Below are positions 1 through 64,000 of a stretch of DNA of 64,000 nucleotides, in pieces. How positions within the stretch are numbered: the first letter of the stretch is position 1; each line of letters starts with the position of its first letter. The stretch lies in assembly GCA_913055805.1 (NCBI GenBank), contig CAJXLF010000006.1, positions 1,735 to 65,734 of the forward strand. The letters run 5' to 3'. The translations under genes were made by a program, and so were the position numbers. The notes under the pieces were generated by a model that was given only the letters and a program-made list of their open reading frames with translations, made no database searches and was not told the DNA's origin. Source of the DNA: an uncultured Salinisphaerales bacterium (GTDB taxonomy: Bacteria; Pseudomonadota; Gammaproteobacteria; Nevskiales; CAJXLF01).

Positions 1-96
1 GGCTTCCAGCAGGGCGAATTCGCGCGCATGCGCGAAATCGCATCCAGCGACGCCGCTTACTTCGACACGTCGGTCTCACCGGCTATTTTGCCCTAG
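1..96 (+). CDS. 3' end of an unidentified protein (partial, runs off the left edge)
   Basis: The frame is open from position 1 and ends at TAG 94-96. Third codon positions are strongly G/C-biased. The 31 aa contain no recognisable motif. Confidence 0.3.
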   Translation, partial: GFQQGEFARMREIASSDAAYFDTSVSPAILP

Positions 97-198
97 ATTC
101 GCGCCGCTTCTGTTTGGACCAGGCGAACCCAATGTCTGTTTGAATCGTCCTGGGGGTTTCGACGGCTCGATGGCGGGCGATCCGACGGGTGTTGACCC

Positions 199-1983
199 TT
201 ACTGCACCTGACCGCCGGGTGAGGACCGGGTAGCGAGAATGGAGATGAGGGCGTCGCTCAGTGCGCGCATGGGATCGGCAGCCATGGTCAGACTCCGCCA
301 CCCGACATGCTGATCGGGCCTCACGATGATGGCGCCCGAGCTTTCGATCTCGCTGACGGCAGCCCATTGCCCTTCGTCGGCATAGGCGTCACCGCTGCCG
401 ATCTTGACCGCGACAAGCGGCACGTTGACTTGCGCTGCCACCGCTTCGGCGGCCTGCAGCCAGGCATCGCCACCGTCTCCGGTAATGAGCACGTAGGTTC
501 CCGGTCGCACCAGGTCCAGCGTGGACAGCCGCTCGTTGGAGCGCGTGAGCCATGCGTGCGGGAGGCGGTGACCGGGCCGGGTGCTCGGCCGGTAGTCGGT
601 GCCGAAGGGATCGCGCGGCGGTGCCTCGGCGCCATCCGGGACCAACGCACCTTGCGCATAGGCGAACCCGATGTCGATGTCCTGGGTATGAAACTCAATA
701 CGCTGGGTATGGATCACCTCTGCCACGCGCGCGCGCAGTGACGCCCCCATCCGCGTGGGAGCGAAATAGGCCTCCATCGCTGCCATATTCATCTCTGGTG
801 ATGCGTCGGGCACAAGGTTCATGGCGGCGTCGATCACCTGAAGGTTCATCGCTGTAGAAAGCGCCCAGTCGCAATTGTCGATGGCGACGGGAAGCCGCTC
901 GGCTTCATAACTGTCGAGCAAGGACTCGTCCGCCTGCCCCTTGAGGACGGCTGCGAGCTTCCAGCACAGATTGTGCGCGTCCTGGATGCCGCCGTTCAGG
1001 CCGAGGCCGGTCGTCGGGGGATGCCGATGCACCGCGTCGCCAACCAGCAGAATGGCGCCCTCGCGCACCCGCTCGGCATGGATGCGGTCCACCGACCATC
1101 GACTGATCTGTAATACCTTGAGATCAAGGTCAGGCAGCTTGCAAATCGCACGGATGCGCTCCGCCGCAGCCTGTTCGTCGAGTTGATCAGGGTCGTCGGG
1201 ACGAAGAGCGAAATGCACCACCCATTCTTCCGAATGGCGATCCCAGGACGGACCCGTCTTGACCAGGGCCCCACTCGCCCAGAAGCCTTCGCCATCAGCG
1301 TTTAGCAAGCGAATGTGGATCGTATCGTCGGGCACATGGGCTGACAGGTCGGCCATGATGTGGACTGCGATAACCTTCACCAGCCCGGTGGGGCCGAGCA
1401 TCTGTATGCCCAGGCGCGGGCCAATGGTGCGGCCAGCGTCCGCGGCGATCATATAGCTTGCGCGCACTCTAAACGTTTCATCATTCACCCGGTCGCGTAT
1501 CACGGCCTCGACGCCCTCGCCGGTCTGGCTCCAGTCGACCAGCTCGTGGCTGAAGCGCACGGCGCCGGGCGACCGCGTCTCGGCGGCGTCTCGCAGCAGC
1601 GGCTCCAGACGTATTTGCGGATAGTTGGTCACCATCACCGGGCTATTCCGCCGCAGACGTGCCTGATAGTCCTCATCAAGCCAGTCGAAGGCATGGATCT
1701 CGCGCCGGTCCAGGGGGCCATCGCCACCCAATGACGTCCACCACCTCGCAAGGCGGAGATCAGCCGGCGAAGCGCCGACCGCATAGAGCGCGTCTGCCAA
1801 ACCATGGGCCCGGAAGATCTCCATCGTCCGCTGATTCAAATAGTGCGCCTTGGGAACGTGCGAGGTGCTCCCGTGACGCTCGACCAGCAAATGTTCAATG
1901 CCCAGATCAGCGAGAAAAATGGACGCGCTCAATCCGCTTCCACCACCGCCGACAATCAACACCGGCACGTTCACATCCTGCAT
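199..1983 (-). CDS. FAD-dependent aromatic-ring monooxygenase (PheA/TfdB phenol-hydroxylase type)
   Basis: ORF 199..2010, with the start moved to ATG 1983, which has an AGGAGAG SD just upstream. It has a Rossmann VLIVGGGGSGLS and GDAVHRHPPTTGLGLNGGIQDAHNLCWKL. The roughly 590-aa length fits the class with a C-terminal thioredoxin-like domain. Confidence 0.85.
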   Translation of the reverse strand: MQDVNVPVLIVGGGGSGLSASIFLADLGIEHLLVERHGSTSHVPKAHYLNQRTMEIFRAHGLADALYAVGASPADLRLARWWTSLGGDGPLDRREIHAFDWLDEDYQARLRRNSPVMVTNYPQIRLEPLLRDAAETRSPGAVRFSHELVDWSQTGEGVEAVIRDRVNDETFRVRASYMIAADAGRTIGPRLGIQMLGPTGLVKVIAVHIMADLSAHVPDDTIHIRLLNADGEGFWASGALVKTGPSWDRHSEEWVVHFALRPDDPDQLDEQAAAERIRAICKLPDLDLKVLQISRWSVDRIHAERVREGAILLVGDAVHRHPPTTGLGLNGGIQDAHNLCWKLAAVLKGQADESLLDSYEAERLPVAIDNCDWALSTAMNLQVIDAAMNLVPDASPEMNMAAMEAYFAPTRMGASLRARVAEVIHTQRIEFHTQDIDIGFAYAQGALVPDGAEAPPRDPFGTDYRPSTRPGHRLPHAWLTRSNERLSTLDLVRPGTYVLITGDGGDAWLQAAEAVAAQVNVPLVAVKIGSGDAYADEGQWAAVSEIESSGAIIVRPDQHVGWRSLTMAADPMRALSDALISILATRSSPGGQVQ

Positions 1984-2042
1984 TCTCACTCTCCTGTCAC
2001 ACCAAGCCACGCCCCGAGACCCATACCGGGTAGATTACAGTC

Positions 2043-2064
2043 ATAATGACGTATTCGTCAATTT
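2043..2064. promoter_or_regulatory. Candidate TetR-type operator O1 (ATAATGAC-N6-GTCAATTT) overlapping a minus-strand promoter
   Basis: A dyad sits about 60 nt upstream of the monooxygenase start. Read on the minus strand, there is a TTGACG -35 (plus 2056-2061), a 16-nt spacer and a TGTAAT -10 (plus 2034-2039). Confidence 0.45.
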
Positions 2065-2193
2065 GTAAGCCAGAAAAGGCCCCAAGACGCCTGGATCGGA
2101 ACCATCCGTTGCCCGAAACTGCCCACGCGCGCGTTCAACTTCGAGCCAATCGAACAGCAGGAATGCCGGATCACGACGGGTCGAACAGCTCGC

Positions 2194-2610
2194 TCACGCC
2201 GGCTCCTCCGCGCGGATAACCACCGACGCATGCATTTTTGCGATTTTGGGCCCGTCCTGCGTCGAGACGATCGTCGCGCGAACGTCTGCGATCACATGCG
2301 GCACGCCACTGGGATAAGGGCTGGCTTCCCCATCCCGGGCAATACGCCCGAATGCCGCGAGCAGGAAGAAGACCTCCCGGGCATCGTCACCGTCCTCCAT
2401 GGCGAGGTTCGATATGAAATGGCGGACGACAAGCTTGGTCGGGCGTTGCTCGAGCGCCTTGGCCACAGCGGCGCGCCCATCGCAAGCGGCGCCGGCGCGC
2501 CATTCGACGTCTTCGGTCAGCAAGTCCAGCATCACTGGATAGTCGCGGCGGTCGAGTGCGTTCCAGTAGCCGTAGATCACCTTTTGAACAGCATCATAGT
2601 CGAGGGTCAT
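2194..2610 (-). CDS. SnoaL-like / NTF2-fold protein
   Basis: ORF 2194..2688, trimmed to ATG 2610 (MTLDYDAVQKVIYGYWNALDRRDY...LLTEDVEW). This is a typical SnoaL_4/NTF2 N-terminal pattern. It lies immediately downstream of the oxidoreductase gene. Confidence 0.7.
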   Translation of the reverse strand: MTLDYDAVQKVIYGYWNALDRRDYPVMLDLLTEDVEWRAGAACDGRAAVAKALEQRPTKLVVRHFISNLAMEDGDDAREVFFLLAAFGRIARDGEASPYPSGVPHVIADVRATIVSTQDGPKIAKMHASVVIRAEEPA

Positions 2611-2641
2611 GGTCGATCCTTTCCGGGTTGGATTGTGGGCT

Positions 2642-5600
2642 TCAGGCCGCCGAAGCAGTGTCCGCGGGCTGGCGCTCGAATCGCGCAATGCGATCGGTAA
2701 CGGCGCGGCGATAAGCGACGACCGCCTTGTCTTTCACGTAACCGAAACCGCGGACTTCCAGAGCAAGGCTGGCTATTGCGACCGCTTCATCGAGCGTTTC
2801 TCGGGACAGGTGGAGGATCAGACGATCGAGCAGCGCTTCATATTCCTCGATCAGCGCCCGCTCGGTCCGGCGCTCGGCTGTGTAGCCAAAGATGTCGAGT
2901 CGTGTTCCGCGAAGAAATCTTAAACTCGCGAGAAGACGGAAAACGGGTATCACCCATGCGCCGAACTGCCGTTTGCGCGGGTGACCGGTGACAGGGTCGC
3001 GCCGCGACAGAATCGGTGGGGCCATATGGAATTTGAGCCTGGCCGCGCCTCCGAATTGCGTCTTGAGCTCTCGGGCGAACCGCCCGTCCGTGTAGAGCCG
3101 CGCAACCTCATATTCGTCTTTGTAGGCCATGAGTTTGGACAGAGAGCGAACGACAGCTTCGGTGAATGCCTGGCTCCCAAGCCTGGCTTCGGCCTGCCGC
3201 GCCCTGGTCACAGCACGGAGAAAGCGCTTCGCCCAGCGTGCATTCTGATACGCCTCGAGGAAGCGTGCGCGACTTTCGATCAGCGTGTCGAGGGATTCCG
3301 GTTCGGGGGTCGCCAGCCCCGCGGCCTGATAGACGGCATTCGGATCAACCACGAGCCTGCGGCCCCATGCAAGGGCCTGACGATTCATTTCGACCGCCTG
3401 GCCGTTCAGCGTGATTGCCTGTTCGATACCCGAGTGATCGAGCGAGATCCAGCCCTTCTGCCAGGCCGCGCCCAACATCATCAGGTTCGCGCCGATCGCA
3501 TCTCCGAAAATCCCTTCCGAAAGGCGGGTGAATGGAAAGGCGAGAAAACCCTCCGACCCTGAGCGTTCAGCGAGCCGCCGGGCCAGCATGCTGTGACTGA
3601 CGATGGCGTTGCGGTCGCGCGTAAAATCGCCGGTAATCGCGACGTCGGCGTTGGCGACGACGCGCGTCCGGCCGGGCGCAATAGCACTCATCACATCCTT
3701 GCCGTTGCCGACGATCTGATCGCAGGCGAAGATCAGGTCGGCGCTCTCGGCCGGATGACGCAACGCCCCGATAGCGCCTTCGGTAATATGGACGTGGCTC
3801 GTGACGGCGCCGCCCTTCTGTGCCAGCCCGACCTGATCGAGCACGCCCGCCTTGCGCCCGCTGATATGCGCCGCCATCGACAAGATCGCGCCGATCGTCA
3901 CGACACCGGTACCGCCGATGCCCGCGATCAGGATGCGCTCATGCGCCGCGGCCGGCGTTGACGGCCGATCCGGCAATGGGACTCCTGTCTCGGGATTACG
4001 CGCCCGGCGCGGCGTGCCACCCTCCACCGTCACGAAACTGGGACAAAAGCCGTCGAGACAGCTCATATCCTTGTTGCAACTCGACTGATTGATCCGTCGC
4101 TTGGTCCCGAAAGCAGTCTCGATGGGTTCGATCGACAAGCAGTTGGACTTGATCGAACAGTCGCCGCAGCCTTCACAGACACGCTCGTTGATGAAAACGC
4201 GGGCGGAGGGCTCGGCAATCCTGCCGCGCTTGCGCAGGCGTCGCTTTTCCGTCGCGCACATCTGCTCGTAGACGATCACGCTGACGCCGCTCGTCTCCCG
4301 AAGCGCCAACTGGATCGCTTCCAACTCGTCGCGATGTCCCACCTGCGCGAGCTTGCGCACCTGGCCGCCGGACCCGTATTGATCGGGATCGTCGGACAGA
4401 ACGACCAGCTGGCTGACGCCCTCTGCACGCAGCTGCTCAACCAACCTCTCGACCGACAACTCGCCGTCAACCTGCTGCCCCCCGGTCATGGCGATGGCGC
4501 TGTTGTAGAGCAGCTTGTAGGTCATCGTAAGGTTGGCGGCGAGCGCTTGCCGTATCGCCAGGATGCCGGAATGGAAATAGGTGCCATCGCCGATATTGGC
4601 GAACACATGTCGTTCGTCAGTGAAGGGAGAAAGCCCCATCCAGTGGATGCCTTCCCCACCCATCTGCGTCCAGGAGCCGGTGTTCGGCATGAACATGGCT
4701 GCCAGGCCGTGGCAGCCGATGCCGCCCGACGCGCGGCTGCCGTCGGGTACAACAGTCGACCGGTTATGCGGACAACCCGAGCAGAAATGGGGACGCCGCA
4801 ACGCGGGCGGCGCGGCAAGCCTCGCCTGCTCTTCAAGCATGTAGCCGAGCGCCGGAAGGCGTGCAGCAACCTTCTGCGTGCCGGTTTCGCCGACGATCAG
4901 CTCACCCAGCACAACAGCGATGCGCTCTGGCGTCAGTTCGCCTTCCGCCGCCAGCAGCGGCGCACCGCTTGCGTCGGTCTTCCCCTGCACCACCGGAGCG
5001 CCGGCACGACCATAGAGCAAAGTCTTAATCTGGGTCTCGATCAACGGTCCCTTTTCCTCAACAACGAGCATCGTGGAAAGACCATTGGCAAAATCAGCGA
5101 GACCCTCGGGCTCGACCGGCCAGATCATCGCGAGCTTGTAGAGCGTAACGCCCAACGATCGCAGTTCCGCCTCATCCAACCCCAGCAGGCGCAGCGCTTC
5201 CAGCACGTCGAGCCAGGACTTTCCTGACGAGACGATACCGATGCGGCTGGCAGCGTTCTTGTGATGGCTCTGGTCAAGACGGTTGGCACGGGCATAGGCC
5301 AGTACCGCCGGAAGGCGATAACGCCGTAGCCGCGTTTCCATCGCAAGCGGTGAGTCGGGCCAGCGGACATGCAGGCCATCGGGCGGCACATCGATGTCGG
5401 GCAGCACGATCTCTGCCCCGATCTCGTCAGCCTCGATCGAAGCCGTGCCATCGGCGACATCGGTAACTATCTTCAGGGCCGACCAGGATCCGGTATGACG
5501 CGACAGTGCGAAGCCATGCAGTCCGTAGAGAACGATCTCGCGGGCATCTGACGGGTAGAACAAGGGGAGTTGCAGGCTGGCGCAAACCTCCTCGCTATGA

Positions 5601-6082
5601 ACTGCCAACGTGGATGATTTCGCGATATGGTCGTCGCCCACGGCAAGCACGACGCCGCCAACGGGTGAACTACCTGCCATGTTGCCGTGGCGAATGGCAT
5701 CGGCGGCCCGATCGAGGCCTGGCCCCTTGCCATACCATAGGGAGAAGACTCCGCCCACTCTCGCCCCCGGCGTCTGGGTAATCTGCTGGGTTCCGGCGAT
5801 CGCGGTTGCGGCCAACTCCTCGTTGACCGCCGGTTGCACGACAATATTGCGCTCGACCGTCAACGCGGATGCGCCGGAAAAGGCCATGTCGAGCGTGCCC
5901 AGAGGCGACCCGCGATATCCGGACACCCACCCGCCGGTGACCAGGCCGGCCGCCTTGTCGCGGTCAGCCTGCACAAGCATCAGGCGCACAAGCGCCTGCA
6001 CGCCTGTCAACACCACGCGACCCGAACGATGCAGGTAGCGGTCCTGTAATGTAATCGCTGGCGAGGCCTGGGCAGTGGTCAT
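2642..6082 (-). CDS. Indolepyruvate ferredoxin oxidoreductase family protein (fused IorA/IorB-type 2-oxoacid:ferredoxin oxidoreductase)
   Basis: 1146 aa. The N-terminus reads TLQDRYL..GVQALVRL..GYRGSPLG. It has the TPP motif NIGDGTYFHSG and the Cys cluster CEGCGDCSIKSNC. Confidence 0.85.
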   Translation of the reverse strand: MTTAQASPAITLQDRYLHRSGRVVLTGVQALVRLMLVQADRDKAAGLVTGGWVSGYRGSPLGTLDMAFSGASALTVERNIVVQPAVNEELAATAIAGTQQITQTPGARVGGVFSLWYGKGPGLDRAADAIRHGNMAGSSPVGGVVLAVGDDHIAKSSTLAVHSEEVCASLQLPLFYPSDAREIVLYGLHGFALSRHTGSWSALKIVTDVADGTASIEADEIGAEIVLPDIDVPPDGLHVRWPDSPLAMETRLRRYRLPAVLAYARANRLDQSHHKNAASRIGIVSSGKSWLDVLEALRLLGLDEAELRSLGVTLYKLAMIWPVEPEGLADFANGLSTMLVVEEKGPLIETQIKTLLYGRAGAPVVQGKTDASGAPLLAAEGELTPERIAVVLGELIVGETGTQKVAARLPALGYMLEEQARLAAPPALRRPHFCSGCPHNRSTVVPDGSRASGGIGCHGLAAMFMPNTGSWTQMGGEGIHWMGLSPFTDERHVFANIGDGTYFHSGILAIRQALAANLTMTYKLLYNSAIAMTGGQQVDGELSVERLVEQLRAEGVSQLVVLSDDPDQYGSGGQVRKLAQVGHRDELEAIQLALRETSGVSVIVYEQMCATEKRRLRKRGRIAEPSARVFINERVCEGCGDCSIKSNCLSIEPIETAFGTKRRINQSSCNKDMSCLDGFCPSFVTVEGGTPRRARNPETGVPLPDRPSTPAAAHERILIAGIGGTGVVTIGAILSMAAHISGRKAGVLDQVGLAQKGGAVTSHVHITEGAIGALRHPAESADLIFACDQIVGNGKDVMSAIAPGRTRVVANADVAITGDFTRDRNAIVSHSMLARRLAERSGSEGFLAFPFTRLSEGIFGDAIGANLMMLGAAWQKGWISLDHSGIEQAITLNGQAVEMNRQALAWGRRLVVDPNAVYQAAGLATPEPESLDTLIESRARFLEAYQNARWAKRFLRAVTRARQAEARLGSQAFTEAVVRSLSKLMAYKDEYEVARLYTDGRFARELKTQFGGAARLKFHMAPPILSRRDPVTGHPRKRQFGAWVIPVFRLLASLRFLRGTRLDIFGYTAERRTERALIEEYEALLDRLILHLSRETLDEAVAIASLALEVRGFGYVKDKAVVAYRRAVTDRIARFERQPADTASAA

Positions 6083-6158
6083 TTCTGATTTCGACTGTCT
6101 TGACGGTGCGCCACGGAGCTACTGTGGCTTCATGGTCAGCAACGCTTAATCAAATGTA

Positions 6159-6180
6159 ATAATGACGGTACTGTCATTAT
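6159..6180. promoter_or_regulatory. Candidate TetR-type operator O2 (ATAATGAC-GGTACT-GTCATTAT, perfect 8-bp arms)
   Basis: It lies between the divergent oxidoreductase (start 6082) and tetR genes. The minus strand reads GCTTGACC (-35, plus 6188-6195), a 17-nt spacer and TACCGT. The dyad covers the spacer and the -10. Confidence 0.5.
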
Positions 6181-6478
6181 GTATAAAGGTCAAGCATGAA
6201 GACCTTCTCGCTCCAGACCTTGCGGTCTGGTTCAATACGCTTGATCAGGAATTCTCCAATGAAGCGGCACTCAAGCCGGCCTCGCCATCCGCCCGTCAGC
6301 GCGCCGCCTCTTCATCCAGCAGCTGCATTCGAAGCTTGTCGCCGCTTCCGTAATCGCGCATTGCGAAATCTGCGCAACACTTTCGTCATTATTATGTTGC
6401 AGGGATGATATGCTTTTGAGCTTGTACGCACCTGCGGCGCCCGTTCACGGGTTTTGTTACTTGAGAGTCAATAGCTCG

Positions 6479-7222
6479 ATGAGAGAACGGAAAGAATCTG
6501 CCAAGCAATCCGCCACGAAGGATGATGCTGAAGAGGCCGTGAACGATTTCCGCGTCCGATCGGCACGCCGAAAGCGCGAGAAGATGCGGGCTCGCCTCAT
6601 GGAGGCAATGCTGCGGGTTTGCGCGGAACGGCAAGGGCTACCCACCGTCATCGACGAAGTCACGCAGGAGGCAAAGGTTTCCCGCGGAACCTTCTACAAC
6701 TATTTCGACTCTCTCGAGCAACTGACCGAGGCCATCGGCACGAAGCTGAGCGACGACCTGAGCGAGGAAGCGCTTCGACTCATGCCGGAAATTTCACAGG
6801 GTCTTCTTGGGACTGCCGCTGGCATACGGCTCCTCCTCTCACGAGCCGCGGTAGATCCGGTCTGGGGCTCTTTTGTCGTGCATTCGGATTTTCTCAATCC
6901 CGACACCACCGTCGGACGTCTGGCGCGCCAGAATCTGGCCGAGGGTCACGCTTCGGCGCATTTCGTGTTCGCGCTTTATGAGGTGGCAATCGATGTGGTG
7001 CTGGGTTCGATTCGCGAGGGCGTTCGCCGCCTCCTGGTGGGAGGTATCGAGTCAGATCTTTACATATACCAGCTGTCGATCCACATTCTGCAGGCCCTGG
7101 GCGTACCGCATTCGGCCGCGCGCAGCGCAACCGAAGAGGTTTACACGTACTTTCTTCGGAACGCGCCAGGCCGTCTGGAATGGTGGCCATCGAGTCCAGC
7201 CCGGGCCAGTAAACGAACCTGA
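6479..7222 (+). CDS. TetR/AcrR family transcriptional regulator
   Basis: ORF 6410..7222, probable start ATG 6479 (MRERKESAK). The HTH is VIDEVTQEAKVSRGTFYNYFDSLEQL. Confidence 0.85.
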   Translation: MRERKESAKQSATKDDAEEAVNDFRVRSARRKREKMRARLMEAMLRVCAERQGLPTVIDEVTQEAKVSRGTFYNYFDSLEQLTEAIGTKLSDDLSEEALRLMPEISQGLLGTAAGIRLLLSRAAVDPVWGSFVVHSDFLNPDTTVGRLARQNLAEGHASAHFVFALYEVAIDVVLGSIREGVRRLLVGGIESDLYIYQLSIHILQALGVPHSAARSATEEVYTYFLRNAPGRLEWWPSSPARASKRT

Positions 7223-7258
7223 CCCGGGAACGGCCTCCAGGAAGGCGAAAAACCTGCG

Positions 7259-8125
7259 TTAACGTTCTTGTTCGACGGGGTTTTCGAGAAGACCAACGTC
7301 TGTGATCTCAACTTCGACGCGGTCACCCGGCTTCAGCCAAAGCGGGGGCTTTCGCGCGGCGCCGACTCCCGCCGGGGATCCGGTCGCGATAACGTCCCCG
7401 GGGTTCAGCACCGTCCAGCGAGAGCAATAGGAGATGATCGAGGCAATGTCGAAGATCATCATGTCGATACTTGCCGACTGAACGGTTTCGCCATTCACAC
7501 GGGTCGAAAGGGCTGCCTGCCCAATCAAGGGCACGTCATCCGCCGTAACAATGGATGGCCCCATTGACCCGGATCGCCAGAAATTCTTTCCTGCCGAGAC
7601 GGAGTGCTGCTGATACTCACGGACGCTTCCGTCCATGAAGCAGCTATACCCTCCGATACAGGCGGCAGCCTCCTCCCGGGACACGTGCCGCGTGGGACGG
7701 CCGATGACCACCGCCAGTTCGCCTTCATAGTCGAAGCTTGCCGACACCTTCGGACAAATCAACGCATCCTCGGGGCCGACCAGTGAATCCATTTCCCTGG
7801 TGAAGAGCGCAGGCTGGGCGGGAGCGTTTGCGGGCGCTTCCTCGACATGGTCACGCGCTTCCGCGACATGGTCGCGATAGTTCAAACCTACGCAGATGAC
7901 TTTTGCACGCGGGTCCAGCGGCAAGGCGAGGCGCACCTCCGCGCGGGGGATCCGCACGCGCGCGGCCCCCCTCGCGCGGGCCAGCGACTCACGATCCATG
8001 CCTGCCAGAAGAAACGGGGCGTCATCGGCCGCCCCATCGCGCCACTCGCCCGACAGGAACAACTCGTTGCCCTCAAGGAAGCCCTCGCCATTTCGACGAT
8101 CCTGGTTGAATTTGACAAGACGCAC
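7259..8125 (-). CDS. Fumarylacetoacetate hydrolase (FAH) family protein
   Basis: ORF 7259..8215. The start was moved to GTG 8125, which is preceded by GAGGAGG. Motifs are VICVGLNYRDH and FDYEGELAVVIG. Confidence 0.85.
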   Translation of the reverse strand: MRLVKFNQDRRNGEGFLEGNELFLSGEWRDGAADDAPFLLAGMDRESLARARGAARVRIPRAEVRLALPLDPRAKVICVGLNYRDHVAEARDHVEEAPANAPAQPALFTREMDSLVGPEDALICPKVSASFDYEGELAVVIGRPTRHVSREEAAACIGGYSCFMDGSVREYQQHSVSAGKNFWRSGSMGPSIVTADDVPLIGQAALSTRVNGETVQSASIDMMIFDIASIISYCSRWTVLNPGDVIATGSPAGVGAARKPPLWLKPGDRVEVEITDVGLLENPVEQER

Positions 8126-8181
8126 TGTTCGTCCTCCTCGTGGCTCCCGCAGATGGCGAAATGTTACTTGAAGTTTACACA

Positions 8182-8201
8182 CATTGACAGTAATGTCATT
8201 T
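8182..8201. promoter_or_regulatory. Candidate TetR-type operator O3 (CATTGAC-AGTAAT-GTCATTT)
   Basis: It has the same architecture as O2. The minus strand reads GCTTGACC (plus 8210-8217), a 17-nt spacer and TACTGT, with AATGACA-N-TAC-N-GTCA at the same register. Confidence 0.5.
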
Positions 8202-8413
8202 CTACAAAGGGTCAAGCCTCCCGTCCCTGCGCATTGCCCGCGAGCACACAGTTTCCCCCAGAGTGAAGATTGAGATCTGGTCGCAGGCCTGGACTGAGGA
8301 AATGTTCAGCTTCCCGCGCAAACTCCCACTGTCGCAGTAGAGCGCATACGACCTGTACCCGTATCCGACGCTCGATCCAACCCCTTGGCGCCTAGCGCCC
8401 GTAGTTGGAGCGG

Positions 8414-9997
8414 TTACTCTGCCCCATCGAAGCGGGTACGAAGTTCACGTTTGAGGATCTTGCCGCTGGCGTTTTTCGGCAGCGCATCAATCAGCACAAT
8501 GCGCTTCGGTCGCTTGTAGCCGGCAAGCCGCTCACGGCAGTGCTCATTGAGCGCCTCTACCGTGAGAGGCTCGCCGGGCCGGGGCACGACCACGGCCATT
8601 ACCGCTTCGATCCAGCGCTCGTCCGGGATGCCGAACACCGCGGCTTCCGCCACTTGTGGATGGGCAAACAGCGTCTCCTCGACTTCCCGGCTGGCGACGT
8701 TCTCGCCGCCGGATTTGATCATGTCCTTTTTGCGGTCGACCACGTAGAGATAACCGTCCTCGTCGAAGCGCCCCAGGTCACCGCTGTGGAACCAGCCGTT
8801 GCGGAACGCCTCCGCCGTCTTGGCTTCATCCTCGAAGTAGCCCAGCATGGCCTGCGGGCTCCGGTGGACGATCTCACCGACCTCGCCCACCGGCACATCG
8901 TTGTCATCGTCGTCAACCACGCGTGTTTCGACGTTGACCGCGGGAACACCGGCTGAACCCAGCTTGCGCAGCTGGTCCTGGGGCTTGAGCACCGTGGCCA
9001 TCGGCGCCATCTCGGTCTGGCCGTAGAAGTTCCACAGCCGCAGGCCGGGCAGGCGTTGCAGCAGTTCCTCGATCACCGCCGTCGGCATGATCGAGGCGCC
9101 GTAGTAACCCTTGACGAGTGACGACAGGTCGCGTTTGTCGAAATCGGGATGCCGCAGCAGCGAAATCCAGACCGTGGGCGGGCAGAACAGCTTCGTGACC
9201 CGTTCCGACTCGATGGTTTCCAGGATTTTCCCGGGATCCGGCGCGCGCAGCAGGATGCTGGTGGCGCCAAGATAGAAATCCACGCTCAGGAAGCAATCCA
9301 GTTGCGCGCAGTGATAAAGCGGCAGGCAGTGGAGCTCAACGTCGTCGGCCTCCATGCCGCCGTCCACAATACAACTGACGTACTGCGCCATGAGACAGCG
9401 CGAACTGAGCAGCGCACCCTTCGGCCGCGACTCCGTGCCGCTGGTGTACATGATCTGCACCGGGTCGTCCTCGCCCCGCCCGCTGGTCACGGGCGCATCA
9501 TCGGCATGGCCGAACCAATCGTCGGCCGCAAGCCATCCGGACGGCGGGGCAGTACCCTCATGGTGGATGTATGCCCTCAGTTGCGGCGGCGCCTCCATCT
9601 GGCCGAAGGCTTCCTCGCAGACGCCGCACAGCGCATCCTCGGCGATGACGGCCCGTGCACCCGAGTGCTGCAGGATGTAGGCAACCTCCCCCGCATTCAG
9701 CATGAAATTCACAGGGGTGAACACCGCCCCCGCCCGAATGATGGCGAGACGCAGAATCACGAAGGCCCGGTTGTTGTGCGAAAAGACCGCCACCCTGTCG
9801 CCCTCGGCAACGCCGGCTGCCCGGAGCGCGTTGGCGGTACGATTCACCAGGCGATCGAGTTCCCGGTACGTATCCCGTTGCCCCTCGTAGATCAGGGCAA
9901 GCTTGCCGGGCGAGCGGCGTGCCTGCAAACGCAGGATATCGTCCACTTTTCGATTGCGCGCGGTGTTCATCAACGCCTGGGTTTCATGACCGAACAT
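8414..9997 (-). CDS. AMP-dependent acyl-CoA synthetase/ligase
   Basis: ORF 8414..10060, likely start MFGHETQ at 9997. It has the AMP-binding motif IMYTSGTESRPKGALL and a C-terminal GKILKRELR. Confidence 0.85.
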   Translation of the reverse strand: MFGHETQALMNTARNRKVDDILRLQARRSPGKLALIYEGQRDTYRELDRLVNRTANALRAAGVAEGDRVAVFSHNNRAFVILRLAIIRAGAVFTPVNFMLNAGEVAYILQHSGARAVIAEDALCGVCEEAFGQMEAPPQLRAYIHHEGTAPPSGWLAADDWFGHADDAPVTSGRGEDDPVQIMYTSGTESRPKGALLSSRCLMAQYVSCIVDGGMEADDVELHCLPLYHCAQLDCFLSVDFYLGATSILLRAPDPGKILETIESERVTKLFCPPTVWISLLRHPDFDKRDLSSLVKGYYGASIMPTAVIEELLQRLPGLRLWNFYGQTEMAPMATVLKPQDQLRKLGSAGVPAVNVETRVVDDDDNDVPVGEVGEIVHRSPQAMLGYFEDEAKTAEAFRNGWFHSGDLGRFDEDGYLYVVDRKKDMIKSGGENVASREVEETLFAHPQVAEAAVFGIPDERWIEAVMAVVVPRPGEPLTVEALNEHCRERLAGYKRPKRIVLIDALPKNASGKILKRELRTRFDGAE

Positions 9998-10910
9998 CGG
10001 CGGTTTCTCCTTCGATTGCTTTCCCGGTATCGCGGGATTCCTTGGTGACTTGCGAATCAACGGCGGCCAGCAAAGCGTCCCGCATCAACTGCGGGCGTTG
10101 CATGGGCAGGAAATGCGTGGTGCCGGTAACCACCTCGACGCCTGGTGCGAGTTCTCGTGCATCAGGCCCCATGGTTGAATCCGTCTCGCCGGCCAGGATT
10201 CGGGCCGGGCAATCAAGCCCGCGAAACAGTTCAGCAGGGTCGTAATCGTGGTAGGCGTAGGCCAGGACTTCCCATTGCGGCCGGCAGGCCAATGTCACCT
10301 CGCCTTCCGGCGTATCCCGGAATCCCGCGGCGACATAGTCTGCGAGTTCCTCATCGCTCCAGCCCGCAAAAACACCCCGGCCGCGATAACTCGCAATGAC
10401 CGAGGCGCGGTCCGGATAGGTCTCGCGCCGGCGCAGCGTGGCCTTGACCATCGGATCGTCCCAGAGCGGGGTTTGCGCACGCAGCGCCTGCGGCAGCAGC
10501 ACCGGATCGAAAAGCACGAGCGAATAAACGCGTTCCGGTTGCCTGACGGCGGCAATGAGACTGGCGGTTGCGCCCATCGAATGGCCTGCAAGCACCACCG
10601 GGGCATCCACGGCCGCATCCAGCAGCCCCAGCAGGTCATCCGCATGGCCCTGCCAGCGGTTCCACCGGTCCGGATCCGCCGGCAGCGAGGATGCCCCGTG
10701 GCCACGCAGATCCACGGCCAGAATTCTCAGGCTTACCGCGAGCGGCGCCAGCAGGCTTCGATAAGTAAGGGCATTGAGACCGTTGGCGTGGGAGAAAACG
10801 ATATCCACCGGCCGCTCTTGCGGACCGAAATCCAGTGCAGCCATCTCCCCGCCACGGGCGGCAAGATGAAAGCGCCGTAGACGCGGCTCATATGCGCTTG
10901 CGTCGTCCAT
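9984..10910 (-). CDS. Alpha/beta hydrolase
   Basis: It has the nucleophile elbow GHSMGA and VFSHANG. Its stop overlaps the ligase start by 14 nt. Confidence 0.75.
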   Translation of the reverse strand: MDDASAYEPRLRRFHLAARGGEMAALDFGPQERPVDIVFSHANGLNALTYRSLLAPLAVSLRILAVDLRGHGASSLPADPDRWNRWQGHADDLLGLLDAAVDAPVVLAGHSMGATASLIAAVRQPERVYSLVLFDPVLLPQALRAQTPLWDDPMVKATLRRRETYPDRASVIASYRGRGVFAGWSDEELADYVAAGFRDTPEGEVTLACRPQWEVLAYAYHDYDPAELFRGLDCPARILAGETDSTMGPDARELAPGVEVVTGTTHFLPMQRPQLMRDALLAAVDSQVTKESRDTGKAIEGETADVRS

Positions 10911-10934
10911 CGGGATGTGCCTTCTGCCCGGCGC

Positions 10935-12140
10935 CTAGGCGGCGACCACGCTCACCGGTACATGGGCGAAACCACGCACCGTGTTATTAAAGTGCCGGAC
11001 CGGCTCTCCTGCAGGCTTCAACTCTTTCACCCGCTTCGCAAGTTCGCCCAGTAAAACATCCGACTCGGTACGCGCCATCATCTGGCCGATGCAGGTATGC
11101 AGGCCAAAACCGAAACCGACCGATCTGGCCTTGCGTTCGATGTCATAGCGTTCCGGATCCGGGAATTGCGCGGGATCGTGATTGGCGCCTGCAATCGAGA
11201 CCATCAGCTTCTGGTCCTTCTTCATTTGCACCCCGGCGAATTCGATGTCTTCCGCAACACTGCGGTAGACGATAGACGCTGTGGACTCAAAACGCAGTGT
11301 CTCCTCGAAGACCGCCCGCACCAGTCCCGGATCGGCATGCAGCTTCGCCCATTGCCCGGGATAGTCGGAGAGATAACGCAAGGCATTGCCGATCGTTGCG
11401 ATGGTCGTGTCGAGGCCCGCGGTCAGAAAGGAGCGCAGCAGTGTTTCGGCTTCCTCCTCCGAAAACTTCCCCTCATCGACGGCCGAGAAAATTGCAGCCC
11501 CCATGCCACCGGGCGTCAGGGAGCTGCGCTTGCAGGACTGCTGCACCCATTCCACCGCCGACGGTGCTTTTTCCTGCGCCTTTTTCAACAACCAGTTGTC
11601 CGCGCCAAAGGAGTTGAAAGCCAGGTCGCTGTAGACCAGAAGGTTTTCGCGTCCCTCCCTGGGAAGTCCGACAGCATCCGGGAAGACCCGTAAGACGAAA
11701 GCCTCCGCCAGATCCTTCACTGCGTCAAAACTGCCTGCGGCTACCAGCTTGTCGACCAGTTCCGTGGCCCTCGCCTCGAGCTCCGGCCGCACTGATTTGA
11801 CCGCCGCGGTTACTACCGGCGCAACCACGCTTCTGAAGCGTTCGTGATCCGGCGGATCGGTTTCCAGCAGCAGGCTGGGCGGACGCCAGCGCTCCTTGCC
11901 GGGTCCGTCACGCAGACCTGTGCCGTGCCCGGAAATAAACGCCCCCCAGTTATGCAGGGCGCCCTGGACATGCTCATACCGGGCGACTGCCCACATCTGG
12001 TACCTGGGCACCCAGACGGCCTGCCCGGCATCACGTATGGCAGCGGCATAGCCGAACGGCGAATTCAGGGATTCCTCGGAATAGGGATCGATATCCAGAA
12101 CGACGACGTCTCCGGCGGGCTTGTCTACGGTGCTAGTCAT
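10935..12140 (-). CDS. Cytochrome P450
   Basis: It has the heme loop FGFGLHTCIGQ and the ExxR motif (EETLRFES). The ORF-track start at 12152 is a TTG. ATG 12140 has a GGAGAG SD. Confidence 0.9.
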   Translation of the reverse strand: MTSTVDKPAGDVVVLDIDPYSEESLNSPFGYAAAIRDAGQAVWVPRYQMWAVARYEHVQGALHNWGAFISGHGTGLRDGPGKERWRPPSLLLETDPPDHERFRSVVAPVVTAAVKSVRPELEARATELVDKLVAAGSFDAVKDLAEAFVLRVFPDAVGLPREGRENLLVYSDLAFNSFGADNWLLKKAQEKAPSAVEWVQQSCKRSSLTPGGMGAAIFSAVDEGKFSEEEAETLLRSFLTAGLDTTIATIGNALRYLSDYPGQWAKLHADPGLVRAVFEETLRFESTASIVYRSVAEDIEFAGVQMKKDQKLMVSIAGANHDPAQFPDPERYDIERKARSVGFGFGLHTCIGQMMARTESDVLLGELAKRVKELKPAGEPVRHFNNTVRGFAHVPVSVVAA

Positions 12141-12176
12141 AGGTCTCTCCAAACAGTTACAGGACGCCTAGCCCTG

Positions 12177-12938
12177 CTAATTCATTACGAAGCCGCCGTC
12201 GACGATGACGGTTTGTCCCGTCACGAAGGCGCTTTGCGGCGATACCAGATAAAGCAGGGTGCCGACCACATCCTCGGGCACCGCTTCGCGCCTGAGTGCG
12301 CGTCCTGCCGTTGCGGCCTCCAGGGCCTCGCCGCGATAACTCGCGTGATTCCTCAGGTTCTCGGTCATGATCAATCCCGGCGCGATGGCATTCACCCGAA
12401 TCCGGTCCGGCCCCAGTTCACGCGCGGCGCCGCGCGTCATGGCAATCACCCCGCCCTTGGACGCGATGTAGTGCATGTAACCCGGCACACCCTTGAGCGC
12501 GGTGGCTGACGCGATATTGACGATGGCGCCCTCGCCGCGCGCCCGCATCAGGGGCACGGCCGCTTTCATGCAGCAGAATACGCCCCGCAGGTTCACGCGC
12601 ATGACCTGGTCCCATTCCGCTTCGGTGATCTCCAGGAATGGCTTGGCAGTCAGGGCACTGGCGATACCGGCATTGTTGACCAGGATGTCGAGACCGCCGA
12701 ACCTGTCCGCCACCTGTTCCGTGACCGCCGCAATGGATTCCGGGCGGCCGACATCAAGCACCGCGCTCATGGCCTGACCGCCGGCCGACGTAATATCTTC
12801 GACAACAGCGCCGGCATCGGTAATATCCGCCAGAACCACTGCAGCTCCGGCCTGCGCCAGGGCTCGTCCGAAGGCGGCCCCGATTCCCTGGGCGCCTCCC
12901 GTGACCAGCGCAACCTTTCCTGTGAGCATATCTGTCAT
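12177..12938 (-). CDS. SDR family oxidoreductase
   Basis: ORF 12177..13175, trimmed to ATG 12938 (MTDMLTGKVALVTGGAQGIGAA). It has a YxxxK motif (YIASK). Confidence 0.85.
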   Translation of the reverse strand: MTDMLTGKVALVTGGAQGIGAAFGRALAQAGAAVVLADITDAGAVVEDITSAGGQAMSAVLDVGRPESIAAVTEQVADRFGGLDILVNNAGIASALTAKPFLEITEAEWDQVMRVNLRGVFCCMKAAVPLMRARGEGAIVNIASATALKGVPGYMHYIASKGGVIAMTRGAARELGPDRIRVNAIAPGLIMTENLRNHASYRGEALEAATAGRALRREAVPEDVVGTLLYLVSPQSAFVTGQTVIVDGGFVMN

Positions 12939-13090
12939 CAATCTTTCGCCGTGAAAGCCGTTATTGAACCGGAACCGGGTGTCCATGAATCTCCCAGGGA
13001 AGCGGAAGTCGCCGGATACGCAGTTTCGCCATATTCGACGTATATGAAAAATCACTTCGGGCGCTACTAAAAGTACTAAGTTTTCATGGC

Positions 13091-13112
13091 TGCCATACCG
13101 ATATAGCATTCC
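13091..13112. promoter_or_regulatory. Candidate LysR-type box L1 (ATAC-N7-GCAT inside TGCCATACCGATATAGCATTCC)
   Basis: It sits in the divergent promoter region between the SDR operon (start 12938, minus) and the enol-lactonase-like gene (13164, plus). It matches a second copy at 15100-15121 at 18 of 22 positions. Confidence 0.4.
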
Positions 13113-13163
13113 CGATACCTTCATGGTTTTCGTAAGCTTTCGCCCGCTACACAGGAGAAACCC

Positions 13164-13961
13164 ATGAAAGGGCAAGTTCAGACCGAGGACGGCGCAAGCA
13201 TCGCCTTTGACATTGATATCAGCACCCGGAGCGGGGCTGGCATTCCCATCCTCTTCAGCAACTCACTTGCATCCGACAGCACTATCTGGGACGGGGTTAT
13301 CGCGGCCCTGCCCGGCGTGCCCGTCATCCGTTACGACAGCCGCGGGCATGGGCAATCCACTCTGGGCGAACGTTCCGCCGATATCGGCACCCTGGGCAAG
13401 GATGCCCTTGCCGTGCTGGATACCGCGGGGGTGGAGCGGGCCATTGTCTGCGGCCTCTCCCTGGGAGGACTTACCGCGATGTGGCTTGGCGTGCATGCCG
13501 CCGAGCGCACCAGTGGCCTTGTTCTGGCCAATACCGCCGCCAGCTATCCGCCACCGGAAATGTGGCGGGAGCGGTACAACACCGCGCTCGCTGAAGGCAT
13601 GGAACCGCTGGTCGACGCGACGCTGCAGCGCTGGTTCAAGCCTGCGTTCCGTTCTTCCGGCAATCCCGTCGTCGGCAGGATTGTCGACATGATCAAGGCC
13701 ACCGACCCACGCGGCTACGCCGAATGCGCGAGAATTCTGGAAGTAACGGATCTGAATCCGGTACTTCCGCAAATATCCTGTCCGTCACTCGTCATTGCCG
13801 GTGCGCATGACCCTTCCACTCCGCCGAGCCGGGGGCAGGAACTCGTTGACTCCATTCCGGGTGCATCCATGGCATCGCTGGACGCCGCACATATGTCCTG
13901 TGTTGAAGACCCGGGCGGCTTCGCTTCCCTTGTCCGCAACTTCGCCGCAAACTGCACCTGA
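13164..13961 (+). CDS. pcaD: 3-oxoadipate enol-lactonase-like alpha/beta hydrolase
   Basis: Motifs are ILFSNSLASDSTIWD, RYDSRGHGQS, GLSLGG and LVLANTAA...RWF...GY..CA....D, with a C-terminal AAHMSCVEDP. This follows the PcaD family pattern as I recall it. The SD is acaGGAGAaaccc. Confidence 0.65.
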   Translation: MKGQVQTEDGASIAFDIDISTRSGAGIPILFSNSLASDSTIWDGVIAALPGVPVIRYDSRGHGQSTLGERSADIGTLGKDALAVLDTAGVERAIVCGLSLGGLTAMWLGVHAAERTSGLVLANTAASYPPPEMWRERYNTALAEGMEPLVDATLQRWFKPAFRSSGNPVVGRIVDMIKATDPRGYAECARILEVTDLNPVLPQISCPSLVIAGAHDPSTPPSRGQELVDSIPGASMASLDAAHMSCVEDPGGFASLVRNFAANCT

Positions 13962-14104
13962 AAGCCGGCCTCCGCAGGCAGGGCTGGAGATCCAGGTTAC
14001 TGCCGGAATACCGGCTGCCGATTGACTTCCCGGAACAGGCGGCGGATAACTTCAGGCAGGCTGATTAGCGGACGGCAGCACGCCTTCAGGAGGAGAATAC
14101 ATCG

Positions 14105-15064
14105 ATGGACTTACGCCAGATCATGTATTTCCTCAGGGTATACGAGGAGCGGAATTTTACCCGTGCGGCGGAACGCGCCTTTATCGTCCAGCCGGCACTG
14201 AGCCGGCGGATTGCGGCGCTTGAGGAGGAAATCGGTACGCCGCTGTTCGAGCGCGGCCCACGAGGCGTCACCCCTACGCCCACCGGCACCCGCTTTTACG
14301 AACTCATCCTGCCGCTGATCGAGAACCTCTCCCAGATCCAGCAGGAAATCGTTGAACTGGCGCGTTCGGACCATATCACCGGCAAACTGTCCTGTGGATT
14401 TCCGCCGACATTCAGCCGGGCCGTACTGGGCAGCGTAATCTGCAAATTCATGGAAAAGTACCCGGACGTGGAGTTGCAGATCACGGAGGGTTACAGCGGG
14501 CAACTGACCGAGCAGGTACAGGCGGGCGAACTCGACTTCGCACTGGGGCTGGTGCCTTCCGACACCAAGGGGCTTGCCACCGAGTTTGAGTTTGATGAAG
14601 GGCTTGTGCTCATTTCCGGACGTCCCATTGCCGGCCCCTCGTACACGCCCTGCCGCCTTGAGAAAGTCCCCAAACTCAAGCTGGTCATCCCCTCGGCCCG
14701 GAACCTCATCGGGCGCCAGCTGCAGACCTTGATAGACGAAGGCATTGTGCGGCCGTCCCGCATCATGGTGATGGACGCATTCAACGCCAGCTACAATCTC
14801 GTGCGCACTTCGGACTGGGCCCTGGTGGCGCCGGTCAGCGCCGTGGTTTACAACAGCGATCGGGAAGATCTGCATATTTACCCGATTGCGTCGCCGGCCA
14901 TCCGCTACTCCCTGGGCCTGATTCATGAGCGCTCAAAGGCATTGTCAACCGCGGGCTTTGCGCTCATGGAAATGGTTCGGGAAGCGGCCGAGATGATCAG
15001 CCTGGACTGGCGCAAAATACTCGAGGCGCAACGACCCGCCAAAGCTGCGCGCGGTTCAGACTGA
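14105..15064 (+). CDS. LysR family transcriptional regulator
   Basis: The N-terminal wHTH is MDLRQIMYFLRVYEERNFTRAAERAFIVQPALSRRIAALEEEIGTPLFER. Confidence 0.9.
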   Translation: MDLRQIMYFLRVYEERNFTRAAERAFIVQPALSRRIAALEEEIGTPLFERGPRGVTPTPTGTRFYELILPLIENLSQIQQEIVELARSDHITGKLSCGFPPTFSRAVLGSVICKFMEKYPDVELQITEGYSGQLTEQVQAGELDFALGLVPSDTKGLATEFEFDEGLVLISGRPIAGPSYTPCRLEKVPKLKLVIPSARNLIGRQLQTLIDEGIVRPSRIMVMDAFNASYNLVRTSDWALVAPVSAVVYNSDREDLHIYPIASPAIRYSLGLIHERSKALSTAGFALMEMVREAAEMISLDWRKILEAQRPAKAARGSD

Positions 15065-15099
15065 GTCCCGCATTGCGTCCGGTTTTCAGGGCGCATAGT

Positions 15100-15121
15100 T
15101 GCCATACCCAAATATCATTTC
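15100..15121. promoter_or_regulatory. Candidate LysR-type box L2 (ATAC-N7-TCAT inside TGCCATACCCAAATATCATTTC)
   Basis: It lies about 85 nt upstream of the coxL-like start and is homologous to L1. Confidence 0.4.
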
Positions 15122-15203
15122 TCGGCGCCGGCGTCTTCGCCTAGCTTAGACCTCGTGGATTGCCCCATGAGATCGAACGTATGCGAGGAGTTGGTACGGC
15201 GCC

Positions 15204-17549
15204 ATGATCGGAGAGAATGTACGCCGCAAGGAAGATGCCCGTTTTCTGACAGGCAGGGGCCGCTACGTCGAGGACATTCAGTTTCCGGGCATGCTTTACC
15301 TGGGTTTCGTGCGCAGCCCGCATGCGCACGCCAATATCCGGCAGGTTGATCCGTCCGCGGCACGCGCCATACCCGGCGTAGTTGATGTGTTCTGGGCCGG
15401 CAGCCTGCCGGAATTCGACGAGACTCTTCCCGCCATCTTCGGCACTGCGAGTACCGGTCCGTCCTATGTCGACCAGCTGGAGCTGCCGCCGCATCCTGTG
15501 TTCCAGAAACACATCACCTATGTCGGTGAACAAGTTGCCGTTGTCGTCGCCGAATCCCCCTATGCGGCAGCCGATGGCGTAGAGGCGGTCAAGGTCGATT
15601 ACGAGGTTCTGCCGGCGCTGACGGACTGGGCCCAGGCAATGGCGCCGGACGCGCCGCGAATCCATCCGGAATTCTCTAACCGTGCGGCGCATCTCGCGCA
15701 TAGCTATGGCGACGTCGATGCCGCCATGTCCGAAGCCGAGATGGTTATTGAACGGCGCTACGAAACATCCAGCCTCAAATCTGTCGCAATCGAGGGCCGC
15801 GGCGTGGCGGCGCGCTGGGACGGGAATTCCGGCTCGATGGAAATCTGGTCCACGACCCAGATGCATTACGCCGTGCGCGACAGACTCTCTCAAGTACTGA
15901 AGATCGCCCCTGACAACGTTCGTGTCATCGCCCGTGATATTGGCGGCGGTTTCGGACTGAAGGGCGCTTTCTACCCCGAGGACATCGTCGCCCCGGTATT
16001 AGCCCGGCACCTGAATCGTCCGGTGCGCTGGACGGAAACACGCATCGAACACATGCTCTCTTCGAACCATTCGGGCCGGCAGACACATGACGTCAAGGTG
16101 GCTTTCGAGCGCGATGGCCGCATCCGCGCACTTGACCTTGTTCTATACAAGGAGATCGGCGCCTACTGCCACTTCGAAATGATGCTGGCGAGCAATACCA
16201 TCAACCACCTCCCCACCCACTACAGGATTCCGGCACTGCGCGTGGAGGGCTGGGGCATTCTGACCAATACACCCACCGCCAGTCCCTATCGCGGCGCGGG
16301 CCGCCAGGAAGCCAGCTTCACAATGGATCGCATTCTTGATGCGATTGCCCGGGAAACCGGCCTGGACCCGCTGGAGGTGCGCCGCAGGAACCTCGTGCGC
16401 CGGGCGGACATGCCCTACCGCAGCGGCCTCATCTACCGCGACGGGGTTCCCGTGTGCTACGACCATCTGGATTTTGAGCGCCTGCTCGAGACCACGGTTG
16501 AAAAAGGCGATTACGCCGGCTGGCGCAAGCGGCAGGCCGAATGGCGGGCACAGGGGCGGCGCATCGGTATCGGCATCGGCAGCTATGTCGAGGCCGGGGG
16601 CATTGGCCCCTGCGAAGGGGCGAGCGTCGCCATTCAGGCCAACGGCCGTATAGCAGTCAAGATCGGCGTCAATTCCCAGGGCCAGAGCCACGAAACCACG
16701 CTGGCGCAGATCTGCGCCAAAGCGCTCGGCGCCGACTATACCGAGATAGATGTATTGGGGGGTGATACAAAAATGCTGCGCACTGGCTTCGGTACGGGCG
16801 CGAGCCGTGTCGCGGTCAATACCGGCAACGCGGTTCACCTGGCATCGCTGAGTGTGCGCAAAAAGCTGGTGACCATGGCGGCAATCCTGCTCAAGTGCGA
16901 GGAAGGCGACATCAAAATCGAGAGCGGTGCGGTATACGCCAGGGACAACCCGCAGAAGATAATGCGTTTCGGCGAAATGGCGCTCGCCTGTTCGCGGCAT
17001 CCTGCCATGGCCAGCCACGGCGGTCCGGATCTTGAAGCGACGGAATTCTTCTATCCACCCACCGTCGTGTGGTCAAGCGGCGTCAACCTGGCGGTCGTCG
17101 AACTGGATGCCGATTCGGGACGAGTCGATATCCTGAAATACCTGTTTGTGCATGACAGCGGGGAGCCGCTGCATCCCCAGGTGGTGGAAGGTCAGCTGTC
17201 CGGCGGCTTCGCCCAGGGCTTTGGCGCCGCCATGGGCGAGCGGGTGGCATACGCCGCCGATGGCCAGCCGCTTTCAGCATCCCTGCTCGACTACTACGTG
17301 CCGCGCGCGACGGATATCCCGGATGTTGAATATATCCATTTCGCCTTTCCGACCCCGGACAACCCGCTCGGCATCAAGGCCGTCGGCGAAAGCGGTCCGA
17401 ACGCCCCGCCGGCCACCCTGGCATCGGCGATCAATGATGCACTGGGCAACGACATCGAAATCACGGAATTGCCGGTCCGCTGGAACCATATCGTTGGCGT
17501 ACTGCGCAACGCCCCCGCCTCCCGGATCAACGCCGGTGGAATGTCATGA
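15204..17549 (+). CDS. Molybdopterin-binding large subunit, xanthine dehydrogenase/CoxL family (form II-type)
   Basis: The N-terminus is MIGENVRRKEDARFLTGRGRYVEDI. The active-site loop reads SPYRGAGRQEA, which is the form II AYRGAGR type rather than the form I AYxCSFR type. Confidence 0.85.
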   Translation: MIGENVRRKEDARFLTGRGRYVEDIQFPGMLYLGFVRSPHAHANIRQVDPSAARAIPGVVDVFWAGSLPEFDETLPAIFGTASTGPSYVDQLELPPHPVFQKHITYVGEQVAVVVAESPYAAADGVEAVKVDYEVLPALTDWAQAMAPDAPRIHPEFSNRAAHLAHSYGDVDAAMSEAEMVIERRYETSSLKSVAIEGRGVAARWDGNSGSMEIWSTTQMHYAVRDRLSQVLKIAPDNVRVIARDIGGGFGLKGAFYPEDIVAPVLARHLNRPVRWTETRIEHMLSSNHSGRQTHDVKVAFERDGRIRALDLVLYKEIGAYCHFEMMLASNTINHLPTHYRIPALRVEGWGILTNTPTASPYRGAGRQEASFTMDRILDAIARETGLDPLEVRRRNLVRRADMPYRSGLIYRDGVPVCYDHLDFERLLETTVEKGDYAGWRKRQAEWRAQGRRIGIGIGSYVEAGGIGPCEGASVAIQANGRIAVKIGVNSQGQSHETTLAQICAKALGADYTEIDVLGGDTKMLRTGFGTGASRVAVNTGNAVHLASLSVRKKLVTMAAILLKCEEGDIKIESGAVYARDNPQKIMRFGEMALACSRHPAMASHGGPDLEATEFFYPPTVVWSSGVNLAVVELDADSGRVDILKYLFVHDSGEPLHPQVVEGQLSGGFAQGFGAAMGERVAYAADGQPLSASLLDYYVPRATDIPDVEYIHFAFPTPDNPLGIKAVGESGPNAPPATLASAINDALGNDIEITELPVRWNHIVGVLRNAPASRINAGGMS

Positions 17550-18106
17550 GCGCTCACGATATTACGCTGCATATCAACGGTAAACGCCATGACTGCAGGG
17601 TGGAGGCGCGCACCCTGCTGGTACACCTGTTACGCGAAAAGCTGGGTTTGACAGGCACCCATGTCGGCTGCGACACGACCCAATGCGGCGCCTGCACCAT
17701 CAGCCTCGATGACCGGGCCGTGAAGTCCTGCACCATCCTAGCGGTACAGGCAGACGGCTGCGACATCGTCACCATCGAGGGCATGGCCGGCGAGAACGGA
17801 GAACTGCATGCGATCCAGGAGGCGTTCAGCCTGGAGCACGGCCTGCAGTGCGGATTCTGCACCCCCGGCATGGTGATGAGTACCCGCCAGCTCCTGGCGC
17901 GCTATCCCGATGCGGAGGTAGATGAAATCCGCCACCAGCTTGAAGGCAACATCTGCCGCTGCACCGGATATCACAACATTATCAAGGCCGTGCAGCGTGC
18001 CGCCGCGCAAGCGAGATCCTCCGCAGACGGCCGGGAACCTGCCGTTACGAAGCATGCGGCGCCTTATCCGACCGACCTGCACCAGCGCCGTCACCACGGG
18101 TCTTAG
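17546..18106 (+). CDS. (2Fe-2S)-binding small subunit (CoxS-like)
   Basis: Motifs are CDTTQCGACT, CGFCTPG and CRCTGY. It overlaps the large-subunit stop by 4 nt. Confidence 0.9.
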   Translation: MSAHDITLHINGKRHDCRVEARTLLVHLLREKLGLTGTHVGCDTTQCGACTISLDDRAVKSCTILAVQADGCDIVTIEGMAGENGELHAIQEAFSLEHGLQCGFCTPGMVMSTRQLLARYPDAEVDEIRHQLEGNICRCTGYHNIIKAVQRAAAQARSSADGREPAVTKHAAPYPTDLHQRRHHGS

Positions 18107-18115
18107 GCGGAATCC

Positions 18116-18997
18116 ATGTACCCGGCTCCCTTCGACTACCACCGCCCGGACGATATCGCGGACGCCCTCGCGCTACTCGACAGCCACGGCGACGACGCCC
18201 GGATACTGGCCGGCGGATTCTCGCTGATTCCGGCCATGAAGCTGCGCATGATGCAGCCGGCACACCTGATCGATATTGGCGGCATTGACATACTGAAAGG
18301 CGTGCGCATCGAAAACGACGCCCTGTCTATCGGCGCCATGACCACTCATTGGGAGATCGAGAGTTCGCCGCTGGTGGCCGAATGGTTTCCCGCGTTGGCG
18401 CAGGCAGCCGGCGTCATTGCCGATGCGCAAGTCCGCAACTGCGGCACCATCGGCGGCTCACTCGCCTACTCCGATCCATCGGCCGATTACCCCGCCCTCA
18501 TTCTTGCATTGAACGCCAGGCTGGTGACAATCAGCCTGCATGGCGGCAATGTCATCGATGCGATGAACTGGCAACAGGGCTTGCTTACGACCGCACTGGA
18601 ACCCGGGGAAATCCTGATCGACATCCGCTTTCCGAAGCCGCCAGCGCGAACCGGGTCGGCCTACATCAAGATTCCGCACCCCGCCTCCCGCTTCGCGGTG
18701 ATCGGCGTTGCCGTGTCGGTCACCCTGGGCGAGGACGGCAAGGCCCGCGACCTGCGAATTGGCGTGACGGGCACCAGCACCACCGCCTGCCGTGCACTGG
18801 CCATGGAACAGGCCCTTGAGGGCCATAACCTGACCCGCGATGCGGTCGAAGCGGCAAGCCACCTGGCTGACGAAGGCATCGAGTTCAACGACGACCAGCT
18901 CCTGTCGGCCGGGGATCGCGCATACCTGTGCCGGACCACGGCACGCGAGGCGGTGCTTGCGGCCTGGGCACGGGCACGGAATAAGGCATCGGCATGA
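18116..18997 (+). CDS. FAD-binding medium subunit (CoxM-like)
   Basis: It has ILAGGFSLIP and the organisation of a molybdopterin-dehydrogenase FAD-binding domain. Confidence 0.85.
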   Translation: MYPAPFDYHRPDDIADALALLDSHGDDARILAGGFSLIPAMKLRMMQPAHLIDIGGIDILKGVRIENDALSIGAMTTHWEIESSPLVAEWFPALAQAAGVIADAQVRNCGTIGGSLAYSDPSADYPALILALNARLVTISLHGGNVIDAMNWQQGLLTTALEPGEILIDIRFPKPPARTGSAYIKIPHPASRFAVIGVAVSVTLGEDGKARDLRIGVTGTSTTACRALAMEQALEGHNLTRDAVEAASHLADEGIEFNDDQLLSAGDRAYLCRTTAREAVLAAWARARNKASA

Positions 18998-19833
18998 GAG
19001 AACTCAACGGGAAAGTCGTACTGATCACCGGCGGCGCCAGCGGCATCGGCCAGGGCATGGCCCGGGCATTTGCCGAATCCGGGGCGCAGGTCGTCATCGC
19101 CGACGTGGACGAGGCACAGGGAAGAAAAGTCGCCGACGCCCTGAATCAACGCGCCTGCAAGGCCTTATACATCGCTCTGGACGTGACCGATCGCGAGGAT
19201 TGGCGCCGTGCCCGGCAGGACATTGAAAGCCGCCTGGCGCCCGTTGACATCCTTTGCAATAACGCAGGCGCCAGCGCACTGAATATGCCGGTTTCAGGCC
19301 TCTCGCCGGATACCTGGGATCGTACCGTTCAACTCAACCTGACCTCCGTATACAACGGCGTGGCTGAATTCGTGCCGGGCATGTGCGAGCGCGGCAGCGG
19401 CCATATCGTCAATACCGCATCCATTGCCGGCCTGATCGCGGGTATTCCCGATGCCTCAGCCTACACCGCGACCAAGTTCGGCGTAGTCGGTCTGTCCGAG
19501 ACGCTTGCCGCCGAACTCGCGCCGCATGACATCGGCGTAACCATTGTCTGCCCGGGTGCGGTGCGCACTGCCCTGTGGAAGACCTCGCGCTCCGCCCTGG
19601 GCCTGCCGCCTGCCGACCCCGACAAGGCAGCGGCCTCACCTTCCGCATCGCCGGACGCCATGGACCCGGATCTGCTTGGAAGGCTGATCCGCGACGCGGT
19701 ACAGGACAACCAGCGTTATGTGATAACGCACCCGGAATATGACACAGCGATAGAAACACGTTTCTTAGCTATCCGGCAGGCATCTGCATGGACACAGACT
19801 GCTCTGCTCAAACATTCGCCAAAAGGAGAATAG
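18994..19833 (+). CDS. SDR family oxidoreductase
   Basis: Motifs are ITGGASGIGQG and YTATK (YxxxK). It overlaps the coxM-like stop. Confidence 0.85.
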   Translation: MRELNGKVVLITGGASGIGQGMARAFAESGAQVVIADVDEAQGRKVADALNQRACKALYIALDVTDREDWRRARQDIESRLAPVDILCNNAGASALNMPVSGLSPDTWDRTVQLNLTSVYNGVAEFVPGMCERGSGHIVNTASIAGLIAGIPDASAYTATKFGVVGLSETLAAELAPHDIGVTIVCPGAVRTALWKTSRSALGLPPADPDKAAASPSASPDAMDPDLLGRLIRDAVQDNQRYVITHPEYDTAIETRFLAIRQASAWTQTALLKHSPKGE

Positions 19834-19834
19834 G

Positions 19835-20974
19835 ATGCTGAATACCTCCACGCGTACCGCTTACAACCAGGACCACGAGCTGTTCCGCGACCAGGTCCGG
19901 CGCTTCATTTCCCGCGAGGTCACGCCCCATCTGGCCCGCTGGGAAAAACAGGGGATGGTGGACCGGTCCTTCTGGCTGGCCTGCGGCGAAGCCGGCCTGC
20001 TTTGCCCTGGCGTTCCCGAGGAATATGGGGGACTCGGACTGGATTACGGCTTCAACGCCGTATTCCATGAGGAGCTGTTCTACGTCGGCGCGATACCGGG
20101 TCCGGCCGCGCACGAAATCGCCGGCGAGTACATTCTGCACTACGGCTCCGAGGCGCAGAAGCAGCTCTGGCTGCCCCGCATGATCAAGGGCGAGACGATC
20201 ACGGCCATTGCGATGACCGAACCTTCCGGCGGTTCCGACCTGCAGGCAATGAGGACCACCGCCGTTCGTGATGGCGACAACTACATCATCAACGGCTCGA
20301 AAATCTATATCTCCAATGGCGGCTGCGCCGACCTGGTGGTGGTCGCTCTCAAGACCAATCCCGACGCCGGTTCCAAGGGCATCTCCCTGATCCTGGTGGA
20401 AGCGGACCGCGAGGGCTTTAAGCGCGGCCCCAATCTCGACAAGATCGGCCAGAAAGCCGGGGACACGACCGAGCTGTTCTTCCACAATCTGCGCGTACCC
20501 GCCACGAATCTTCTCGGCGAGGAAGGCAAGGGTTTCGCTTATATGATGAAACACCTGGCCGCCGAGCGGCTGGGCAACGCCATCATCGGGCAGACCAGCG
20601 CGCAACGCGCTTTTGACGAGGCCGTCGAATTCACCAAGGGGCGCAAGGCTTTCGGCCAGACCGTGTTCGACTTTCAGAACACGCGTTTCACGCTGGCGGA
20701 TATCGCCGCGAAGCTACAGGTCGGATGGGCCCACATCGACTGGGCCATCAAGCGCCAGATCAATGGCGAATTGACAACAGTCGAGGCCTCGGCCGCCAAA
20801 CTGTTCCATTCGGAACTGCAGTTCGAGATATGCGACCAGGCGCTGCAGCTCCACGGCGGCGCCGGCTACATGAACGAATACCCCATTGCCCGCTTCTGGC
20901 GTGACGCGCGCGTGCAACGCATCTATTCCGGCACCTCAGAAATCATGAAGGAAGTGATCTCCCGGTCCATCTGA
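19835..20974 (+). CDS. Acyl-CoA dehydrogenase
   Basis: It is 379 aa and carries the ACAD pattern: AMTEPSGGSDL, YISNG and a C-terminal RIYSGTSEIMKEVI. Confidence 0.9.
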   Translation: MLNTSTRTAYNQDHELFRDQVRRFISREVTPHLARWEKQGMVDRSFWLACGEAGLLCPGVPEEYGGLGLDYGFNAVFHEELFYVGAIPGPAAHEIAGEYILHYGSEAQKQLWLPRMIKGETITAIAMTEPSGGSDLQAMRTTAVRDGDNYIINGSKIYISNGGCADLVVVALKTNPDAGSKGISLILVEADREGFKRGPNLDKIGQKAGDTTELFFHNLRVPATNLLGEEGKGFAYMMKHLAAERLGNAIIGQTSAQRAFDEAVEFTKGRKAFGQTVFDFQNTRFTLADIAAKLQVGWAHIDWAIKRQINGELTTVEASAAKLFHSELQFEICDQALQLHGGAGYMNEYPIARFWRDARVQRIYSGTSEIMKEVISRSI

Positions 20975-21046
20975 CGGATAATCAAAACCCTGGTACGTTG
21001 TGACAACGGGCGCGGCCGGTGCTGGCCATTTACAGGAAGCTCAGGC

Positions 21047-21445
21047 ATGAACGAATTTGGTTACGCCACACCTGGCCTGCTCTTCCCGGCCGTGTCACTG
21101 CTTATGCTCGCTTATACCAACCGGTTCCTGGCGCTTGCCAGCCTGGCCCGCCACCTGATCGCACGCTACCGGGAACAACCCGACAACCGATTGAGTGAAC
21201 AGGTCAAGAATCTTCGCTTGCGCCTGACGCTGCTCAGGCATACGCAGGCGCAAGGCGTACTCAGCCTGATATTCTGCACGGCCAGCCTGCTCGCGCTCTT
21301 TATCAATGCGTCACTGCTTGCCAAGCTGGCCTTTGCAGCCGCCCTGCTATGCATGCTCCTGTCACTGGGACTTTCCCTGCGAGAAATCCAGCTGTCGGAG
21401 CGCGCCATCAATATAGAGCTGGACGACCTGCTTGCCGGTCAGTAG
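21047..21445 (+). CDS. Small membrane protein, DUF2721-like
   Basis: It has three hydrophobic segments and the motif LLFPAVSLLMLAYTNRFLALA, recalled from the DUF2721 family. Confidence 0.45.
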   Translation: MNEFGYATPGLLFPAVSLLMLAYTNRFLALASLARHLIARYREQPDNRLSEQVKNLRLRLTLLRHTQAQGVLSLIFCTASLLALFINASLLAKLAFAAALLCMLLSLGLSLREIQLSERAINIELDDLLAGQ

Positions 21446-21461
21446 GGAAATGATCTCCAGC

Positions 21462-22265
21462 TCATTCGATATCTAGAAAACCACGGATGCGCCCTGCACT
21501 GACCTCCGGTTGCGCAACAACAAACAAGTGCCCATCGTCGAGAATCTCCAGGCGCGATTGGGGAATAAGCCGCGCCAGAATATGGCCGTTAATGGGTGGA
21601 CAGATCGGGTCGTCCACCCCGGATATCACCAGTGTTGGCTGCCGCAAACGCCAGATCCAGGCCGCGCTGCTCCATGCGGCGATCGCCGCAAGTTGCAGGG
21701 TATAGCCGACCCAGGTTGGCTTATGCAGGCGGCTGATATGGCTTCGCACGAGCTGCGGATCCAGGCGAAAACGCCCACCGTAAAGACTCCCTGCATGACG
21801 CTCCATGTAGCGCTTGTCCAGGTATCGCCGCGGTGTCAGCATCTTGCGAAAAACCGCCGGCGACGCAGGCCAACCCAGTGGCATGCCGGCCATGGTGGCG
21901 CATAACACCAGGCGGCGGCAGCGGCCCGGATGTGAATGTGCAAACTGCAGCGCAAGCGCGCCACCCCAGGACACGCCAATCACATCCGCGCGCTGATGGC
22001 CGGCTTGCTTGAGGACATGGGCAGCCAGGCGCGCCAGGGTACGCATGGTATATGGCGCTCCGGGCGAAGCCGAACCGCCGGTACCGGGCACATCGAACGA
22101 AATGACTTCCAGATCAGGGCCCAGCGCCTCGACCAGCGGCTCCAGCAACTCCAGGTTGCCGCCGATACCATTGAACAAAAACACCGGAGTACGCTGCGCA
22201 TCCGTGCCTGGCCACACGGCAACGCGAAGACTTGCCGCGCCTACCTTGATCTGCCGCAGCTTCAT
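21462..22265 (-). CDS. phaZ: Poly(3-hydroxyalkanoate) depolymerase (intracellular, PhaZ type)
   Basis: LFNGIGGNLELLEPLVEALGPDLEVISFDVPGTGGS and IGVSWGGALALQFAH closely parallel Pseudomonas PhaZ. The ORF 21462..22565 was trimmed to MKLRQIKV (22265) because the extension overlaps phaC. Confidence 0.8.
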   Translation of the reverse strand: MKLRQIKVGAASLRVAVWPGTDAQRTPVFLFNGIGGNLELLEPLVEALGPDLEVISFDVPGTGGSASPGAPYTMRTLARLAAHVLKQAGHQRADVIGVSWGGALALQFAHSHPGRCRRLVLCATMAGMPLGWPASPAVFRKMLTPRRYLDKRYMERHAGSLYGGRFRLDPQLVRSHISRLHKPTWVGYTLQLAAIAAWSSAAWIWRLRQPTLVISGVDDPICPPINGHILARLIPQSRLEILDDGHLFVVAQPEVSAGRIRGFLDIE

Positions 22266-22299
22266 CGCACGTTTTTCAGGTGACGGGGCCACCTGCGGA

Positions 22300-23955
22300 C
22301 TATTGCTGGAAGACATAGGTGCCTGGCGCTGGAGCCAATGGACGGTGTTTGGCACTGCCAGGCCTGCGCGGCGCCCTGCGCTTCCTGCCGCTGCGTTTGC
22401 TGATCCAGTCCTGCCAGTATTCCCACCAGGAACCCTGCTGCTGACTGGCGCTCTCCAGCCACTTTTCAGGATCGGCCAGCGGCTGCCCGCCGGTCCAGTA
22501 GCGCGCCCGCTCAGCCGGCGGCGGGTTGATGAGGCTGGCGATATGGCCGGCACTGCTGAGCACAAAGGTCGATTCGCCGCCCAGCAATTGCGTGGTCTGA
22601 TAGCAACCCTTCCACGGGGTCAGGTGGTCCGCTATCGCTCCTGTCAGAAAGGTGTCGATCCCGATCCGTGACAAGTCGACCGGCGTGCCCAGCACTGAGA
22701 ACTCCCCGGCTCTTGGCAACGGGTTGTCACGAAAAATCTGGATGAAATCCTCGTGCAGCGCGGCCGGCAGGTTGGTGCCATCCGCATTCCAGGCCAGGAT
22801 ATCGAAGCTTGGCGGGCTCTTGCCCAGCAGGTAGTTATTGACCCAGTAGTTCCAGATGAGGTCGTTGGGGCGCAGCCAGGTAAAAACCTTGGCCAGATCG
22901 CGCCCCTTGAGGACGCCCCTGCTTCGCGACCTTCTGGCCGCGCTTCGCAGCAGCGGTTTTGAATTCAGCGCACCGACCAGGGCCGGCCCGGACAGGTCAA
23001 GCAAGGTCACGGCTGAACAGGCCGCGTTAACGCGGTCATCCCCGCTTGCGGCCATGTGGGCCAGCAGCAGAAACATGGTGATGCCGCCGGCGCAGAATCC
23101 AAAAGTGTTCAGGTCCTTAGAGCCGGAGATTTCACATACCGCATCGATTGCTTCCAGCAAGGACTCGCAGTAGTCATCCATGTTCCAGTGGCCCTGTTCG
23201 GGCGCGGGATTGCGCCAGCTCACCATGAAGGTATGAACCCCCTGGCTCACCGCGTACTCGACAAAACTGCGGCCGGGCGAGATATCCAGGAAGTAATACC
23301 TGTTGATTTGCGGTGAGACTATCAGCAATGGTTTTTCATAAACGGAGGCGGTGCGGGGTTTGTACTCAATGATTTCCAGCATCGGATTGCGGAAGACGAC
23401 CGCGCCGGGTGTCGCCGCCAGATTCTTCCCCACCTTGAACTTCGAACGGTCGACCTGGCTGGGGAAGCCCCCGTTATGCCGGACATCGTGGATGAAATTC
23501 CTGGCGCCTCTCAGCAGGCTCCTGCCGCGCGACTGCCGAACGGCCTGCAGGGCCACCGGATTGGTGAACAACAGATTCGTGGGCGCAAGGGTCGATGTCA
23601 AAACCTCGGCGAACAGGCGGGCCCGCTCCTGTTCCGTCCATGGGCCGTCTTCCATGCGGATCCTGTCGGTGAAATCGCAGAACGCCGCATAGACCTGACC
23701 GATACGCCGAAAAACCCGATGGTTGGTCCAGGCGGGATCCCTGAATCGCGGGTCTGCCGGGGAAATCGTGATTTCGGATTCTCCGGCCAGAATACGCAAT
23801 ATCTCTCTGGCAAAAGCCCTCGTTTCCGGTGCGATGCGTTCGCGGTCGATCAATGCCAGGAAAGACCGGGCCAGCTGGCGCAGGCTCCAGTCACCCGGCG
23901 CTTCGGCCGCGCCCACAGAGTCCAGCACCGACTCTGTTTCATGTGAAGTCTTCAT
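22300..23955 (-). CDS. phaC: Class II-like poly(R)-hydroxyalkanoate synthase
   Basis: It has the lipase-box-like GFCAGG. Motifs RPNDLIWNYWVNNYLLG, FDILAWNADGTNLPAA and GTYV at the C-terminus track Pseudomonas PhaC1. Confidence 0.9.
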   Translation of the reverse strand: MKTSHETESVLDSVGAAEAPGDWSLRQLARSFLALIDRERIAPETRAFAREILRILAGESEITISPADPRFRDPAWTNHRVFRRIGQVYAAFCDFTDRIRMEDGPWTEQERARLFAEVLTSTLAPTNLLFTNPVALQAVRQSRGRSLLRGARNFIHDVRHNGGFPSQVDRSKFKVGKNLAATPGAVVFRNPMLEIIEYKPRTASVYEKPLLIVSPQINRYYFLDISPGRSFVEYAVSQGVHTFMVSWRNPAPEQGHWNMDDYCESLLEAIDAVCEISGSKDLNTFGFCAGGITMFLLLAHMAASGDDRVNAACSAVTLLDLSGPALVGALNSKPLLRSAARRSRSRGVLKGRDLAKVFTWLRPNDLIWNYWVNNYLLGKSPPSFDILAWNADGTNLPAALHEDFIQIFRDNPLPRAGEFSVLGTPVDLSRIGIDTFLTGAIADHLTPWKGCYQTTQLLGGESTFVLSSAGHIASLINPPPAERARYWTGGQPLADPEKWLESASQQQGSWWEYWQDWISKRSGRKRRAPRRPGSAKHRPLAPAPGTYVFQQ

Positions 23956-24714
23956 TTACATTTCCCATCCGCCATTGACGGAGATGACCTGGCCCGTGAT
24001 GTAGGAGGCTTCGGGATCGGCAAGAAACATCACCGCCCGCGCAATATCCTGCCCCGTTCCAAAGCGCCGCATGGGAATCTTCTCCAGCATGCGGTCGAGC
24101 GCTTCCCCGGGGATCGCCTCAAGCATTTCTGTTTCGATTGCCCCCGGCGCCACGCAATTGACCGTAACGCCCTTGAGAGCGACTTCCAGCGCCAGGCTTT
24201 TGGTGAACCCGAACAATCCTGACTTGGAGGCGGCATAGTTGGCCTGGCCGAATCCGCCGGTCTGGCCGATCAGCGAGCTGATGTTGATGATGCGCCCGAA
24301 ACCGCGCTCCACCATCTGGTCCAGCACTGCCTTGGACATGTGAAACGCGCCCGAAAGATTGACCCGCACAACGGCGCGCCAGTCCTCCGTGCTCATTCTG
24401 CGGACCGTCTTGTCGACAGTGATACCGGCGTTGTTGACCAGCACGTCAATACGCCCATGCGAACTCATCACTTCATGCACGACACGCTCACAGTCCCCAG
24501 GTTCGCCGATGTTGCCCTGGTGAATGGACGCGAAGCCGCCCTCCTCTTTCAGGGAATCCGCGAAAGCTTGTGCGGGTTGCGGGCGGGAACTGTAGCCGAT
24601 TGCCACATGGTAGCCACTGCGGGCAAGGGCCCGGGAAATATGCGCCCCGATGCCGCGCGCACCGCCGGTTACCAGGGCAACAGGTGTTGCACTATCGGTT
24701 TTATCAGCATTCAT
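23956..24714 (-). CDS. 3-oxoacyl reductase (FabG / acetoacetyl-CoA reductase PhaB-like SDR)
   Basis: Motifs are VTGGARGIGAH, NNAGIT and YAASK. Its TAA stop abuts the phaC ATG. Confidence 0.85.
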   Translation of the reverse strand: MNADKTDSATPVALVTGGARGIGAHISRALARSGYHVAIGYSSRPQPAQAFADSLKEEGGFASIHQGNIGEPGDCERVVHEVMSSHGRIDVLVNNAGITVDKTVRRMSTEDWRAVVRVNLSGAFHMSKAVLDQMVERGFGRIINISSLIGQTGGFGQANYAASKSGLFGFTKSLALEVALKGVTVNCVAPGAIETEMLEAIPGEALDRMLEKIPMRRFGTGQDIARAVMFLADPEASYITGQVISVNGGWEM

Positions 24715-24743
24715 TCATGCCTCCTTGATTGCATGCGGCTATA

Positions 24744-26081
24744 TCAGACAGTCGACATGGTGGTGCGCATGCGCACCACCATGTCGCGGTAGGGTTGCCG
24801 TCCCCAGCCAAGCAGAACGATGGCGCCGGCACAGCCCACTACGGAAATGACCAGGAGAGACCAGCGCACCGCCAGGTCGTCTCGGAAAAGGTAATCGGTA
24901 AGCAAGGCGACCGCCGTGGGGCCCAGGCCCAGGCCGATCAGGTTCACGTTAAACAGATAGATCGCTGACGCCTGCCCGCGCATCTGGTTCGGCACGATCT
25001 CCTGGATGGCTGCCGGCGCTGCGCCGAAGGGCATGCTCAGGAAAAAAGTCATGGGCGCGATGAATATCCATGCCCAGATCACGCTCGGCACCGATACAAC
25101 GGCAATACTGGCCAGCATGCCCAGACCAGCCGACCACATGCCGAGCCGCAGGGCCGCATCAGTCGCGTCCTGCCTGATCCATCGATCAGCGAGTCGTCCG
25201 CCCAGTACGATGCCCGTACAACCGAACAGCATGGTTAGCAGGCCGTAGATGATGCCCACCTGACCGGGCGAAACGCCCCAGGTGCGGATAAAGAAACTGG
25301 GTATCCATGCCGCGGCGCCATAACTGACCAGGCCCAGCATCGCGAAGCCATAGTTGTGGCAGAGCACCGTACGGCGGTTTTGCCACAGATGGGATACAAC
25401 CTGGCTGAACGGCACAACCGCGGCACCCGGCTGCATACCGTGCCGCGGGGGTTCACGCACCAGGAAGAACGCCAGACTGAAGACAATGCCCGCTCCGCCC
25501 AGGATCAGGAAAACGAGCTGCCAGGGATGCGTCATGCCGATAACGGGAAGTTGGAGCGCCCCGCGCGCGGATACGAACTGGATCACCAATCCGCCGAGCA
25601 CCAGGGCCAGGCCAAGGCCGAGATAGATACCCATCCCGTAAACACTCAGGGCCGTGGAACGCTTCTCAGGGGGGAAGTAATCCGCAATCATGGAGTAGGC
25701 GGCAGGAGAAAGCGCCGCCTCGCCCACGCCTACGCCAATGCGGTACAGGAACATCTGCCAATACACCTTGGCAGTGCCGCACAGGGCGGTCATCAGGCTC
25801 CACAGAACCACGCCCGCGGCAATCAGCAGGCGGCGGCTTTTACTGTCGGCGAGGCGCCCAAGAGGAATACCCATGACGGTGTAGAAAATCGCAAACGAGA
25901 ACCCCATGAGCAGGCTCATCTGCGTGTCCGTGATGCCGAGGTCACGCCGAATCGGCCCGACCAACAGACTGAGAATCTGTCTGTCGACGAATGAAAACAC
26001 GTAGGCGACCATCAGAATGGCGACAACAAACCACGCGTAGCGCAGCGAGGCATAGGGCCTGGTGTCTTCTGTGTTTGCCAT
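24744..26081 (-). CDS. MFS transporter
   Basis: It has about 12 hydrophobic segments and the motif GRLADSKSRR. The likely start is MANTEDTR at 26081. Confidence 0.85.
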   Translation of the reverse strand: MANTEDTRPYASLRYAWFVVAILMVAYVFSFVDRQILSLLVGPIRRDLGITDTQMSLLMGFSFAIFYTVMGIPLGRLADSKSRRLLIAAGVVLWSLMTALCGTAKVYWQMFLYRIGVGVGEAALSPAAYSMIADYFPPEKRSTALSVYGMGIYLGLGLALVLGGLVIQFVSARGALQLPVIGMTHPWQLVFLILGGAGIVFSLAFFLVREPPRHGMQPGAAVVPFSQVVSHLWQNRRTVLCHNYGFAMLGLVSYGAAAWIPSFFIRTWGVSPGQVGIIYGLLTMLFGCTGIVLGGRLADRWIRQDATDAALRLGMWSAGLGMLASIAVVSVPSVIWAWIFIAPMTFFLSMPFGAAPAAIQEIVPNQMRGQASAIYLFNVNLIGLGLGPTAVALLTDYLFRDDLAVRWSLLVISVVGCAGAIVLLGWGRQPYRDMVVRMRTTMSTV

Positions 26082-26326
26082 GCCTGTCTCCTCCCGCCAC
26101 CTCGGGCTGGTATACATGCATCAGAATTTATATTCTACACTCGTTGAAATTAATTTTAAAGCATGTTATCGTGCCATCAAGCTGAATCATCGGGACAGGT
26201 GATGCGGCGGAGAACCACCAAACCAGGATCATCTCCCCCCTGCTCCCGACGAATCCTGGCCCAGGGGATCACGCACCAAGGGCTGAAATCATGAATTCAG
26301 CCAGATTGCACCAAGGAGATGGATTC

Positions 26327-26770
26327 ATGACCGGCAACGACAGGAACGAGGTCCAGCGCCTGGAAGCTGTAAAGCAGTACTTCATTCGCGGGGACGCCGG
26401 GCGGACGGATACTGTCGACCTGCTTACCGACGATGTGCAGATTTATTTCCCGAAATTCGGCATAACACACGGCAAGGCCGCGCTTATGGAGCTAGCGCAG
26501 GGGCTGATCGGGTCGATGGCTGAATTCAGCCATGTCATGTCGAGCTTAAGCTACCTGGTCACCGAGCAGGCCGTCATCGTCGAGGGCACTACTCGCGGCA
26601 TGGACCAGGAAGGCCGTCGCTGGCAAGGCGGTGAAACACCGGGCGGGCGTTTCTGCAGCGTTTTTGAGTTCCGCGGGCCGCTGATCAGCCGCATTCACAT
26701 ATATCTGGACCCCGACTACACCGGCCGTGACGAAGACCGCTTCCTGTGGGGAAAGAATCGCAACTGGTAA
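26327..26770 (+). CDS. SnoaL-like / NTF2-fold protein
   Basis: ORF 26291..26770. ATG 26327 has an AAGGAGA SD 7 nt upstream. The size and pattern resemble ketosteroid-isomerase-like proteins. Confidence 0.6.
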   Translation: MTGNDRNEVQRLEAVKQYFIRGDAGRTDTVDLLTDDVQIYFPKFGITHGKAALMELAQGLIGSMAEFSHVMSSLSYLVTEQAVIVEGTTRGMDQEGRRWQGGETPGGRFCSVFEFRGPLISRIHIYLDPDYTGRDEDRFLWGKNRNW

Positions 26771-26831
26771 GTCTTGTATCCCAAGACTTTATCCCGTTTT
26801 CACCTGCGATCAGGTCGAAAGCGTTAAACCC

Positions 26832-27734
26832 TCAACGGAATACAGGCGTCGTACCCGACTGGGTGCGCCGGTCACCGGCTTTTCTCAGCCGCATCCCCAG
26901 TTCGGCGATGCGGCGCTCGCCGGCAACCAGCGCTTCTGTGGAAGTGTGGACAGAATAGGACCCCATATGCAGATCATAGGGATGAGGCACGGCCGAGCCG
27001 AGGACGAAAACAGCGTCTTCGTTGCCCGTCGCCTGCAGAAGAATCGGCGCATCCCCGTTCTCGAAGCTGATCATTTCGCCGGCGCTGATGCCGCTCCCGG
27101 TTTCCAGCGACCCTTTGGCGAGCGCCAGCCAGGCAACCATATGCCCTGCCGGTGGCGCGTAGGTCCAGCTTTCACCGGACTTGAGCGTCACGAGCAGATA
27201 GTTAACGCCTTCCGGAGCCGGCACAGGACTCTGCTCCCCTTCGTGGCACCCGACGATGACATGCGCTGGCCCGGCCCGGCGCATGTCATCGGCTTCGATA
27301 TAGCGGCTCTCCGGCTCCGCATTCTCAAGCTCGCGCGGCAGGGTGATCCATAACTGAAAGCCCTGGATGCGGTCTACGTCGTCCGGCGTCATTTCCTTAC
27401 CATGCCAGACACCGCCACCAGCCCGCATCCACTCGACACCGCCATAGGCAATTACGCCGGAGCCGTTGGCCGGGTCTTCAAAGCGCATCCGGCCTTCGGT
27501 AAAGACGGTTATGGTCGCAATGCCGGAATGAGGGTGAATGGGCATGCCGCCGCCTGACGACATCGCCTGGATCATGCGGCGGTCTGCCTGGAAAATATCA
27601 AGAAAGACAAAAGGCTTCAGAACCTGACCCAGGTCTGAAGGACTCATCAGGCGGGTAATAAAGCCATCTCCTTGACCGCGTGTCCGAAAGGCGATTTTCC
27701 TCTGCGCCTGGTCTGTGATCGTTGATTCATTCAT
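26832..27734 (-). CDS. Pirin family protein
   Basis: It has the cupin metal motif PIHPHSGIATITV and the two-cupin length. The start was trimmed to MNESTIT (27734), downstream of the SDR stop. Confidence 0.85.
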   Translation of the reverse strand: MNESTITDQAQRKIAFRTRGQGDGFITRLMSPSDLGQVLKPFVFLDIFQADRRMIQAMSSGGGMPIHPHSGIATITVFTEGRMRFEDPANGSGVIAYGGVEWMRAGGGVWHGKEMTPDDVDRIQGFQLWITLPRELENAEPESRYIEADDMRRAGPAHVIVGCHEGEQSPVPAPEGVNYLLVTLKSGESWTYAPPAGHMVAWLALAKGSLETGSGISAGEMISFENGDAPILLQATGNEDAVFVLGSAVPHPYDLHMGSYSVHTSTEALVAGERRIAELGMRLRKAGDRRTQSGTTPVFR

Positions 27735-27753
27735 CGCTGGATAGCTTCCATGT

Positions 27754-28620
27754 TCATTGGGGCGCCAGGCCAAGCACGGCCAGGCGCAGGGCATCGAGAA
27801 CCTCGTCCGGCTCGCGGCGGGCAGTCGCTACCAGTTCCTCGGCTTCCTTGCCGACAGCCACACGCGTTGGCGCCTGCGGCGCCCGGATCGCATCCATGAT
27901 TACGTCTGCTGCGACATCCGCTGCCACGCCATTGGACTGCAACTGATTGATTGCCACCGAGAACTTCGCAAACGCTGCACCGTAGAGCTGGCGTCCGGCA
28001 TCATCCATGGCCGTCGCAATACGCTGCAGATCAGTCACCGCCTTGGCGGGACCGCCGGTGCGCATATTGCCTGGCTCGGCGATAACGATGTCCACGCCCT
28101 GCGGCCGCAGTTCCAGCCGATAGGCATCCACGAAGGCCTCCAGTGATGCCTTCGCGGCGCTCGAAACACCAGCGAACGGTAACGGCAGGCGTCCTGTGAC
28201 CGAGCCGAGTTGCACGATACGCCCGCGTGCTGCCCGCAGTGCCGGCAGAAAAGCGTTGATCACGGCAATGCTACCGAATACGTTCACTTCGAAATCATGG
28301 CGAATGACATCAAGCGCGGTTAGTTCCAACGGTCCCATCGTAAGGATGCCCGCGTTGTTGACCAGGACATCCAGCCCGTTCTCGCCCAGCTCCGACGACA
28401 CTCTGCCTGACCACGACGCAATAGCATCCGCGTCGGTCACATCACAGTGGCTGAGCTCGATCTCGCCATTGGCCGTTTTGACGACTCCAGCGTCAGCAGG
28501 ATTTCGCACTGCGCCGTAGACACGGTAGCCGGCCTCCGCGAGCATCTCTGCAATTGCCCGGCCGAGACCACCGCCGGCACCCGTGATTGCTGCAGATGGA
28601 TTCTTTTGTGCTATTGCCAT
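27754..28620 (-). CDS. SDR-fold oxidoreductase, atypical (S-x-x-x-K where Y-x-x-x-K is expected)
   Basis: It has ITGAGGGLGRA and NNAGIL. The active-site region reads GVSSAAKASLEAFVDAYRLEL. Confidence 0.8.
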   Translation of the reverse strand: MAIAQKNPSAAITGAGGGLGRAIAEMLAEAGYRVYGAVRNPADAGVVKTANGEIELSHCDVTDADAIASWSGRVSSELGENGLDVLVNNAGILTMGPLELTALDVIRHDFEVNVFGSIAVINAFLPALRAARGRIVQLGSVTGRLPLPFAGVSSAAKASLEAFVDAYRLELRPQGVDIVIAEPGNMRTGGPAKAVTDLQRIATAMDDAGRQLYGAAFAKFSVAINQLQSNGVAADVAADVIMDAIRAPQAPTRVAVGKEAEELVATARREPDEVLDALRLAVLGLAPQ

Positions 28621-28674
28621 GATGTTCTCGCTTTAAAAGTCACTGTTAGCTTCCACAATCGCTCTGATTCGCCA

Positions 28675-29625
28675 CTACTCAGTGACAACAAGGTTGCGCT
28701 GCATGCCCAGGTTGATACTGCGATCGCTGCTGTAAATACTGGCCTCCACCACGTCTCCCGGCTGCAGGTATTCCTTGCGCCGCGCCTGGGCTTTCTTGAA
28801 CAGTGTCCAGCGCTTCTTCTCCGGCAATATCTGCAACAGTTTCACGACCGCCGGACCCGGAATGCGCAGTGCGCAGCCCGCCGGCGTGCCAGTGGCAAGC
28901 AAATCGCCTGCATGCAGGTCCTGCACGCCAGACAGTTCAGTCAGCGTCTCTGCAGGCGTGAACACGAGGTTCGCGGTGTTGTCGTCCTGACGGGTCTCGC
29001 CGTTGACCTTCAGCAACAGCCGCAGATCACGAAGCAGGGGGAAGTCCTCCGGTGAAAGCAGGCACAGGTACGGGCCCACAGGCCCGAAGCTGCGGTAGCT
29101 CTTGCCCTTGTAGAACTGCATCTGCGGGATCTGAACGTCGCGCGCGGAATAGTCGTTGACGATGGTGATGCCGGCGATATATTCGTGCAGGTTCTGGTCG
29201 GTGACCTCGGTCGCACTCGTGATATCCCGCTTGAGTACCAGGCCCAGTTCCACTTCGTAGTCCAGCAGGCGCACATGTGCGGGCCGCACCAGGTCGGTGT
29301 TAGCCGGCACGATACAACTGCTGGCCTTGCGGAAGATCATGTTGAAAGTCTTGTGATCGGGATTCATTCCCGATTCGATCATGTGCTGCCGGTAGTTTGC
29401 GCCCTGGCAGATGAATTGCTGATTGCGGGTCACCGGCGAAAGGATAGCGACATCAGACTCATTCAGGGTTTCCCCTTGCAGCCCCGCCAGCGCCTGTGCT
29501 TCGGCCGAGCGCAGAAAGTCGCCCGTTGTCTCGAAGCTTCCCTGAACAGGCGTGATCCGCCCGTCACGGGCAACCCCCCACTGCACGCGATTCTGATATT
29601 CAAAGCGGACGACATTGATGGCCAT
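28675..29625 (-). CDS. Fumarylacetoacetate hydrolase (FAH) family protein
   Basis: It has LDYEVELGLVL and a C-terminal GDLLATGTPAGC, which is the FAH fold pattern. Confidence 0.85.
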   Translation of the reverse strand: MAINVVRFEYQNRVQWGVARDGRITPVQGSFETTGDFLRSAEAQALAGLQGETLNESDVAILSPVTRNQQFICQGANYRQHMIESGMNPDHKTFNMIFRKASSCIVPANTDLVRPAHVRLLDYEVELGLVLKRDITSATEVTDQNLHEYIAGITIVNDYSARDVQIPQMQFYKGKSYRSFGPVGPYLCLLSPEDFPLLRDLRLLLKVNGETRQDDNTANLVFTPAETLTELSGVQDLHAGDLLATGTPAGCALRIPGPAVVKLLQILPEKKRWTLFKKAQARRKEYLQPGDVVEASIYSSDRSINLGMQRNLVVTE

Positions 29626-29652
29626 GATTCGTACTCCTGTGCGGTCCTGTTT

Positions 29653-31542
29653 CTACGGCTGGGAAGGCGCGGAGGTATCAATGCGCCAGTGGAAGGTAAA
29701 GCTGCCCAACAGACGTCCGGCCTCTGCTTCATCGATACCCGAGAGGGTAACGACGTTGCCGAGCTTCGGATCGGCCTCAACCCGGACACGCGCCGATCCA
29801 TCCAGGGTTTCCTCGACGACGCGCTGTATTTCCAGGTGCTGCAAGGCCGGTTTGAAAATCTTGCCCACGGCGCTGAGCGGCAGCTGGTCGATAAGGTAAA
29901 TGCGTTTGGGGACAGCGGCACGCTCGCCGATGTGTTCGGCGGCAAAGGCCAGCAATTCCTCCTCCGTTGCTTCAGCACCTGCCTTAAGCTGAACATAGGC
30001 AACCGGAAGCTCGCCTACCCGGGCATCAGGCCTGCCCACTGCTGCCACCAGGGCAACCGCGGGATGCCTCGCCAGGGGCTCCTCGATGGCCTTTGGATCG
30101 ATGTTGTGTCCGCCACGGATGATCAGTTCCTTTTTGCGGCCGGTAAGCCAGAAATAGCCGTCGGCATCCTGCCGCCCGAGATCACCGGTGTTGAACCATT
30201 GCCGTCCGTCGCCGCAATCGACCCATGCACCTTTATTCTGTGCAGCTTCCAGATAGCCGGCAAAGACATTGGGTCCGGAAATCAGCAGCGCGCCGGGTTC
30301 ATCGACAGCGCAGGCGCGCAGGTAACGGCCCTGGTCATCCAGGATCGCAGCCTGCATTTCCTGCCAGGGCACGCGCATGCCAATGGAGCCCACCCTGCTT
30401 TCACCGTGGACAGGGTTGGCGGTACTCATGCAGCAGCCTTCGGTCAGCCCATAGCCTTCGACGATACGCACGTTGGTCTTCTGCTGGAACTGTTCGAACA
30501 GGGCCACCGACATCGGTGCCGCGCCACAAATACCGAATTCCAGCGATGACAGGTCATAACCGTCCATCGGCTGATTCAGCAGCTCGGCATAGATGGTTGG
30601 CACGGCGCTGAACAGCCGTACGCGGTATTGCGAGACGATCTTCCAGAAATTCTGAATAACGCCGGGACTGCGGTAGCCGCCCGGCGTGGCCAGAATCACA
30701 TGCCCGCCGCATGCCCAGAACATCAGACCCGTGACGATGACGGCGTTGACGTGGAAAAGCGGCAGTCCACAGAAGCCCACCGAGCCTTCGGTCACCAGTC
30801 CCAGGATACGCGCCTGCTCCGGATTCGCCAGTTCATTGCGATGCCGGCGCATGGCAATCTTCGGCAGGCCGGTCGTGCCGCCGGTGAGGAAGTAGGAAGC
30901 TATGTCTTCACGATCGAAGCGGCGTGGCTTCACCAATCGGTCCGCGGGTTGCGCTTCCATTGCAGCGACGAAGTTCAGGAGTCTCTGCGGGCCGGGATTG
31001 AGCTTCTCGACCGCAAGGGCTTCGACGCCCGATACATGAGACGCGGGATCGACAACCAGGATAGCCTGCAGCGTCGGCACCTCGTGACGCAGGCGTTCCA
31101 CCTTGCCCCAGATATCGAGGCCGGGAAACGGCCCCGCCGTGACCAGTACCTTGCTGCCTACCGCATTCATCAACGCGGCAATCTGATCGGGTTCGAGCAA
31201 CGGATTGATGGGATTGACGATGCCGGCGGCCTCGGCGCCCCAGATGGCGAAATGCGTTTCAGGAAGATTCGGCATCAGAAGGGACACTACGTCCTCGGAG
31301 CCGACTCCCAGCGAGGTCAGTGCGTTGGCAACCTGGGTAACCTTGCCGAACAATTGCTGATAGCTATAGGTCTCGGCATCCGTGTAACGCTCGGCGTCGA
31401 CAAAGAACGTCAGGGCCGGCTTGTCTCCCCATTGTTCCGCGCCGCGCCGGAACAACTCGTAAGTGCTCTCGGGCAACCGGGAAGGCTCGTAGGGTAGCTC
31501 CCGTTCGGCCCGCTCGATGTCTGCCAGGTTTGCAATACTCAT
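29653..31542 (-). CDS. Acyl-CoA synthetase (AMP-forming)
   Basis: It has the AMP-binding motif YFLTGGTTGLPKIA, plus GYGLTE and TGDLG. Confidence 0.85.
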   Translation of the reverse strand: MSIANLADIERAERELPYEPSRLPESTYELFRRGAEQWGDKPALTFFVDAERYTDAETYSYQQLFGKVTQVANALTSLGVGSEDVVSLLMPNLPETHFAIWGAEAAGIVNPINPLLEPDQIAALMNAVGSKVLVTAGPFPGLDIWGKVERLRHEVPTLQAILVVDPASHVSGVEALAVEKLNPGPQRLLNFVAAMEAQPADRLVKPRRFDREDIASYFLTGGTTGLPKIAMRRHRNELANPEQARILGLVTEGSVGFCGLPLFHVNAVIVTGLMFWACGGHVILATPGGYRSPGVIQNFWKIVSQYRVRLFSAVPTIYAELLNQPMDGYDLSSLEFGICGAAPMSVALFEQFQQKTNVRIVEGYGLTEGCCMSTANPVHGESRVGSIGMRVPWQEMQAAILDDQGRYLRACAVDEPGALLISGPNVFAGYLEAAQNKGAWVDCGDGRQWFNTGDLGRQDADGYFWLTGRKKELIIRGGHNIDPKAIEEPLARHPAVALVAAVGRPDARVGELPVAYVQLKAGAEATEEELLAFAAEHIGERAAVPKRIYLIDQLPLSAVGKIFKPALQHLEIQRVVEETLDGSARVRVEADPKLGNVVTLSGIDEAEAGRLLGSFTFHWRIDTSAPSQP

Positions 31543-32006
31543 ACGGTCTCCTGCTTTTGCCCGTTTCCGATACGCAGCCGTTGCAGAAGGCGTTGAAAGC
31601 CCAGACGCTGCAGTTCCAGAGCCTCAGTGAAATAGAGGGCCGCCAGTGCCTCGCCGTAGAACCGCACGCGGCCATTTTCGTTGGCGCGCAACAGTTCGGT
31701 ACGGTCAGGGTGCGGCAAGGCAAAAACCGCGTCCGCCGCCTGCACCCAGACTTGCTCAAAGTCCGGTGACGGATGAACGCTCGCCCGCGAAGAAAAGCGA
31801 CCCGCCTGAAAGACAAAGTGCCGGCATACCCGGCCGTCTTCCGTACGCACCTGCAGCACCCACCGACCCTCTTTCAGGTGCTCACGGAATGCCGGATTGA
31901 ACCAACTGTTGAGACGCAGGGCGATCGCCAGCCCGGCCAGCATCATTGACAGGCGCCGGCTGTTTGACGTCAGGGAATCGTGGCCAGTGTTGTTGAACTC
32001 AGACAT
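31539..32006 (-). CDS. Small protein, possibly an SCP2-like ligand-binding fold
   Basis: It is translationally coupled on both sides (ATGTCTGA overlap upstream, 4-nt overlap downstream). A weak SCP2-like pattern is WVLQVRTEDG...FVFQAG...GRVRFYGEALAAL. The function is uncertain. Confidence 0.4.
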   Translation of the reverse strand: MSEFNNTGHDSLTSNSRRLSMMLAGLAIALRLNSWFNPAFREHLKEGRWVLQVRTEDGRVCRHFVFQAGRFSSRASVHPSPDFEQVWVQAADAVFALPHPDRTELLRANENGRVRFYGEALAALYFTEALELQRLGFQRLLQRLRIGNGQKQETV

Positions 32007-33642
32007 GACGCGCTCCGCGAACACGGTCAATCAATTGCAGTGGATCGTCCGGCAGGGCGTTGCCGCGCCAGGCGACGAATTCGTCAGGCCGCACCAGTAC
32101 ATAATCCGCCGCATACACGTCGCGCGCGTAGGGCTCGGCAAGCCGCAACAGCTTCATCGGCACGCCGCGCTGCTTCGCCGCCGCCTGCAGGCTTGCGGTA
32201 TCTCCGCCCTTGGCAGAAAGATCCAGCAGCGTGAAGCCTTCACGGTCGAGCAGATCGAAAACAGCCTCGCCGTCTTCGCGCAACAGGCTCGGCAGGCGCG
32301 CGCCTGCCCTTGTTGTCGGCCGGTATTCCACGTGATCGTAGAACGGCAACGGATCGTTGCCGGCGTCAATGATCGGGGAGTTACCATCCCGGTCATTGGC
32401 GTAGCAGTACCCAAACTCCGCACCCCAGGCGTTATAAAGCCGCTCGATACGAGGAGCGCGTTCTTCAATCGGTTCGCGCACATGCGGCCCCTCGTTCTCG
32501 CCGTGCATCATGCCCAGCACGGCCGCCGCGCAAAGCCGCACATGGTCACGGGCGGCCACGGCGACGGGCTGACGCTCGATGCCGTAGCTCTCGAGCAGGG
32601 CATCTCCGCCCCAGCCCTTGACCATGGCCACCAGTTTCCAGGCCAGGTTGTAAGCCTCGGAAAGCCCGGTATTCAGGCCCATGCCGCCTGTGGGCATATA
32701 CTGGTGGCCGGCATCGCCCACAATCCAGATGCGCCCGCGCCCGTAGGATTCAGCAACAATGAACTGCGGCTTCCATACACTGCTCAGGAGTATCTCCTGA
32801 TCGATGTCCGGATCCTGGATGAACTCCTGTACCAGGGCGTGCAGATCCTGTCCCTCGGCGGGTGGCACCCCCTTGTGCACCACATAGTCTTCGCCACCGT
32901 TGGGATTGACGAATATTGCGCGCCAGTGCGGATTGATTGACCAGACGTGCCAGGGCGGGATGCCGTCCACGAACTTATTCTGCAGCGCCTTGCTGCGCAG
33001 ATGGATGGTAAAGATTTCGCCAACCAGGTCTCGCAGTCCCAGGTATTCGACACCCAGCCTGCGGCGGGTAATCGACTCCGGGCCGTCGCAGCCGGCCAGA
33101 TACTGTCCGATAACCGTGCGCTGTTCACCGCTCTTGACGTTCTCGGCATGCACGGTTACACAACCGGCCTGCTCCTCAATGTCATGCACTTCCCATCCGA
33201 ACAGGATTTCGCATAACGGGTGAGCATCCACGGCAGCCTTGAGTACCGGCTCCAGGCGCATCTGCGATATCCGGTGCATGGGCTCCAGTGGATAGCTGCC
33301 GTCACGGCCATGATCTTTGATGATCTCGCGGCTGCGCAGCGTGCTGCCCATCAGCATGGTTTCGTCATCGAATTTCCAGACCGGTTCGCCTGCATAACTA
33401 CGCGCCACGTGAACGGCCTGATGCTGATTGAGGGGGTTGCCCGCTGCGCGCACCGCATCGCTGATGCCCAGACGCCGGAATATCTCCAGCGTGCGCGGGT
33501 TGATCACATCGAGCCGCGGATGTGTCGTTGTGCCTTCGCGATTATTGAAAAGGACACTGCGCACACCCTGTTGAGCAAGCGCAAGCGCGAGGGTCATGCC
33601 AACGGGACCGCCGCCGACAATGATCACTGGAATGGTTTTCAT
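31999..33642 (-). CDS. FAD-dependent aromatic-ring monooxygenase
   Basis: ORF 31999..33771, trimmed to MKTIPVIIVGGGPVGMT (33642, GGAGA SD). It has GDAGHQYMPTGGMGLNTGLSEAYNLAWKL. Confidence 0.85.
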   Translation of the reverse strand: MKTIPVIIVGGGPVGMTLALALAQQGVRSVLFNNREGTTTHPRLDVINPRTLEIFRRLGISDAVRAAGNPLNQHQAVHVARSYAGEPVWKFDDETMLMGSTLRSREIIKDHGRDGSYPLEPMHRISQMRLEPVLKAAVDAHPLCEILFGWEVHDIEEQAGCVTVHAENVKSGEQRTVIGQYLAGCDGPESITRRRLGVEYLGLRDLVGEIFTIHLRSKALQNKFVDGIPPWHVWSINPHWRAIFVNPNGGEDYVVHKGVPPAEGQDLHALVQEFIQDPDIDQEILLSSVWKPQFIVAESYGRGRIWIVGDAGHQYMPTGGMGLNTGLSEAYNLAWKLVAMVKGWGGDALLESYGIERQPVAVAARDHVRLCAAAVLGMMHGENEGPHVREPIEERAPRIERLYNAWGAEFGYCYANDRDGNSPIIDAGNDPLPFYDHVEYRPTTRAGARLPSLLREDGEAVFDLLDREGFTLLDLSAKGGDTASLQAAAKQRGVPMKLLRLAEPYARDVYAADYVLVRPDEFVAWRGNALPDDPLQLIDRVRGARHV

Positions 33643-33670
33643 GGCTGTCTCCGCCTTCTCTTGCTTCTTT

Positions 33671-34765
33671 CTATAGCCAGGGCCGCGCGGGCTTTCGCAC
33701 CACCCGTAACATCGCGCCCAGCCTGCGCCTGCCGCTTTCGTCGCCTGTGAGCAGCCGCAACAGGGCGCCAAACATTTTCAGACTCGGCTCCAGACCGAAG
33801 CCTTTCGGCAAATCCATGCCCCAGGTCCATATCCCTGCGAACTCGAAATTGGAATACTGGGTTGGATAATCGGCGGTAAACAGGTCGCCATCGGCGTAGT
33901 GCTCCATGATGTGCCCGTCCGGGTCCTTCCAGTAGTCGAAAAGCTGGCTACCCAGCCGATGACGGCCGATACCCCACATATGCTTGTAACCGGCGGCCTT
34001 GAGCACCTGCTGCCCCTGGCCGATGGCGTCCACGTCGATAACTTCGTAAGCGCTGTGGTCGTAATGCGCCAGCAACCCCGTGGCAACCACGAGCGAATGA
34101 TGGTCTGCCGGCTTGTCACCACGATCCAGCCGCAGAAAAGTCAGCATCGGCTCACCGTTATCCAGGTACTGGACATCCGTGGGAATCAGGCCCAGATGGC
34201 GCATGTACCACTGAATCGTTTCAACCGATTTCGGCGTCTGCATGACGAGGTGCCCGAGACGGACAATCTGGGACGGTTTCAGCGGCGGCCGGGCCGGCTG
34301 GTTCACGCGGACCTGATCGAAAGGCGTGTTGATACGGTAGGCTTGCTGGCGTGTATCCATGGGCCGGGCATTCTGCTGGCCGTTAATAACCTCCACGACA
34401 AAGCCATTGGGATCAGTGAGGCGCACGGACTCACCGCCGCCCGGCGTAGCCAGGGGCGTGATTGGCACCCCCGTGGCCTCGGAGAGCGCAACCAGATCGC
34501 TACGCTGCAGAACCGCAAACGCCGAACCGACGAAGCGCGCCTTCTTCCCCTGCGTGGCGATATAACACACAGGCGCCTCACCGGCACCGCGTGCATACAG
34601 GGTCTTTTCGTTCTTCATCTCAACGCGGAATCCGAAGTTCCGCAGGAAACTTGCCTGGCGAGCGAGATCCGGCTTTTCAAAATACAGCCAGGCCAGGCGA
34701 TCCGCCTTGACGATGGGCTCGGGGCGCGTGATGGGTTTCTCGCCCGGTAGGTTATTGCTCAGCAT
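33671..34765 (-). CDS. VOC (glyoxalase/extradiol dioxygenase-like) family protein, two-module
   Basis: ORF 33671..34924, trimmed to MLSNNLPGEK (34765). It has repeated beta-alpha-beta-beta-beta modules (LAWLYFEK..FGF and LGHLVMQ..MRHLGL). Confidence 0.65.
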   Translation of the reverse strand: MLSNNLPGEKPITRPEPIVKADRLAWLYFEKPDLARQASFLRNFGFRVEMKNEKTLYARGAGEAPVCYIATQGKKARFVGSAFAVLQRSDLVALSEATGVPITPLATPGGGESVRLTDPNGFVVEVINGQQNARPMDTRQQAYRINTPFDQVRVNQPARPPLKPSQIVRLGHLVMQTPKSVETIQWYMRHLGLIPTDVQYLDNGEPMLTFLRLDRGDKPADHHSLVVATGLLAHYDHSAYEVIDVDAIGQGQQVLKAAGYKHMWGIGRHRLGSQLFDYWKDPDGHIMEHYADGDLFTADYPTQYSNFEFAGIWTWGMDLPKGFGLEPSLKMFGALLRLLTGDESGRRRLGAMLRVVRKPARPWL

Positions 34766-34772
34766 GGGAACC

Positions 34773-34982
34773 TCACACCAGATCCTGCTGGTTAATACCG
34801 AAAAGCCAGGCCACTGCCGGGCGCAGCCCCCCGGGTAAGTTACGAATACGGCAACCGCAGACAACCAGTCGTGCGACAGTGCCACGGCCCTGATGTTCGT
34901 ACTGCAGGTGTGCGAGAGCATCAAGGATCATTGCCAACACCGGTGCGCGATAATCTGCGGAGGAATGTGTGGGGGAATGCAT
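34773..34982 (-). CDS. Possible 69-aa leader/small protein
   Basis: It has a strong SD (GGAGAGAGAC then ATG), host-like codon bias, and stops 8 nt before the VOC start. There is no family match. Confidence 0.3.
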   Translation of the reverse strand: MHSPTHSSADYRAPVLAMILDALAHLQYEHQGRGTVARLVVCGCRIRNLPGGLRPAVAWLFGINQQDLV

Positions 34983-35024
34983 GTCTCTCTCCTATTTATT
35001 TCTACAGTTGTATAATTATTAGCA

Positions 35025-35053
35025 CATGATTTGTTTAATTTCAACAACTGATG
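35025..35053. promoter_or_regulatory. Imperfect 13-nt inverted repeat in the AT-rich promoter region
   Basis: CATGATTTGTTTA-att-TCAACAACTGATG, with arms matching 10/13. On the minus strand it overlaps a TTGAAA-N17-TAATAA sigma70-like promoter. Confidence 0.25.
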
Positions 35054-35132
35054 AATTTAATCATAACCCGCTTTTCCTGTCGTGCGACACACCCACCTGA
35101 TCCACTCCGAAAAACAATAACCCGCATGATGT

Positions 35133-35723
35133 CTATCCAGTTACAAGGTGCTCGTAATCTTCCGGCGTATCGATGTCCACCGATGCCTCCGGCATTGCCA
35201 CAAGTATGAGCTGATGCATATATTGCGCGAGCAATCGTTTTGCACCTTCTGCTCCTGTCAGCTTCTTCAACTCTGTGTAATAGCGATGCGGAAATATGCA
35301 GGGCGGCCCCAGGGCCCTGCCATGGTCGGATGCGGCGATCCGTTCCGGATTTGAACGGTGTGCGCCGATGAGGCGTTGCAACTGGTTTGCGCCAACCAGC
35401 GGCTGGTCCGCGAGGCAGATAATGGTTGCCTCAGGCGGTCTGGCCAACTCCGCCATATATCCGATACCGCAGGCAATTGAGGCGCCCATGCCCGCTTCCC
35501 AGTTCGGGTTGTGAAGCAGGGTTAACGGCATTCCTGCCAGTTCCTGCGCTACTTCATCGGCATAGGCGCCGGTTACCACCACAGTTTCAGCGGCAACGGC
35601 GAGTCCGGCCTGGGCCGCCCGGCGAACCAGTGATACGCCATCCAGTGACAAACATTGTTTGGCACTACCGAAGCGAGTGGCGTTGCCTGCAGCCAGTAAC
35701 AAGGTGCTTAGCGGGATGGACAT
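35133..35723 (-). CDS. MobA/MocA-like molybdenum cofactor nucleotidyltransferase
   Basis: It has the LLLAAGNATRFG signature and is 196 aa long. It lies downstream of xdhC. Confidence 0.75.
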   Translation of the reverse strand: MSIPLSTLLLAAGNATRFGSAKQCLSLDGVSLVRRAAQAGLAVAAETVVVTGAYADEVAQELAGMPLTLLHNPNWEAGMGASIACGIGYMAELARPPEATIICLADQPLVGANQLQRLIGAHRSNPERIAASDHGRALGPPCIFPHRYYTELKKLTGAEGAKRLLAQYMHQLILVAMPEASVDIDTPEDYEHLVTG

Positions 35724-35738
35724 GGATATCGCGTCCGG

Positions 35739-36833
35739 CTAATGAATAGGCCCGTCCAACTCGCTGAGCGCCCTGCCCTGGCGGCTTGAATTGACGGCAA
35801 GAATCTCGGCGGCGATGGACAAGGCAATCTCCTCCGGCGTTTCCGAGCCGATATCCAGGCCAGCGGGCGCATGCAACTGGGGAGGGCCGAGACCCGTGGC
35901 CTCACAGATCCTCGCTGCCCGGGTTCGGGATCCCATGGTACCCAGGTAACTCACCGGCGTGTCCGTCAGGGATTTCAGATAGGTAATATCGGTATCGAGT
36001 TTGTGCGTCATGACCACCACGGAACTGTATTCGTCCAGCACGATGCCACGACCGATTTCCTCCGGACGCAGGTGCTTTATCCTTGCTCCGGAGGGCAGTT
36101 GGGACGGAGAGATATCAAGACCGCGGTGATCCACGATCGTAACCAGCCAGCCGAGCTGCATCCCAATCTGGGCAAGCGCACGGGAAACCGCGTTGACGCC
36201 CACCAGCACCAGCATATGGGGCGGCTGGAGCTTCTCGATCAAAACATCCATGACGCCACTCTGGGTATCGATACAGGTTGCCGCCTTGGGCAAATCACCC
36301 TTCATCGTCACTTCGACAATGGCATCGGTGAGCGGCTCATCGCCGATTTCATCTGCCTCGACCCGGCCGGTCCAGAACAACCGTCGCGGCCTCGGAGCCA
36401 GGCACTCTCCATTACGGGCAAACAGGGTTGCAAGGTATCCGGGCTTTCGCGCATTGAGGTTCTGCTCTACCGCGAACAGGAACTTCAGGTCCGCGGCGCA
36501 ATTCAGGGGCTCGATCAGCACCTCAATGTCGCCCCCGCAGCCCATTTCAACCATGGGGTCAAAAACGTTGTTGCTGTTGTAGCGCACAATTCGGGGGGTA
36601 TCGCTGGCAATGATATCGGCAGCGCGGGCTGCGATATCGGCTTCCGGACAACCTCCGGAGAGCCCGCGTACGACCGTGCCATCGCCGAATACCAGCATGC
36701 GCGCACCCGGCCGGCGGAAGGTCGAGCCACGGCTTCTGGTGAGCGTCGCCAGTGCGGCTCCACCGGCAAAGCCGGAGGCCTCCAGCCGGCGCATTCCAGA
36801 CAACAATGGCGCAAACTCCTGGGGCGAATTCAT
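35739..36833 (-). CDS. XdhC/CoxI family molybdoenzyme maturation protein
   Basis: It has the two-domain XdhC pattern: an N-terminal GSTFRRPGARMLV and a Rossmann-like LVLVGVNAVSRAL. Confidence 0.8.
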   Translation of the reverse strand: MNSPQEFAPLLSGMRRLEASGFAGGAALATLTRSRGSTFRRPGARMLVFGDGTVVRGLSGGCPEADIAARAADIIASDTPRIVRYNSNNVFDPMVEMGCGGDIEVLIEPLNCAADLKFLFAVEQNLNARKPGYLATLFARNGECLAPRPRRLFWTGRVEADEIGDEPLTDAIVEVTMKGDLPKAATCIDTQSGVMDVLIEKLQPPHMLVLVGVNAVSRALAQIGMQLGWLVTIVDHRGLDISPSQLPSGARIKHLRPEEIGRGIVLDEYSSVVVMTHKLDTDITYLKSLTDTPVSYLGTMGSRTRAARICEATGLGPPQLHAPAGLDIGSETPEEIALSIAAEILAVNSSRQGRALSELDGPIH

Positions 36834-36927
36834 GGATTCATTTCAAGGAGCAAGATCAGACCGACGGCCCTTGCTACTAAAGGTATCGAGTGAGTCATAC
36901 GGTAGTTTTTAGCAGCGAAAAAATATA

Positions 36928-36947
36928 GTGAGAAATGCTTTTCTCAC
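36928..36947. promoter_or_regulatory. Perfect 8-bp inverted repeat GTGAGAAA-tgct-TTTCTCAC
   Basis: It lies in the divergent region between xdhC (minus) and the sulfatase (plus). It could be an operator or a hairpin. Confidence 0.3.
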
Positions 36948-37051
36948 ATGATTGAGAGGATATTTCGGTATCGTCCAAACAGATGACTTACTGGCGAGCC
37001 GTTTCTGACACCTTATGGCTGATAACTATCAGGGAGACAATGGGGTGTTTC

Positions 37052-38992
37052 ATGGCCATTGATTTAAGTAGACGGGCGGTGCTGGCCGGTATTGCCTCCG
37101 CCATCGGCACTTCGCTGATTGGTTGCGACCCGGACTCCCGTTCCAGGAACCGTAACCCAAATCATGGCGGCAGCAGTGAGCAACCCAATATCCTGGTACT
37201 GCTGGCCGATGACCCGGGACCACAGTTCTTCGGCGCCTATGGCGACGCCCTGGCCTCCACGCCCAATGTCGACCGTCTCGCTAATGACGGCATCCTGTTC
37301 AAGAACTTTTTCGCCACTTCGCCGGTCTGCGCCCCGACACGCTTCGGCATCCTCACGGGCATGCACGCGGAGAGCTGCGGCCCCGCCCACCACATGCGCG
37401 CCGAGGGTAAAATCCCGGACTGGCTGATGGGCTTCCCCGGCTATCTGCAAGAGACCGGCTACTGGACCAGCTATACCGGCAAGGAAGATTACAACGCGGA
37501 TTTCACGGAGCGGGCCGGCTACGATGCAACCAACGCCAACCCGATTGGCAACTTCTTTGAATCCTTTGAGCCCCCTTGGAACGCACGTCCGGAAGGTGCG
37601 CCGTTCTTCTCATTCGTGAACTACGTCACCTGCCACGAATTTTCCGGCTTCGTGCCCCGGCCGGTACTTGTTCTGCCCACACAGGTTGAGGTGCCACCCT
37701 ACCTGCCTGACTCCCTGCTGCAGCGCACCCAGCTCGCCGGCTATTACAACAATGTTGCCCAGACGGATATTGAAATCGGCCTGACCCTGGATCAGCTCAC
37801 GGCGGATGGCCTGTTCGAGGACACCATCATCATCTTCTTCTCCGACCACGGCGGCATCCTGCCGCGCAGTAAACGCTTCTGCTACGACAGCGGCTGCCGT
37901 GTGCCCATGATCATGCGCTTCCCCGAGAAGTGGCAGCATCTGGCGCCGGCCGCACCCGGCACGGTCATCGACGAACCGGCCACCACGGTGGATATCGGCC
38001 CCACCGTGCTGTCGCTGGCCGGACTGAGTATTCCCGACTATATGCATGGGCAGGCCTTTGCCGGGCCGCAGCGCCGCATCCGCAAATACGCCTTTGCCGG
38101 CCGTAATCGCATGGACGAGCGCTATGATTTCATCCGCAGTGTGCGCAGCGCCCGCTTCCGTTATATCCGCAACTACCTGCCGCAGCTGATCTACGGCCAG
38201 CATGTGGCCTTCATGTGGATGCTGCCCGCCTACCGCGACTGGGAACTGCAATGGACGTTGGGTCTGCTCAACGAAGAACAGTCCCGCTTCTGGATGGAGA
38301 AGCCTGCCGAGGAACTCTACGATCTGGAAAGCGACCCGGATGAGGTCCGCAACCTGATTGACGATCCGGCCTATTCCGAAGTTACAGAGGAATTGCGTGA
38401 CGCCCTGAATCTGCACATGGTGTCGATTCACGACAACGGCTTTATCCCCGAGGGGGCGACGGCCGAGGGTTTCGATCAAAGCCGGGCCGCGGGCGCCTAT
38501 CCCCTCATGCAGGTCATGTCACTGGCCGAACTCGCCACCCGCCGCGACCCGCAGTGGTTGCCGGTATTCCAGAATCACATGAGCCATGAGAATGAAGTCA
38601 TGCGTTTCTGGGCGGTGATGGGCGCCATCATGCTGGGCCAGGAAGCCGTTCCCCTGGCCGACAGCCTGCAACAACTGTTTTCAAATGATGAAACGATTCA
38701 TGTGCGCATCGCGGCGGCTGAAGCCCTGGTACGGGTCGGCCAGGCGGGTGATGCGGTGCAGTTCCTGGCGGACACTTTCAAGGGCACACAGCCGAAAAGC
38801 GTACGCCTGCAGGCCATCAACGCCCTGACCAACATCGGCAATGCCGCCCAGCCGGCCTTGGTCGACATCACGCTGGTTGCCGTCACCGAACAGGACATCG
38901 ATTTGCGTAATGCAGCTCTCTATTTGAGCCAGGTACTGAGCGGTACCTATACGCCGCTGACCACTGTTTACGCAGGTGTGCCATTTGCCTAG
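37052..38992 (+). CDS. Cys-type sulfatase with Tat/lipoprotein-like signal and C-terminal HEAT-like repeats
   Basis: It has the FGly motif SPVCAPTRFGILTG. The N-terminus is MAIDLSRRAVLAGIASAIGTSLIGC (twin-Arg plus LIGC). The C-terminus has VRIAAAEALVRVG and AINALTNIG repeats. The start could instead be 37040 or 36983. Confidence 0.85.
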   Translation: MAIDLSRRAVLAGIASAIGTSLIGCDPDSRSRNRNPNHGGSSEQPNILVLLADDPGPQFFGAYGDALASTPNVDRLANDGILFKNFFATSPVCAPTRFGILTGMHAESCGPAHHMRAEGKIPDWLMGFPGYLQETGYWTSYTGKEDYNADFTERAGYDATNANPIGNFFESFEPPWNARPEGAPFFSFVNYVTCHEFSGFVPRPVLVLPTQVEVPPYLPDSLLQRTQLAGYYNNVAQTDIEIGLTLDQLTADGLFEDTIIIFFSDHGGILPRSKRFCYDSGCRVPMIMRFPEKWQHLAPAAPGTVIDEPATTVDIGPTVLSLAGLSIPDYMHGQAFAGPQRRIRKYAFAGRNRMDERYDFIRSVRSARFRYIRNYLPQLIYGQHVAFMWMLPAYRDWELQWTLGLLNEEQSRFWMEKPAEELYDLESDPDEVRNLIDDPAYSEVTEELRDALNLHMVSIHDNGFIPEGATAEGFDQSRAAGAYPLMQVMSLAELATRRDPQWLPVFQNHMSHENEVMRFWAVMGAIMLGQEAVPLADSLQQLFSNDETIHVRIAAAEALVRVGQAGDAVQFLADTFKGTQPKSVRLQAINALTNIGNAAQPALVDITLVAVTEQDIDLRNAALYLSQVLSGTYTPLTTVYAGVPFA

Positions 38993-39899
38993 CACGGAAG
39001 GCACAACGCGCAAGGGCTGCTGCGTACCCTCTGGCGCCGGCAGCCTGTACTGCGTTGGTGATCAACCCTCTCCCGCCGACAAGTTACCCGATATCCGTTT
39101 CCAGGCCATACCGGCCGGCCGCTACCGCGTCGGTTACGAAGGTCCTCTTGCCAACCCCGGTGACAGGGAAGGCCCGGCGCGTGCAATAGACCTGAGCGTC
39201 TTTCGCATCTCTGAGACGGCTGTAACCAATGCGCAATTCGGTGAGTTTGTCACGGCCACCGGTTACCGGACGGATGCGGAACGTCTCGGCTGGTCCTTCG
39301 TGTTCCATTTACTGGCAACAGAGCAGGCCATGACCGCTGCCGAACACCGGGTAGCCAATGCTCCCTGGTGGCTGGCGGTGACAGGCGCGTGCTGGGATGC
39401 ACCCGAGGGCCCGGGTTCCGACATCAAAGATCGTGAAGACCACCCCGTGGTGCATGTTTCCTACCGCGATGCCGTCGCCTACACGCGATGGTCGGGCACC
39501 CGCCTGCCGACGGAACTGGAATGGGAGGTGGCTGCCCGCGGCGGGCTGAGCGGCGCTATCTATCCCTGGGGTGATGAACTCGCACCAAACGACCAATGGC
39601 TTTGCAATATCTGGCAGGGCAGGTTTCCCGAACACAACTCACTGGACGACGGCTACTTGGGCACAGCGCCCGTGCGCAGCTTCCCGCCAAACGGGTATGG
39701 CCTGTATGAAATGGCCGGCAACGTCTGGGAATGGGTAGCCGGGGCCTGGTCAGGCAGCGATCACGACTGCGTGCGAAAGGGCGGTTCCTACCTCTGTCAT
39801 GAATCCTGGTGCAACCGTTATCGTGTGGCCGCCCGTGACCGGGGGGCGCCCCAAGATGCCAGCGGCAACCAGGGATTTCGGGTTGCTACTGACGCCTGA
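38976..39899 (+). CDS. Formylglycine-generating enzyme (SUMF1/FGE family)
   Basis: Motifs are ETAVTNAQFGEFV, HPVVHVSYRDA, RLPTELEWEVAARGG, GNVWEW and GGSYLCHESWCNRYRVAAR. It has a GTG start overlapping the sulfatase stop by 17 nt. Confidence 0.9.
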   Translation: MCHLPSTEGTTRKGCCVPSGAGSLYCVGDQPSPADKLPDIRFQAIPAGRYRVGYEGPLANPGDREGPARAIDLSVFRISETAVTNAQFGEFVTATGYRTDAERLGWSFVFHLLATEQAMTAAEHRVANAPWWLAVTGACWDAPEGPGSDIKDREDHPVVHVSYRDAVAYTRWSGTRLPTELEWEVAARGGLSGAIYPWGDELAPNDQWLCNIWQGRFPEHNSLDDGYLGTAPVRSFPPNGYGLYEMAGNVWEWVAGAWSGSDHDCVRKGGSYLCHESWCNRYRVAARDRGAPQDASGNQGFRVATDA

Positions 39900-39999
39900 C
39901 GATTTCGAACTTCAGCCACTTATTTCAGATTGCCGAAAGAAAGTAACTGACCTCAGCATTTATTATGCCGGGGTCAGGGCAAAGACTGGATTTTGAATC

Positions 40000-42900
40000 T
40001 TATGCCACGTATTTAAACTCTTGAATAGCGGCTTGATACGACTTTTCGATTTCGGCTCTCTGATCTGCCTGCTTTATAGAGTCATGATCAACTCTGCGTT
40101 CCCCCCAAATAACCACACTCAATTCAAGTCCACGTTTCTGTAAATAGTTAGCTAACACTGACTTTCGGATAAAAAGAAAGTCCACACGATTTCGCCAGTT
40201 CTCCCCTTCTGAGAGATACAAAGTGGCTAATCTACCGTTTTTATCCCGTAGATTTATAGATCGCCCAAAACTTACCAGGGATTCCGAATCACAAAGCCAA
40301 GGAGAGGGAAAAGTAAAACCGCTATAATCGTTTACTGTTGAATGATATGACTCCCAAGAAAATGGCCAGCGAAAGGACTCAGCTTCAATACTATTCACAG
40401 TGCGCCATCCCTCGTTGTCCTGATATCCAGACTTAAGTTCCTTCAAGGCAGGTACTTGATGCAATATTTCGTACAACGAAAGTCTTTGATCTCGAGGAAC
40501 TTCCTGATTAACCCGTTCTAGTTCACGGATAACCAGACTTAACGCCTTTTCCCTACCTGTCTCAGTGCGAGCCCGGTGGTATTTCAACAATACCGAATAG
40601 TCGAATAAGAACCAGGTCTTCCGTAGGCGAATTTTGGTTTTAAATCGCTGATGAGATCCAAAAAGCCTATGCATTGGGTTCACGAGCTTCCCGGAATGGG
40701 TTCTCATTTCTGCTGCGAATCTTTTACTCCACCCTACCTCGCCCGCATATGCATAATGATCCCCTCTAACATCTGGCAGTTCTCCCCCAGCATTAGTGGC
40801 GTTTATAAACGCGGCACTAAATCGCTCAGATTCTTCCGGACGAATTCCTAGAGCCCTAATTACAGTGAAGATGCTTAGCCCCGAACTTTCGTCTTCTTCC
40901 CAAATATCCCCGTCCACAAGTACCCAAGGTCCTCGGTGGCCTCCGATTGCGGGAACTTCTAGGATTGAGTCATAACTCGGAATAGGGCCGTTTTGTAGCC
41001 AACCAAGAGGACTATAGTGGTGAGTTTCAGAACCGATTGTTCGCTGATATGTTGGGAGCGGAAATTTCTCAGGAACCGGAAAACTTGGGTCTATATCGCA
41101 ATCACTAGAGCGTTCGAAACCGTCATCTATTAATTTATGGGCTTGACGATATCCATACATTTCAAAATACGCAATCCAGCAGTATTTCTTTCCGTACCTG
41201 TCTACCTTATCGCCACCTTCTCGCCGCCAATTAATCCGTCCGATCATACTGTCAATATCTGAAAACACTTTTTCATCGTAGCCGAGCTCTATGACACGCC
41301 ACTCTATCTGATTACGCACGTCCTGATAGATCGGATGTTTCATATCATAGTTACTACGATCGGGTATCAGTCTACCAAGCGTGTAATTCTCAAAGTCCAT
41401 CATCATAACCCGCTTGGTCTTTTCCTTAATGGAGCCTGAAATTGCACTCGGATTTGGGAAGGGGTTATCAATCGCCGGATACGGGGCTTTCAAATATCTT
41501 TTGCACCCTCGAGGCACCAAACTTGGGTCAAATTTTTGTGCTAACTCGATAATCCCAAGTGCGTAATCACGCATTAATACATGGTGAGTATGGGCCCGCC
41601 CTCCAGGAAGGAACCATTCCTTAACAAGCCATTTTGCTAAGGTAACCAAATATCCTCCAAACCGCTTTCCAGGGCGAATCGCATATTTACTCATTGCCAC
41701 TCCGAAACAAGCAGCAAGAACTCGCTCGCGAACATATGGGTCATCAATATCGAGAGTAACGTGCATAAAATCAAAAAGAGCTCTGGGTTGCAGCTCTCCT
41801 ACTAAGACTAGTGCTTTAGTAGCTCTGTCTCTTAGCCGCCGATCAGTTGTGGTCAGGAACGAAGAAAGGACAGCCACCACGTTTATAGCTGTGTCGAACT
41901 TCAGATTGTTTATCAATCCACTTTCGTAAAATGCAACAATGCGCTCAACGGCTGAACCAGAATCATGGTGATAGCGTATATATTCGCTCCAAGTGCAATC
42001 TCTCCTCTGCATTGAGACTCGTGCTAGATTTCGCATCAAACGCATGCCGCAATAAGGATGCCGAGGTTTAGTGGCCATTGAAACAAGAGCCTCTGAAGCG
42101 GCCCTCTGCCACGTATCGTGCGAACTCCAAAAATATCCGCCTAAAACCTGGTCAGTTTGCTTACTAATAGAAAAGGGGGATCGCCAGATCAGGCCTCGAA
42201 TAAACGGATCAAAATACGCCTGGAAATCACGCGCACGCTTTGGGAGATAAAAGAATAACTCACGTGCATCTTGGGGTAGGCATTTCTTAGTGTATTCAGG
42301 GAACTCAAGAATGATCGCTTCCGCCCAATTTTCTGTGTCGAATCGTGGATAAAATTCACTACTTACGCGAAATATTTTTCCGAGAGGTTGATTCGCGTAG
42401 AAACTGCGACGGATAGAATTCGCGTCGCGAGTGTTGAGATGCTCTCTCAGTAAGTATCTAGCGACTATATGATCACTAAAGCGCTGATAAGGCATGCCAA
42501 CAACATGTAGGGAGCCACCATCATCATCAGGGCGCCAAAGTTGGTTCTCAACCAATACCCCTTCTCGCACCAATAATCTCAGTAGCAACTTCGCTCGATG
42601 CAAGGAACTGATTTCTGGACGTGCTCTAAAAATTTCTAACGTTTTCTTATATGGGACCCATTCGGTTAGATGATGTCCCATGTAACTCGCCAGCCCAGAT
42701 AATTCAGGATCATTTATTGACTTTTTCCCCTTAAGCGCATCCCAGCAAAATTTCGCTGGCAGTCCCATTTCCCTTTCTATTGCCTTAGTACGCTCGAACA
42801 CAAAATGTTCAAGGATGAATGTCATACCTTTCTGGCCAGAAGATATGCCATGGAATCCTTTGCGTTGATCCTTTCTCGGGAGTGACTGGTATGCCTGACA

Positions 42901-44070
42901 GAGAATCTTCAACGTAAGTGGCCGTGAGAATTCATCAGCCAAGAGCGGTACTTCTGGAAGCGGAATGCCGTAAAAGTTAAAAAATTCTCTTTGGGCATCG
43001 AATTCGATATCGTAAAAACCAACGTGTTTGAGATGCACCATCCGCTTACGCGAACTATCCGGCACAATTGTTCTATCAAACGGTTCTCGGCAGCTTACTA
43101 CCAACCCCACATGGGAGTACCCTTTGACGGCAGTAATAAGCTTGGGGACGTCACGTTTCCAAGCTACTGGATCCGATTCATTTATGCCATCTATTAGAAT
43201 CAAACCTCTATACCCTGCTTCCTGACCCATCCGGTCAATGATCTGGATCAAGTCATCAAATGAATTTGCCAAACCCGTAAATTTGGCAAGCTCATCTCCA
43301 CAGGATCCCGCCGGGTCAAAGTCCTTCGCTAATACCACCAAAGATGGTGCCCCATTAGCTGTAAACCGCTTAGCTAGGTCACAAAGGAAATGGGTTTTCC
43401 CCGTGCCCCACTCGCCCGTTAGCATTGCCACCTGGCCAAAACGCAACCGGATCTCTGAGGAATCAAAAAACTCTTTCAGATATCGAACCTCAGAAGATGT
43501 GCGATATAACTGGCTCGAGCGAGATCGTAGGGACTCCAAAACTCGATCTTCCCTATCAGGCGTCTTGCCTCCAGCAGAATTCGTTTTCTCTCTGTCGATC
43601 TCAGCTTTACGTTTATCTATTTTTTCATTGACCTGAGTAATCTCCGATCCTAGGATCTCCCCGATCCGGTCCGCTGCCCTTATTATTTTTTGAACGATCA
43701 CGCGCCCTTCATCGACGGGCTGCTCGCTCATTTCCTTAATTAACTTCGACACGCGATTTGAATATCGCTCAGCTCGTTTTTTACCATCTAGAGCAGACAC
43801 ACACTCAGACATCGCCTTTTCAAACTCATCAAGAACCTGGAGTACTCGGCTCTTGAATTGCTCGTTAACAGCGAGCCCATTCATTGCATTCAGTAATTCA
43901 CCTATTTCCAAGTTTGGCGAATCAGCATCAATACCAGGTGTGTACCTAGGCCCTGCGCTATTTACGGTTCGCTTATTAATTCTGCGTATTCTTTCAATCA
44001 TCTTTGCCGCTACTTGGTTGTTATTTCGAGTTCCCTGCCTCAATAACAAACCGAGCGAGAGAGTGCACAC
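40000..44070 (-). CDS. Giant (about 1330-1356 aa) orphan P-loop NTPase, STAND/KAP-like
   Basis: Walker A is LTGEWGTGKTHF (about nt 43393-43416). Walker B is GLILIDGINES (about nt 43174-43203). It has a charged coiled-coil N-terminus and a roughly 1000-aa C-terminal region with HEAT-like helices. It is low-GC. The start may be GTG 44070 or ATG 44001. Confidence 0.75.
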   Translation of the reverse strand: MCTLSLGLLLRQGTRNNNQVAAKMIERIRRINKRTVNSAGPRYTPGIDADSPNLEIGELLNAMNGLAVNEQFKSRVLQVLDEFEKAMSECVSALDGKKRAERYSNRVSKLIKEMSEQPVDEGRVIVQKIIRAADRIGEILGSEITQVNEKIDKRKAEIDREKTNSAGGKTPDREDRVLESLRSRSSQLYRTSSEVRYLKEFFDSSEIRLRFGQVAMLTGEWGTGKTHFLCDLAKRFTANGAPSLVVLAKDFDPAGSCGDELAKFTGLANSFDDLIQIIDRMGQEAGYRGLILIDGINESDPVAWKRDVPKLITAVKGYSHVGLVVSCREPFDRTIVPDSSRKRMVHLKHVGFYDIEFDAQREFFNFYGIPLPEVPLLADEFSRPLTLKILCQAYQSLPRKDQRKGFHGISSGQKGMTFILEHFVFERTKAIEREMGLPAKFCWDALKGKKSINDPELSGLASYMGHHLTEWVPYKKTLEIFRARPEISSLHRAKLLLRLLVREGVLVENQLWRPDDDGGSLHVVGMPYQRFSDHIVARYLLREHLNTRDANSIRRSFYANQPLGKIFRVSSEFYPRFDTENWAEAIILEFPEYTKKCLPQDARELFFYLPKRARDFQAYFDPFIRGLIWRSPFSISKQTDQVLGGYFWSSHDTWQRAASEALVSMATKPRHPYCGMRLMRNLARVSMQRRDCTWSEYIRYHHDSGSAVERIVAFYESGLINNLKFDTAINVVAVLSSFLTTTDRRLRDRATKALVLVGELQPRALFDFMHVTLDIDDPYVRERVLAACFGVAMSKYAIRPGKRFGGYLVTLAKWLVKEWFLPGGRAHTHHVLMRDYALGIIELAQKFDPSLVPRGCKRYLKAPYPAIDNPFPNPSAISGSIKEKTKRVMMMDFENYTLGRLIPDRSNYDMKHPIYQDVRNQIEWRVIELGYDEKVFSDIDSMIGRINWRREGGDKVDRYGKKYCWIAYFEMYGYRQAHKLIDDGFERSSDCDIDPSFPVPEKFPLPTYQRTIGSETHHYSPLGWLQNGPIPSYDSILEVPAIGGHRGPWVLVDGDIWEEDESSGLSIFTVIRALGIRPEESERFSAAFINATNAGGELPDVRGDHYAYAGEVGWSKRFAAEMRTHSGKLVNPMHRLFGSHQRFKTKIRLRKTWFLFDYSVLLKYHRARTETGREKALSLVIRELERVNQEVPRDQRLSLYEILHQVPALKELKSGYQDNEGWRTVNSIEAESFRWPFSWESYHSTVNDYSGFTFPSPWLCDSESLVSFGRSINLRDKNGRLATLYLSEGENWRNRVDFLFIRKSVLANYLQKRGLELSVVIWGERRVDHDSIKQADQRAEIEKSYQAAIQEFKYVA

Positions 44071-44260
44071 AAACTATCCGTAAAATTAAAGCCAACAGAG
44101 ACAGCTTTTTGCGGCCTCCCCATCCCAATATGGGTGATTGTATGTGCGACGGTTCAGTTACTCGGCAGAGTAAATTTTATATACGGACAACGTCATTAGA
44201 ATTGTTCTTAACCCAGAAAAGCATCAGAGTCAAAGCCAAGAAAATTCTAGAGCCCTATTT

Positions 44261-44500
44261 TTATAGTGCTTTTTCCAAGCGCTCTATAAACTCGACTGAA
44301 CCAATCCCAACAGCTTTGCAGATATCTCTCAACTCAAGAATATCCACTCGCTTATCGCCAGTTTCAAACTTATGGACGTAGTTCTGGCTATGACCAAGTT
44401 TTTCAGCCAGTTCCCACTGCGTCAGCCCAGCCTCAAGGCGCACCTCACGAAGTAACTTCGAGAGTATTTCCTGTTCTTTTGTCCAGCGTTTCTTGCCCAT
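44261..44500 (-). CDS. XRE family helix-turn-helix regulator
   Basis: The HTH is LTQWELAEKLGHSQNYVHKFETG. It is 79 aa and lies upstream of the giant NTPase on the same strand. Confidence 0.85.
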   Translation of the reverse strand: MGKKRWTKEQEILSKLLREVRLEAGLTQWELAEKLGHSQNYVHKFETGDKRVDILELRDICKAVGIGSVEFIERLEKAL

Positions 44501-44606
44501 TCAGGCAAGGTAAAGCCTGGAATAAAATACACCGTTTTGCTATAATAATAATTACGGGTGCGCACCCATCCAAGAACGAATTAACACTAAGCAAGGAGAC
44601 TCAATA

Positions 44607-45236
44607 ATGAAGCTTAATAAGCAGCTTCCCGTATCTATTGTCTTTGCATTTTGCCTGACCGCTTGCGGCGGCGGCGGTGGTGGTAGTTCCGATGACGATG
44701 CTGGTGGTGATAGCGCCAACAGTGCACCTCAGTTCACCTATGCCGGTGTAAACCAGGATACTGCCGGGAACGGTTACTGGACGGACACGCCGTCGGAAGG
44801 GCGTGCGGAACTAAATTACGCGCAGAGTCACAGTGTACATGAGCCTGGCTATGTTGTTCTGGAACTCGACCTCGTGCCCGAGGAGCGCCCATATATTCTG
44901 AGCATTTTACTGTCCGCTGATGATGCGTTGGATGAAGGCGATGCCAAAGTCATCGGCGTGGGCTGTAACTCGGGCGTCAATTCGGCCTGCGTGGACTTCA
45001 TATTCTGGGAATGTCATATCACGGAATCGCCACGAGAATTCTCTGGTTGCGAGGATTCGGAGACTGGGTCAAGTCTGCCCGACGCCAATAGCCATGCCTA
45101 TGACGGATTTGTTGATGAGCATGGTGCAGGCGCCGCTGTCTGGATGATCTTCGAAGCCTGCGCACAGGAGTCTGATGGTAGCGGGGGATTCGAGAATGCC
45201 TGCAGTGAAGTAGCACTGCCCGTCACTGTCTACTAG
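44607..45236 (+). CDS. Acidic Cys-rich lipoprotein, unknown function
   Basis: It has a signal peptide with the lipobox LTAC followed by a GGGGGGSS linker. The SD is AAGGAGA. Confidence 0.6.
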   Translation: MKLNKQLPVSIVFAFCLTACGGGGGGSSDDDAGGDSANSAPQFTYAGVNQDTAGNGYWTDTPSEGRAELNYAQSHSVHEPGYVVLELDLVPEERPYILSILLSADDALDEGDAKVIGVGCNSGVNSACVDFIFWECHITESPREFSGCEDSETGSSLPDANSHAYDGFVDEHGAGAAVWMIFEACAQESDGSGGFENACSEVALPVTVY

Positions 45237-45251
45237 TAAAGGAGACCGGAT

Positions 45252-45476
45252 ATGAAATGGATTCTTCTCGGCATTGCCGCCTTTCAATATGGCGGCTCCG
45301 GCCCGACTGCTTTCACAGCTGAATTTGATACAGAAGCCGCCTGCCTAAACGCCCGGAAGGTGATGGGTGAGCATATCAAGCAGACTGCTATTTACCAGAG
45401 TCGCGTGCAGGCGGCATGGCAAATGTCATGCGTGCCTAAAGGTGACAATCCTGTAACTGCTCCGGGTAATCAGTGA
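45252..45476 (+). CDS. Small secreted protein, unknown function
   Basis: It has an AAAGGAGA SD and a hydrophobic N-terminus, MKWILLGIAAF. The stop overlaps the next start (GTGATGA). Confidence 0.4.
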   Translation: MKWILLGIAAFQYGGSGPTAFTAEFDTEAACLNARKVMGEHIKQTAIYQSRVQAAWQMSCVPKGDNPVTAPGNQ

Positions 45477-46114
45477 TGAAGAAAAATCATTCACATCGAG
45501 CAGAACGCTGGGCCCATCGACTCAGTCTCGCACCCCTCCTTCTGTTGGGGTTCATGGGTGTGGGAAGTGCAAGCCAAGACAACCTGATCGGGCTGTTTAT
45601 CTTCCTGGGTATTGGTTTGTTGGGCACCTTGGTCGCTTATCCGATTCTTTGTCCAATTCTTTCGCTGTTCCTAAAGAGTTCAGAACAGTCATCAACACGA
45701 AAACCCAAGCCTCCACGTTACGTGAGTGCTCACCGTTGGGTAGCACGTCTGAGCCTGGCGCCCTTGGTGCTGGGCGGAGCTGTGAGCGTACTTGCGGCTG
45801 TTAAGGGGCACCCGGAAGACATTGTTATCTTGTTAGGCCTCGGGCTCCTGTTTTCCGGAATGGCTTATCTGGTATTCGGATTCATTGCATCCGTGGTGAT
45901 CGGTGAGTTCATTTGGGATTTCATGCGTGGCGGCGACGAAGCAACCCACTTATGGTCGCAAGATCAACTGGCCAGGCTTGATGACCCATTCGACCCGAGT
46001 AATATCAACCATCCGCTCCATCCGGGCAATCTGTCCGGCACGACTAATCTGGACAGTCCAATGAACCCATGGGGCTACGCTTATGGCGATGACCGCATTG
46101 GTAGTGATTGGTGA
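45476..46114 (+). CDS. Membrane protein with an internal tandem duplication
   Basis: There are two homologous halves. The first is RW-HRLSLAPLLLLG..LGIGLLGTLVAY. The second is RWVARLSLAPLVLGG..LGLGLLFSGMAY. Confidence 0.6.
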   Translation: MKKNHSHRAERWAHRLSLAPLLLLGFMGVGSASQDNLIGLFIFLGIGLLGTLVAYPILCPILSLFLKSSEQSSTRKPKPPRYVSAHRWVARLSLAPLVLGGAVSVLAAVKGHPEDIVILLGLGLLFSGMAYLVFGFIASVVIGEFIWDFMRGGDEATHLWSQDQLARLDDPFDPSNINHPLHPGNLSGTTNLDSPMNPWGYAYGDDRIGSDW

Positions 46115-46248
46115 ACACATTGGGTGACATCTTCACCGTGTTCACTCTGTAATGAAGGGCGCAGTACTCTTTACTATCTCATGCCCTTCATGGCATGCCT
46201 GATGGTGGCTGTGTTTATGGATACAGCTCACGTCGAGGATGTAGTTTG

Positions 46249-46464
46249 ATGTTGTCTAAATACCGAATCTCAAGCTCTTACGGAATCCTGATCTTCGCAT
46301 TGCTTCTGTCTGGCTGTTCAAGCGCAGAAGAACCCTGCGATAACGGCCAGCGAGAAGCATATAGAGCGGCTATCGAAGCTACTCTTGGCAGTCACATCGC
46401 GGTAGCGGTCCCGCCGGCCGAGGGCGATGAGAACTGCGACAAAGAAAAAACTCGAGACGAGTAG
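46249..46464 (+). CDS. Small lipoprotein, unknown function
   Basis: ORF 46195..46464. The internal start MLSKYRISSSYGILIFALLLSGC has a lipobox. Confidence 0.4.
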   Translation: MLSKYRISSSYGILIFALLLSGCSSAEEPCDNGQREAYRAAIEATLGSHIAVAVPPAEGDENCDKEKTRDE

Positions 46465-46501
46465 CTATCTACTATTTTGATCTGATCAAGGGTAATTGTG
46501 A

Positions 46502-46531
46502 AACGGGCCAGGCATTCCTGCCCGGCCCGTT
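46502..46531. repeat. 13-bp-stem hairpin AACGGGCCAGGCA-ttcc-TGCCCGGCCCGTT
   Basis: The arms match 12/13. It lies 38 nt after the lipoprotein stop. There is no T-tract, so terminator status is uncertain. Confidence 0.4.
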
Positions 46532-46576
46532 GTAGCTCAATAAGCGCTCTCGAGAGGCCAAGGGTGAGCCTTGTAT

Positions 46577-46683
46577 TGCGCTCAATGCCGCTGTCTGACG
46601 TAAGACCAGTATAACGGCACCAGGCTAGTCACCTGCAACTATGATACCCGTTGATCCTCGGTTTGCTACCCGCATTGAGCGCA
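46577..46683. repeat. 12-bp perfect inverted repeat (TGCGCTCAATGC / GCATTGAGCGCA) enclosing 83 nt
   Basis: The arms are at 46577-46588 and 46672-46683, in a 350-nt gap with no ORF. Confidence 0.5.
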
Positions 46684-46814
46684 TCAGGATGCCAACCTGA
46701 GTTCAGAATATCCCAAAATAGCGCCGTTTCCCAAGTTTGCAGCATTTTGTTCACACCGGACACATGATGTCTTCGTCATCGAAGCCAAACAGATTCTGTG
46801 TATAGTAAATCCTC

Positions 46815-47522
46815 ATGTGTGGCCGTTACTTCATTCTTCCGGATCCCGCCTCCTGGAACGAGGTGCGAGAGGAATTTGGTGACGAAGTTGCCGATCAAAT
46901 CGCGCAAAGCAAGCCTCGATACAACGTCGCCCCGTCGCAACAAATCATCTTTATCCGCAATCTGGAAGAAGGGGCCACTAGCGATGAGGCAGTTTGGACG
47001 TTCATCCCCCACTGGTGGAAGCAGTCCGGTCTTCCCAAATTCTCAACCAAGAATGCTCGCGCTGAGGACGCTGCCAACAAACCGATGTGGAAGCACGCCT
47101 ACCGGCACAACCGCTGCCTTATACCTTTATCGGGCTGGTATGAATGGACGCAGGAGTCTTGGGGAAAACAGCCTTGGCTTTTCCGCGATCCAGGCGGGCA
47201 AGGCATGCTCGTGGCCGGCTTATGGTCAGTCTGGCAGCAGACCGAAGACACCAGCCCTATGCTGACCTGTGCGATCCTGACACGGGAAGCGCTACCGTCT
47301 CTATACGAGATTCATGACAGGATGCCGGTGGTCCTGGAACGCGCTGCGTGGAAACGCTGGCTGGATCCTAATCTTACCGATCCCGACGAGATTACCCGGC
47401 TCTGGCAGGAAAACACGAAACAGACAATTGAGGTCTTTCCAGTCAGCAAGGCTGTGAACTCCTCACGCAATGACGGCCCGGATCTCATTGAACGAGTCGA
47501 CCTGAAGCCAAAGCCCTTTTAG
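46815..47522 (+). CDS. SOS response-associated peptidase (SRAP / YedK-like, DUF159)
   Basis: It has the N-terminal MCGRY with the catalytic Cys2. It also has NVAPSQ, HDRMPVVL and the typical length of about 235 aa. Confidence 0.85.
   Translation: MCGRYFILPDPASWNEVREEFGDEVADQIAQSKPRYNVAPSQQIIFIRNLEEGATSDEAVWTFIPHWWKQSGLPKFSTKNARAEDAANKPMWKHAYRHNRCLIPLSGWYEWTQESWGKQPWLFRDPGGQGMLVAGLWSVWQQTEDTSPMLTCAILTREALPSLYEIHDRMPVVLERAAWKRWLDPNLTDPDEITRLWQENTKQTIEVFPVSKAVNSSRNDGPDLIERVDLKPKPF
47485..47520 (+). repeat. Direct repeat copy 1 (last 36 nt of the SRAP gene)
   Basis: tcattgaacgagtcgacctgaagccaaagccctttt matches 49650-49685 at 34 of 36 positions. Confidence 0.85.
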
Positions 47523-47686
47523 CGGTATTCGGATTTATGGTGGGCAACATTGCAGTTACCAGCTACTCATATTGATATGGTAAAAACTGTATCGGTATTC
47601 ACAAGCTCATAAATCAATTGAATCAGGAGTAACCTCATAAAAGTGCTTACCTTATTCCACGTATCTAATCCCCACAGGGGTACATG

Positions 47687-47711
47687 ATATACGGCACTTT
47701 TGTCCGTATAT
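47687..47711. promoter_or_regulatory. Perfect 8-bp inverted repeat ATATACGG-N9-CCGTATAT
   Basis: It ends 26 nt upstream of the ATG at 47737. It could be an operator or a 5' hairpin. Confidence 0.3.
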
Positions 47712-47736
47712 TATTTGTTAAACGTCTCGGTGACCG

Positions 47737-48576
47737 ATGGCAGAAAATCCGAACACTGAATACGAGCGTTTGGCGCAAGAGATCTACCAGGCACTGGCGG
47801 GATCTGAGGCCAACAACATCAAAGTCCAGCACAACGTGCTGGTCAAGGGCAGGTCTGGCTGTGAACACCAGATTGATGTTTATTGGGAGTTTTCATCCAT
47901 GGGAGAAACTCACAGAGTCGCGATCGAATGCAAGAACTACAGCCATAATGTCTCGATCGGACGTATCCGCGATTTTCATGCGGCCCTCTTGGATGTGGGG
48001 AACATCAACGGCATCGTGGTTACAAAGCATGGGTTCCAAAGCGGCGCGGTTAAGTACGCCAATTATTACGGCATTTCATTGAAAGAGTGCCGTTTCCCGA
48101 CGCCCAGTGATTGGGAAGGTAGGGTGAAGGACATCGTAATTTCGATCCACGCGTTCATGCCTCACATCACCTCACGTGAGCCAGTTATTGATCTCGCGTG
48201 GGCAGTCGCAAATACCGACCTAAAGGAAGGTGATTCGTTCTCATTCACTGGATACAGCAACGAAATCCAAATCACCGATGAACAAGGCGATGAAATTACA
48301 AATTTCCATGAAATGGAAAGCAAGTTGCCCCAGAACTGGAAGGAAGAAACCGGGCTGACGCACGACTATAAATTTGATAACGCGTACATCGTTGTTCCGG
48401 CTCATGGGCGCCTGAAGCTACTTGGCGTCAAGTACACGTATGATGTCCGCTCCGCTTCATCCGAAACTATTTTGGAAGGTGAAGAAATCGCTCGTGCCAT
48501 ACTCAAAGATGTTCAGTCGGGTGGTATGCACTTCTACGATAAAGATGGAAACATCGCGGAGAAGAGAGACGTATAA
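47737..48576 (+). CDS. Mrr-like restriction-endonuclease-domain protein with an unknown C-terminal domain
   Basis: HQIDVYW...RVAIECKNYSHNVSIGRIRDFHAALLDVGNINGIVVTKHGFQSGAVKYA follows the Mrr_cat D...ExK pattern. The roughly 150-aa C-terminal half is unrecognised. Confidence 0.6.
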   Translation: MAENPNTEYERLAQEIYQALAGSEANNIKVQHNVLVKGRSGCEHQIDVYWEFSSMGETHRVAIECKNYSHNVSIGRIRDFHAALLDVGNINGIVVTKHGFQSGAVKYANYYGISLKECRFPTPSDWEGRVKDIVISIHAFMPHITSREPVIDLAWAVANTDLKEGDSFSFTGYSNEIQITDEQGDEITNFHEMESKLPQNWKEETGLTHDYKFDNAYIVVPAHGRLKLLGVKYTYDVRSASSETILEGEEIARAILKDVQSGGMHFYDKDGNIAEKRDV

Positions 48577-48602
48577 CTCAGTAGTTTTGTTCCAGATAAC
48601 CA

Positions 48603-49247
48603 ATGAGCATTGATAAGGCACTTCACGCACTCGAGGCGTTCCAAGGAGACTCGTTGACTGAGAGTCTCTCGGACATTGAACGCCAGATCATTGGGTCTGG
48701 CGTTGAAGACATGGACGGCTTCTGCGCGATGCGAGGTCTCGACGGTACCTTCATGGATGCCGCCATAGCTGTGAAGCGCGTTGCGGGGCAGATCAACGTC
48801 ATCATCCACGCTGCTGGAATTCTTCGCTCTCTTTCTAGTCTCCTTGAGCCTGGAGAAAAAGTAGAAAGCGTGTCATTGGGGGCGGGCAACACTGGTCGCC
48901 AGTTCGACCTTGAGACCAACATGCGTGTCGCTGAATATAAGTTCATTGACTGGCAGGGCGGTCCAGAGTCCATCCGCCAAAATGGTATTTTCAAGGATTA
49001 CTTCGAGCTAGCAGAGTACGAGACCCCCAAGAAAAAGTACCTGTACGTTGTCGGAACAGAGTACCCCCTAAAATTCTTCAATGGAGGGCGTGCACTGACC
49101 AGTGTCCTCAGCCGCAATCCGAAAATTTTATCGCACATCCATGAGAAGTACGGCAACAGTATCGCCAAGGTTCGCGACTACTACGAGATGAAGAAGAACG
49201 ACGTGACCATTTGCGATGTCACTCCGTACATCAGCAGGAGCGCATAA
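48603..49247 (+). CDS. Hypothetical protein, possible PD-(D/E)xK nuclease
   Basis: It is 214 aa. The candidate motif is GRQFDLETNMRVAEYKF (D-x8-E-x-K). I recall no family match. Confidence 0.45.
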   Translation: MSIDKALHALEAFQGDSLTESLSDIERQIIGSGVEDMDGFCAMRGLDGTFMDAAIAVKRVAGQINVIIHAAGILRSLSSLLEPGEKVESVSLGAGNTGRQFDLETNMRVAEYKFIDWQGGPESIRQNGIFKDYFELAEYETPKKKYLYVVGTEYPLKFFNGGRALTSVLSRNPKILSHIHEKYGNSIAKVRDYYEMKKNDVTICDVTPYISRSA

Positions 49248-49294
49248 CAAGCTTAGGATTCCGGCCGCTCAGCTCCGACCTTAGGTAGCAATTG

Positions 49295-49639
49295 ATGGCA
49301 TCAACAAAGAGCTTAGATGGGTTTGTTTACAATCTTGCCCAAAAATTTAATCTGTCCTGCGAGCATATTTGCCGGATGCTTAATACAAGTGAATTCCCAG
49401 AATTCCGGGCCGATCTCATAACAGGAGAAATCACACCGCCAGAATTTGATATCAGACGCAATAGAATTCTCGTGGACAGAGTTAGAGATTTTTACACCTA
49501 TACAATCGCGCCAATTATAGGCACCAACTGCGTAAGAGCAGAAATAATCTTAACTACGTCGGGTTTTAAGTCCACGACTACAGCTGAAGTAGAAGATTCA
49601 GAAGGTAAAATTTGGTCTAAAGCTATATCTACTGCGTGA
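49295..49639 (+). CDS. Hypothetical 114-aa protein
   Basis: The ORF-track start at 49292 is a TTG, and an ATG follows at 49295. No motifs were recognised. Confidence 0.4.
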   Translation: MASTKSLDGFVYNLAQKFNLSCEHICRMLNTSEFPEFRADLITGEITPPEFDIRRNRILVDRVRDFYTYTIAPIIGTNCVRAEIILTTSGFKSTTTAEVEDSEGKIWSKAISTA

Positions 49640-49649
49640 TTCACGGACA

Positions 49650-49685
49650 TCATTGAACGGGTCGACCTGAAGCCAAAGTCCTTTT
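49650..49685 (+). repeat. Direct repeat copy 2 (relic of an SRAP 3' end)
   Basis: tcattgaacgggtcgacctgaagccaaagtcctttt still reads in frame as IIERVDLKPKSF followed by TGA at 49685-49687. Confidence 0.85.
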
Positions 49686-49689
49686 GAAG

Positions 49690-50490
49690 ATGAAATTTGC
49701 TCTCGTCAACGGAGAACGCCAAGAGGCCCAGCCAAATCTTTCAGGCACGTGCCCAACTTGCAATCACCCGATGGTTGCAAAGTGCGGAGAAGTTCGGATG
49801 TGGCACTGGGCTCACCAAGGAACCCGTTCATGCGACCCATGGTGGGAGAATGAAACCGAATGGCACCGCGCTTGGAAGGGACAGTTTCCCGTCCACTGGC
49901 AGGAGATCGTTCATACAGCTGAAACCGGTGAGAAGCATATTGCGGATGTAAAGACTGATCGCGATTGGGTGATCGAGTTCCAACATTCGTATATCAAGCC
50001 GGAAGAGCGTCGGTCTCGTGATGCCTTTTACCCAAAATTAGTTTGGGTGGTAAATGGAACAAGACGAAGGAGAGATAGGGTTCAATTTGCAAATGTGTGG
50101 AACGAGGGTTTGCAGCTAAACTCTTCTGTTCGACTGGTCGACTCGGATAAATGCCTACTCCTGAAGGAATGGGCAAGCAGCCATTGGCCAATATTCTTCG
50201 ACTTCCGCGAAGAGCATGTGCTTTGGTGGCTTCTCCATAGAAGTAAAAACAAAGATCGGTTGGTATACGTCGCACCGTTTGCGCGTGCAGACTTTATCGA
50301 AAGCCACTATGTCGGAGCAACACAAGAGGGCCAAAATTTCGATGACATTGTGAGAGGTATCGGCGAACTTGATGTGCGTCACGAATTACAACTCTGGGAC
50401 AAGGCGTTGAAACGCTCTGAACCGAAACAACCACTTCGAAACTTCGAACGATACTTGTATCTCAAGGGGAAGCGTCAGAGACGGTTTTAA
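49690..50490 (+). CDS. CoiA-like (competence protein CoiA family) nuclease-fold protein
   Basis: CPTCNHPMVAKCGEVRMWHWAH....ENETEWHRAWK and HIADV...VIEFQHS match the CoiA family pattern as I recall it. Confidence 0.65.
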   Translation: MKFALVNGERQEAQPNLSGTCPTCNHPMVAKCGEVRMWHWAHQGTRSCDPWWENETEWHRAWKGQFPVHWQEIVHTAETGEKHIADVKTDRDWVIEFQHSYIKPEERRSRDAFYPKLVWVVNGTRRRRDRVQFANVWNEGLQLNSSVRLVDSDKCLLLKEWASSHWPIFFDFREEHVLWWLLHRSKNKDRLVYVAPFARADFIESHYVGATQEGQNFDDIVRGIGELDVRHELQLWDKALKRSEPKQPLRNFERYLYLKGKRQRRF

Positions 50491-50543
50491 GGTAGCGAAG
50501 GCCTTTATACGGTTATTATTAGTTAGGTATCAGAAGAATCACT

Positions 50544-51035
50544 ATGCGGGTAGCCACGACTCAAGATCTGCCGCGAATTGTTGAAATATATAATTCGACT
50601 ATCTCTTCACGTACAGCCACGGCAGACACTGTCCCAGTATCAATCGAGAGCAAAGTCGCTTGGTTTAATGCCCATAATCCCGCCACTAGGCCATTGTTAG
50701 TTAAAGAGCGAAATTCCACCTTAATTGGCTGGTTAAGCTTTGAAAATTTCTATGGCCGTCCGGCATATTCACATACGGCAGAAATAAGCATCTATATAGA
50801 TGAAAAGTTTAGAGGTATGGGGCTAGGTAAAGAAATGCTGCAGTATGCTATCGAGTTAGCTCCTTCTCTCAACTTGAAGAATCTTCTGGGTTTTGTGTTC
50901 AGGCACAACCAGGCAAGCATTGCGTTACTCTCTAATTTTGGTTTTGAGCAGTGGGGTTTATTGCCAAACATCGCAACAATGGATGGTGAGTCTTATGCGC
51001 TCTGTATTTATGGCTTGTCACTATCTGATACCTAA
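50544..51035 (+). CDS. GNAT family N-acetyltransferase (phosphinothricin/amino-acid acetyltransferase-like)
   Basis: It has the acetyl-CoA loop FRGMGLGKEML. The PAT-like N-terminus is IVEIYNSTISSRTATADT, followed by FGFEQWG. Confidence 0.85.
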   Translation: MRVATTQDLPRIVEIYNSTISSRTATADTVPVSIESKVAWFNAHNPATRPLLVKERNSTLIGWLSFENFYGRPAYSHTAEISIYIDEKFRGMGLGKEMLQYAIELAPSLNLKNLLGFVFRHNQASIALLSNFGFEQWGLLPNIATMDGESYALCIYGLSLSDT

Positions 51036-51105
51036 CACCTCGCGAAACATTGCACCTTCGGGGTGGGACGCGCCTTTCAGACGTGCCCCTTAACTTCATC
51101 CAGCG

Positions 51106-52068
51106 TTGGGCATCAAGGTGAGCCAATTCAACTTCCGCGTTCGATTCAATCTACCTAATGGCTTTCGCATCAATGCAGAAGAAGAGAAGCTGCATCTAGT
51201 TCAGCTACCTTCAGGAGTGGAGCTAATTCTGACGACCGGCCAGACAGGAGTCCCGATCAAGGAATGCTCCAGGGCAGTGGTGACGGGAAAAGGCTTTGAA
51301 ACGGCAGAAGAAGCGCAGGCTGTCGCGGAAAAGGTAAAGAGGGTTTTGCTCTTCTGGTCCGTAAAATATCGTCATGGCATAGATTTAGGTGACGGCCGTC
51401 AACGTAGTGTCGCAACGAATGCTGGTCTGGCACTCCTAGAACAAGAGCATGGCTGTCCGTTCCGCAATGACATACACGGGATCGATGTATTCGAGCATCA
51501 AGATAACTTGAAGTTCGTGCATGTGGGAATGCAGGCTACTGCACAGAAGCATCCGCGATATCTCGTAGAAACATTTCAAGAGGAGATTCATGCCAGTCGC
51601 TCGGTCAGCCCAAAGCAAGAATTGGCGTGCGAGCTTTACGTCAGTTCGTGGTTTGATGTCAGTTACAGAAGCCGATTCATTACTTTGGTGACAGCGGTCG
51701 AAGCTCTGATAGAGCAAAATGAGCACCCTGAGGAGGTGGCCGCTCTGCTGAACTCCACCAACACGAACCTTAAAAGCCTTCCTCTCCCGGCGGATGTCGT
51801 AGCGTCCATTTCTGGAGGCTTGGGGCGGTTGAAGCGCCAGTCAATTAGTCAAGCTGGTAGGGAGTTGGCCAGAGCCCTGCTGCCCAATCGTCAGTTCCAG
51901 GGAAAGGATGCCGATAAGTACTTTTCATATTGCTATAACCTCCGGAGCGAAATTCTTCATAACGGTGCACCGCCCGACGGAGTGGATATGCTTCAAGTTG
52001 CGAACGAGGCAGAGGAATTCGTGTCGGCATTGCTGCTTGCTTCACTCGGGGAAGCGTCGGCGTGTTGA
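51106..52068 (+). CDS. Hypothetical protein with a possible C-terminal HEPN domain
   Basis: It has an R-x4-H motif (LRSEILH) in an all-helical C-terminal region (FITLVTAVEALIE...). The start is non-ATG, either TTG 51106 or GTG 51118. Confidence 0.4.
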   Translation: MGIKVSQFNFRVRFNLPNGFRINAEEEKLHLVQLPSGVELILTTGQTGVPIKECSRAVVTGKGFETAEEAQAVAEKVKRVLLFWSVKYRHGIDLGDGRQRSVATNAGLALLEQEHGCPFRNDIHGIDVFEHQDNLKFVHVGMQATAQKHPRYLVETFQEEIHASRSVSPKQELACELYVSSWFDVSYRSRFITLVTAVEALIEQNEHPEEVAALLNSTNTNLKSLPLPADVVASISGGLGRLKRQSISQAGRELARALLPNRQFQGKDADKYFSYCYNLRSEILHNGAPPDGVDMLQVANEAEEFVSALLLASLGEASAC

Positions 52069-52150
52069 CACCCAACACTTATGAGGCCTCCAGTAGTCAG
52101 AGGCAAAGGGGAGCCGCTGAGTCTCGAACCCAGGGTGTGGGTTACCCTGC

Positions 52151-52285
52151 GATGTGCGAGAAGCAGCCTACTGGTGGATGATCGAGTACAACGAAGAGCG
52201 GCCCCATGACTCACTGGGTGATCTGACACCCGTTGAGCACTATGCCAAGTACACCGGAAACTCTAGTTTACAACTGTCCGCTTGA
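52151..52285 (+). mobile_element. IS3-family transposase 3' remnant (pseudogene fragment)
   Basis: It translates to DVREAAYWWMIEYNEERPHDSLGDLTPVEHYAK...*, which is the integrase-core C-terminal signature. A stop lies upstream in frame at 52118 and there is no N-terminal part. Confidence 0.6.
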
Positions 52286-52601
52286 CGGGGAAGCTTACGG
52301 CCCGTTCGCGTGTTTGGACAGTTTCACGGGTAGAGGCAGGTCTGGCAAAGAGGTTACGCTTACTGACGTGAGCGTAAAACACAATTGTGAAAGCCGCGAA
52401 GATCGTTGGTACGGCGATATCAAGCAGTATCAAAGAACAAGCTGTAAGCAGACGGCGATGGGCTGGACGAAATCGTGTGTGATACTAACGCTGGGAAACA
52501 CTTGGCTCGTATTCGGTGATGAAGCGAGACGAGACCTCTTTTTTACAGAACTGACTTCCGCGTTTACGGACTGGAGATCGAGATATCCAGACTTGCAGTG
52601 A
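52242..52601 (+). CDS. Hypothetical protein (doubtful)
   Basis: ORF 52233..52601. Its 5' end overlaps the IS3 remnant in another frame. No motifs were recognised. Confidence 0.25.
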   Translation: MPSTPETLVYNCPLDGEAYGPFACLDSFTGRGRSGKEVTLTDVSVKHNCESREDRWYGDIKQYQRTSCKQTAMGWTKSCVILTLGNTWLVFGDEARRDLFFTELTSAFTDWRSRYPDLQ

Positions 52602-52739
52602 CTCTTATAATTTGCACGACGCGCTAACCCTTGGCGTTGCAACTGCCACCTAACAAGACAATGCAGTTGACAGTTTTCCGCTATGCTCCAAACGGTAAGT
52701 GATGGTATTCGTTGGCCAGCGATACTGACGGAGGTACAT

Positions 52740-53468
52740 ATGCCCCTTAACGCCAGTCTAGTGCCGACTCTCGCGCTAGCAACGTTCGCCGTTGCCGGGT
52801 GCTCACCAAGTGAGCCGGGCCCACGGTTGGCAGACTCTAACGCAAGAGAAATCATGGAAGAATACTGCAGTGAGGGCATTTGGCGAATTCAACTCGGGGA
52901 TGTTGAAGTTCTCCGACCAGGATTCCGCCAAGCTGAAGAGCGCCAGACACTCAGTCAACCCCAAGCTGGCAACTCCAAAAAGCCTCGGCTCTCAGCGAAC
53001 GCTTACCAGGACCTCAAGACATGGCAGGTTGCGGGTCTAATCGAGATAACAACCAAAGAGATTCTTGGTGAGAGATCTAGCCGTCAGGACGGCGTTCAGA
53101 TGGTTGTACATGTTTCTGCCACGGAGCGCGGTCGGGAATTCGACGCCGAGTCCAGTTCAAAGGACAGTCTTGTCATACGTTCCGCGCCTTGTCGGGTGGA
53201 TGCAATCGTGACCAATCAACTCATCACAACGGATGCGGATATCTTCAGAATTGTAAAGGGTACTTATACCAGTCAACTCTCGGATGAACTCACGCGATAC
53301 TACGAGGCCATCGGTCATCCACGCACAAGTGAGCGAAAATTCCAGCTCCTCCTAAAGTTCGATCCGTTTGATAAGGACTGGAACATCGTTGCCTATGATG
53401 GCGCAAACATTAGTTCGGAGTTCCCCTCGGACAAAGTTGGGAAATACCTTTCCGGGCTAAGCCGATGA
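52740..53468 (+). CDS. Lipoprotein, unknown function
   Basis: ATG 52740 has a GGAGG SD. The signal MPLNASLVPTLALATFAVAGC carries a lipobox. Confidence 0.55.
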   Translation: MPLNASLVPTLALATFAVAGCSPSEPGPRLADSNAREIMEEYCSEGIWRIQLGDVEVLRPGFRQAEERQTLSQPQAGNSKKPRLSANAYQDLKTWQVAGLIEITTKEILGERSSRQDGVQMVVHVSATERGREFDAESSSKDSLVIRSAPCRVDAIVTNQLITTDADIFRIVKGTYTSQLSDELTRYYEAIGHPRTSERKFQLLLKFDPFDKDWNIVAYDGANISSEFPSDKVGKYLSGLSR

Positions 53469-53529
53469 AGCAGACGGTCGCCTTCTGTACCGCAGCTTAT
53501 TGGCGGGCCGTTAGAGAAAAACACCTCGC

Positions 53530-54177
53530 ATGTCCAAAGATAAACCAGGAATCATAGAAAAATCATCTAGCGATACCGCTCATACCCTAGCTAAAGCGGG
53601 TCTTTCTGCTGTGCCCATTTTTGGGGGGGCTGCAGCTGAGATTTTTCAAATGCTAGTACAGCCACCTCTTGAGCGCAGGCGCCAGATTTGGATGAGAGAA
53701 GTAGGCGCACGCCTAAAGACATTAGAAGATGAAGGCTTCAAACTAGAGCAGCTTCAAAATGATGAAAGATTTATATCAACCGTCTTGCACGCTTCAAACT
53801 TGGCGCTTCGTACACATCAGGAAGAGAAGCGCAAAGCGCTTCGAAACGCAATTATAAATGTAGCTAAAGGTCAGTCACCTGAGGAAGCAGTTGAATTTAT
53901 GTTTCTAGAATATATTGATTCACTATCTGTGCTGCATATAAAAATCCTCCGCTTTCTTCAAGAAAGATCCCCGTCAATGAACATCAACATTAGACGTAAT
54001 CTCTTGGGGCAGAATATTCCAGAATTAGTAGGGCAAGAGGGTTTATATCATCGGTTCCGCGAGGACCTCGCTTTAAAGGGCTTGATCATTAAAAATGGAG
54101 GGCGAGGAAAGCTTTCTGAGCATAAACGTACAACCTGGCTTGGGGATGAATTTCTAGCGTTTATTTCTGAGCGTTAA
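53530..54177 (+). CDS. Hypothetical protein (weak Abi-alpha/DUF4393-like pattern)
   Basis: It is 215 aa and helical. The segment EEKRKALRNAIINVAKG....FMFLEYIDSLSVLHIKILRFL resembles the DUF4393 core as I recall it. This is not verified. Confidence 0.4.
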   Translation: MSKDKPGIIEKSSSDTAHTLAKAGLSAVPIFGGAAAEIFQMLVQPPLERRRQIWMREVGARLKTLEDEGFKLEQLQNDERFISTVLHASNLALRTHQEEKRKALRNAIINVAKGQSPEEAVEFMFLEYIDSLSVLHIKILRFLQERSPSMNINIRRNLLGQNIPELVGQEGLYHRFREDLALKGLIIKNGGRGKLSEHKRTTWLGDEFLAFISER

Positions 54178-54373
54178 GAAAATGCTCTATCAAGTCACTC
54201 AACGAGGATGTTGAGCATCCCCTGAAAAAGTGGGTGCTTATAGTTCCATCGGTAGACGACTAGCAACGTGGACTCCTTGCGCAATAATAGTCCTAGCCTC
54301 ACTCACAAGACCGATATAAAGCCACGTTCCATCTCGGCCCCGTAACCGATTTCTTGACTTCTGGGCACCTCTG

Positions 54374-54393
54374 TACTGTAAATAAATACAGTA
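54374..54393. promoter_or_regulatory. LexA (SOS) box TACTGTAAATAAATACAGTA
   Basis: It is a perfect CTGT-N8-ACAG palindrome 17 nt upstream of umuD. It overlaps the -10 region of a promoter with a TTGACT -35 at 54354-54359. Confidence 0.85.
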
Positions 54394-54410
54394 TCTAGGA
54401 AATAGCCATC

Positions 54411-54896
54411 ATGAATTCGTTCCAGAGCCCCCAATTTGCGGCCGGCGGCCAAGCCAATGCGATTCTCATGGGTCAGGCTGCAGAGCAGCCAGAACGCGTC
54501 TACCGGCCTCTAGTGGAGTCTCCCAGGCCACAGGCAGGCTTCCCGTCCCCAGCCGCCGATTATGTGGAGCAGCCGCTCGATCTGAACGAATTGCTGGTTC
54601 GCAACCCGCCGGCCACCTTCTTCGCTCGTGTATGCGGCTATTCGCTGGTGGACAGGGCCATCCTGAATGGCGACATCGTCTCGGTTGATCGTTCCATTGA
54701 CCCTACATTCGGCAAAGTCGTTGTGGCTACCGCTGACGGCGATATTTACATCAAGGAGCTTGGAAAGGTGAACGGCCGGCCGGCTCTTATTTCCCGCAAC
54801 GAAAAGCATGCACATACTTACCCGCCAATCATCCTGGATGAGGTTCAGGATTACGAAATCTTCGGTGTGGTCACAGGAGTCGTGCGTACCCTGTAA
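54411..54896 (+). CDS. umuD: Translesion polymerase V accessory subunit UmuD (S24 self-cleaving)
   Basis: [21 protein letters not shown] aligns with the E. coli UmuD cleavage region. The catalytic Ser (GYSL) and Lys (IKEL) are retained. Confidence 0.9.
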
Positions 54897-56155
54897 TGCC
54901 GCTCTTCGCCCTGGCCGACGTCAATAATTTCTACGCGAGCTGCGAAAAGGTCTTTGACCCCAAGCTGCGGGGCAAGCCCGTCGTCGTCCTGTCCAATAAT
55001 GATGGCTGTGTGGTCGCCCGCTCACCGGAGGCCAAGGCGCTTGGCATCGGTATGGCTGTTCCCTGGCATGAACTCAAGGACGGCCTGCCTGGGGTTATTG
55101 CTTTGTCAAGCAACTACACCCTCTATGCGGATATGAGTAACCGCGTGATGCGCATTCTGGGCGATATGGTGCCCGCTCAGGAGATTTACTCCATTGACGA
55201 AACCTTCCTCGATCTGACAGGAATCAAGCGCCCTGACGAGCTGGGACATGCCATGAAGGCCAGAGTCGCCCAGTGGATCGGGCTACCCATCTGTGTGGGC
55301 ATGGGCTCCACCAAGACTCGAGCCAAGATCAGCAACCATGTGGCCAAGAAGCAGCCGCAGTACGGCGGGGTGTTCGACCTGGAAACTCTGACGCCGCCTC
55401 AAGAGGATGCCCTCCTGACCAGCATTGACGTGGGAGAGGTCTGGGGCGTAGGCAGCCGGATCGCCAAGCGTCTTCGGGGCATGGCCATCGAAACCGTGAA
55501 GGACTTGCGGGACGCAGATCCCAAGGTCATGCAAGATCAGTTCAGCGTGGTGCTGGAACGCACTGTCAAGGAATTAAAAGGCACCTCCTGCCTGGAGCTG
55601 GAAGAGGTTTATCCACCGAAGCAACAAATCATGTGCTCACATAGCTTCGGGAGAGACATCAGCGAATTTCAGGATTTGCGAGAGGCACTGTCCACCTACA
55701 CCGCCAGGGCCTGCGAGAAGCTGCGGGCGCAGCAGCATATGGCAGGCGCAGTCTACACCTTCATCCACACCAATCCCTTCAAAAAGGGGCCACAACTTTC
55801 ACGCGGAATCACGTTGCCATTAGGCGACCAGACGGATGACACGCTGACGATTTCCAAGTACGTTCAGAACGCCCTTCGAGCACTGTATTTCCCCGGATAC
55901 CGTTACAAAAAAGCCGGCGTCATGTTGATGGAATTGAGGCCCAAAGAGATGCGGCAGACGGCCCTGTTTGATGACCCGGCCAGGCTTAAAAAACGTGATG
56001 AACTCAACAAAGCGTTGGATACCCTGAATCTGGAATATGGGCTCGGAACCGTCTCATTCGGGGTCACCAAAGGCCGGAAAAACTGGAAGATGCGGCAACT
56101 GAATAAAACGCCTCGATATACGACGCGGTGGAGCGATTTGATGCGAGTTCATTAG
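54896..56155 (+). CDS. umuC: Y-family DNA polymerase UmuC
   Basis: The N-terminus is [51 protein letters not shown]. It overlaps umuD by TAATG. Confidence 0.9.
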
Positions 56156-56302
56156 TCCCATCGATATAACAGTTCGCAAAGAATCAGAATTCAGTTTTTT
56201 CGAAATCTTCTAACGTACTGACAAAATCTTCCGAGTGTTAGCTATCGCTCTTTAGTACTACAACCAGGATAACGGTCTTCTACCGAACATCAAATGCCTT
56301 AA

Positions 56303-58378
56303 TTAGTCTCGATTTTGGGGCTCACCGAAAAAGTCAACGTACGCTTTTCTATCAAAACTAATATGAATATGTGTGCCATTGGGCTTATTGTCGTATGTGA
56401 CTCTCTTCAGTTCACCGCCATAATAAAATGATAGACGTCGCCCAACACCCCATTGTTGCTCCACATCGCTGCCAGAATCTTTTCCCTCTCGCTGATTTAA
56501 TTTAGAGGCAAGAAGAGCCTTGTCTTCATGCACCGCGCCGGGAGTAACACTTTGCCGAGTATCCCCAATATCCGATGTACGTTCCTCAACAATGACCATG
56601 TATAAATCACCTAACGACTCCGAGATTTTTTTTGCGTCGTTATGTCTAACGCTCGGCAAAACAGCCTCTACCTTTACGGGCTCGGGGTTAGTGAATGGGG
56701 CGGGAACCGCTACGGAAGGAACTTCGACCTTTTGAGCCATATGAACGAAGTCAACCCCTCCACGCAAGGAATGATTTCCGGAAGGATCATCTTTAGGGTC
56801 TCGCTTTGCTGAGGTAATCTGATAATTCTCGTTGGCTAACTTTTCTCGCATCTTCTTTTCAATTTCTGCTCTCAAATTTTTATCAATTTCTGATTTCTTC
56901 GCGTTAACAACTTGTTGCTCTTCCCATCTTTTTTTTTCATTTTCATCGCGCAAGCGTTTCGCTTTTTCCTCGCGCGCCCTGGCTTCTTGTTCTTCGTACA
57001 GACGCTGGCGTTTTCTCTCCTCTTCTACTGACCCATAATATTTGCAATGAGCCATACATCGATCTGCTTTTGCAATCGATAATTCCGAATCGACTCGTCC
57101 TTTGTGACATGGCTCAAAAATCCCATAGTAGCTATCCCGAAAGCCATAACATGAAGTTGATAACTTCTGACGTAGAGCTGATATCTTCTCTACAGGACAA
57201 CTAGCGGCCACTGATGAAGCCACACGATTCCTACATTCGGTGCCATACGGTTCGAGCATGTTCCAGCATCTACCAAAGGGCAGCCCATCAACGTAAACCG
57301 TATTCCTCATTGGGAAGGAACGATGCTGATCAGTTGGTTGTCTTGGTGAATCGGCCGCACAAAATTTGAAATATATATCTGGACTAATGTAGGCCCTATC
57401 ACAAAGATCATTTATTACGCGTTTTTGCAGGCTATCATCTTTCGAATTTCGCCTCTGCTTATCGTCACCACGCGCTCCTGGTGTTCTCTCTGAATATTGC
57501 TGAATAACAAATCTCGACAAATCCTCAAAACACGATGGTGTAGACCATTGCTTTTCCGCCTTGTATCCGAAAGCCGACCGATAAGTTAAAAACCGCATGT
57601 CTTGAGATGGTTCAATCTCAGGAATTGCCCAGGCCACAAGCGAGAACGCGGCATCTAAGGACTCCCCCGTTAACAACCGTCCTACACAAGAAATATCATT
57701 GCAATAATGCTCAAAATCACGCTTACCTAGCTTTGATGACAACTCTCGATCGACAATATTAACTGCTTCTTGAAACGTTCTTATACTTCTTGCCGACGTT
57801 GGATCATCGAAAAATTCAAGCTCCCGATTATCAAAAAGTTGAGGTAGCCAATCTGCCTGAGAAGTTACAGGCACGCCATCTAAAGCATCAAGCCGAAGCC
57901 AGTCAATCGCAAGCGAAGCAGGAGAAAGCCCTAACCCCATATCAGTTGCTGAAAATTTAAGAGTGTTTTGGCATGTGTTAGGTAGAAGCTTATTTAGCTC
58001 ATCTTCCAAGGTCCGTTCACGTAGCACCACGAATGCATTAAACCAAATACGAAATGCTGTTAGACCCAAGTCACTCTTCAAATCAAATCCACCTCGGGTC
58101 TCACGCGCGATAGCATGTGCAGCTTTAACAATGGTTGCTTCACGAACTGCTTTTTCGCACGGAGTCAATGGCTTTGATGGCTGCTCTAAAAGGTCAAATG
58201 CCAAAACTTTAGTGGATATTCCAGAGGCAACTAAAATAAAGAGGAAACATCCCAACCAGCCTTTCATATGCTTCGGTTTATTCATGTATGCAGAAGCACA
58301 ATGTTTATAAGTTCGTTTCTTAGTAAACAGATTACCCTGTCCGGCGAATCTAACACCCAGATCTTCTGATTCGGACAT
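56303..58378 (-). CDS. 691-aa membrane-anchored Cys-rich protein with an E/K/R-rich coiled coil, unknown function
   Basis: It has a GGGAGAA SD before ATG 58378 and one TM or signal anchor (WLGCFLFILVASGISTKVLA). A charged stretch reads EEERKRQRLYEEQEARAREEKAKRLRDENEKKRWEE. It is low-GC. Confidence 0.6.
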   Translation of the reverse strand: MSESEDLGVRFAGQGNLFTKKRTYKHCASAYMNKPKHMKGWLGCFLFILVASGISTKVLAFDLLEQPSKPLTPCEKAVREATIVKAAHAIARETRGGFDLKSDLGLTAFRIWFNAFVVLRERTLEDELNKLLPNTCQNTLKFSATDMGLGLSPASLAIDWLRLDALDGVPVTSQADWLPQLFDNRELEFFDDPTSARSIRTFQEAVNIVDRELSSKLGKRDFEHYCNDISCVGRLLTGESLDAAFSLVAWAIPEIEPSQDMRFLTYRSAFGYKAEKQWSTPSCFEDLSRFVIQQYSERTPGARGDDKQRRNSKDDSLQKRVINDLCDRAYISPDIYFKFCAADSPRQPTDQHRSFPMRNTVYVDGLPFGRCWNMLEPYGTECRNRVASSVAASCPVEKISALRQKLSTSCYGFRDSYYGIFEPCHKGRVDSELSIAKADRCMAHCKYYGSVEEERKRQRLYEEQEARAREEKAKRLRDENEKKRWEEQQVVNAKKSEIDKNLRAEIEKKMREKLANENYQITSAKRDPKDDPSGNHSLRGGVDFVHMAQKVEVPSVAVPAPFTNPEPVKVEAVLPSVRHNDAKKISESLGDLYMVIVEERTSDIGDTRQSVTPGAVHEDKALLASKLNQREGKDSGSDVEQQWGVGRRLSFYYGGELKRVTYDNKPNGTHIHISFDRKAYVDFFGEPQNRD

Positions 58379-58597
58379 CGTTATTCTCCCAGCCCACCCG
58401 AGAAACGATTTTCACTCCGAGCATGGGCGTTATCAACTGGATGTATGAACCGGAGCGTATGGCTATTAGCTCAGACGCTTCAATTAAATACTTATTGCAG
58501 TAATCTAATTTGATCGATTTGGCGTTTCTGCAAAACAGATATGTGTCAAAATTTCACACCGTAAGGCACGACACACGAACGCGCTCGGGCCAGGCAA

Positions 58598-58650
58598 GGG
58601 CCCCAGTTTTAGCCCCATAGGGGCGATCGCCAAAGGCGAAAAACTGGGCC
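58598..58650 (+). repeat. GC-rich nested-hairpin element, unit A
   Basis: The outer stem is CCCAGTTTT/AAAACTGGG. It encloses the hairpins GCCCC-ata-GGGGC and TCGCC-aaa-GGCGA. Confidence 0.65.
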
Positions 58651-58690
58651 TGGCGCAGCGCATAAATCCGCCGCAATGGATCACGAAACG

Positions 58691-58740
58691 GGCCCCGATT
58701 TTAGGCCGCAGGCCGTTCGCCCAAGGGCGAAAAATTGGGT
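58691..58740 (+). repeat. GC-rich nested-hairpin element, unit B
   Basis: The outer stem is CCCGATTTT/AAAATTGGG, with one G:T wobble and one compensatory change relative to unit A. It encloses GGCC-gca-GGCC and TCGCCC-aa-GGGCGA. Confidence 0.65.
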
Positions 58741-58910
58741 CGTGATCGCGGCGACAAACGCGACGAAACGAAGTGCAGGAGCGGCCGCCCGCCCCGTCCC
58801 GGGGCTGCCCTGGTTTGCGGGGCCGACCGCGCGGCCTAGCGCGGCGGAGTCCGAGGGCCCCCAGGCCCGGAGGACCCATGAGAACCGAAGCCCGAAAACG
58901 AGCAGGTACG

Positions 58911-58986
58911 GGCCCCGAACTGTCCGCCAACGGCGGCAGTTTGGGCCTGCGAGTTTCGGGTCCGCCCGCAGGGCGGAGTTCGAAAT
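58911..58986 (+). repeat. GC-rich nested-hairpin elements, units C and D
   Basis: Unit C has the outer stem CCCGAACTG/CAGTTTGGG, with a G:T at the same position as unit B, around CCGCC-aac-GGCGG. Unit D has TTTCG/CGAAA around TCCGCCC-gca-GGGCGGA. Confidence 0.6.
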
Positions 58987-59200
58987 GGCCCGCGAAGCGG
59001 GGCAGCCGCGGAACGCGGCGGGCGGCGCAAGGTCCGACAGGACCGCGCAGGCGAGCATGCTCGCCGAAGTCTTACAGACGAAGCAAATCACTGATTTGCA
59101 AGGCATCTAAGTTAGCGAGCACGGCTCGCGTGGCGCCAGAAAGGGGTGCTGTCGCCGGGGTAACCACCCTACTACTGCCACGCCTATGCCACGTCAGCGC

Positions 59201-59244
59201 CGGGGTGTGGTGCCGGTGTGGCTGTAGACGAGGTGCGGGTGTGG
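59201..59244 (+). repeat. Iteron-like direct repeats C(G)GGTGTGG x3
   Basis: The copies are at 59201-59210, 59213-59221 and 59236-59244, directly upstream of the SD and ATG at 59256. Opposite-sense CCACNNC motifs lie at 59164, 59178 and 59189. Confidence 0.35.
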
Positions 59245-59255
59245 AGGATTTAACG

Positions 59256-60191
59256 ATGCAAGAGCAATCTCACTGGGACCATCTGCCGGAAGACCTGGAA
59301 GAAGAATTGGTGGCCGAGTTGTCGATGCGCGAGCTTCTCGAAATGGAGCAACCAGAACCAACTCCCCCACCGCCGAACGCCGGCGTCGCAGACAAGCGCT
59401 GGGGTGGCAACAAGGCCCGAGTACGAGGGCGAAAAAAGACGCAAACTCTGTTGGGCCACTTAGGCAGCTTCGGGGTTATTGACGAGCCGGTGATAGAGCG
59501 CTTACTCGGGATCAGCAATCGGTCAGCGAGGCGTACTCTCGATAACATGGTCGAGCGTAAACTAATCAGGCACGAACCCGCTGATTCCTGTCGTCAGAAA
59601 CTTTATCACTTGACGCCCTTCGGCCGTCGCCAGGCACAAGGTTACCAAGACGAACTTTACCAGGAAATGACCCTACCAACTTCACCATCCCGGATCAGGC
59701 ATGGCCAGGCATGTCATGACTTGTTGTGCGGACTCCTGGCCGTGGAGCTGGCGTCCGAACTGGACGGCACAATTTATTCCGCAGCCGAACTCGATCACCA
59801 GGGCAGCGGCTACGGATTTGATGGAAGTAGAACACCCGATTTTCGCATCGATTTCACAGATGCCGACGACATCGACAGAACCGTCATTGTGGAACTCGAA
59901 CAGGAGCGCAAAGACCACGACCTGATCCGCCGAATCCTAAGTGGATACTCGGCCAACCATACCGCCGGCCGAATCCATGAATTGCGTATCTATTCGACTC
60001 GCAAGTCGTCCCTATCGGGTTGGAAAAAAGTCCTCAGCCAGCGCGGCTACGCATACTTCTGGAACGATGATCATAAACGTTGGTATCGGAACGAAATTGA
60101 GGACGATCCGATGACCGATGACTTTCGTAAGTCAGTGAAAATTATACTTCTACAGAAGCGCTATCACGGGTTGTATTACTACGGTCCGTGA
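59256..60191 (+). CDS. Replication-relaxation family-like protein (wHTH plus PD-(D/E)xK-like C-terminus)
   Basis: ORF 58773..60191, trimmed to ATG 59256 (GGAGGA SD) because the upstream part is the GC-rich non-coding block. It has the wHTH VIERLLGISNRSARRTLDNMVERKLI. It also has HGQACHDLL and TPDFRIDF...VIVELEQ. Confidence 0.5.
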   Translation: MQEQSHWDHLPEDLEEELVAELSMRELLEMEQPEPTPPPPNAGVADKRWGGNKARVRGRKKTQTLLGHLGSFGVIDEPVIERLLGISNRSARRTLDNMVERKLIRHEPADSCRQKLYHLTPFGRRQAQGYQDELYQEMTLPTSPSRIRHGQACHDLLCGLLAVELASELDGTIYSAAELDHQGSGYGFDGSRTPDFRIDFTDADDIDRTVIVELEQERKDHDLIRRILSGYSANHTAGRIHELRIYSTRKSSLSGWKKVLSQRGYAYFWNDDHKRWYRNEIEDDPMTDDFRKSVKIILLQKRYHGLYYYGP

Positions 60192-60266
60192 ACGGTCCAT
60201 GAACAGAGTAAGATCACCGCCATAACTTTCAGGACAAATACGGTTACTTCTCACGTAGAATCCGGC

Positions 60267-62846
60267 TCAGTAGTTCGAAGCAGCCTCACTCCTGTAAAGC
60301 TGTTCAGCTTCGCTAGCTGAGCGAACAGCATCGCGTACTTTCTGGTCCATCAAGTCCAGAACACGAAGCTGGTTATCAACTTCGCCAATCGATTCGATAC
60401 GGTGGAACTCGCCCCCAAAGGCTTCAACAAAATCTGCCAGGCCTCGAAGCTTCGGCAAGGCATCGCTTAGATGGGTTCCATGTGGATCCACGATGGACAC
60501 CTTTACGTCCTCATCTTTGCCGTGGAAGAAAATGAAATCCGGACACATGCGCCGCCAGTTCTCGTTGTCATCCTGCCAAGCTACAGCCAGCGCATCTTCC
60601 GAGGCTCGCGATGGGTTGCGATACCAGGCCAGGCAATCACCACGGCCCAGCTCCTTGTCCAGCACAGCCAACTCCCATGAATTGAGTCCGCCGACCGGGA
60701 ATTGCCCCTGCTTATCGGACATCAGGTGCAAGGCACGTGTGGCCAGTAGCTTGCCCTGCTCATCCATGGTGCTCTCAGAACGTACACGCGGTCGTTGTAG
60801 CTCTATCTTCTGAGGTTGGGGCGACATAGCCTTGATCTCGGAATAAACAGCTCGGCGCACGTCTGACAAGTCCATTATCTTCACGCGGTACTTATCAAAC
60901 CACTGACTCGCCAGATCGCTGGCTTCCGCCTCAATCTTATCCACAACTGGGGCCAACCCCTGTATATCCATCTTACCGATGGCCGCTACTCTAATGTGAG
61001 CGTCGTAAAGGGTATCGTCGTCATCAGGGTCGGCCAGATGATCAGCGTAACGTTTGGCCAGTTCCGGGCCAAGAATCCGCCCCGCTGTCCGGTAATCGGC
61101 ATCGACGGCCAACTCGTCTGCCCTTTCGGAGAAATGCTCCTCGTCAGCTACATGACCATCGACCACATTCACTCTGCGTGTTATGCCAGAGACTTCCTGG
61201 ACATCCTTTTCGGCCTGCTCGAGTTTCTCGGGGTACCTCTTACACAGCGCATCCAGCACCTTACAAAGTTCACCGTAGGCCTCATTCACAGCTCCCTTGC
61301 GTAGTCCATCGCGCGACAACGCCTGTGCTAAGGCCGTGTAGCGCGAAACCGCCTTGGCGGCTTTGCGTGGCAGGGTATGCGAGGGCAAGTTGTCAAAGAC
61401 AGTCCACACGGCTTCTGGAATCGCCGGGTTGACTTCCATATCAAGCGGTGCGGTCAGCACGCGCCTCCCTTCCCCGCCACCTGACCCGGAGTTATCGTGC
61501 TGGCTATCGCCGGTCATGGCTCTAGCCACTTCGGTCGCCGTGTTTTCGTTAAACTTGGGCAGAACGCAAGTCACGGAATTCAGTAGATCATTGCCTGGTA
61601 TGCGCCGTGCCAGCGGAGTGCGCACCATGCGACCAAGTAGTTGGGTGATATAAGTCACATCCTGTGCGGACCGAAACGACACGAACACTTCCGCGCGCGG
61701 GCAATCCCAGCCAGTTGAAATCGCATCCTTGGCCAGCAGAACCCGGATATGTGTCTGGTCTTGCACCATCTGCGGACGTATATAGCACGCGGTATACCCG
61801 CCAACTTCAATATCCGCATGCTCGCCAAAAACATGGGCCACAGCATCGGCAGACAGCTCCGGCCATTCGCTGGTGATCGCCTGGAACACGGCCAGCAAGT
61901 CGGCGTCCGTGGGTTTGTTCGGCATCTGCACCACCATCAGTGGCGTAACAGCATCTTCCCCTTGTCCTTCAACGTAGTTTTGCCACAGCTCCGTGGATTC
62001 ACGCAGCAGACGGGTTGCCCGCCTGAGCAGCGAAGTGTCAAAGACACCGACCTCGGCCGGAAAATCCAGGCGGATGTCGTCTTTCAAAAGGCCGGACTCC
62101 TGCACCCGTGCCGGATCCACCACCACATTGGGATATTTCACCCGGTTCGGGGTATTACGCATGGCCGTGTCGAAGCGCTCAACGGTGGCGGAAATACCCC
62201 AGACAACAGGCACGGGCGGCATGCCGTTCACACCGTTTATCAGCTTCTGGACGATGGTTGCACGCTCCTTGTTCGCCTTCATCCCCCTATGTGCTTCATC
62301 GAGAATCAGGTACAGCGTGAGATTTTGGTCTTCAATGGTGTTGCGCAGAATGTCCCACATGCTATGGGCGCGATTATCCGGTGGTGGCATACCGGCCAGC
62401 GGTTGCTGAGGGTCGTCTTCTTCACCGCCCTCGGCGCCACGCACCAACAAGGCACTCTTGCTGAGCTTCTGGGCATTAAGAAAATACACCTTGCCCGGTT
62501 CCAGCTTATCTTGGTTGAATGGATAATCGATAACGACCAGCCGCGAATGCGAAATCTTGTCGGCGGCATCCATCAATTTGAAGCGCGTCTGCTCGTTTAG
62601 TGACGGATCATCGGTAAACCACAGCACCACAGCGCCAGGATCGGCTTCAAAGTTGTGTTCGGGATTGCCGTCGAACAGGGCCTCAATGGCGGCAGCGGCC
62701 ATGACGGTCTTCCCCGCACCCGTAGTCGCCGTGAGGGAAAAAGCCACCGGACGATTCTTGCGCTGCCAAGCGTCGCGGGCGTCGCGCAGATTGTCCAACA
62801 CATCGGCGACCGCATCCTCCTGATAATCTTTGAGCGTGTAACGCAT
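60267..62846 (-). CDS. Type III restriction Res-like SF2 helicase-nuclease
   Basis: Helicase motifs are TATTGAGKT, LILDEAHRG, ISAT and QLLGRMVRTP. The C-terminal nuclease-like region is CPDFIFF...VSIVDPHG. The start overlaps the Mod stop (TGATG). Confidence 0.7.
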   Translation of the reverse strand: MRYTLKDYQEDAVADVLDNLRDARDAWQRKNRPVAFSLTATTGAGKTVMAAAAIEALFDGNPEHNFEADPGAVVLWFTDDPSLNEQTRFKLMDAADKISHSRLVVIDYPFNQDKLEPGKVYFLNAQKLSKSALLVRGAEGGEEDDPQQPLAGMPPPDNRAHSMWDILRNTIEDQNLTLYLILDEAHRGMKANKERATIVQKLINGVNGMPPVPVVWGISATVERFDTAMRNTPNRVKYPNVVVDPARVQESGLLKDDIRLDFPAEVGVFDTSLLRRATRLLRESTELWQNYVEGQGEDAVTPLMVVQMPNKPTDADLLAVFQAITSEWPELSADAVAHVFGEHADIEVGGYTACYIRPQMVQDQTHIRVLLAKDAISTGWDCPRAEVFVSFRSAQDVTYITQLLGRMVRTPLARRIPGNDLLNSVTCVLPKFNENTATEVARAMTGDSQHDNSGSGGGEGRRVLTAPLDMEVNPAIPEAVWTVFDNLPSHTLPRKAAKAVSRYTALAQALSRDGLRKGAVNEAYGELCKVLDALCKRYPEKLEQAEKDVQEVSGITRRVNVVDGHVADEEHFSERADELAVDADYRTAGRILGPELAKRYADHLADPDDDDTLYDAHIRVAAIGKMDIQGLAPVVDKIEAEASDLASQWFDKYRVKIMDLSDVRRAVYSEIKAMSPQPQKIELQRPRVRSESTMDEQGKLLATRALHLMSDKQGQFPVGGLNSWELAVLDKELGRGDCLAWYRNPSRASEDALAVAWQDDNENWRRMCPDFIFFHGKDEDVKVSIVDPHGTHLSDALPKLRGLADFVEAFGGEFHRIESIGEVDNQLRVLDLMDQKVRDAVRSASEAEQLYRSEAASNY

Positions 62847-64000
62847 CAGTCGCGGCCTGTGTTGATGGTGAAATTGGTCAGATAGGACGAATACAATCGC
62901 ACCGCTTCCACCCGTTCCGGGAGGTCACGACAAAGAGCGGCAAACCCCCGATCGTCATCGGTGACGATGAAGGCCATGCGTACTGCCTCGGCCTCGTGTA
63001 TTGCAGCTAGAAAACCCTTTGCCTCATCGAGATCGAACAGCACGCCGTAGGTATCGGCCAAGTCAAAGCCACCCACGGCCTTATCTATGCGCCGACCCTT
63101 TGATCCTGCCCGCATCCACAACAACGGCGCGATTGACTTGAAGCTGCGGTGATGTGCTACCGGACGCGGGGCTTCGTAACTCATAGTGAAAAACTCGACG
63201 TTTTCCTTGAAGCCGTCTGCCATCGGGAATGCGTCAGTGAACTTGTATTCCCCTTTGATCATCTCGCCTTCTGGCGTTCTGCCCGTAATCGCGGCCTTGA
63301 TGCGGGGTTTTGTGATGTATTCGCATATACCCAGGGCTTCCCATTCCGGGTCGCTTGGTCGCAGTCCTTTCTCGCGCAGCAACTTCTGTTCATCAGCGGA
63401 GACTTCATTGTTAGTCACGCTAATGCACTGGCGGCTGCCGCCGTCTTGCTTGTTCAGTCGCATCACTGCATGACAGGTGGTGCCGGATCCGGAGAAGAAA
63501 TCGAGAATCACAGCATCGGGTTTGTTAGCAACGAAGAAGCGTAGAGAGTCTTCAACGGCGTAGAGAGATTTTGCGTAATCAAACGGAACAGAAGGAATCA
63601 ACTTACCGAGAAGCCCGGTTCCGTGCTCGCTTGCGCTATGTGCTGTCCGAAACCAAGCAGTTTTAGGCGCTGTTCGTTTTGAATCTTCACGAGCGTATTC
63701 GACCCGCAATGAACCGTCAGCATCGTGACCAGTCGCAACAATCTCTCCTGATAGCAGCTGCTCACGCTGTGAATCGGTTAAATAAGAGATAGGGAAACTA
63801 CCTTTTTCCAAATCGACCCGACCCAACTTGATAGCGCCCATCTTAAGTAGTTCATCGAATGTTTCCTTTACAACAGACCATCGGCCATGTGCGCCATTTG
63901 GACGTGGTGTAGGCCAGACGGCAACCGTGCCTGGGGGTGGTTTGACGCTCGAACCATCGTCCCCGTCTGGCGGCACCTCTCCAGAGCCCAAAATGCGATT
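62846..64000 (-). CDS. Type III Mod-like N6/N4 DNA methyltransferase (partial, 5' end beyond the window)
   Basis: The AdoMet motif I is ILDFFSGSGTTCHAV. The frame is open to the window edge, and the DPPY motif is expected upstream, outside the window. Confidence 0.8.
   Translation of the reverse strand, partial: NRILGSGEVPPDGDDGSSVKPPPGTVAVWPTPRPNGAHGRWSVVKETFDELLKMGAIKLGRVDLEKGSFPISYLTDSQREQLLSGEIVATGHDADGSLRVEYAREDSKRTAPKTAWFRTAHSASEHGTGLLGKLIPSVPFDYAKSLYAVEDSLRFFVANKPDAVILDFFSGSGTTCHAVMRLNKQDGGSRQCISVTNNEVSADEQKLLREKGLRPSDPEWEALGICEYITKPRIKAAITGRTPEGEMIKGEYKFTDAFPMADGFKENVEFFTMSYEAPRPVAHHRSFKSIAPLLWMRAGSKGRRIDKAVGGFDLADTYGVLFDLDEAKGFLAAIHEAEAVRMAFIVTDDDRGFAALCRDLPERVEAVRLYSSYLTNFTINTGRD

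Follow-up and report, generated by a model that had tools for sequence, protein, structure and literature searches.

A probable divergent member of the Avs2 family with effector-less architecture in an uncultured Salinisphaerales bacterium

The window analyzed here, a 64,000 nt stretch of contig CAJXLF010000006.1 from an uncultured Salinisphaerales bacterium, carries a STAND NTPase gene that is probably a divergent member of the Avs2 (AVAST type 2) family with an effector-less architecture. The family is already known, and the gene is a new divergent member of it rather than a new kind of protein. The AGxRYTP motif, helical extension, NBD-HD1-WHD ATPase, TPR-like sensor and beta-rich C-terminal sensor are all present, as in EcAvs2 (Escherichia coli AVAST type 2; PDB 9o4e; PMC13601566); the N-terminal effector domain is absent. 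An earlier note, made from the sequence alone, had described an “orphan” and “KAP-like” protein and read it as a STAND/NLR-like antiphage sensor. The core of that prediction is supported by Avs2 profiles, STAND-like fold matches, and defence-gene surroundings. The protein is not an orphan: a word-indexed search found 609 homologues at E ≤ 1e-10, there are 2253 cluster representatives (50% identity) at the same threshold, and relatives occur in 275 species genomes.

The 1356-codon open reading frame reported in that note is real. It runs on the minus strand at 40000..44070, from a GTG at 44070 to a stop codon at 40000-40002. The true start is likely the ATG at 44001 rather than this GTG, since M24 is the position to which the starts of homologues correspond; this gives a gene at 40000..44001 (minus strand) and, from its ORF and family matches, an Avs2-like STAND NTPase of 1333 aa. 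Residue numbers throughout are those of the 1356-codon ORF. The gene lies at the left end of a low-GC island, as had been proposed: GC content is 0.61 to the left of position 40000, 0.457 (46%) in the gene, and 0.50 in the remainder of the window, with a sharp drop from 0.609 to 0.454 between adjacent 1-kb windows at ~40000. The boundary itself (39900..40000, placed by the GC drop and by reading of the sequence) is a convergent intergenic gap between a host FGE-sulfatase gene, on the 61% GC side, and the stop codon of the Avs2-like gene.

Profile searches carry the family assignment. The PADLOC Avs2 models, a check suggested earlier, match with E-values from 3e-162 to 9e-55; the best, PDLC02164 (E = 3e-162), covers residues 28-847, and a separate scan of the C-terminus adds 915-1125. 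The NCBIfam Avs2 model (NF041813) gives 485.3 bits (E = 5e-145), short of its equivalog trusted cut-off of 1000 bits. The same model matches 14 of 36 alignment members at E ≤ 1e-290, while an effector is carried by only eight of the 36, and at least six more distant effector-less relatives score ~970 bits or more. Against the EcAvs2 structure, the single sequence matches with E = 2e-56 and the clade profile with E = 4.5e-122, over chain residues 170-989, 1098-1325, and 1351-1447. Identity to effector-bearing Avs2 proteins is only ~25-30%, and the best local alignment to EcAvs2 is likewise of low identity. Because the profiles place the protein in a characterized defence family, membership of a characterized non-defence family, which the earlier note had named as evidence against its reading, does not arise.

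From the N-terminus, a helix (residues 24-38) is followed by the loop motif SAGPRYTPG.D..PNL (residues 38-54; together 43891..44001, minus strand), identified from conservation, profile alignment, and AF2 modeling. Seven of the motif residues (A39, G40, R42, Y43, P45, P52, and N53) are invariant in an alignment of 32 sequences; in the AF2 N-terminal model, residues 2-15 (model numbering) form a helix (pLDDT 95) and residues 22-29 a loop of low confidence. EcAvs2 residue 170 is the counterpart of position 6 in the clade profile, and both have the motif (GGRYTPELN in EcAvs2, near residue 180). Next comes a charged helical extension or insertion (residues ~57-212; 43435..43902, minus strand), modeled by AF2 as long helices at model residues 34-189 and matching PADLOC Avs2 profile positions 177-341 (E = 1e-8); such an extension has been described for EcAvs2 and VcAvs2 (PMC13601566; preprint 10.64898/2026.08.25.746987). 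The charged N-terminus noted earlier is there, with ~190 N-terminal residues helical and 35% charged.

The STAND NTPase core, NBD-HD1-WHD (residues ~213-600; 42271..43434, minus strand), was delimited by motifs, conservation, and Foldseek. Both nucleotide-binding motifs that had been picked out are confirmed: Walker A, GEWGTGKTH, at residues 219-227 (43390-43416, minus strand), and Walker B, LILIDGINES, at residues 290-299 (43174-43203, minus strand). Within the clade G219, W221, G222, G224, K225, T226, G295, N297, and E298 are invariant, and D294 nearly so (≥90%). Foldseek matches the N-terminal AF2 model to Cdc6/ORC, NAIP/NLRC4, and Avs4 (E = 4e-7 to 1e-4). Membership of the KAP family was rejected: the KAP_NTPase match is a sub-threshold P-loop hit, scoring 15.7 bits where 20 are required and confined to 23 residues around Walker A, and there are no TM helices, as the note had also observed (the highest 19-residue Kyte-Doolittle window is 1.22). 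The NACHT model (Pfam PF05729) scores 14.6 bits (E = 0.029) vs. a cut-off of 26.7 for the window protein; several clade members have precomputed PF05729 matches.

The remainder of the protein, described earlier as ~1000 aa of HEAT-like repeats, proves to consist of a helical, TPR-like sensor and, after it, a beta-rich domain, with HEAT_2 matching at only E = 0.018; it is the usual terminase-sensing TPR + CTD module of the Avs2 family. The TPR-like alpha-helical part (residues ~601-980; 41131..42270, minus strand) includes an MDFENYT motif and was recognized by AF2 helices and by alignment to EcAvs2 through residue 989. The beta-rich domain (residues ~981-1356; 40003..41130, minus strand) was recognized by AF2, Foldseek, and the profile match, the clade profile covering EcAvs2 residues 1095-1325 and 1351-1447 here. 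For the C-terminal model (556 residues, pLDDT 91.3), the sole significant PDB fold match is the SeAvs3-terminase complex 8dgc (Foldseek E = 4e-7, probability 1.0), and no enzyme fold is matched. SeAvs3 is also a terminase-sensing STAND protein (sensing being predicted for the window protein), but of a different family: the query-normalized TM-score is only 0.38 and identity 11%, and SeAvs3 has a Cap4-like nuclease as its effector and assembles into a tetramer that is elongated, not flat.

Residues D892 (within the MDFENYT motif), E1240, and E1324 align to EcAvs2 D981, E1362, and E1444, which contact the terminase or a bridging ATP (PMC13601566); within the clade D892 and E1324 are invariant and E1240 nearly invariant. 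Of the EcAvs2 bridging-ATP residues T1128, R1130, and R1132, R1132 alone is matched (by R949), the other two not being conserved. A further difference to EcAvs2 is an additional helical insertion of ~65 residues (~1150-1215; 40426-40623, minus strand), which is subclade-specific. Taken with the family assignment, these correspondences make the window protein a probable sensor of phage terminase.

Pfam, PADLOC, NCBIfam, and Foldseek detect no nuclease, protease, or TIR domain in the window protein, so the earlier remark that it has no recognizable effector holds. The Foldseek check that accompanied that remark recovered STAND/Cdc6-like folds with the N-terminal model and the SeAvs3 sensor with the C-terminal one, and no effector fold. 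EcAvs2 by contrast has an N-terminal effector of ~165 aa, non-enzymatic and of unknown action. Alignment to canonical Avs2 begins just past this domain, at residue 170 in EcAvs2 and residue 199 in P0215; the nearest effector-bearing relatives found (P0215, P0227, and others, of 1430-1544 aa) align from residue ~177-199 onward. As the alignment starts at the N-terminal motif, and only 13 residues lie ahead of this motif in the window protein, an effector domain would not fit. Among 201 full-length relatives, 189 have no more than 45 extra N-terminal residues and likewise no effector domain; the open frame extends no more than 60 codons upstream at ~70 of 80 genomic loci, with an ATG one to nine codons before the M24 equivalent. 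Judged from these sequences, the lack of the effector is genuine and a conserved trait of the clade.

Clustered at 50% identity, this effector-less (bipartite) clade forms at least ~100 clusters from bacteria and archaea; the species genomes in which it occurs number up to 275. At 35-46% identity, members from more than 15 phyla, haloarchaea included, all keep Walker A and B and many of the sensor residues unchanged. To judge by its distribution, it is a deep clade whose sensor-plus-ATPase layout has been spread widely by horizontal transfer, as a single gene across phyla and domains. The deep conservation of the bipartite form and the invariant ATPase and sensor residues indicate purifying selection, and the window gene looks functional.

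Upstream of the Avs2-like start by 260 nt, on the same strand, is a 79-aa XRE-family HTH gene (44261..44500, minus strand; HTH_3 E = 2e-11, with matches to the PADLOC HTH_VI, capH, and RM control-protein models). The earlier note had called it a partner. It is adjacent, but particular to this locus: no XRE homologue lies beside the related genes at 83 other loci (jackhmmer on all ORFs of 80 loci, plus three closer metagenomic loci), and a two-gene XRE + STAND system was rejected on this ground. Nor is there a conserved neighbor family within 5 kb at the 80 loci, where the highest recurrence is at most 13 of 80, or a recurring second Avs-type gene; no Avap1, Avap2, or MBL neighbor of the window gene was found. 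The recurrent neighbors are HsdR, HsdM, and HsdS, with HsdR within 5 kb at 13 of the 80 loci; type I and III R-M are among the frequent defence neighbors of the homologues, and Kiwa, PD-Lambda-4, type III R-M, Dsr2, Mokosh, and MADS genes are also found near them. Like EcAvs2, a single-gene system in defence islands, this appears to be a stand-alone gene, often within such islands, and its placement fits an immune role.

By homology, the TPR/CTD pocket would bind the ATPase domain of the phage large terminase; ATP binding and then assembly of a tetramer would follow, as in 9o4e and 8dgc. For the output, the preferred guess, put forward tentatively, is that assembly is itself the output, the terminase being trapped and inactivated and DNA packaging blocked; it is suggested by the lack of an effector in cis, the lack of a conserved neighbor, and the gene's crossing of phyla alone. 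That a deep Avs2-type clade might defend without any effector domain, the sensor-ATPase assembly itself neutralizing phage, for instance through capture and partial unfolding of the terminase so that packaging fails, is more doubtful. The EcAvs2-terminase structure makes trapping plausible: EcAvs2 buries 2834 Å2 of terminase surface, a bridging ATP seals the active site, and the nuclease domain is held partly unfolded (PMC13601566). Against it, a passive trap would not obviously need strictly conserved ATPase motifs. KpAvs2 and other Mrr-nuclease Avs2 proteins, and VcAvs2-trypsin-MBL, have homologous ATPase and sensor modules but kill by an N-terminal nuclease, or by a protease activating an MBL DNase, and the window protein has no such domain; effector-dead versions of these canonical proteins (KpAvs2 K71A, VcAvs2-trypsin H32A) lose defence (PMC11564622; preprint 10.64898/2026.08.25.746987). 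Effector deletion in other Avs families abolishes cell death, and binding alone is thus insufficient in canonical Avs proteins. An exception to the fused-effector rule is known in another antiphage STAND clade, bNACHT01-like clade 14 (Kibby et al., bioRxiv 10.1101/2022.07.19.500537); compared by description, this clade is unrelated and has a short C-terminal extension and no large repeat sensor.

Also rather doubtful is a sensor-only subunit which, after binding terminase, signals to an effector encoded elsewhere. It could seed or enter an oligomer that includes an effector-bearing STAND paralogue, as NAIP and NLRC4 do, or recruit or perturb a universal host factor so that growth stops, for which Avs7 (EF-Tu) and bNACHT25 (DnaJ) are precedents; KpAvs2, which requires Avap2, is a precedent for an accessory protein. 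The absence of an effector in cis, the strict conservation of the oligomerization motifs, and the frequent location of these genes in defence islands with many other systems would all be expected, but a specific partner is argued against by single-gene transfer across bacterial and archaeal phyla, and by the 80 loci, with neither a conserved neighbor nor a second Avs-type gene; a universal host factor is still compatible with these. The earlier note's own version, a new NLR-like sensor regulated by XRE, with its output domain hidden in the ~1000-aa C-terminus or the coiled-coil N-terminus, is unlikely. The libraries give residues 24-212 no function past “Avs2 helical extension”, the 1150-1215 insertion is particular to a subclade, and the EcAvs2 effector is itself non-enzymatic; yet all segments align to canonical Avs2, whose effector is a separate N-terminal domain, and the XRE gene is not conserved beside homologues. 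The C-terminus in particular is the family's terminase-sensing module, its model matching only the Avs3 terminase sensor and its conserved residues being common to effector-bearing Avs2 and mapping to terminase contacts. Least likely is a non-defensive or decaying gene, whether a relic after effector loss or a STAND protein re-used for regulation: ~10 of 80 loci have frameshifted or truncated copies, clade members have no known phenotype, and the NCBIfam score is below cut-off (485 vs. 1000 bits), but the bipartite form has been kept over very deep divergence, spanning no fewer than 100 bacterial and archaeal clusters (50% identity), with invariant ATPase and sensor residues and consistent placement among defence genes.

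Automated PADLOC-type defence finders would very probably label the gene Avs2, so it is unremarkable as a newly discovered immune sensor. To our knowledge, all Avs2 proteins studied so far need an N-terminal nuclease, protease, or other death domain for protection. The point of interest is the missing effector: a large, conserved, self-mobile branch of the family consists of sensor and ATPase only. If such proteins defend alone, a bacterial NLR-like receptor would neutralize its ligand instead of killing the cell, a non-suicidal output; if an unlinked partner is needed, bacteria would have their own version of sensor/helper NLR pairs. Both outcomes would extend what is understood of prokaryotic pattern-recognition immunity, and the window gene is a clean test case.

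The gene of 1356 codons at 44070 to 40000 on the minus strand encodes a divergent new member of Avs2, a known and structurally characterised defence family. All six PADLOC Avs2 models match it (best E=3e-162), and PADLOC, run in the standard way, would very probably detect it. The NCBIfam Avs2 equivalog also matches (E=5e-145), with a score of 485 bits against a curated cut-off of 1000. E. coli Avs2 (EcAvs2), solved by cryo-EM (PDB 9o4e), is found with the single window sequence at E=2e-56; a profile of 32 members of the clade of effector-less Avs2-type relatives finds it at E=4.5e-122 and aligns to chain residues 170-989, 1098-1325, and 1351-1447. Searched against the PDB as a single sequence, the C-terminal domain alone has no match, and a profile was required. 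Since all homologues start at the equivalent of Met24, and related loci have an ATG 1-9 codons ahead of it, the ATG at 44001 is the likely start, giving a protein of 1333 aa.

In an AlphaFold2 model of residues 24-600 (pLDDT 88.5), an N-terminal helix and a low-confidence loop lead into a bundle of long helices, after which comes an NBD-HD1-WHD unit that matches Cdc6/ORC, NAIP/NLRC4, and Avs4 by Foldseek. A second model, covering residues 801-1356 (pLDDT 91.3), passes from helices to a beta-rich part; terminase-bound SeAvs3 is its sole significant PDB match (E=4e-7, probability 1.0), with no enzyme fold among its matches. This layout is that of the published Avs2 plan of helical extension, STAND ATPase, TPR domain, and C-terminal sensor (PMC13601566; preprint 10.64898/2026.08.25.746987). 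The earlier note described the sequence accurately as to reading frame, Walker motifs (A, GEWGTGKTH, residues 219-227; B, LILIDGINES, residues 290-299), lack of transmembrane helices (no hydrophobic 19-residue window of transmembrane grade in the ORF; maximum 1.22), drop in GC, and upstream XRE gene. Its reading of the protein as an NLR-like immune sensor lacking an effector was correct. The KAP affinity it proposed comes down to a sub-threshold 23-residue P-loop match to Pfam KAP_NTPase, and together with the lack of transmembrane helices this led us to reject a KAP NTPase.

The Walker A residues, G295, N297, and E298 do not vary among 32 sequences of 35-46% identity, D294 hardly varies, and an AGxRYTP motif is conserved likewise; conserved sensor positions include MDFxNYT, DRYGKKY, DPSFP, YAGE, WESYHS, and WGER. 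In EcAvs2, D981, E1362, and E1444 have been shown to contact terminase or a bridging ATP (PMC13601566), and these align with D892, E1240, and E1324 of the window protein. Among T1128, R1130, and R1132, only R1132 has a counterpart (R949); such contacts are individually redundant in EcAvs2 (PMC13601566). A helical insertion of ~65 residues lies inside the C-terminal sensor domain (residues ~1150-1215; 40426-40623). It is common only to the closest homologues (e.g., the proteins P0002, P0004, P0009, P0012, and P0020), is missing from most of the clade, and might change target specificity.

In canonical Avs2 an effector stands ahead of the helical extension, usually an Mrr-like nuclease (PMC13601566; PMC11564622; preprint 10.64898/2026.08.25.746987); that of EcAvs2 is a domain of unknown action (PMC13601566), and that of VcAvs2 a trypsin-like protease (preprint 10.64898/2026.08.25.746987). 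The alignment to EcAvs2 opens at chain residue 170, at a motif common to both (AGPRYTPG in the clade, GGRYTPE in EcAvs2), and the window protein has just 13 residues ahead of it. The NCBIfam Avs2 model, which excludes the effector, begins at residue 199 of an effector-bearing relative. Truncation or a mis-called start was rejected because the upstream frame is closed in about 70 of 80 genomic loci, staying open for at most 60 codons ahead of the Met24 equivalent. An effector concealed at either end was also rejected: the N-terminal region is the family's helical extension by profiles, AlphaFold2 model, and Foldseek, and the C-terminus, in a high-confidence model, matches only the Avs3 terminase sensor, with nothing in Pfam at E<=10.

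Most full-length relatives share this state: 189 of 201 have at most 45 extra N-terminal residues, and only 10 have an N-terminal domain of about 170 aa. These 10 are the most distant matches, and a neighbour-joining tree built on the shared region groups them cleanly into a single clade. Their N-termini, which neither Pfam nor a PDB sequence search recognises, have by eye a PD...E...QxK-like pattern. With the NCBIfam Avs2 model, at least six effector-less relatives reach scores of about 970 bits or higher, so the effector-less form is also present near canonical Avs2.

The protein is not the orphan it had been taken for. A word-indexed search returned 609 proteins at E<=1e-10, the top 120 full-length at 35-46% identity, and an exhaustive search of 50%-identity representatives returned 2253 at E<=1e-10 and 1045 at E<=1e-30. 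The 275 related loci (contigs, one genome per species) span many phyla, haloarchaea (Natrialba, Halorubrum) and candidate-phyla-radiation (CPR) bacteria included. Full-length effector-less homologues, at 28-38% identity, occur in Natrialba chahannaoensis (locus L029), Halorubrum rubrum (L033), and ultra-small CPR bacteria (L036, L078, L080), which indicates inter-domain transfer of a single-gene module. In the plasmid collection, the only matches are distant canonical Avs2 proteins.

The homologues often lie in defence islands and have no conserved partner there. Clustering by BLAST of all ORFs within 5 kb at 80 loci found none, the commonest neighbours being HsdR-like proteins (13 loci), HsdM (6), HsdS (5), and a serine recombinase (4). 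When the 100 nearest neighbours from 46 loci were scanned with Pfam and PADLOC, no family occurred in more than four of the 100; matches included type I, II, and IIG restriction-modification (R-M), MADS, Dsr2, Mokosh, Hhe, and TIR. Both results led us to reject a conserved neighbour, or an effector supplied in trans from the operon. Three closer metagenomic homologues have type III R-M modules, UvrD-like helicases, and HsdS-Kiwa-PD-Lambda-4 around them. The homologues P0007 and P0005 are in dense defence islands: P0007 comes after HsdS, KwaA/KwaB (Kiwa), and a 1277-aa PD-Lambda-4_A gene, all on one strand (L084 1-10029), and P0005 is flanked by two modules of ResIII plus type III methyltransferase (L082 173-12900).

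The small XRE gene (44261..44500, minus strand; 79 aa; HTH_3, E=2e-11), 260 nt upstream on the same strand, had been put forward as a partner. That role was rejected: none of the ORFs at the 80 related loci or the three closer metagenomic loci is a homologue, making it a neighbour at this locus, one that may regulate the island, and not a family partner. Between the two genes, promoter, terminator, and inverted-repeat scans gave nothing beyond chance. About 55 nt upstream of the XRE start is a perfect palindrome, GGGTGCGCACCC (44554-44569), in the divergent intergenic region opposite a lipoprotein-like gene at 44607; it was also picked up by the terminator scan, and could be the XRE operator.

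To the left of 40000 the GC content is 0.61; it drops to 0.457 in the Avs2-like gene and is about 0.50 over the remaining window. The low-GC island runs on to the window end, with its right end beyond. No integrase or tRNA was seen in its part at 44600-64000, and none of its other genes recurs beside homologues. They include SRAP (46815-47522), an Mrr_cat-like REase (47737-48576) followed by a 214-aa gene of no assigned function (48603-49247), a CoiA_N-like protein (49684-50490), GNAT (50544-51035), and UmuD/UmuC (54411-56155). A 691-aa minus-strand ORF (56303-58378; 44% GC), matched by nothing in Pfam or PADLOC, is hydrophobic over a stretch at its N-terminus, contains many cysteines, and is highly charged in one Lys/Glu-rich segment. 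Just upstream of a Replic_Relax-like gene (59184-60191) is a short GC-rich patch (58500-59200) where long ORFs of 141-472 aa on the two strands overlap; the 472-aa mechanical ORF, which opens at 58773, probably extends too far, the real gene start likely being near 59184. A type III R-M module (60267-63991, minus strand) comprises an 859-aa ResIII helicase-nuclease and a Mod methyltransferase fragment whose match to PADLOC MTase_III (E=8e-122) is confined to positions 339-708 of the 709 in that profile; this ORF begins near the window end, and may be truncated or cut there. In the host DNA next to the island (60% GC), the genes for an arylsulfatase carrying HEAT repeats at its C-terminus and an FGE-sulfatase (formylglycine-generating enzyme) overlap by 17 nt (36983-39899, plus strand). 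FGE-like domains are known as sensor domains in other STAND proteins; these two genes are a metabolic pair with no relation to the island.

By homology, the window protein would recognise the ATPase domain of phage large terminase and tetramerise in an ATP-dependent manner. The output we favour, as a tentative prediction, is independent of any effector: assembly would itself trap and inactivate terminase, blocking packaging. This is suggested by the self-sufficiency of the gene in cross-phylum transfer and by EcAvs2, in whose complex 2834 A2 of terminase surface is buried, an extra ATP closes off the terminase active site, and the terminase nuclease domain is kept partly unfolded (PMC13601566). 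What speaks most against it is the loss of defence in canonical Avs2 proteins whose effector is dead (PMC11564622; preprint 10.64898/2026.08.25.746987), so that binding alone is insufficient in those proteins. The chief alternative, which we consider unlikely, is that the protein acts only as a sensor and signals to an unlinked effector, a helper STAND protein, or a universal host factor, as suggested by the precedents of Avs7 with EF-Tu, bNACHT25 with DnaJ, and KpAvs2 with Avap2. Antiphage STAND clades that lack a fused effector have a precedent in the bNACHT01-like clade (bioRxiv 10.1101/2022.07.19.500537).

None of the papers searched discusses an effector-less Avs2; such a form may already be reported elsewhere, most likely in Gao et al. 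2022 (Science, PMC10028730). It is this effector-less state of a large clade that is the only point of possible specialist interest.

Follow-up and report, generated by a model that had tools for sequence, protein, structure and literature searches.

The window, by which we mean the whole 64-kb stretch of DNA analysed, includes an 18.5-kb low-GC defence island in which Avs2 and UmuDC also lie, with a type III R-M system at its flank. A row of plus-strand genes, which has an HTH gene and Avs2 as its left neighbours, lies within this island, and two copies of a short repeat bracket three of them. The genes and repeat copies considered here are as follows.

46815-47522, plus strand: SRAP (YedK-like) gene, 235 aa, beginning MCGR (Pfam PF02586, 8.5e-63)
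47479-47520, plus strand: repeat copy 1, the final 42 nt of the SRAP coding sequence (repeat search and local alignment)
47737-48576, plus strand: gene for a 279-aa nuclease with an N-terminal Mrr/MspJI-like PD-(D/E)xK domain (Asp47, Glu64, Lys66) and a conserved β-rich C-terminal domain (Pfam Mrr_cat, 1.9e-9)
48603-49247, plus strand: gene for a 214-aa protein with a putative PD-(D/E)xK-type core (Asp102, Glu111, Lys113), member of a large unannotated family
49295-49639, plus strand: ORF3, 114 aa, of a small-protein family (38 relatives), truncated at its 3' end
49644-49687, plus strand: repeat copy 2, a relic SRAP 3' end (DIIERVDLKPKSF followed by TGA), in the place expected for the ORF3 attC and the CoiA cassette leader
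49690-50490, plus strand: CoiA-like gene, 266 aa from the ATG at 49690 (Pfam CoiA_N, 1.1e-8)
50544-51035, plus strand: GNAT acetyltransferase cassette (Pfam Acetyltransf_1, 6.3e-16)

The gene content agrees with the sequence-only reading of this DNA, in which the 2.1 kb between the copies encoded three proteins and no methylase, recombinase or transposase.

The Repeat of the SRAP 3' End

The duplication, first described as 36 nt of the SRAP 3' end, is real and proves to be longer, with 38 of 42 nt identical between 47479-47520 and 49644-49685 and a perfect core of 18 nt, GTCGACCTGAAGCCAAAG. A 27-nt pattern from the repeat occurs at exactly 2 sites, where 0.00 are expected from 100 shuffles, and the 18-nt core finds the same 2 sites and no more when up to 3 mismatches are allowed; no other direct repeat in the 22-kb island comes near it in strength. 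When the SRAP gene is locally aligned with 49248-49700, the 42 nt and nothing else are recovered, and with the repeat masked no further SRAP homology is found in that interval (top score 22; shuffled sequences, mean 19.3 and maximum 27); ORF3 itself has no homology to SRAP (shuffle p = 0.12). Copy 2 translates as D-I-I-E-R-V-D-L-K-P-K-S-F-stop, its TGA (49685-49687) being followed directly by "ag" and the ATG at 49690, so that the earlier description of an in-frame relic SRAP C terminus with its stop 2 nt before the CoiA-like gene is borne out. The two copies differ at 4 of the 42 positions, and 2 of these differences are synonymous.

The genes on either side of copy 2 are both incomplete as cassettes. 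The third protein had been taken for an orphan, but ORF3 has 38 relatives (120-126 aa, best E = 1e-26, aligned over residues 1-113), and these run about 7-10 residues past the point where the relic begins. All 80 of 80 metagenomic homologues of the CoiA-like protein align from residue 1, and the ATG at 49690 is therefore its true start; many of these homologues form integron cassettes that are bounded by GTTAGGC and have a ∼55-nt leader and a 3' attC, and the window copy is without the leader that many of them keep. The left edge of the relic thus cuts off the 3' end of ORF3 and its attC, its right edge displaces the 5' part of the CoiA cassette, and both edges look like breakpoints, unlike clean att junctions.

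The closest homologues of the SRAP protein are just 44-46% identical, with no relative above 46% in the collections searched, and its tail, ERVDLKPKPF, is lineage-specific. No cassette features were seen at the SRAP gene, the closest lineage of which lies in phage- or MGE-like surroundings. The proposal that the SRAP-CoiA junction is a conserved hotspot fails, since SRAP is found near the CoiA-like gene in 0 of 80 CoiA-like loci and an integron-type leader or attC is present in most of those examined. Exact copies of the window proteins were found solely in the present arrangement in the collections searched, and these yielded no parental or empty configuration; no empty site is findable because the databases hold no close SRAP relative (best 46%).

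The Two Nuclease-type Proteins

The first gene is, as had been proposed, an Mrr-like D...ExK domain fused to an unassigned C-terminal half. The protein has 1109 full-length homologues; Asp47, Glu64 and Lys66 are invariant, and the PD-(D/E)xK domain with its conserved D...ExK is that of a type IV (Mrr/MspJI-like) catalytic domain. In the AF2 model (pLDDT 80.5), Foldseek matches the catalytic domain over about 110-125 columns to AF1548 (1.2e-5), MspJI (5e-4), AspBHI and Can2/Cdn1, whereas neither Foldseek nor sequence searches gave a match to the C-terminal domain. With the MspJI/AspBHI type IV enzymes and Mrr it shares the catalytic fold (Foldseek 5e-4 to 9e-3), the triad and the lack of a cognate methylase. 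The Mrr-type enzyme is most likely type IV-like, requiring modified DNA or another trigger. The domain order is reversed relative to these enzymes, with the nuclease N-terminal, and the second domain is not an identifiable SRA or winged-helix reader.

The second protein has the D-x8-E-x-K motif previously suspected, Asp102-x8-Glu111-x-Lys113 being invariant in 40 sequences of a family with 2252 detected homologues that are 78-85% identical across unrelated genera. The family has no Pfam, NCBIfam, PADLOC or PHROG assignment, and the protein has no Pfam or PDB sequence match. Its AF2 model (pLDDT 86.4) has no close structural relative, the fold matches being weak (BstEII, E = 0.026, probability 0.72, TM 0.33; DUF4297; Cas4; LmuA). 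The possibility that it is a type II R-M enzyme was considered and rejected, as there is no adjacent methylase in the window or in 7 other contexts.

The statement that the trio matches no named defence system holds in PADLOC-DB v2, where the 279-aa protein gives mREase_IV at E = 0.018 and nothing else, and the 214-aa protein and ORF3 give no match.

Integron Cassette Features

The boundaries of these genes were examined by comparison with loci that contain their homologues and with covariance models of attC, of which R1 was trained on 13 attC sites taken from outside loci alone. The sites and remnants in the window are as follows.

47687-47711, no strand assigned: AT-rich hairpin, ATATACGG...CCGTATAT, adjoining the first cassette boundary on its 5' side (z of the ssDNA fold −2.7 on one strand and −2.9 on the other)
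47717-47723, plus strand: G|TTAAAC, R' core and 5' boundary of the Mrr-type cassette (aligned to GTTATAT of locus L100 and GTTAGAC of L104)
48571-48590, plus strand: collapsed attC of the Mrr cassette, R'' GTATAAC, tcagta and a degenerate R' G|TTTTGT that opens the 214-aa cassette (read from the sequence; aligned to GTTATGC of L011/L008/L010)
49242-49286, plus strand: truncated attC of the 214-aa cassette, R'' GCATAAC and the L'-R' half ccggccgctcagctccgac-C|TTAGGT, a deletion having taken the centre and the 5' half (aligned to the intact attC of L011/L008)
50522-50528, plus strand: G|TTAGGT, 5' boundary of the GNAT cassette; the CoiA attC 5' of it is cut to about 34 nt (sequence)
51030-51111, plus strand: attC-like site of the GNAT cassette, R'' ACCTAAC ... 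R' G|TTGGGC (sequence; R1 10.6-11.8 bits, not significant; folds poorly)
52070-52285, plus strand: R'' ACCCAAC after gene u316 (51118-52068), then a transposase relic (rve_3 fragment, 52154-52282)
52648-52717, plus strand: attC-like ACCTAAC...G|TTGGCC, 5' of gene u242 (R1 11.4 bits, E = 0.88; R2 12.1 bits, E = 0.49)
53459-53508, plus strand: attC remnant after u242 (52740-53468), L boxes TGAAGC...GCTTA kept and R boxes mutated (R2 17.4 bits, E = 0.02; R1 15 bits; fold)
54197-54216, plus strand: collapsed attC ACTCAAC-gaggat-GTTGAGC after u215 (53530-54177) (sequence and covariance model)

In the comparator loci, R1 detects 28-29 attC sites (E between 1e-11 and 6e-4), every one of them on the gene strand and many outside the training set; the genes that they flank include homologues of the Mrr, CoiA-like and 214-aa genes. 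The 214-aa homologues in L007/L008/L009 and L011 lie between two attC sites (E between 4e-11 and 2e-6), the Mrr homologue of L104 has sites with E = 3e-4 and 6e-7 and that of L100 lies within an array, and CoiA-like cassettes are found in L019, L024, L038, L040, L045, L047, L048, L050, L082 and other loci. Homologues of all three of these genes therefore occur as a single ORF with its attC.

For both nuclease genes, the homology between the window and its relatives sets in only at the G|TT crossover of a GTTRRRY box, with unrelated sequence 5' of it. DNA homology of the Mrr gene is confined to 47716-48581 (the ORF and about 20-25 nt); it begins, for L100-L104, at 47716/47717 (GTTAAAC), and the sequences 5' of this point are unrelated. 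That of the 214-aa gene is confined to 48578-49251 (again the ORF and about 20-25 nt) and begins at about 48578-48594, where GTTTTGT is aligned to GTTATGC. In L011 and L008 the 214-aa cassette opens with G|TTATGC and its own attC opens with the exact complement, GCATAAC; comparable pairing is seen in the window, where R'' GTATAAC of the Mrr cassette is complementary to its own 5' TTAAAC at 5 of 6 positions and R'' ACCTAAC of the GNAT cassette to its own 5' TTAGGT at 6 of 6. The hairpin at 47687-47711 may be what is left of a site of attC/attG type, or else a weak terminator.

Every attC of this stretch shows deletions, and none within the window is conventionally significant. The top model match of the whole window is 53459-53508 (E = 0.02, by a rough calibration), and the rest are within noise; the truncated attC of the 214-aa cassette scores a mere 7.6 bits with R2 and does not fold. 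A search with the in-house models for at least two recognisable attC sites close together on one strand gives one borderline match and several sub-threshold ones at expected intergenic spots. Because no window site reaches conventional significance, the assignment of an array depends on position and homology rather than on intact sites, with remnants at the expected places that include G|TTAAAC, GTATAAC-6 nt-GTTTTGT, the half attC after the 214-aa gene, TTAGGT/ACCTAA of the GNAT cassette and 53459-53508. On this basis the two nuclease-type genes between the repeat copies appear to be integron-type gene cassettes and ORF3 is probably a third, recombination being evident for the homologues and presumed for the window copy. 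The earlier suggestion of mobile cargo moved by a recombinase in trans is upheld in that the genes are mobile cassettes, but the sites are attC with G|TTRRRY, not the 36/42-nt repeat.

No integrase or other tyrosine or serine recombinase was found in profile searches of the ORFs scanned in the 64-kb window, in which the sole recombinase-type trace is the 43-aa rve_3 relic. Nor is there a complete integron, with intI and attI beside the array, no Phage_integrase-type protein being present among the ORFs scanned.

Relationship between the Three Genes

The sequence-only reading had regarded the trio as one defence module, and a genuine conserved three-gene system (two nucleases and a small protein) that moves together would account for the tight spacing on one strand (gaps of 26 and 47 nt), for two of the three genes encoding nuclease-type proteins and for the position in a defence island adjoining Avs2. 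The spacing, however, is explained by the collapsed attC sites, each gene has a separate cassette boundary, and GC3 differs sharply across the three (0.58, 0.63 and 0.36). Each gene is found elsewhere with different neighbours: those of Mrr-family homologues are ThsB-TIR/caspase/DUF6602, cupin or HEPN genes and never the 214-aa gene, and the gene 5' of the 214-aa homologue in 7 independent contexts encodes DUF4357, DUF2199, a membrane protein or another unrelated product and never Mrr_cat. In about a dozen independent contexts the Mrr-type (1109) and 214-aa (2252) homologues are never neighbours, and no plasmid record carries both nucleases (13 and 8 records for the two families). The interpretation as a three-gene system is therefore largely refuted, and we consider it highly improbable.

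Origin of the Repeat

The locus is probably a decayed, integrase-less cassette array (CALIN-like) that also carries a recombination or deletion scar, and the 42-nt SRAP repeat is most likely this scar rather than an integration site. The array would extend along the plus strand from about 47.7 to 54.2 kb inside the defence island, with three consecutive cassettes followed by the CoiA-like gene and onward. Each gene would have arrived separately through integron-integrase recombination at attC, with crossover at G|TTRRRY; the integrase would later have been lost and the attC palindromes deleted or mutated, so that the cassettes would now be frozen in place. The 42-nt repeat would represent the final 14 codons of a second, ∼90%-identical SRAP copy or allele of the same lineage, lying between two breakpoints, of which the left would have removed the last ∼7 codons of ORF3 and its attC and the right the 5' boundary of the CoiA-like cassette and its ∼55-nt leader. 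A single-event route that may be envisaged is one-sided homology-facilitated illegitimate recombination, in which incoming DNA with a SRAP' gene and cassettes would have joined a resident SRAP-CoiA arrangement. As a concept from natural transformation (e.g. PMC3410848), such recombination is expected to anchor foreign DNA by homology on one side and to join it illegitimately on the other, with a recipient gene stub left beside a complete donor copy, as in the window. The scar model is not without difficulties, because it leaves the presence of a SRAP copy inside the array unexplained and requires at least two illegitimate junctions 45 nt apart.

Textbook site-specific integration into a gene's 3' end leaves the reading frame intact and a 3' end displaced, and the intact SRAP frame with its displaced end also fits such an event. 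The copies could then be attL, which restores SRAP (copy 1), and attR (copy 2) of a small integrase-less element, similar to a CIME, which an integrase acting in trans could excise or exchange, mobilisation in trans of integrase-less elements being an established concept. Flanking direct repeats with an 18-nt perfect core, their standing as the sole strong direct repeat of the island, and the intact SRAP ORF with its relic end downstream are all consistent with this, and 3'-end genomic islands and CIMEs likewise have foreign DNA bracketed by a gene 3'-end repeat, with the target gene intact. In contrast to such islands, no integrase, nor any tyrosine or serine recombinase, was found in the 64 kb, the junctions truncate the neighbouring genes, and no empty or alternative occupancy was seen. 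The right junction cuts ORF3 by about 7 codons, and on its other side the relic runs up to the CoiA ATG, the leader being gone, so that both edges resemble illegitimate breakpoints; moreover, the cargo consists of integron cassettes with recombination sites of their own, no other locus was found with the repeat or the junction, and SRAP is absent from all 80 CoiA loci. An att-bounded element of this kind is thus unlikely. That integrase-less mini-islands genuinely attach at the SRAP 3' end is likewise improbable, and less likely than the reading of the two proteins as new defence nucleases considered below.

A local templated patch or partial duplication would require no second SRAP gene at any time, a break or deletion between ORF3 and CoiA having been repaired by copying ∼45 nt of the nearby SRAP 3' end, through template switching or a repair akin to gene conversion. 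The short relic lies exactly at the junction that is missing an attC and a leader, its template would be 2.1 kb away on the same strand, and the deletions in all attC sites here indicate a rearrangement-prone region. A fresh copy would, however, equal its template, and the 4 differences in 42 nt, 2 of them synonymous, better fit two diverged coding alleles; the copy also ends exactly at the stop with its frame kept, which is not expected of a random patch. We therefore regard this origin as rather improbable, and the preferred interpretation of the repeat is a scar within a decayed array.

Discussion

The locus is of an ordinary kind, with two little-studied candidate defence genes. CALINs, or cassette arrays without an integrase (Cury et al. 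2016, cited in 10.1101/2025.06.18.660453), are common, as are eroded arrays (10.1101/2025.06.18.660453), and transformation shuffles cassettes (PMC12614218). The window resembles CALINs and chromosomal-integron "biobanks" in its promoterless-looking, single-ORF, same-strand genes of heterogeneous GC with G|TTRRRY bounds, in R'' boxes that are complementary to cassette 5' ends, in having homologues in many-attC arrays, and in a cargo enriched in small nuclease-type defence candidates. It differs from them in that its attC sites are mostly collapsed, truncated or mutated (best E = 0.02), there is no intI in the 64-kb window, and one junction holds a fragment of a non-cassette gene, SRAP. The tidy-looking three-gene module with att-like repeats was a false lead, produced by a chance row of independent integron cassettes and a rearrangement scar. 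To the eye, a cassette array in decay can pass for an operon or an integrative element, and such arrays also slip past standard integron detection.

The positive yield is two widespread uncharacterised single-gene families of nuclease type that travel as integron cassettes and occur in defence islands. It is plausible that the two are independent single-gene defence genes, which would act as methylase-less anti-phage or anti-plasmid nucleases. Tentatively, the 214-aa family, which spreads as an integron cassette, could represent a new and widespread nuclease of this single-gene type, and the 279-aa Mrr-type protein, whose C-terminal domain is novel, may possibly be a second one.

Both families are reasonable candidates for screens of integron-borne defence genes, for which precedents exist: nuclease defence systems of a single gene, Mrr_cat and DUF6602 proteins among them, are known from integron cassettes (Darracq et al. 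2024, 10.1101/2024.07.02.601686). Epona and Damona are single-gene cassettes with anti-phage activity from the Vibrio cholerae chromosomal integron (10.1101/2024.07.02.601686). Epona is likewise a one-gene cassette in which an Mrr_cat domain is fused to another domain; compared by description, the partner in Epona is a two-TM holin, whereas that of the window protein is a soluble β-rich C-terminal domain. In Damona the domain is DUF6602, and the Mrr-family homologue of L100-L103 has a DUF6602 gene directly 5' of it.

Gene Content and Neighborhoods

The sequence-only reading treated the segment between the two copies of the SRAP 3′ end as a three-gene module. Its account of the gene content is accurate: a SRAP gene (46815–47522; assigned by Pfam, 8.5e-63) is followed on the same strand by genes for a 279-residue Mrr_cat protein (47737–48576) and a 214-residue protein with a D-x8-E-x-K motif (48603–49247), and by a 114-residue open reading frame, ORF3 (49295–49639). 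The module itself did not survive examination of co-occurrence, which showed that homologs of the 279- and 214-residue proteins never adjoin. In seven independent neighborhoods, the gene upstream of 214-residue homologs encodes a DUF4357, DUF2199, membrane, or other unrelated protein and never an Mrr_cat protein; in the neighborhoods examined for the 279-residue homologs, the adjacent genes are those for ThsB-TIR, caspase, and DUF6602 proteins, or for a cupin or a HEPN protein, and never that for a 214-residue homolog. In the plasmid collection, relatives of the 279-residue protein are found in 13 records and those of the 214-residue protein in 8, with no record containing both. The GC3 values of the three genes are 0.58, 0.63, and 0.36, respectively. 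The trio is not a system.

ORF3, which had been regarded as an orphan, is a real gene with 38 detected relatives of 120–126 residues (best E = 1e-26), aligned across residues 1–113. Collinear weak peptide matches raised the idea that it is a wrecked SRAP paralog, but a Smith-Waterman comparison with shuffles gave p = 0.12, Pfam gave no SRAP match, and ORF3 has a full-length family of its own, so the idea was rejected.

The Two Nuclease-Type Families

The 279-residue protein has 1109 full-length homologs, named "restriction endonuclease" in their sources. In its AF2 model (pLDDT 80.5), the N-terminal ∼120 residues match the folds of AF1548 (1.2e-5), MspJI (5e-4), AspBHI, Can2/Cdn1, and EndoMS, and the β-rich C-terminal domain has no match in sequence, profile, or fold searches; the invariant residues are Asp47, Glu64, and Lys66, together with several in the C-terminal domain. 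Because there is no methylase nearby, the protein is most likely a type IV-like or trigger-dependent nuclease. The 214-residue family, with 2252 detected homologs, has no assignment in Pfam, NCBIfam, PHROG, or PADLOC; relatives from Halomonas, Geoalkalibacter, Tenderia, and Idiomarina are 78–85% identical to the window protein. In the model (pLDDT 86.4), the N-terminal half is helical and the invariant motif Asp102-x8-Glu111-x-Lys113 lies in a small α/β core. The fold matches are weak, but all are PD-(D/E)xK nucleases: BstEII (prob 0.72), DUF4297, Cas4, and LmuA. The viral fold library gave no meaningful match to this model, and sequence and profile searches of the PDB gave none for either protein.

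Single-gene nuclease cassettes of chromosomal integrons protect against phages, including Epona, an Mrr_cat fusion, and Damona, a DUF6602 protein (10.1101/2024.07.02.601686). In comparator loci L100–L103, the gene immediately upstream of the Mrr-family homolog encodes a DUF6602 protein. It is plausible that the 279- and 214-residue window proteins are encoded by defense genes, and these two widespread, uncharacterized nuclease-type families represent a modest positive lead.

Loci L100–L103, from Acidithiobacillus and related metagenome contigs, have a compact same-strand arrangement of ThsB-TIR, caspase-like Peptidase_C14, DUF6602, and Mrr-family genes with an attC site separating the caspase gene from the DUF6602 gene (L100 1326–1385, E = 2e-5), a small array of defense cassettes.

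Integron Cassettes and Their Probable Erosion

Similarity in DNA between the window and its closest relatives is confined to each open reading frame plus about 20–25 nt upstream (47716–48581 for the Mrr-type gene and 48578–49251 for the 214-residue gene). The similarity begins at the GTT of a GTTRRRY box, the crossover at the 5′ boundary of integron cassettes, and the preceding sequences are unrelated. In comparator loci L011 and L008, the 214-residue cassette reads G|TTATGC-(12 nt)-ATG...gcaTAAC followed by an imperfect palindrome terminating in G|TTACGT (L011) or G|TTATAC (L008), and its R″ box, GCATAAC, is exactly complementary to the 5′ end of the cassette itself, a feature expected of circularizable cassettes. 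The Mrr gene of locus L104 is flanked by G|TTAGAC and by an attC site that terminates in G|TTAGGC, and many homologs of the downstream CoiA-like gene start about 55–60 nt past GTTAGGC and have GCCTAAC...GTTRRRY sites downstream. An earlier heuristic for attC, based on boxes and constrained folding, produced excess false positives where coding DNA is GC-rich, and covariance models were used instead. The first (R1) was trained on 13 attC sites from outside loci only, with 18 base pairs taken from per-sequence folds, as RNAalifold gave no consensus on the seeds. In the comparator loci, R1 detected 28–29 sites with E values between about 1e-11 and 6e-4; every one is on the gene strand, and many are absent from the training set. 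By these sequence comparisons, the Mrr-type, 214-residue, and CoiA-like genes occur elsewhere as integron gene cassettes, and the genes of the block, ORF3 included, are probably cassettes of this kind.

The homologs of the CoiA-like "competence protein" (54–76% identity; L014–L093) are very often integron cassettes in soil and sediment metagenomes, with a conserved leader of ∼55 nt after GTTAGGC (e.g. L019 867–1903, L040 7861–9003, and L082 149–1122).

Putative cassette boundaries and attC remnants in the window, from spacer readings except where alignment is mentioned
14 nt ahead of the Mrr ATG, +, 5′ boundary of the Mrr cassette, G|TTAAAC
48571–48590, +, collapsed Mrr attC, GTATAAC-tcagta-G|TTTTGT
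214-residue cassette, +, partial attC keeping R″ GCATAAC and an L′-R′ half, …ccggccgctcagctccgac-C|TTAGGT, which aligns with L011
CoiA-like cassette, +, shortened attC, about 34 nt remaining before G|TTAGGT
GNAT cassette, +, boxes TTAGGT/ACCTAA complementary at 6/6 positions, 82-nt spacer terminating in G|TTGGGC
after u316, +, site broken by a transposase relic
after u242, +, typical TGAAGC...GCTTA stem kept
54197–54216 (after u215), +, collapsed site, ACTCAAC-gaggat-GTTGAGC

The remainder of the attC of the 214-residue cassette is missing, and the part that is kept does not fold. With filters off, no attC in the window is clearly significant under R1 or a second covariance model (R2); the top match (53459–53508, R2) has 17.4 bits and E = 0.02, and the remaining sites at expected positions score 7–12 bits, which is in the noise range. 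Because the window has no intact attC sites, it is from position, box complementarity, and homology that we infer an eroded cassette array, one that standard tools would probably miss or call only in part. The sites at 48571–48590 and 54197–54216 share one minimal form, R″-6 nt-R′, which suggests recurrent exact deletion of the palindrome between the R boxes.

Integrase-less or eroded cassette arrays (10.1101/2025.06.18.660453) and defense genes as integron cassette cargo (10.1101/2024.07.02.601686) are already known. The locus is read as a further example of an eroded array, one with candidate defense genes, and its unusual feature is the probable scar formed by the SRAP repeat.

The SRAP Repeat

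The reported 36-nt duplication of the SRAP 3′ end is real and slightly longer, a 42-nt direct repeat (47479–47520/49644–49685) whose copies agree at 38 positions and share a perfect core of 18 nt. Pattern searches of the 64-kb window found exactly two copies and no third, with a chance expectation of none. It is the sole strong direct repeat of the 22-kb low-GC region, in which no other convincing repeat marking island ends was found. When the full SRAP gene was aligned locally with 49248–49700, the 42 nt alone were recovered, the remainder being no better than shuffles. Copy 2 translates as DIIERVDLKPKSF-stop, followed by 2 nt and the CoiA-like ATG at 49690, which bears out its description as an in-frame relic of the SRAP C terminus; this ATG is the true start, since 80 metagenomic homologs align from residue 1.

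The tail ERVDLKPKPF is peculiar to the SRAP lineage of the window, the nearest homologs ending in ...GPDLIAPLLE and similar sequences, so the relic probably derives from a close relative of the window's own SRAP gene. The copies differ at four positions, and two of these changes are synonymous, a pattern more in keeping with two diverged coding alleles than with a newly made copy. The relatives of ORF3 run about 7–10 residues past its TGA and the start of the relic, and the left edge of the relic therefore appears to be a breakpoint, with loss of the ORF3 terminus and attC. On its right side, the relic touches the CoiA-like ATG, and that cassette has lost its boundary and leader; this is evidently a second breakpoint. 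In view of the two breakpoints, the lineage-specific tail, and the synonymous differences, copy 2 is interpreted as a stub remaining from another SRAP copy or allele after illegitimate recombination or deletion.

The copies might instead be attL and attR sites from integration into the SRAP 3′ end, and an intact SRAP gene with a displaced 3′ end is the classical signature of such an event. However, no integrase or resolvase was found among the ORFs scanned in the 64-kb window, the junctions are ragged on both sides, the cargo carries its own, different recombination sites, and a second example of the repeat or junction was not found; we consider this origin improbable. It should also be noted that the proposed conserved SRAP-CoiA hotspot is contradicted by the CoiA-like loci, since none of 80 has SRAP nearby.

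The stub of a second SRAP gene could have arisen in a single event, in which incoming DNA (SRAP′ plus cassettes) would enter a resident SRAP-CoiA arrangement by one-sided homologous recombination, a known mechanism in transformation. Parental configurations for this route were not found, and it is thus one that we infer. Shuffling of cassettes by transformation has been described (PMC12614218).

Exact-protein look-ups with the SRAP, Mrr-type, 214-residue, and CoiA-like sequences returned identical copies of the window island only, in the same arrangement and with 99.99–100% DNA identity, from several metagenomes. The top match to SRAP in a large protein search is 46% identical, and the single match in species-representative genomes (37%, Kouleothrix) is of no use as an empty-site test.

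The Island

The host GC content is ∼61%, and that of the island, from roughly 39.9 to 58.5 kb, is ∼45–55%. The island contains Avs2, an HTH gene, several unknowns, SRAP, the block, the CoiA-like and GNAT genes, further unknowns, an rve_3 transposase relic, UmuDC, and an unassigned 691-residue protein.

Features within and beside the island
40000–44070, −, Avs2-type STAND NTPase, 1356 residues (PADLOC Avs2, 3e-162), at the low-GC island's left edge
44261–44500, −, small HTH gene, after Avs2
52154–52282, +, transposase relic, 43 residues, IS3-family C terminus (rve_3, 9e-8), inside the apparent attC after u316
60267–63991, −, type III restriction-modification pair to the right of the island: ResIII/REase_III helicase-nuclease (859 residues) and MTase_III (8e-122)

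The rve_3 relic within the apparent u316 attC is a sign that IS elements were once active in the array and that it has decayed. The MTase_III reading frame reaches the end of the window, where it is probably truncated, since its match covers the C-terminal part of the profile alone, one half of it. No tRNA genes that might serve as island targets are present in the 64-kb window, and a promoter and terminator scan of 46.5–51.2 kb was at chance level.

The UmuD-UmuC pair (54411–56155, +) shares the island with SRAP, and in Kouleothrix locus L013 (1290–3943) SRAP adjoins umuC, so that an association of SRAP with translesion polymerase genes recurs on mobile DNA. The 691-residue protein (56303–58378, −) is unmatched in both Pfam and PADLOC, and a 472-residue protein (58773–60191, +), in a GC-rich patch (64–69%), has only weak Replic_Relax/wHTH similarity. 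Automatic gene calls on the identical contigs (L001/L002) overlook ORF3 in favor of an opposite-strand 51-residue reading frame (49498–49653, −) and begin the CoiA-like gene 36 codons late (49798–50490, +), dropping the zinc-ribbon CoiA_N domain; the 214-residue gene is annotated as 197 residues in the NCBI record.

Follow-up and report, generated by a model that had tools for sequence, protein, structure and literature searches.

A conserved, strand-specific hairpin array beside a MobC-like gene: a candidate single-stranded DNA element of integrative mobilizable elements

Here we describe a GC-rich, non-coding array of hairpins, approximately 600 bases long, that occupies positions ~58565 to ~59180 on the plus strand of the window (the whole 64,000-nt stretch of DNA analysed) and is one copy of a conserved, strand-specific, 600–800-nt structured non-coding module. 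A block of this kind directly precedes a MobC-like gene and shares its strand in 8/8 loci with enough upstream DNA (the window, L107, L108, L112, L114, L116, L118 and L120). Because its one-strand hairpins are kept by compensating mutations beside a relaxase-like gene in eight mobile islands, we regard the block as a real, uncatalogued cis-element. With a probability of about 0.5, we interpret it as a single-stranded DNA (ssDNA) cis element of integrative mobilizable elements, either an oriT-associated hairpin array or a single-strand initiation site.

Re-reading of the sequence found all hairpins, units and the palindrome named in the initial annotation where that annotation had placed them. 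Its unit formulas hold in their features and contain small transcription slips, in that 1–2 unpaired bases between sub-hairpins were omitted, and the block that it had drawn at 58590-59130 exists with a wider span. The full extent, the P1 helices with a 7-nt bulge, a 38-nt long-range inverted repeat and direct repeats at 59153-59244 had been overlooked. The block consists of three paralogous units and one multibranch domain closed by the 38-nt long-range helix. The units are nested, measure 49–69 nt from P1 to P1′, all lie on the plus strand and follow a common plan: a lower helix (P1) of unrelated sequence in each unit, a 7-nt 5′ bulge (N-A-N-GGGC), a 9-bp CCC/GGG helix (P2) and apical mini-hairpins. 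A conserved T-A-N-G-G-G bulge adjoins the CCC/GGG helix. Units start their GGGCCCC(A/G) motif at 58598, 58690 and 58910, and GGGCCCC occurs five times in the 64 kb, four of them inside the block. As first noticed in the initial annotation, position 5 of the P2 stem is G-C in unit A and A-T in units B and C, a compensatory change, and units B and C share a G:T pair at position 4. The parts, all on the plus strand (+), are:

58565-58664 (+), unit A, an extended hairpin (model R1, 79 bits)
58581-85 with 58657-61 (+), unit A helix P0
58589-94 with 58649-54 (+), unit A helix P1, GCCAGG with CCTGGC
58595-58601 (+), unit A bulge, CAAGGGC
58602-10 with 58640-48 (+), unit A helix P2, a 9-bp stem CCCAGTTTT/AAAACTGGG
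Within unit A (+), apical hairpins GCCCC-ATA-GGGGC and TCGCC-AAA-GGCGA
58666-58756 (+), unit B (model R1, 82 bits)
58669-74 with 58748-53 (+), unit B helix P0
58679-86 with 58740-47 (+), unit B helix P1, GATCACGA with TCGTGATC
58687-93 (+), unit B bulge, AACGGGC
58694-702 with 58731-39 (+), unit B helix P2, stem CCCGATTTT/AAAATTGGG with the G:T at position 4
Within unit B (+), apical hairpins GGCC-GCA-GGCC and TCGCC-CAAG-GGCGA
58762-58775 (+), linker GACGAAACGAAGTG, same letters in L112, mostly unpaired by prediction
58784-59026 (+), multibranch domain 3, closed by the helix 58784-58821 with 58989-59026 (the 38-nt inverted repeat)
58808-22 (+), conserved stretch CCCTGGTTTGCGGGG of domain 3
Within 58784-59026 (+), domain 3 hairpin GGGCC-CCCA-GGCCC
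58891-58960 (+), unit C, within domain 3 (model R1, E = 2e-4, though absent from the training set)
Within unit C (+), helix P0, CCCG-A-AAAC with GTTT-CGGG
58902-06 with 58946-50 (+), unit C helix P1, GCAGG with CCTGC
58907-13 (+), unit C bulge, TACGGGC
58914-22 with 58937-45 (+), unit C helix P2, stem CCCGAACTG/CAGTTTGGG with the G:T at position 4
Within unit C (+), single apical hairpin CCGCC-AAC-GGCGG
58961-77 (+), domain 3 hairpin TCCGCCC-GCA-GGGCGGA
58989-59001 (+), domain 3 hairpin CCCGC-GAA-GCGGG
59005-19 (+), domain 3 hairpin GCCGCG-GAA-CGCGGC
59031-59044 (+), hairpin GGTCC-GACA-GGACC, in the variable segment 59031-59065
59050-59065 (+), palindrome GGCGAGCATGCTCGCC, in the same variable segment
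59083-59099 (+), conserved 3′ hairpin GCAAATCA-C-TGATTTGC, with a C:G to A:T compensatory change in L112
59115-59129 (+), conserved 3′ hairpin GCGAGC-ACG-GCTCGC
59153-59244 (+), direct repeats: CGCCGGGGT twice (59153, 59198) and GGTGTGG three times (59204, 59215, 59238; spacing 11 and 23)
59162-59177 (+), 16-nt unpaired stretch AACCACCCTACTACTG, same letters in L112; by inference only, a candidate recognition or nick region
59256-60191 (+), MobC-like gene of 311 aa, with a MarR-like winged helix and a putative PD-(D/E)xK-like domain

The earlier view of the block as non-coding was borne out, as its six-frame ORFs match nothing in Pfam and have no counterpart in 5.8 billion protein clusters, where a pseudo-protein concatenated from the six frames also went unmatched. 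Its structure exceeds chance: the plus strand folds as RNA at -344.7 kcal/mol (z = -8.5) and the minus strand at -327.1 kcal/mol (z = -6.7), and DNA parameters predict the same fold (-196.2, z = -6.9). The gene-sense strand folds better in 6/6 loci, by 16–82 kcal/mol, and all unit matches to model R1 fall on the plus strand.

The gene that follows starts at 59256 with an ATG preceded, 8 nt 5′, by a GGAGG Shine-Dalgarno sequence. An N-terminal extension was considered and rejected, given this strong start and the lack of homology in the extension. The encoded protein is a distant MobC/Replic_Relax (MOB_C-like) relative that falls below curated family cut-offs, with 20.7 bits against Pfam Replic_Relax (PF13814; cut-off 25.3) and 20.8 bits against NCBIfam MobC_subf (NF041423; cut-off 200); nicking by it is inferred. 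PF13814, the domain of MOB_C relaxases (PMC5357655), adopts a PD-(D/E)XK fold (PMC3424549). A member would be expected to combine an N-terminal HTH with a PD-(D/E)xK core that carries acidic metal ligands (the DEE motif). A word-indexed search returned no close relatives of the 311-aa protein or of a 691-aa protein; the relatives used here came from a full HMMER run over 1.84 billion representatives, and contigs of remote relatives were then retrieved. All 21 family members match MobC_subf (best E = 2e-18) and 11/21 match Replic_Relax. H154, D155, D195 and E213 are invariant in the family and the window protein also has E215; a catalytic role for this set is inferred. The AF2 model (pLDDT 86) matched a MarR-type winged helix-turn-helix in Foldseek with probability 1.0 and, weakly, the restriction endonuclease EcoO109I (0.69). 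The scores far below the family cut-offs, the weak nuclease match and the failure to match CloDF13 all weigh against the ssDNA interpretation; for CloDF13, the family profile found nothing among its six-frame ORFs. In the PLSDB gene table for that plasmid neither mobB nor mobC is listed. A tblastn search of the window protein and P0004 against plasmids returned nothing, metagenome searches with the 472-aa read-through ORF or the family alignment as query gave no related loci, a related-locus search in viral contigs was empty, and the same search in GTDB genomes yielded one truncated remnant in a Hydrocarboniphaga MAG.

Comparison of the retrieved loci, a check that the initial annotation had proposed, revealed that pairing is conserved in homologues. 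The window and L112 blocks share 83% DNA identity over 463 nt (89.5% within domain 3), whereas their proteins are 31% identical and their rep genes belong to different families, a pattern also known from sso modules. Between loci, P1, P0 and the long-range stems remain paired with their sequence wholly replaced; unit B P1, for example, reads ACACGCGA/TCGCGTGT in L112, with four double changes. Compensatory pairs number 11 in the comparison of the window with L112 and 18 in that of L107 with L120, two loci in which domain 3 has the same architecture. In the unit alignment, 94.3% of cells are paired versus 66% in shuffles, and the covariation score of 0.587 versus 0.167 in shuffles was reached by 0/500 of them. 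Identity to L112 is only 31% in the segment 59031-59065, where L112 forms another hairpin; L108 retains GGCGAGCATGTCTCGCT. From the block end to the MobC-like start codon the gap is about 75–125 nt in the window and similar in the relatives. The short direct repeats of 59153-59244 occur only in the window's copy, and most relatives show none in the 170 nt preceding the gene; this restriction, and the fact that no nic site was identified, count against the ssDNA interpretation.

Across loci the neighbours include a P4-type integrase, AlpA, KfrA, ParA and replication genes (RepA_C, RPA, DUF3987 or Toprim+AAA_25), and we conclude that the carriers are integrative, plasmid-like mobilizable elements. 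Genes adjoining the MobC-like genes are Replicase/PriCT, RepA_C, RPA, DUF3987 and Toprim+AAA_25, with homologous blocks beside the first four; the Toprim+AAA_25 contig (L105) ends 230 bp upstream of its MobC-like gene, shows no block and is not among the eight block loci. The window's own island showed no integrase, T4CP or T4SS, which we counted against the ssDNA interpretation. Several other identities for the block were considered and rejected: an att site (flanking repeats are lacking), an invertible segment (contig breakpoints overlap and a recombinase is missing), an integron attC (no R″/R′ boxes, RYYYAAC / GTTRRRY, at unit ends, and an island without integrase) and the RNAs of retrons, DRT or type III toxin–antitoxin systems (no reverse transcriptase or ToxN-like gene).

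The same comparison bears on the possibility that the block works as duplex, as an array of iterons, a centromere or operators bound by winged-helix, partition or replication proteins. Three direct copies of a conserved 11–12-bp motif, TA-N-GGGCCCC(R), operator-like palindromes at 59050-65 and 59083-99, short phased repeats beside the gene, and KfrA and ParA genes in some relatives would all fit such an array. We nevertheless consider it improbable, as P1, P0 and the long-range stems keep pairing despite full sequence replacement, unlike duplex binding sites, G:T pairs make the strands unequal in 6/6 loci, and the block persists where Rep and Par genes vary or are missing.

REP/BIME clusters are recognized by many dispersed copies of 20–40-nt imperfect palindromes with a GTAG-type head and alternating orientation. 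The initial annotation had listed such a cluster among its options, and a REP/BIME- or MITE-like selfish palindrome cluster of the host or donor genome would account for intergenic, GC-rich imperfect palindromes and for the several assemblies that break inside the block. Searches with the unit motif and model R1 found no copies outside the blocks, neither in the 64-kb window, of which 40 kb is host DNA, nor across the related loci (170 kb), and because the unit was found nowhere else in the 170 kb searched we do not regard the block as such a cluster. With E <= 10 allowed, blastn still found no match to the block in plasmids or phages, IMG/VR viral contigs scanned with unit-derived DNA patterns gave only chance matches, such as collagen-like GGGCCC repeats, and a scan for the conserved tandem-hairpin pattern hit one unrelated AT-rich contig. 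The constant syntenic position beside the MobC-like gene, the direct, one-strand arrangement of units and the absence of a GTAG-type head, flanking target duplication or terminal inverted repeat leave this origin very hard to sustain.

The remaining question is the form in which the strand folds. The initial annotation had proposed a plus-strand-specific folded element, either structured RNA or sso/oriT-type ssDNA, and conserved pairing with the plus strand favoured in 6/6 loci supports this; the choice between the two is narrowed, not settled. In the main rival reading, held tentatively, the block could be a large structured RNA, a long 5′ leader or processed non-coding RNA that is co-transcribed with the MobC-like gene or transcribed ahead of it, and whose bulged hairpins bind the MobC-like protein or a host factor and thereby regulate or assist mobilization. 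On the gene's strand in 8/8 loci and ending about 80–150 nt ahead of the start codon, the block sits where a 5′ leader RNA would, and since such a leader predicts this sense-strand position equally well, the position tells against the ssDNA interpretation. Wobble pairing does so too: each block has 16–32 G:U pairs on the plus strand, G:U is the most frequent pair at two adjacent P2 positions, where the tandem is conserved, and wobbles make up ~10% of paired cells in the unit alignment, which fits RNA better than DNA hairpins. The purine- and A-rich plus-strand loops, the fold z-score and the strong covariation also suit RNA, and SGI1 mobilization provides a precedent, as it needs a self-encoded sRNA located between a relaxase-like gene and oriT (PMC9299015).

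Other observations argue against an RNA. Rfam 15, the check suggested earlier, matched no family at the gathering threshold in the window or seven related loci (best sub-threshold E = 1.3). Neither a sigma-70-like promoter 5′ of the block on the plus strand nor an intrinsic terminator was found in the window or L112, and the first helix marks an abrupt onset of similarity to L112, without a conserved promoter upstream. The block is also far better conserved than the protein that it supposedly regulates (83% nt versus 31% aa). Loop types point the same way. GNRA and UNCG loops are nearly absent (GNRA tetraloops, 2/19), whereas mini-hairpins of the DNA type, C(GNA)G, with exact GCGAAGC and CCGAAGG among them, are ~25-fold enriched on the plus strand: across eight blocks the motif XY-C-GNA-G-Y′X′ occurs 42 times on the plus strand (7.7 per kb) and nine times on the minus strand, against a background of 0.31 per kb. 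The large ornate RNAs (OLE, GOLLD, ROOL, HEARO) and the SGI1 sgm-sRNA (PMC9299015) resemble the block in size class, mobile-element association and strong covariation; the block differs in its missing Rfam match, few GNRA loops, lack of transcript evidence and beads-on-a-string hairpins. A new class of large (600–800 nt) structured RNA in integrative mobilizable elements, defined by repeated three-way-junction units, the conserved T-A-N-G-G-G bulge and tandem G.U pairs and working with a MOB_C-like nuclease as relaxosome RNA component or regulator, seems to us less likely than not, without being dismissed.

We favour ssDNA as the active form, an inference that no experimental or expression data yet back. 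As DNA, mini-hairpins of the GCGNAGC type have extraordinary stability, which is far lower in RNA; they are poorly bound by single-strand binding protein (SSB) and are found at priming sites on ssDNA (G4, St-1, alpha3, RSF1010 ssiA CCGAAGG) and at N4 ssDNA promoters (PMC13037366). We suppose that nicking of the element, presumably nearby and by the neighbouring protein, and its unwinding during transfer or rolling-circle replication would let the gene-sense strand fold into SSB-resistant GC-rich mini-hairpins, Y-shaped units with the T-A-N-G-G-G bulge and a large closed domain. The folded strand may then serve as an oriT-associated recognition and termination structure, as an sso/ssi-like site that primes the complementary strand, or as both. 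Two of the features expected of sso/ssi sites are present (non-coding, one-strand structure; a module common to elements with unrelated Rep genes), as are the GCGNAGC or CCGNAGG tri-loops of mini-hairpin ssDNA signals and the adjacency to a relaxase gene, here MobC-like, expected of an oriT. The length of 600–800 nt exceeds known oriT or sso elements and is a further point against the ssDNA interpretation.

Known systems resemble the block in part. The sso of rolling-circle plasmids and ICEBs1 sso1 are likewise non-coding, orientation- and strand-specific and rich in stem-loops, and lie beside a nickase or relaxase gene as a cassette common to elements with unrelated replication genes (PMC4595007); the block differs in being two to four times as long and very GC-rich, and in occurring in integrative elements, for which the one named source is a gammaproteobacterial MAG. 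No sequence similarity to known elements was detected and neither a -35/-10 mimic nor a CS-6-type motif was seen; its sso activity is inferred. The G4, St-1 and alpha3 origins, RSF1010 ssiA/ssiB and the N4 virion-RNAP promoters share many C(GNA)G tri-loops on one strand, hairpins that in such signals resist SSB and mark priming or transcription starts on ssDNA (PMC13037366). These signals span 40–140 nt with one to three hairpins, whereas the block has 10–19 in bulged units plus a closed domain, and no cognate primase has been shown for it. The oriT2 of pAD1 reportedly contains a large inverted repeat. Like the MOB_C origins (pAD1 oriT2/TraX; CloDF13 MobC; PMC12857230, PMC6736028), the block adjoins a Replic_Relax/MobC-type gene, joins a conserved hairpin part to a variable gene-proximal part and, in the window, combines inverted repeats with short phased direct repeats, the binding mode of TraX, a MOB_C relaxase that binds direct repeats 70–120 bp from the nic site (PMC12857230). 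Unlike those origins, it is much larger and more GC-rich, its protein is only a distant relative and the direct repeats were not seen in its relatives. In archetypal telomeres of Streptomyces linear replicons, priming proteins are recruited by GC-rich ssDNA palindromes that have GCA-type tri-loops and Y-shaped junctions. The block has palindromes, tri-loops and junctions of the same kinds, but the telomeres lie at physical DNA ends in Actinobacteria and the block is internal, in an island of a 61% G+C host.

How integrative elements reconvert a conjugated single strand to duplex is essentially unknown, and the orientation-specific, stem-loop-rich sso next to the relaxase gene of ICEBs1 is the only characterised sso of an ICE (PMC4595007). 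MOB_C is the least understood relaxase family, with no covalent intermediate detected (PMC12857230, PMC6736028), and PDB searches returned no solved MOB_C structure. As a candidate cis site of a MobC-like system, the block is concrete and can be cloned, and its repeated recognition motif is open to mutation; if it acts as RNA instead, it would be a new large ornate RNA tied to DNA transfer. The block breaks short-read assemblies, several of which end within it, and is a marker for a family of islands that carry defence and cargo genes and are left blank in current annotation.

The hairpin-rich block (58565–59180, plus strand) takes up most of an 877-bp intergenic region (58379–59255), whose flanking genes, a 691-amino-acid (aa) orphan gene and a 311-aa MobC-like gene, diverge. 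Direct reading of the sequence located all the hairpins, the palindrome and the three GGGCCCC(A/G) units (A, B and C) described in the initial annotation, which left out only a few unpaired linker bases in the hairpins it listed. The units proved to share a four-part architecture, more than had been described; 3′ of units A and B come a conserved linker and then a 243-nt domain (domain 3), which encloses unit C.

Features of the block, its flanking genes and the surrounding island (window coordinates)
40000–44070, island: Avs2 (PADLOC E = 3e-162)
60267–62846 (Res), with Mod, island: type III restriction-modification system
56303–58378, minus: 691-aa orphan gene, AT-rich, one flank of the intergenic region
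59256–60191, plus: 311-aa gene with a GGAGG Shine–Dalgarno sequence, the other flank
Units A, B and C, plus: lower helices P1, GCCAGG/CCTGGC, GATCACGA/TCGTGATC and GCAGG/CCTGC, wholly different in sequence between units
Units A, B and C, plus: conserved 7-nt bulge on the 5′ side, CAAGGGC, AACGGGC and TACGGGC
Each unit, plus: 9-bp helix (P2) beginning CCC:GGG
Each unit, plus: one or two apical mini-hairpins
58784–58821 with 58989–59026: 38-nt long-range helix closing the 243-nt domain
59083–59099 and 59115–59129: two further conserved hairpins, 3′ of the 243-nt domain
59162–59177: 16-nt unpaired stretch, 3′ of these two hairpins
59204, 59215 and 59238: three GGTGTGG, short phased direct repeats (spacing 11 and 23 nt)
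59153 and 59198: two CGCCGGGGT, direct repeat (spacing 45 nt)

The view of the block as non-coding also held, as ORFs crossing it had no Pfam match and its concatenated six-frame translations had none among 5.8 billion protein clusters. With RNA parameters, the plus strand folded to −344.7 kcal/mol (z = −8.5 against shuffled sequence) and the minus strand to −327.1 kcal/mol (z = −6.7); with DNA parameters, the plus strand reached −196.2 kcal/mol (z = −6.9). Shuffled sequence folded far worse than the block on both strands, the plus strand being the better of the two. Of the five GGGCCCC in 64 kb, four lie in the block. The arms of the long-range helix can also pair locally, the 5′ arm as CCCCG-TCC-CGGGG and CCC-TGGTTTGC-GGG and the 3′ arm as CCCGC-GAA-GCGGG and GCCGCG-GAA-CGCGGC; the two conformations exclude each other and could serve as a switch.

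Five independent assemblies stop within the block (L104 at 58772, L004 at 58784, L103 at 58785, L006 at 58938 and L005 at 58976), and contigs of relatives also end at theirs (L105, L106, L109–L111, L115 and L116), reflecting either poor coverage of GC-rich hairpins or a most conserved domain common to several elements in one community. The 691-aa orphan (44% G+C) combines a hydrophobic N-terminal segment with a coiled-coil region rich in Lys and Glu; neither Pfam nor PADLOC gave a match, and its sole database match is its own fragment.

No close relatives of the 311-aa protein were found, and a full HMMER search of 1.84 billion representatives returned 26 remote ones (23–32% identical, 223–336 aa). 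All 21 aligned members matched NCBIfam NF041423, 'MobC family replication-relaxation protein' (best E = 2e-18), and 11 of the 21 matched Pfam Replic_Relax; the window protein itself matched NF041423 with a score (E = 2e-4) that fell well short of the cut-off. The MOB_C relaxase domain is PF13814 (PMC5357655, table 1), a member of the PD-(D/E)XK superfamily that is usually fused to an HTH (PMC3424549). A confident AlphaFold model built from the family alignment (pLDDT 86) places an alpha/beta domain after a MarR-like winged helix; Foldseek matched the model to MarR proteins (probability 1.0) and, weakly, to the restriction enzyme EcoO109I (0.69). Residues H154, D155, D195 and E213 are invariant in the alignment, and we infer that D195 and E213, together with E215 of the window protein, would match the 'DEE' motif for metal binding reported in MOB_C (PMC6736028). 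A truncated MobC-like remnant in a Hydrocarboniphaga MAG (L100, 2880–4590; residues 102–278 only) has a tRNA gene about 1.1 kb away and no hairpin block, and appears to be a decayed island.

In the window, which derives from a JGI metagenome contig, the gene lies in a lower-G+C island of ~28 kb, which runs from 40000 to about 67900 (beyond the window, in contig L102) and is preceded by host DNA of about 61% G+C (1–40000). Host sulfatase/FGE genes flank it on one side and DUF2064/YjbQ/LOG/HSP20/ClpB genes on the other. Besides Avs2 and the restriction-modification system, this defence and cargo island carries SRAP, Mrr, a CoiA_N protein, GNAT, UmuD/UmuC and a Replicase+PriCT_1+HTH gene that is truncated; the island shows no integrase, T4CP or T4SS.

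Contigs of the remote relatives were fetched, and those with enough upstream DNA were assessed for a block. Every assessable locus (L107, L108, L112, L114, L116, L118 and L120) carries a hairpin-rich one of 600–800 nt and 65–77% G+C, in all seven directly 5′ of the MobC-like gene and on the same strand. Neighbouring genes include those for a P4-type integrase, AlpA, KfrA and ParA, and for the replication proteins RepA_C, RPA, DUF3987 or Toprim+AAA_25, indicating that the loci are integrative, plasmid-like mobilizable elements. The window and L112 blocks are 83.4% identical over 463 nt (domain 3, 89.5%; units A and B, about 70%), with similarity beginning abruptly at the first helix, whereas the proteins share only 31% identity. 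Blocks of L107 and L120 are 69% identical over 511 nt, those of L114 and L120 66% over 490 nt and those of L114 and L118 73% over 164 nt, and short islands such as CCCTGGTTTGCGGG, CCCCGCGAAGCGGGG and GCCGCCGAAGGCGGC recur in most blocks. Judged by sequence similarity, the blocks are homologous to one another. The direct repeats at 59153–59244, just upstream of the Shine–Dalgarno sequence, occur in the window's copy only, both GGTGTGG and CGCCGGGGT being absent from L112; in this copy, whose winged helix has diverged, they could determine its specificity.

Conservation of pairing in homologues, a check named in the initial annotation, was borne out. Compared with the window, L112 has ACACGCGA/TCGCGTGT in place of GATCACGA/TCGTGATC as P1 of unit B (four double changes), a C:G pair in helix P0 is flipped to G:C, and the apical hairpins are swapped for different ones. 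Elsewhere GGGCC-CCCA-GGCCC becomes GGCGC-CCCA-GCGCC, GTCC/GGAC becomes GTAC/GTAC, GCAAATCA/TGATTTGC becomes GAAAATCA/TGATTTTC, and one hairpin has lost a single base from each side of its stem. For the two blocks RNAalifold gave 164 pairs, of which 11 differ at both positions and 6 carry single changes of the G:U type. Domain 3 of L107 and L120 is only 55% identical, yet the long-range closing helix is kept; among 75 pairs compared, 18 changes are compensatory and 7 one-sided. A covariance model trained only on units A and B from the window and L112 recovered unit C in both and found units in L118 (2), L107 (4), L108, L114 (2) and L120, all on the plus strand and within blocks. In the resulting 13-unit alignment, 94.3% of cells are paired (66.0% in shuffles, 30–48% with partners slid), the covariation score of 0.587 (against 0.167) was reached in 0 of 500 shuffles, P1 shows double changes at seven of eight pairs, and the bulge, which follows a G-C closing pair, has the consensus T-A-N-G-G-G-N; because it was fitted to the model, this alignment leans towards structure.

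A cluster of dispersed REP/BIME palindromes, an option raised initially, was rejected: the unit motif within the window is confined to the block, the unit model had no matches outside such blocks in 170 kb, and blastn against plasmids and phages returned nothing. Rfam 15 contained no family matching the block at gathering thresholds, with nothing meaningful at E ≤ 10, nor any matching the seven related loci. Intergenic TTTTAGGGGCC repeats in a 187-kb viral contig (L077, 270–420) superficially resemble the unit start and were judged a chance resemblance. An AT-rich 1,106-nt IMG/VR contig (L117, 594–635) has CCCCGC-GAA-GCGGGG and GCCGCC-GTTA-GGCGGC in tandem, as in the block, among many other C-GAA-G mini-hairpins, and may be an unrelated ssDNA replicon with the same hairpin type.

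The gene-sense strand was the more stable in six of six loci, by 16–82 kcal/mol. For this reason, and because the opposite strand would have A:C mismatches in place of the wobble pairs, we conclude that the plus strand is the functional one, as first proposed. The probability that the block is functional, as a strand-specific structured element linked to the MobC-like module, we put at about 0.9.

Action as ssDNA, in the manner of an oriT or a single-strand origin (sso), we regard as an even call. Cassettes of the sso type are better conserved than the neighbouring protein and independent of rep type. The block is alike in both respects, being far better conserved than the adjacent protein whatever the rep gene. 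ICEBs1 has an orientation-specific, stem-loop-rich sso adjoining its relaxase gene (PMC4595007). Tri-loops dominate, only 2 of 19 tetraloops being GNRA, and the eight blocks hold 42 XY-C-GNA-G-Y′X′ mini-hairpins, exact GCGAAGC and CCGAAGG among them, on the plus strand (7.7 per kb), against 9 on the minus strand and a background of 0.31 per kb. Such GCGNAGC hairpins are extraordinarily stable as DNA, considerably less so as RNA, bind SSB poorly, and occur in the G4, St-1 and alpha3 primase sites, RSF1010 ssiA and N4 single-strand promoters (PMC13037366). We also count for ssDNA that neither a sigma-70-like plus-strand promoter 5′ of the block nor a terminator was found in the window or L112. 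A structured RNA is a possibility we hold only tentatively; it would suit the gene-sense orientation in every locus, the A-rich loops and the wobble pairs (about 10% of pairs, G:U being commonest at two adjacent P2 positions), and has a precedent in SGI1, whose mobilization requires an sRNA encoded beside its oriT (PMC9299015).

What we observe is a conserved, covarying, strand-specific structure in fixed linkage to MobC-like genes; the mechanism proposed for it as ssDNA is inferred at every step. After excision, the MobC-like nuclease would use its winged helix to bind DNA close to the gene, by analogy with TraX of pAD1, which binds five direct repeats 70–120 bp from the nic site (PMC12857230), and would then introduce a nick 3′ of the hairpin array in the plus strand. 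As that strand is displaced and leaves, the MobC-like gene would lead and the block, at the trailing end, would fold into SSB-resistant mini-hairpins and bulged Y-units. Together these structures would serve to mark where transfer terminates and to draw in a priming activity, conserved and probably encoded by the host, for synthesis of the complementary strand. We conclude that the finding is genuine and out of the ordinary: the blocks form a family of large structured cis-elements, hitherto uncatalogued, that integrative mobilizable elements carry.
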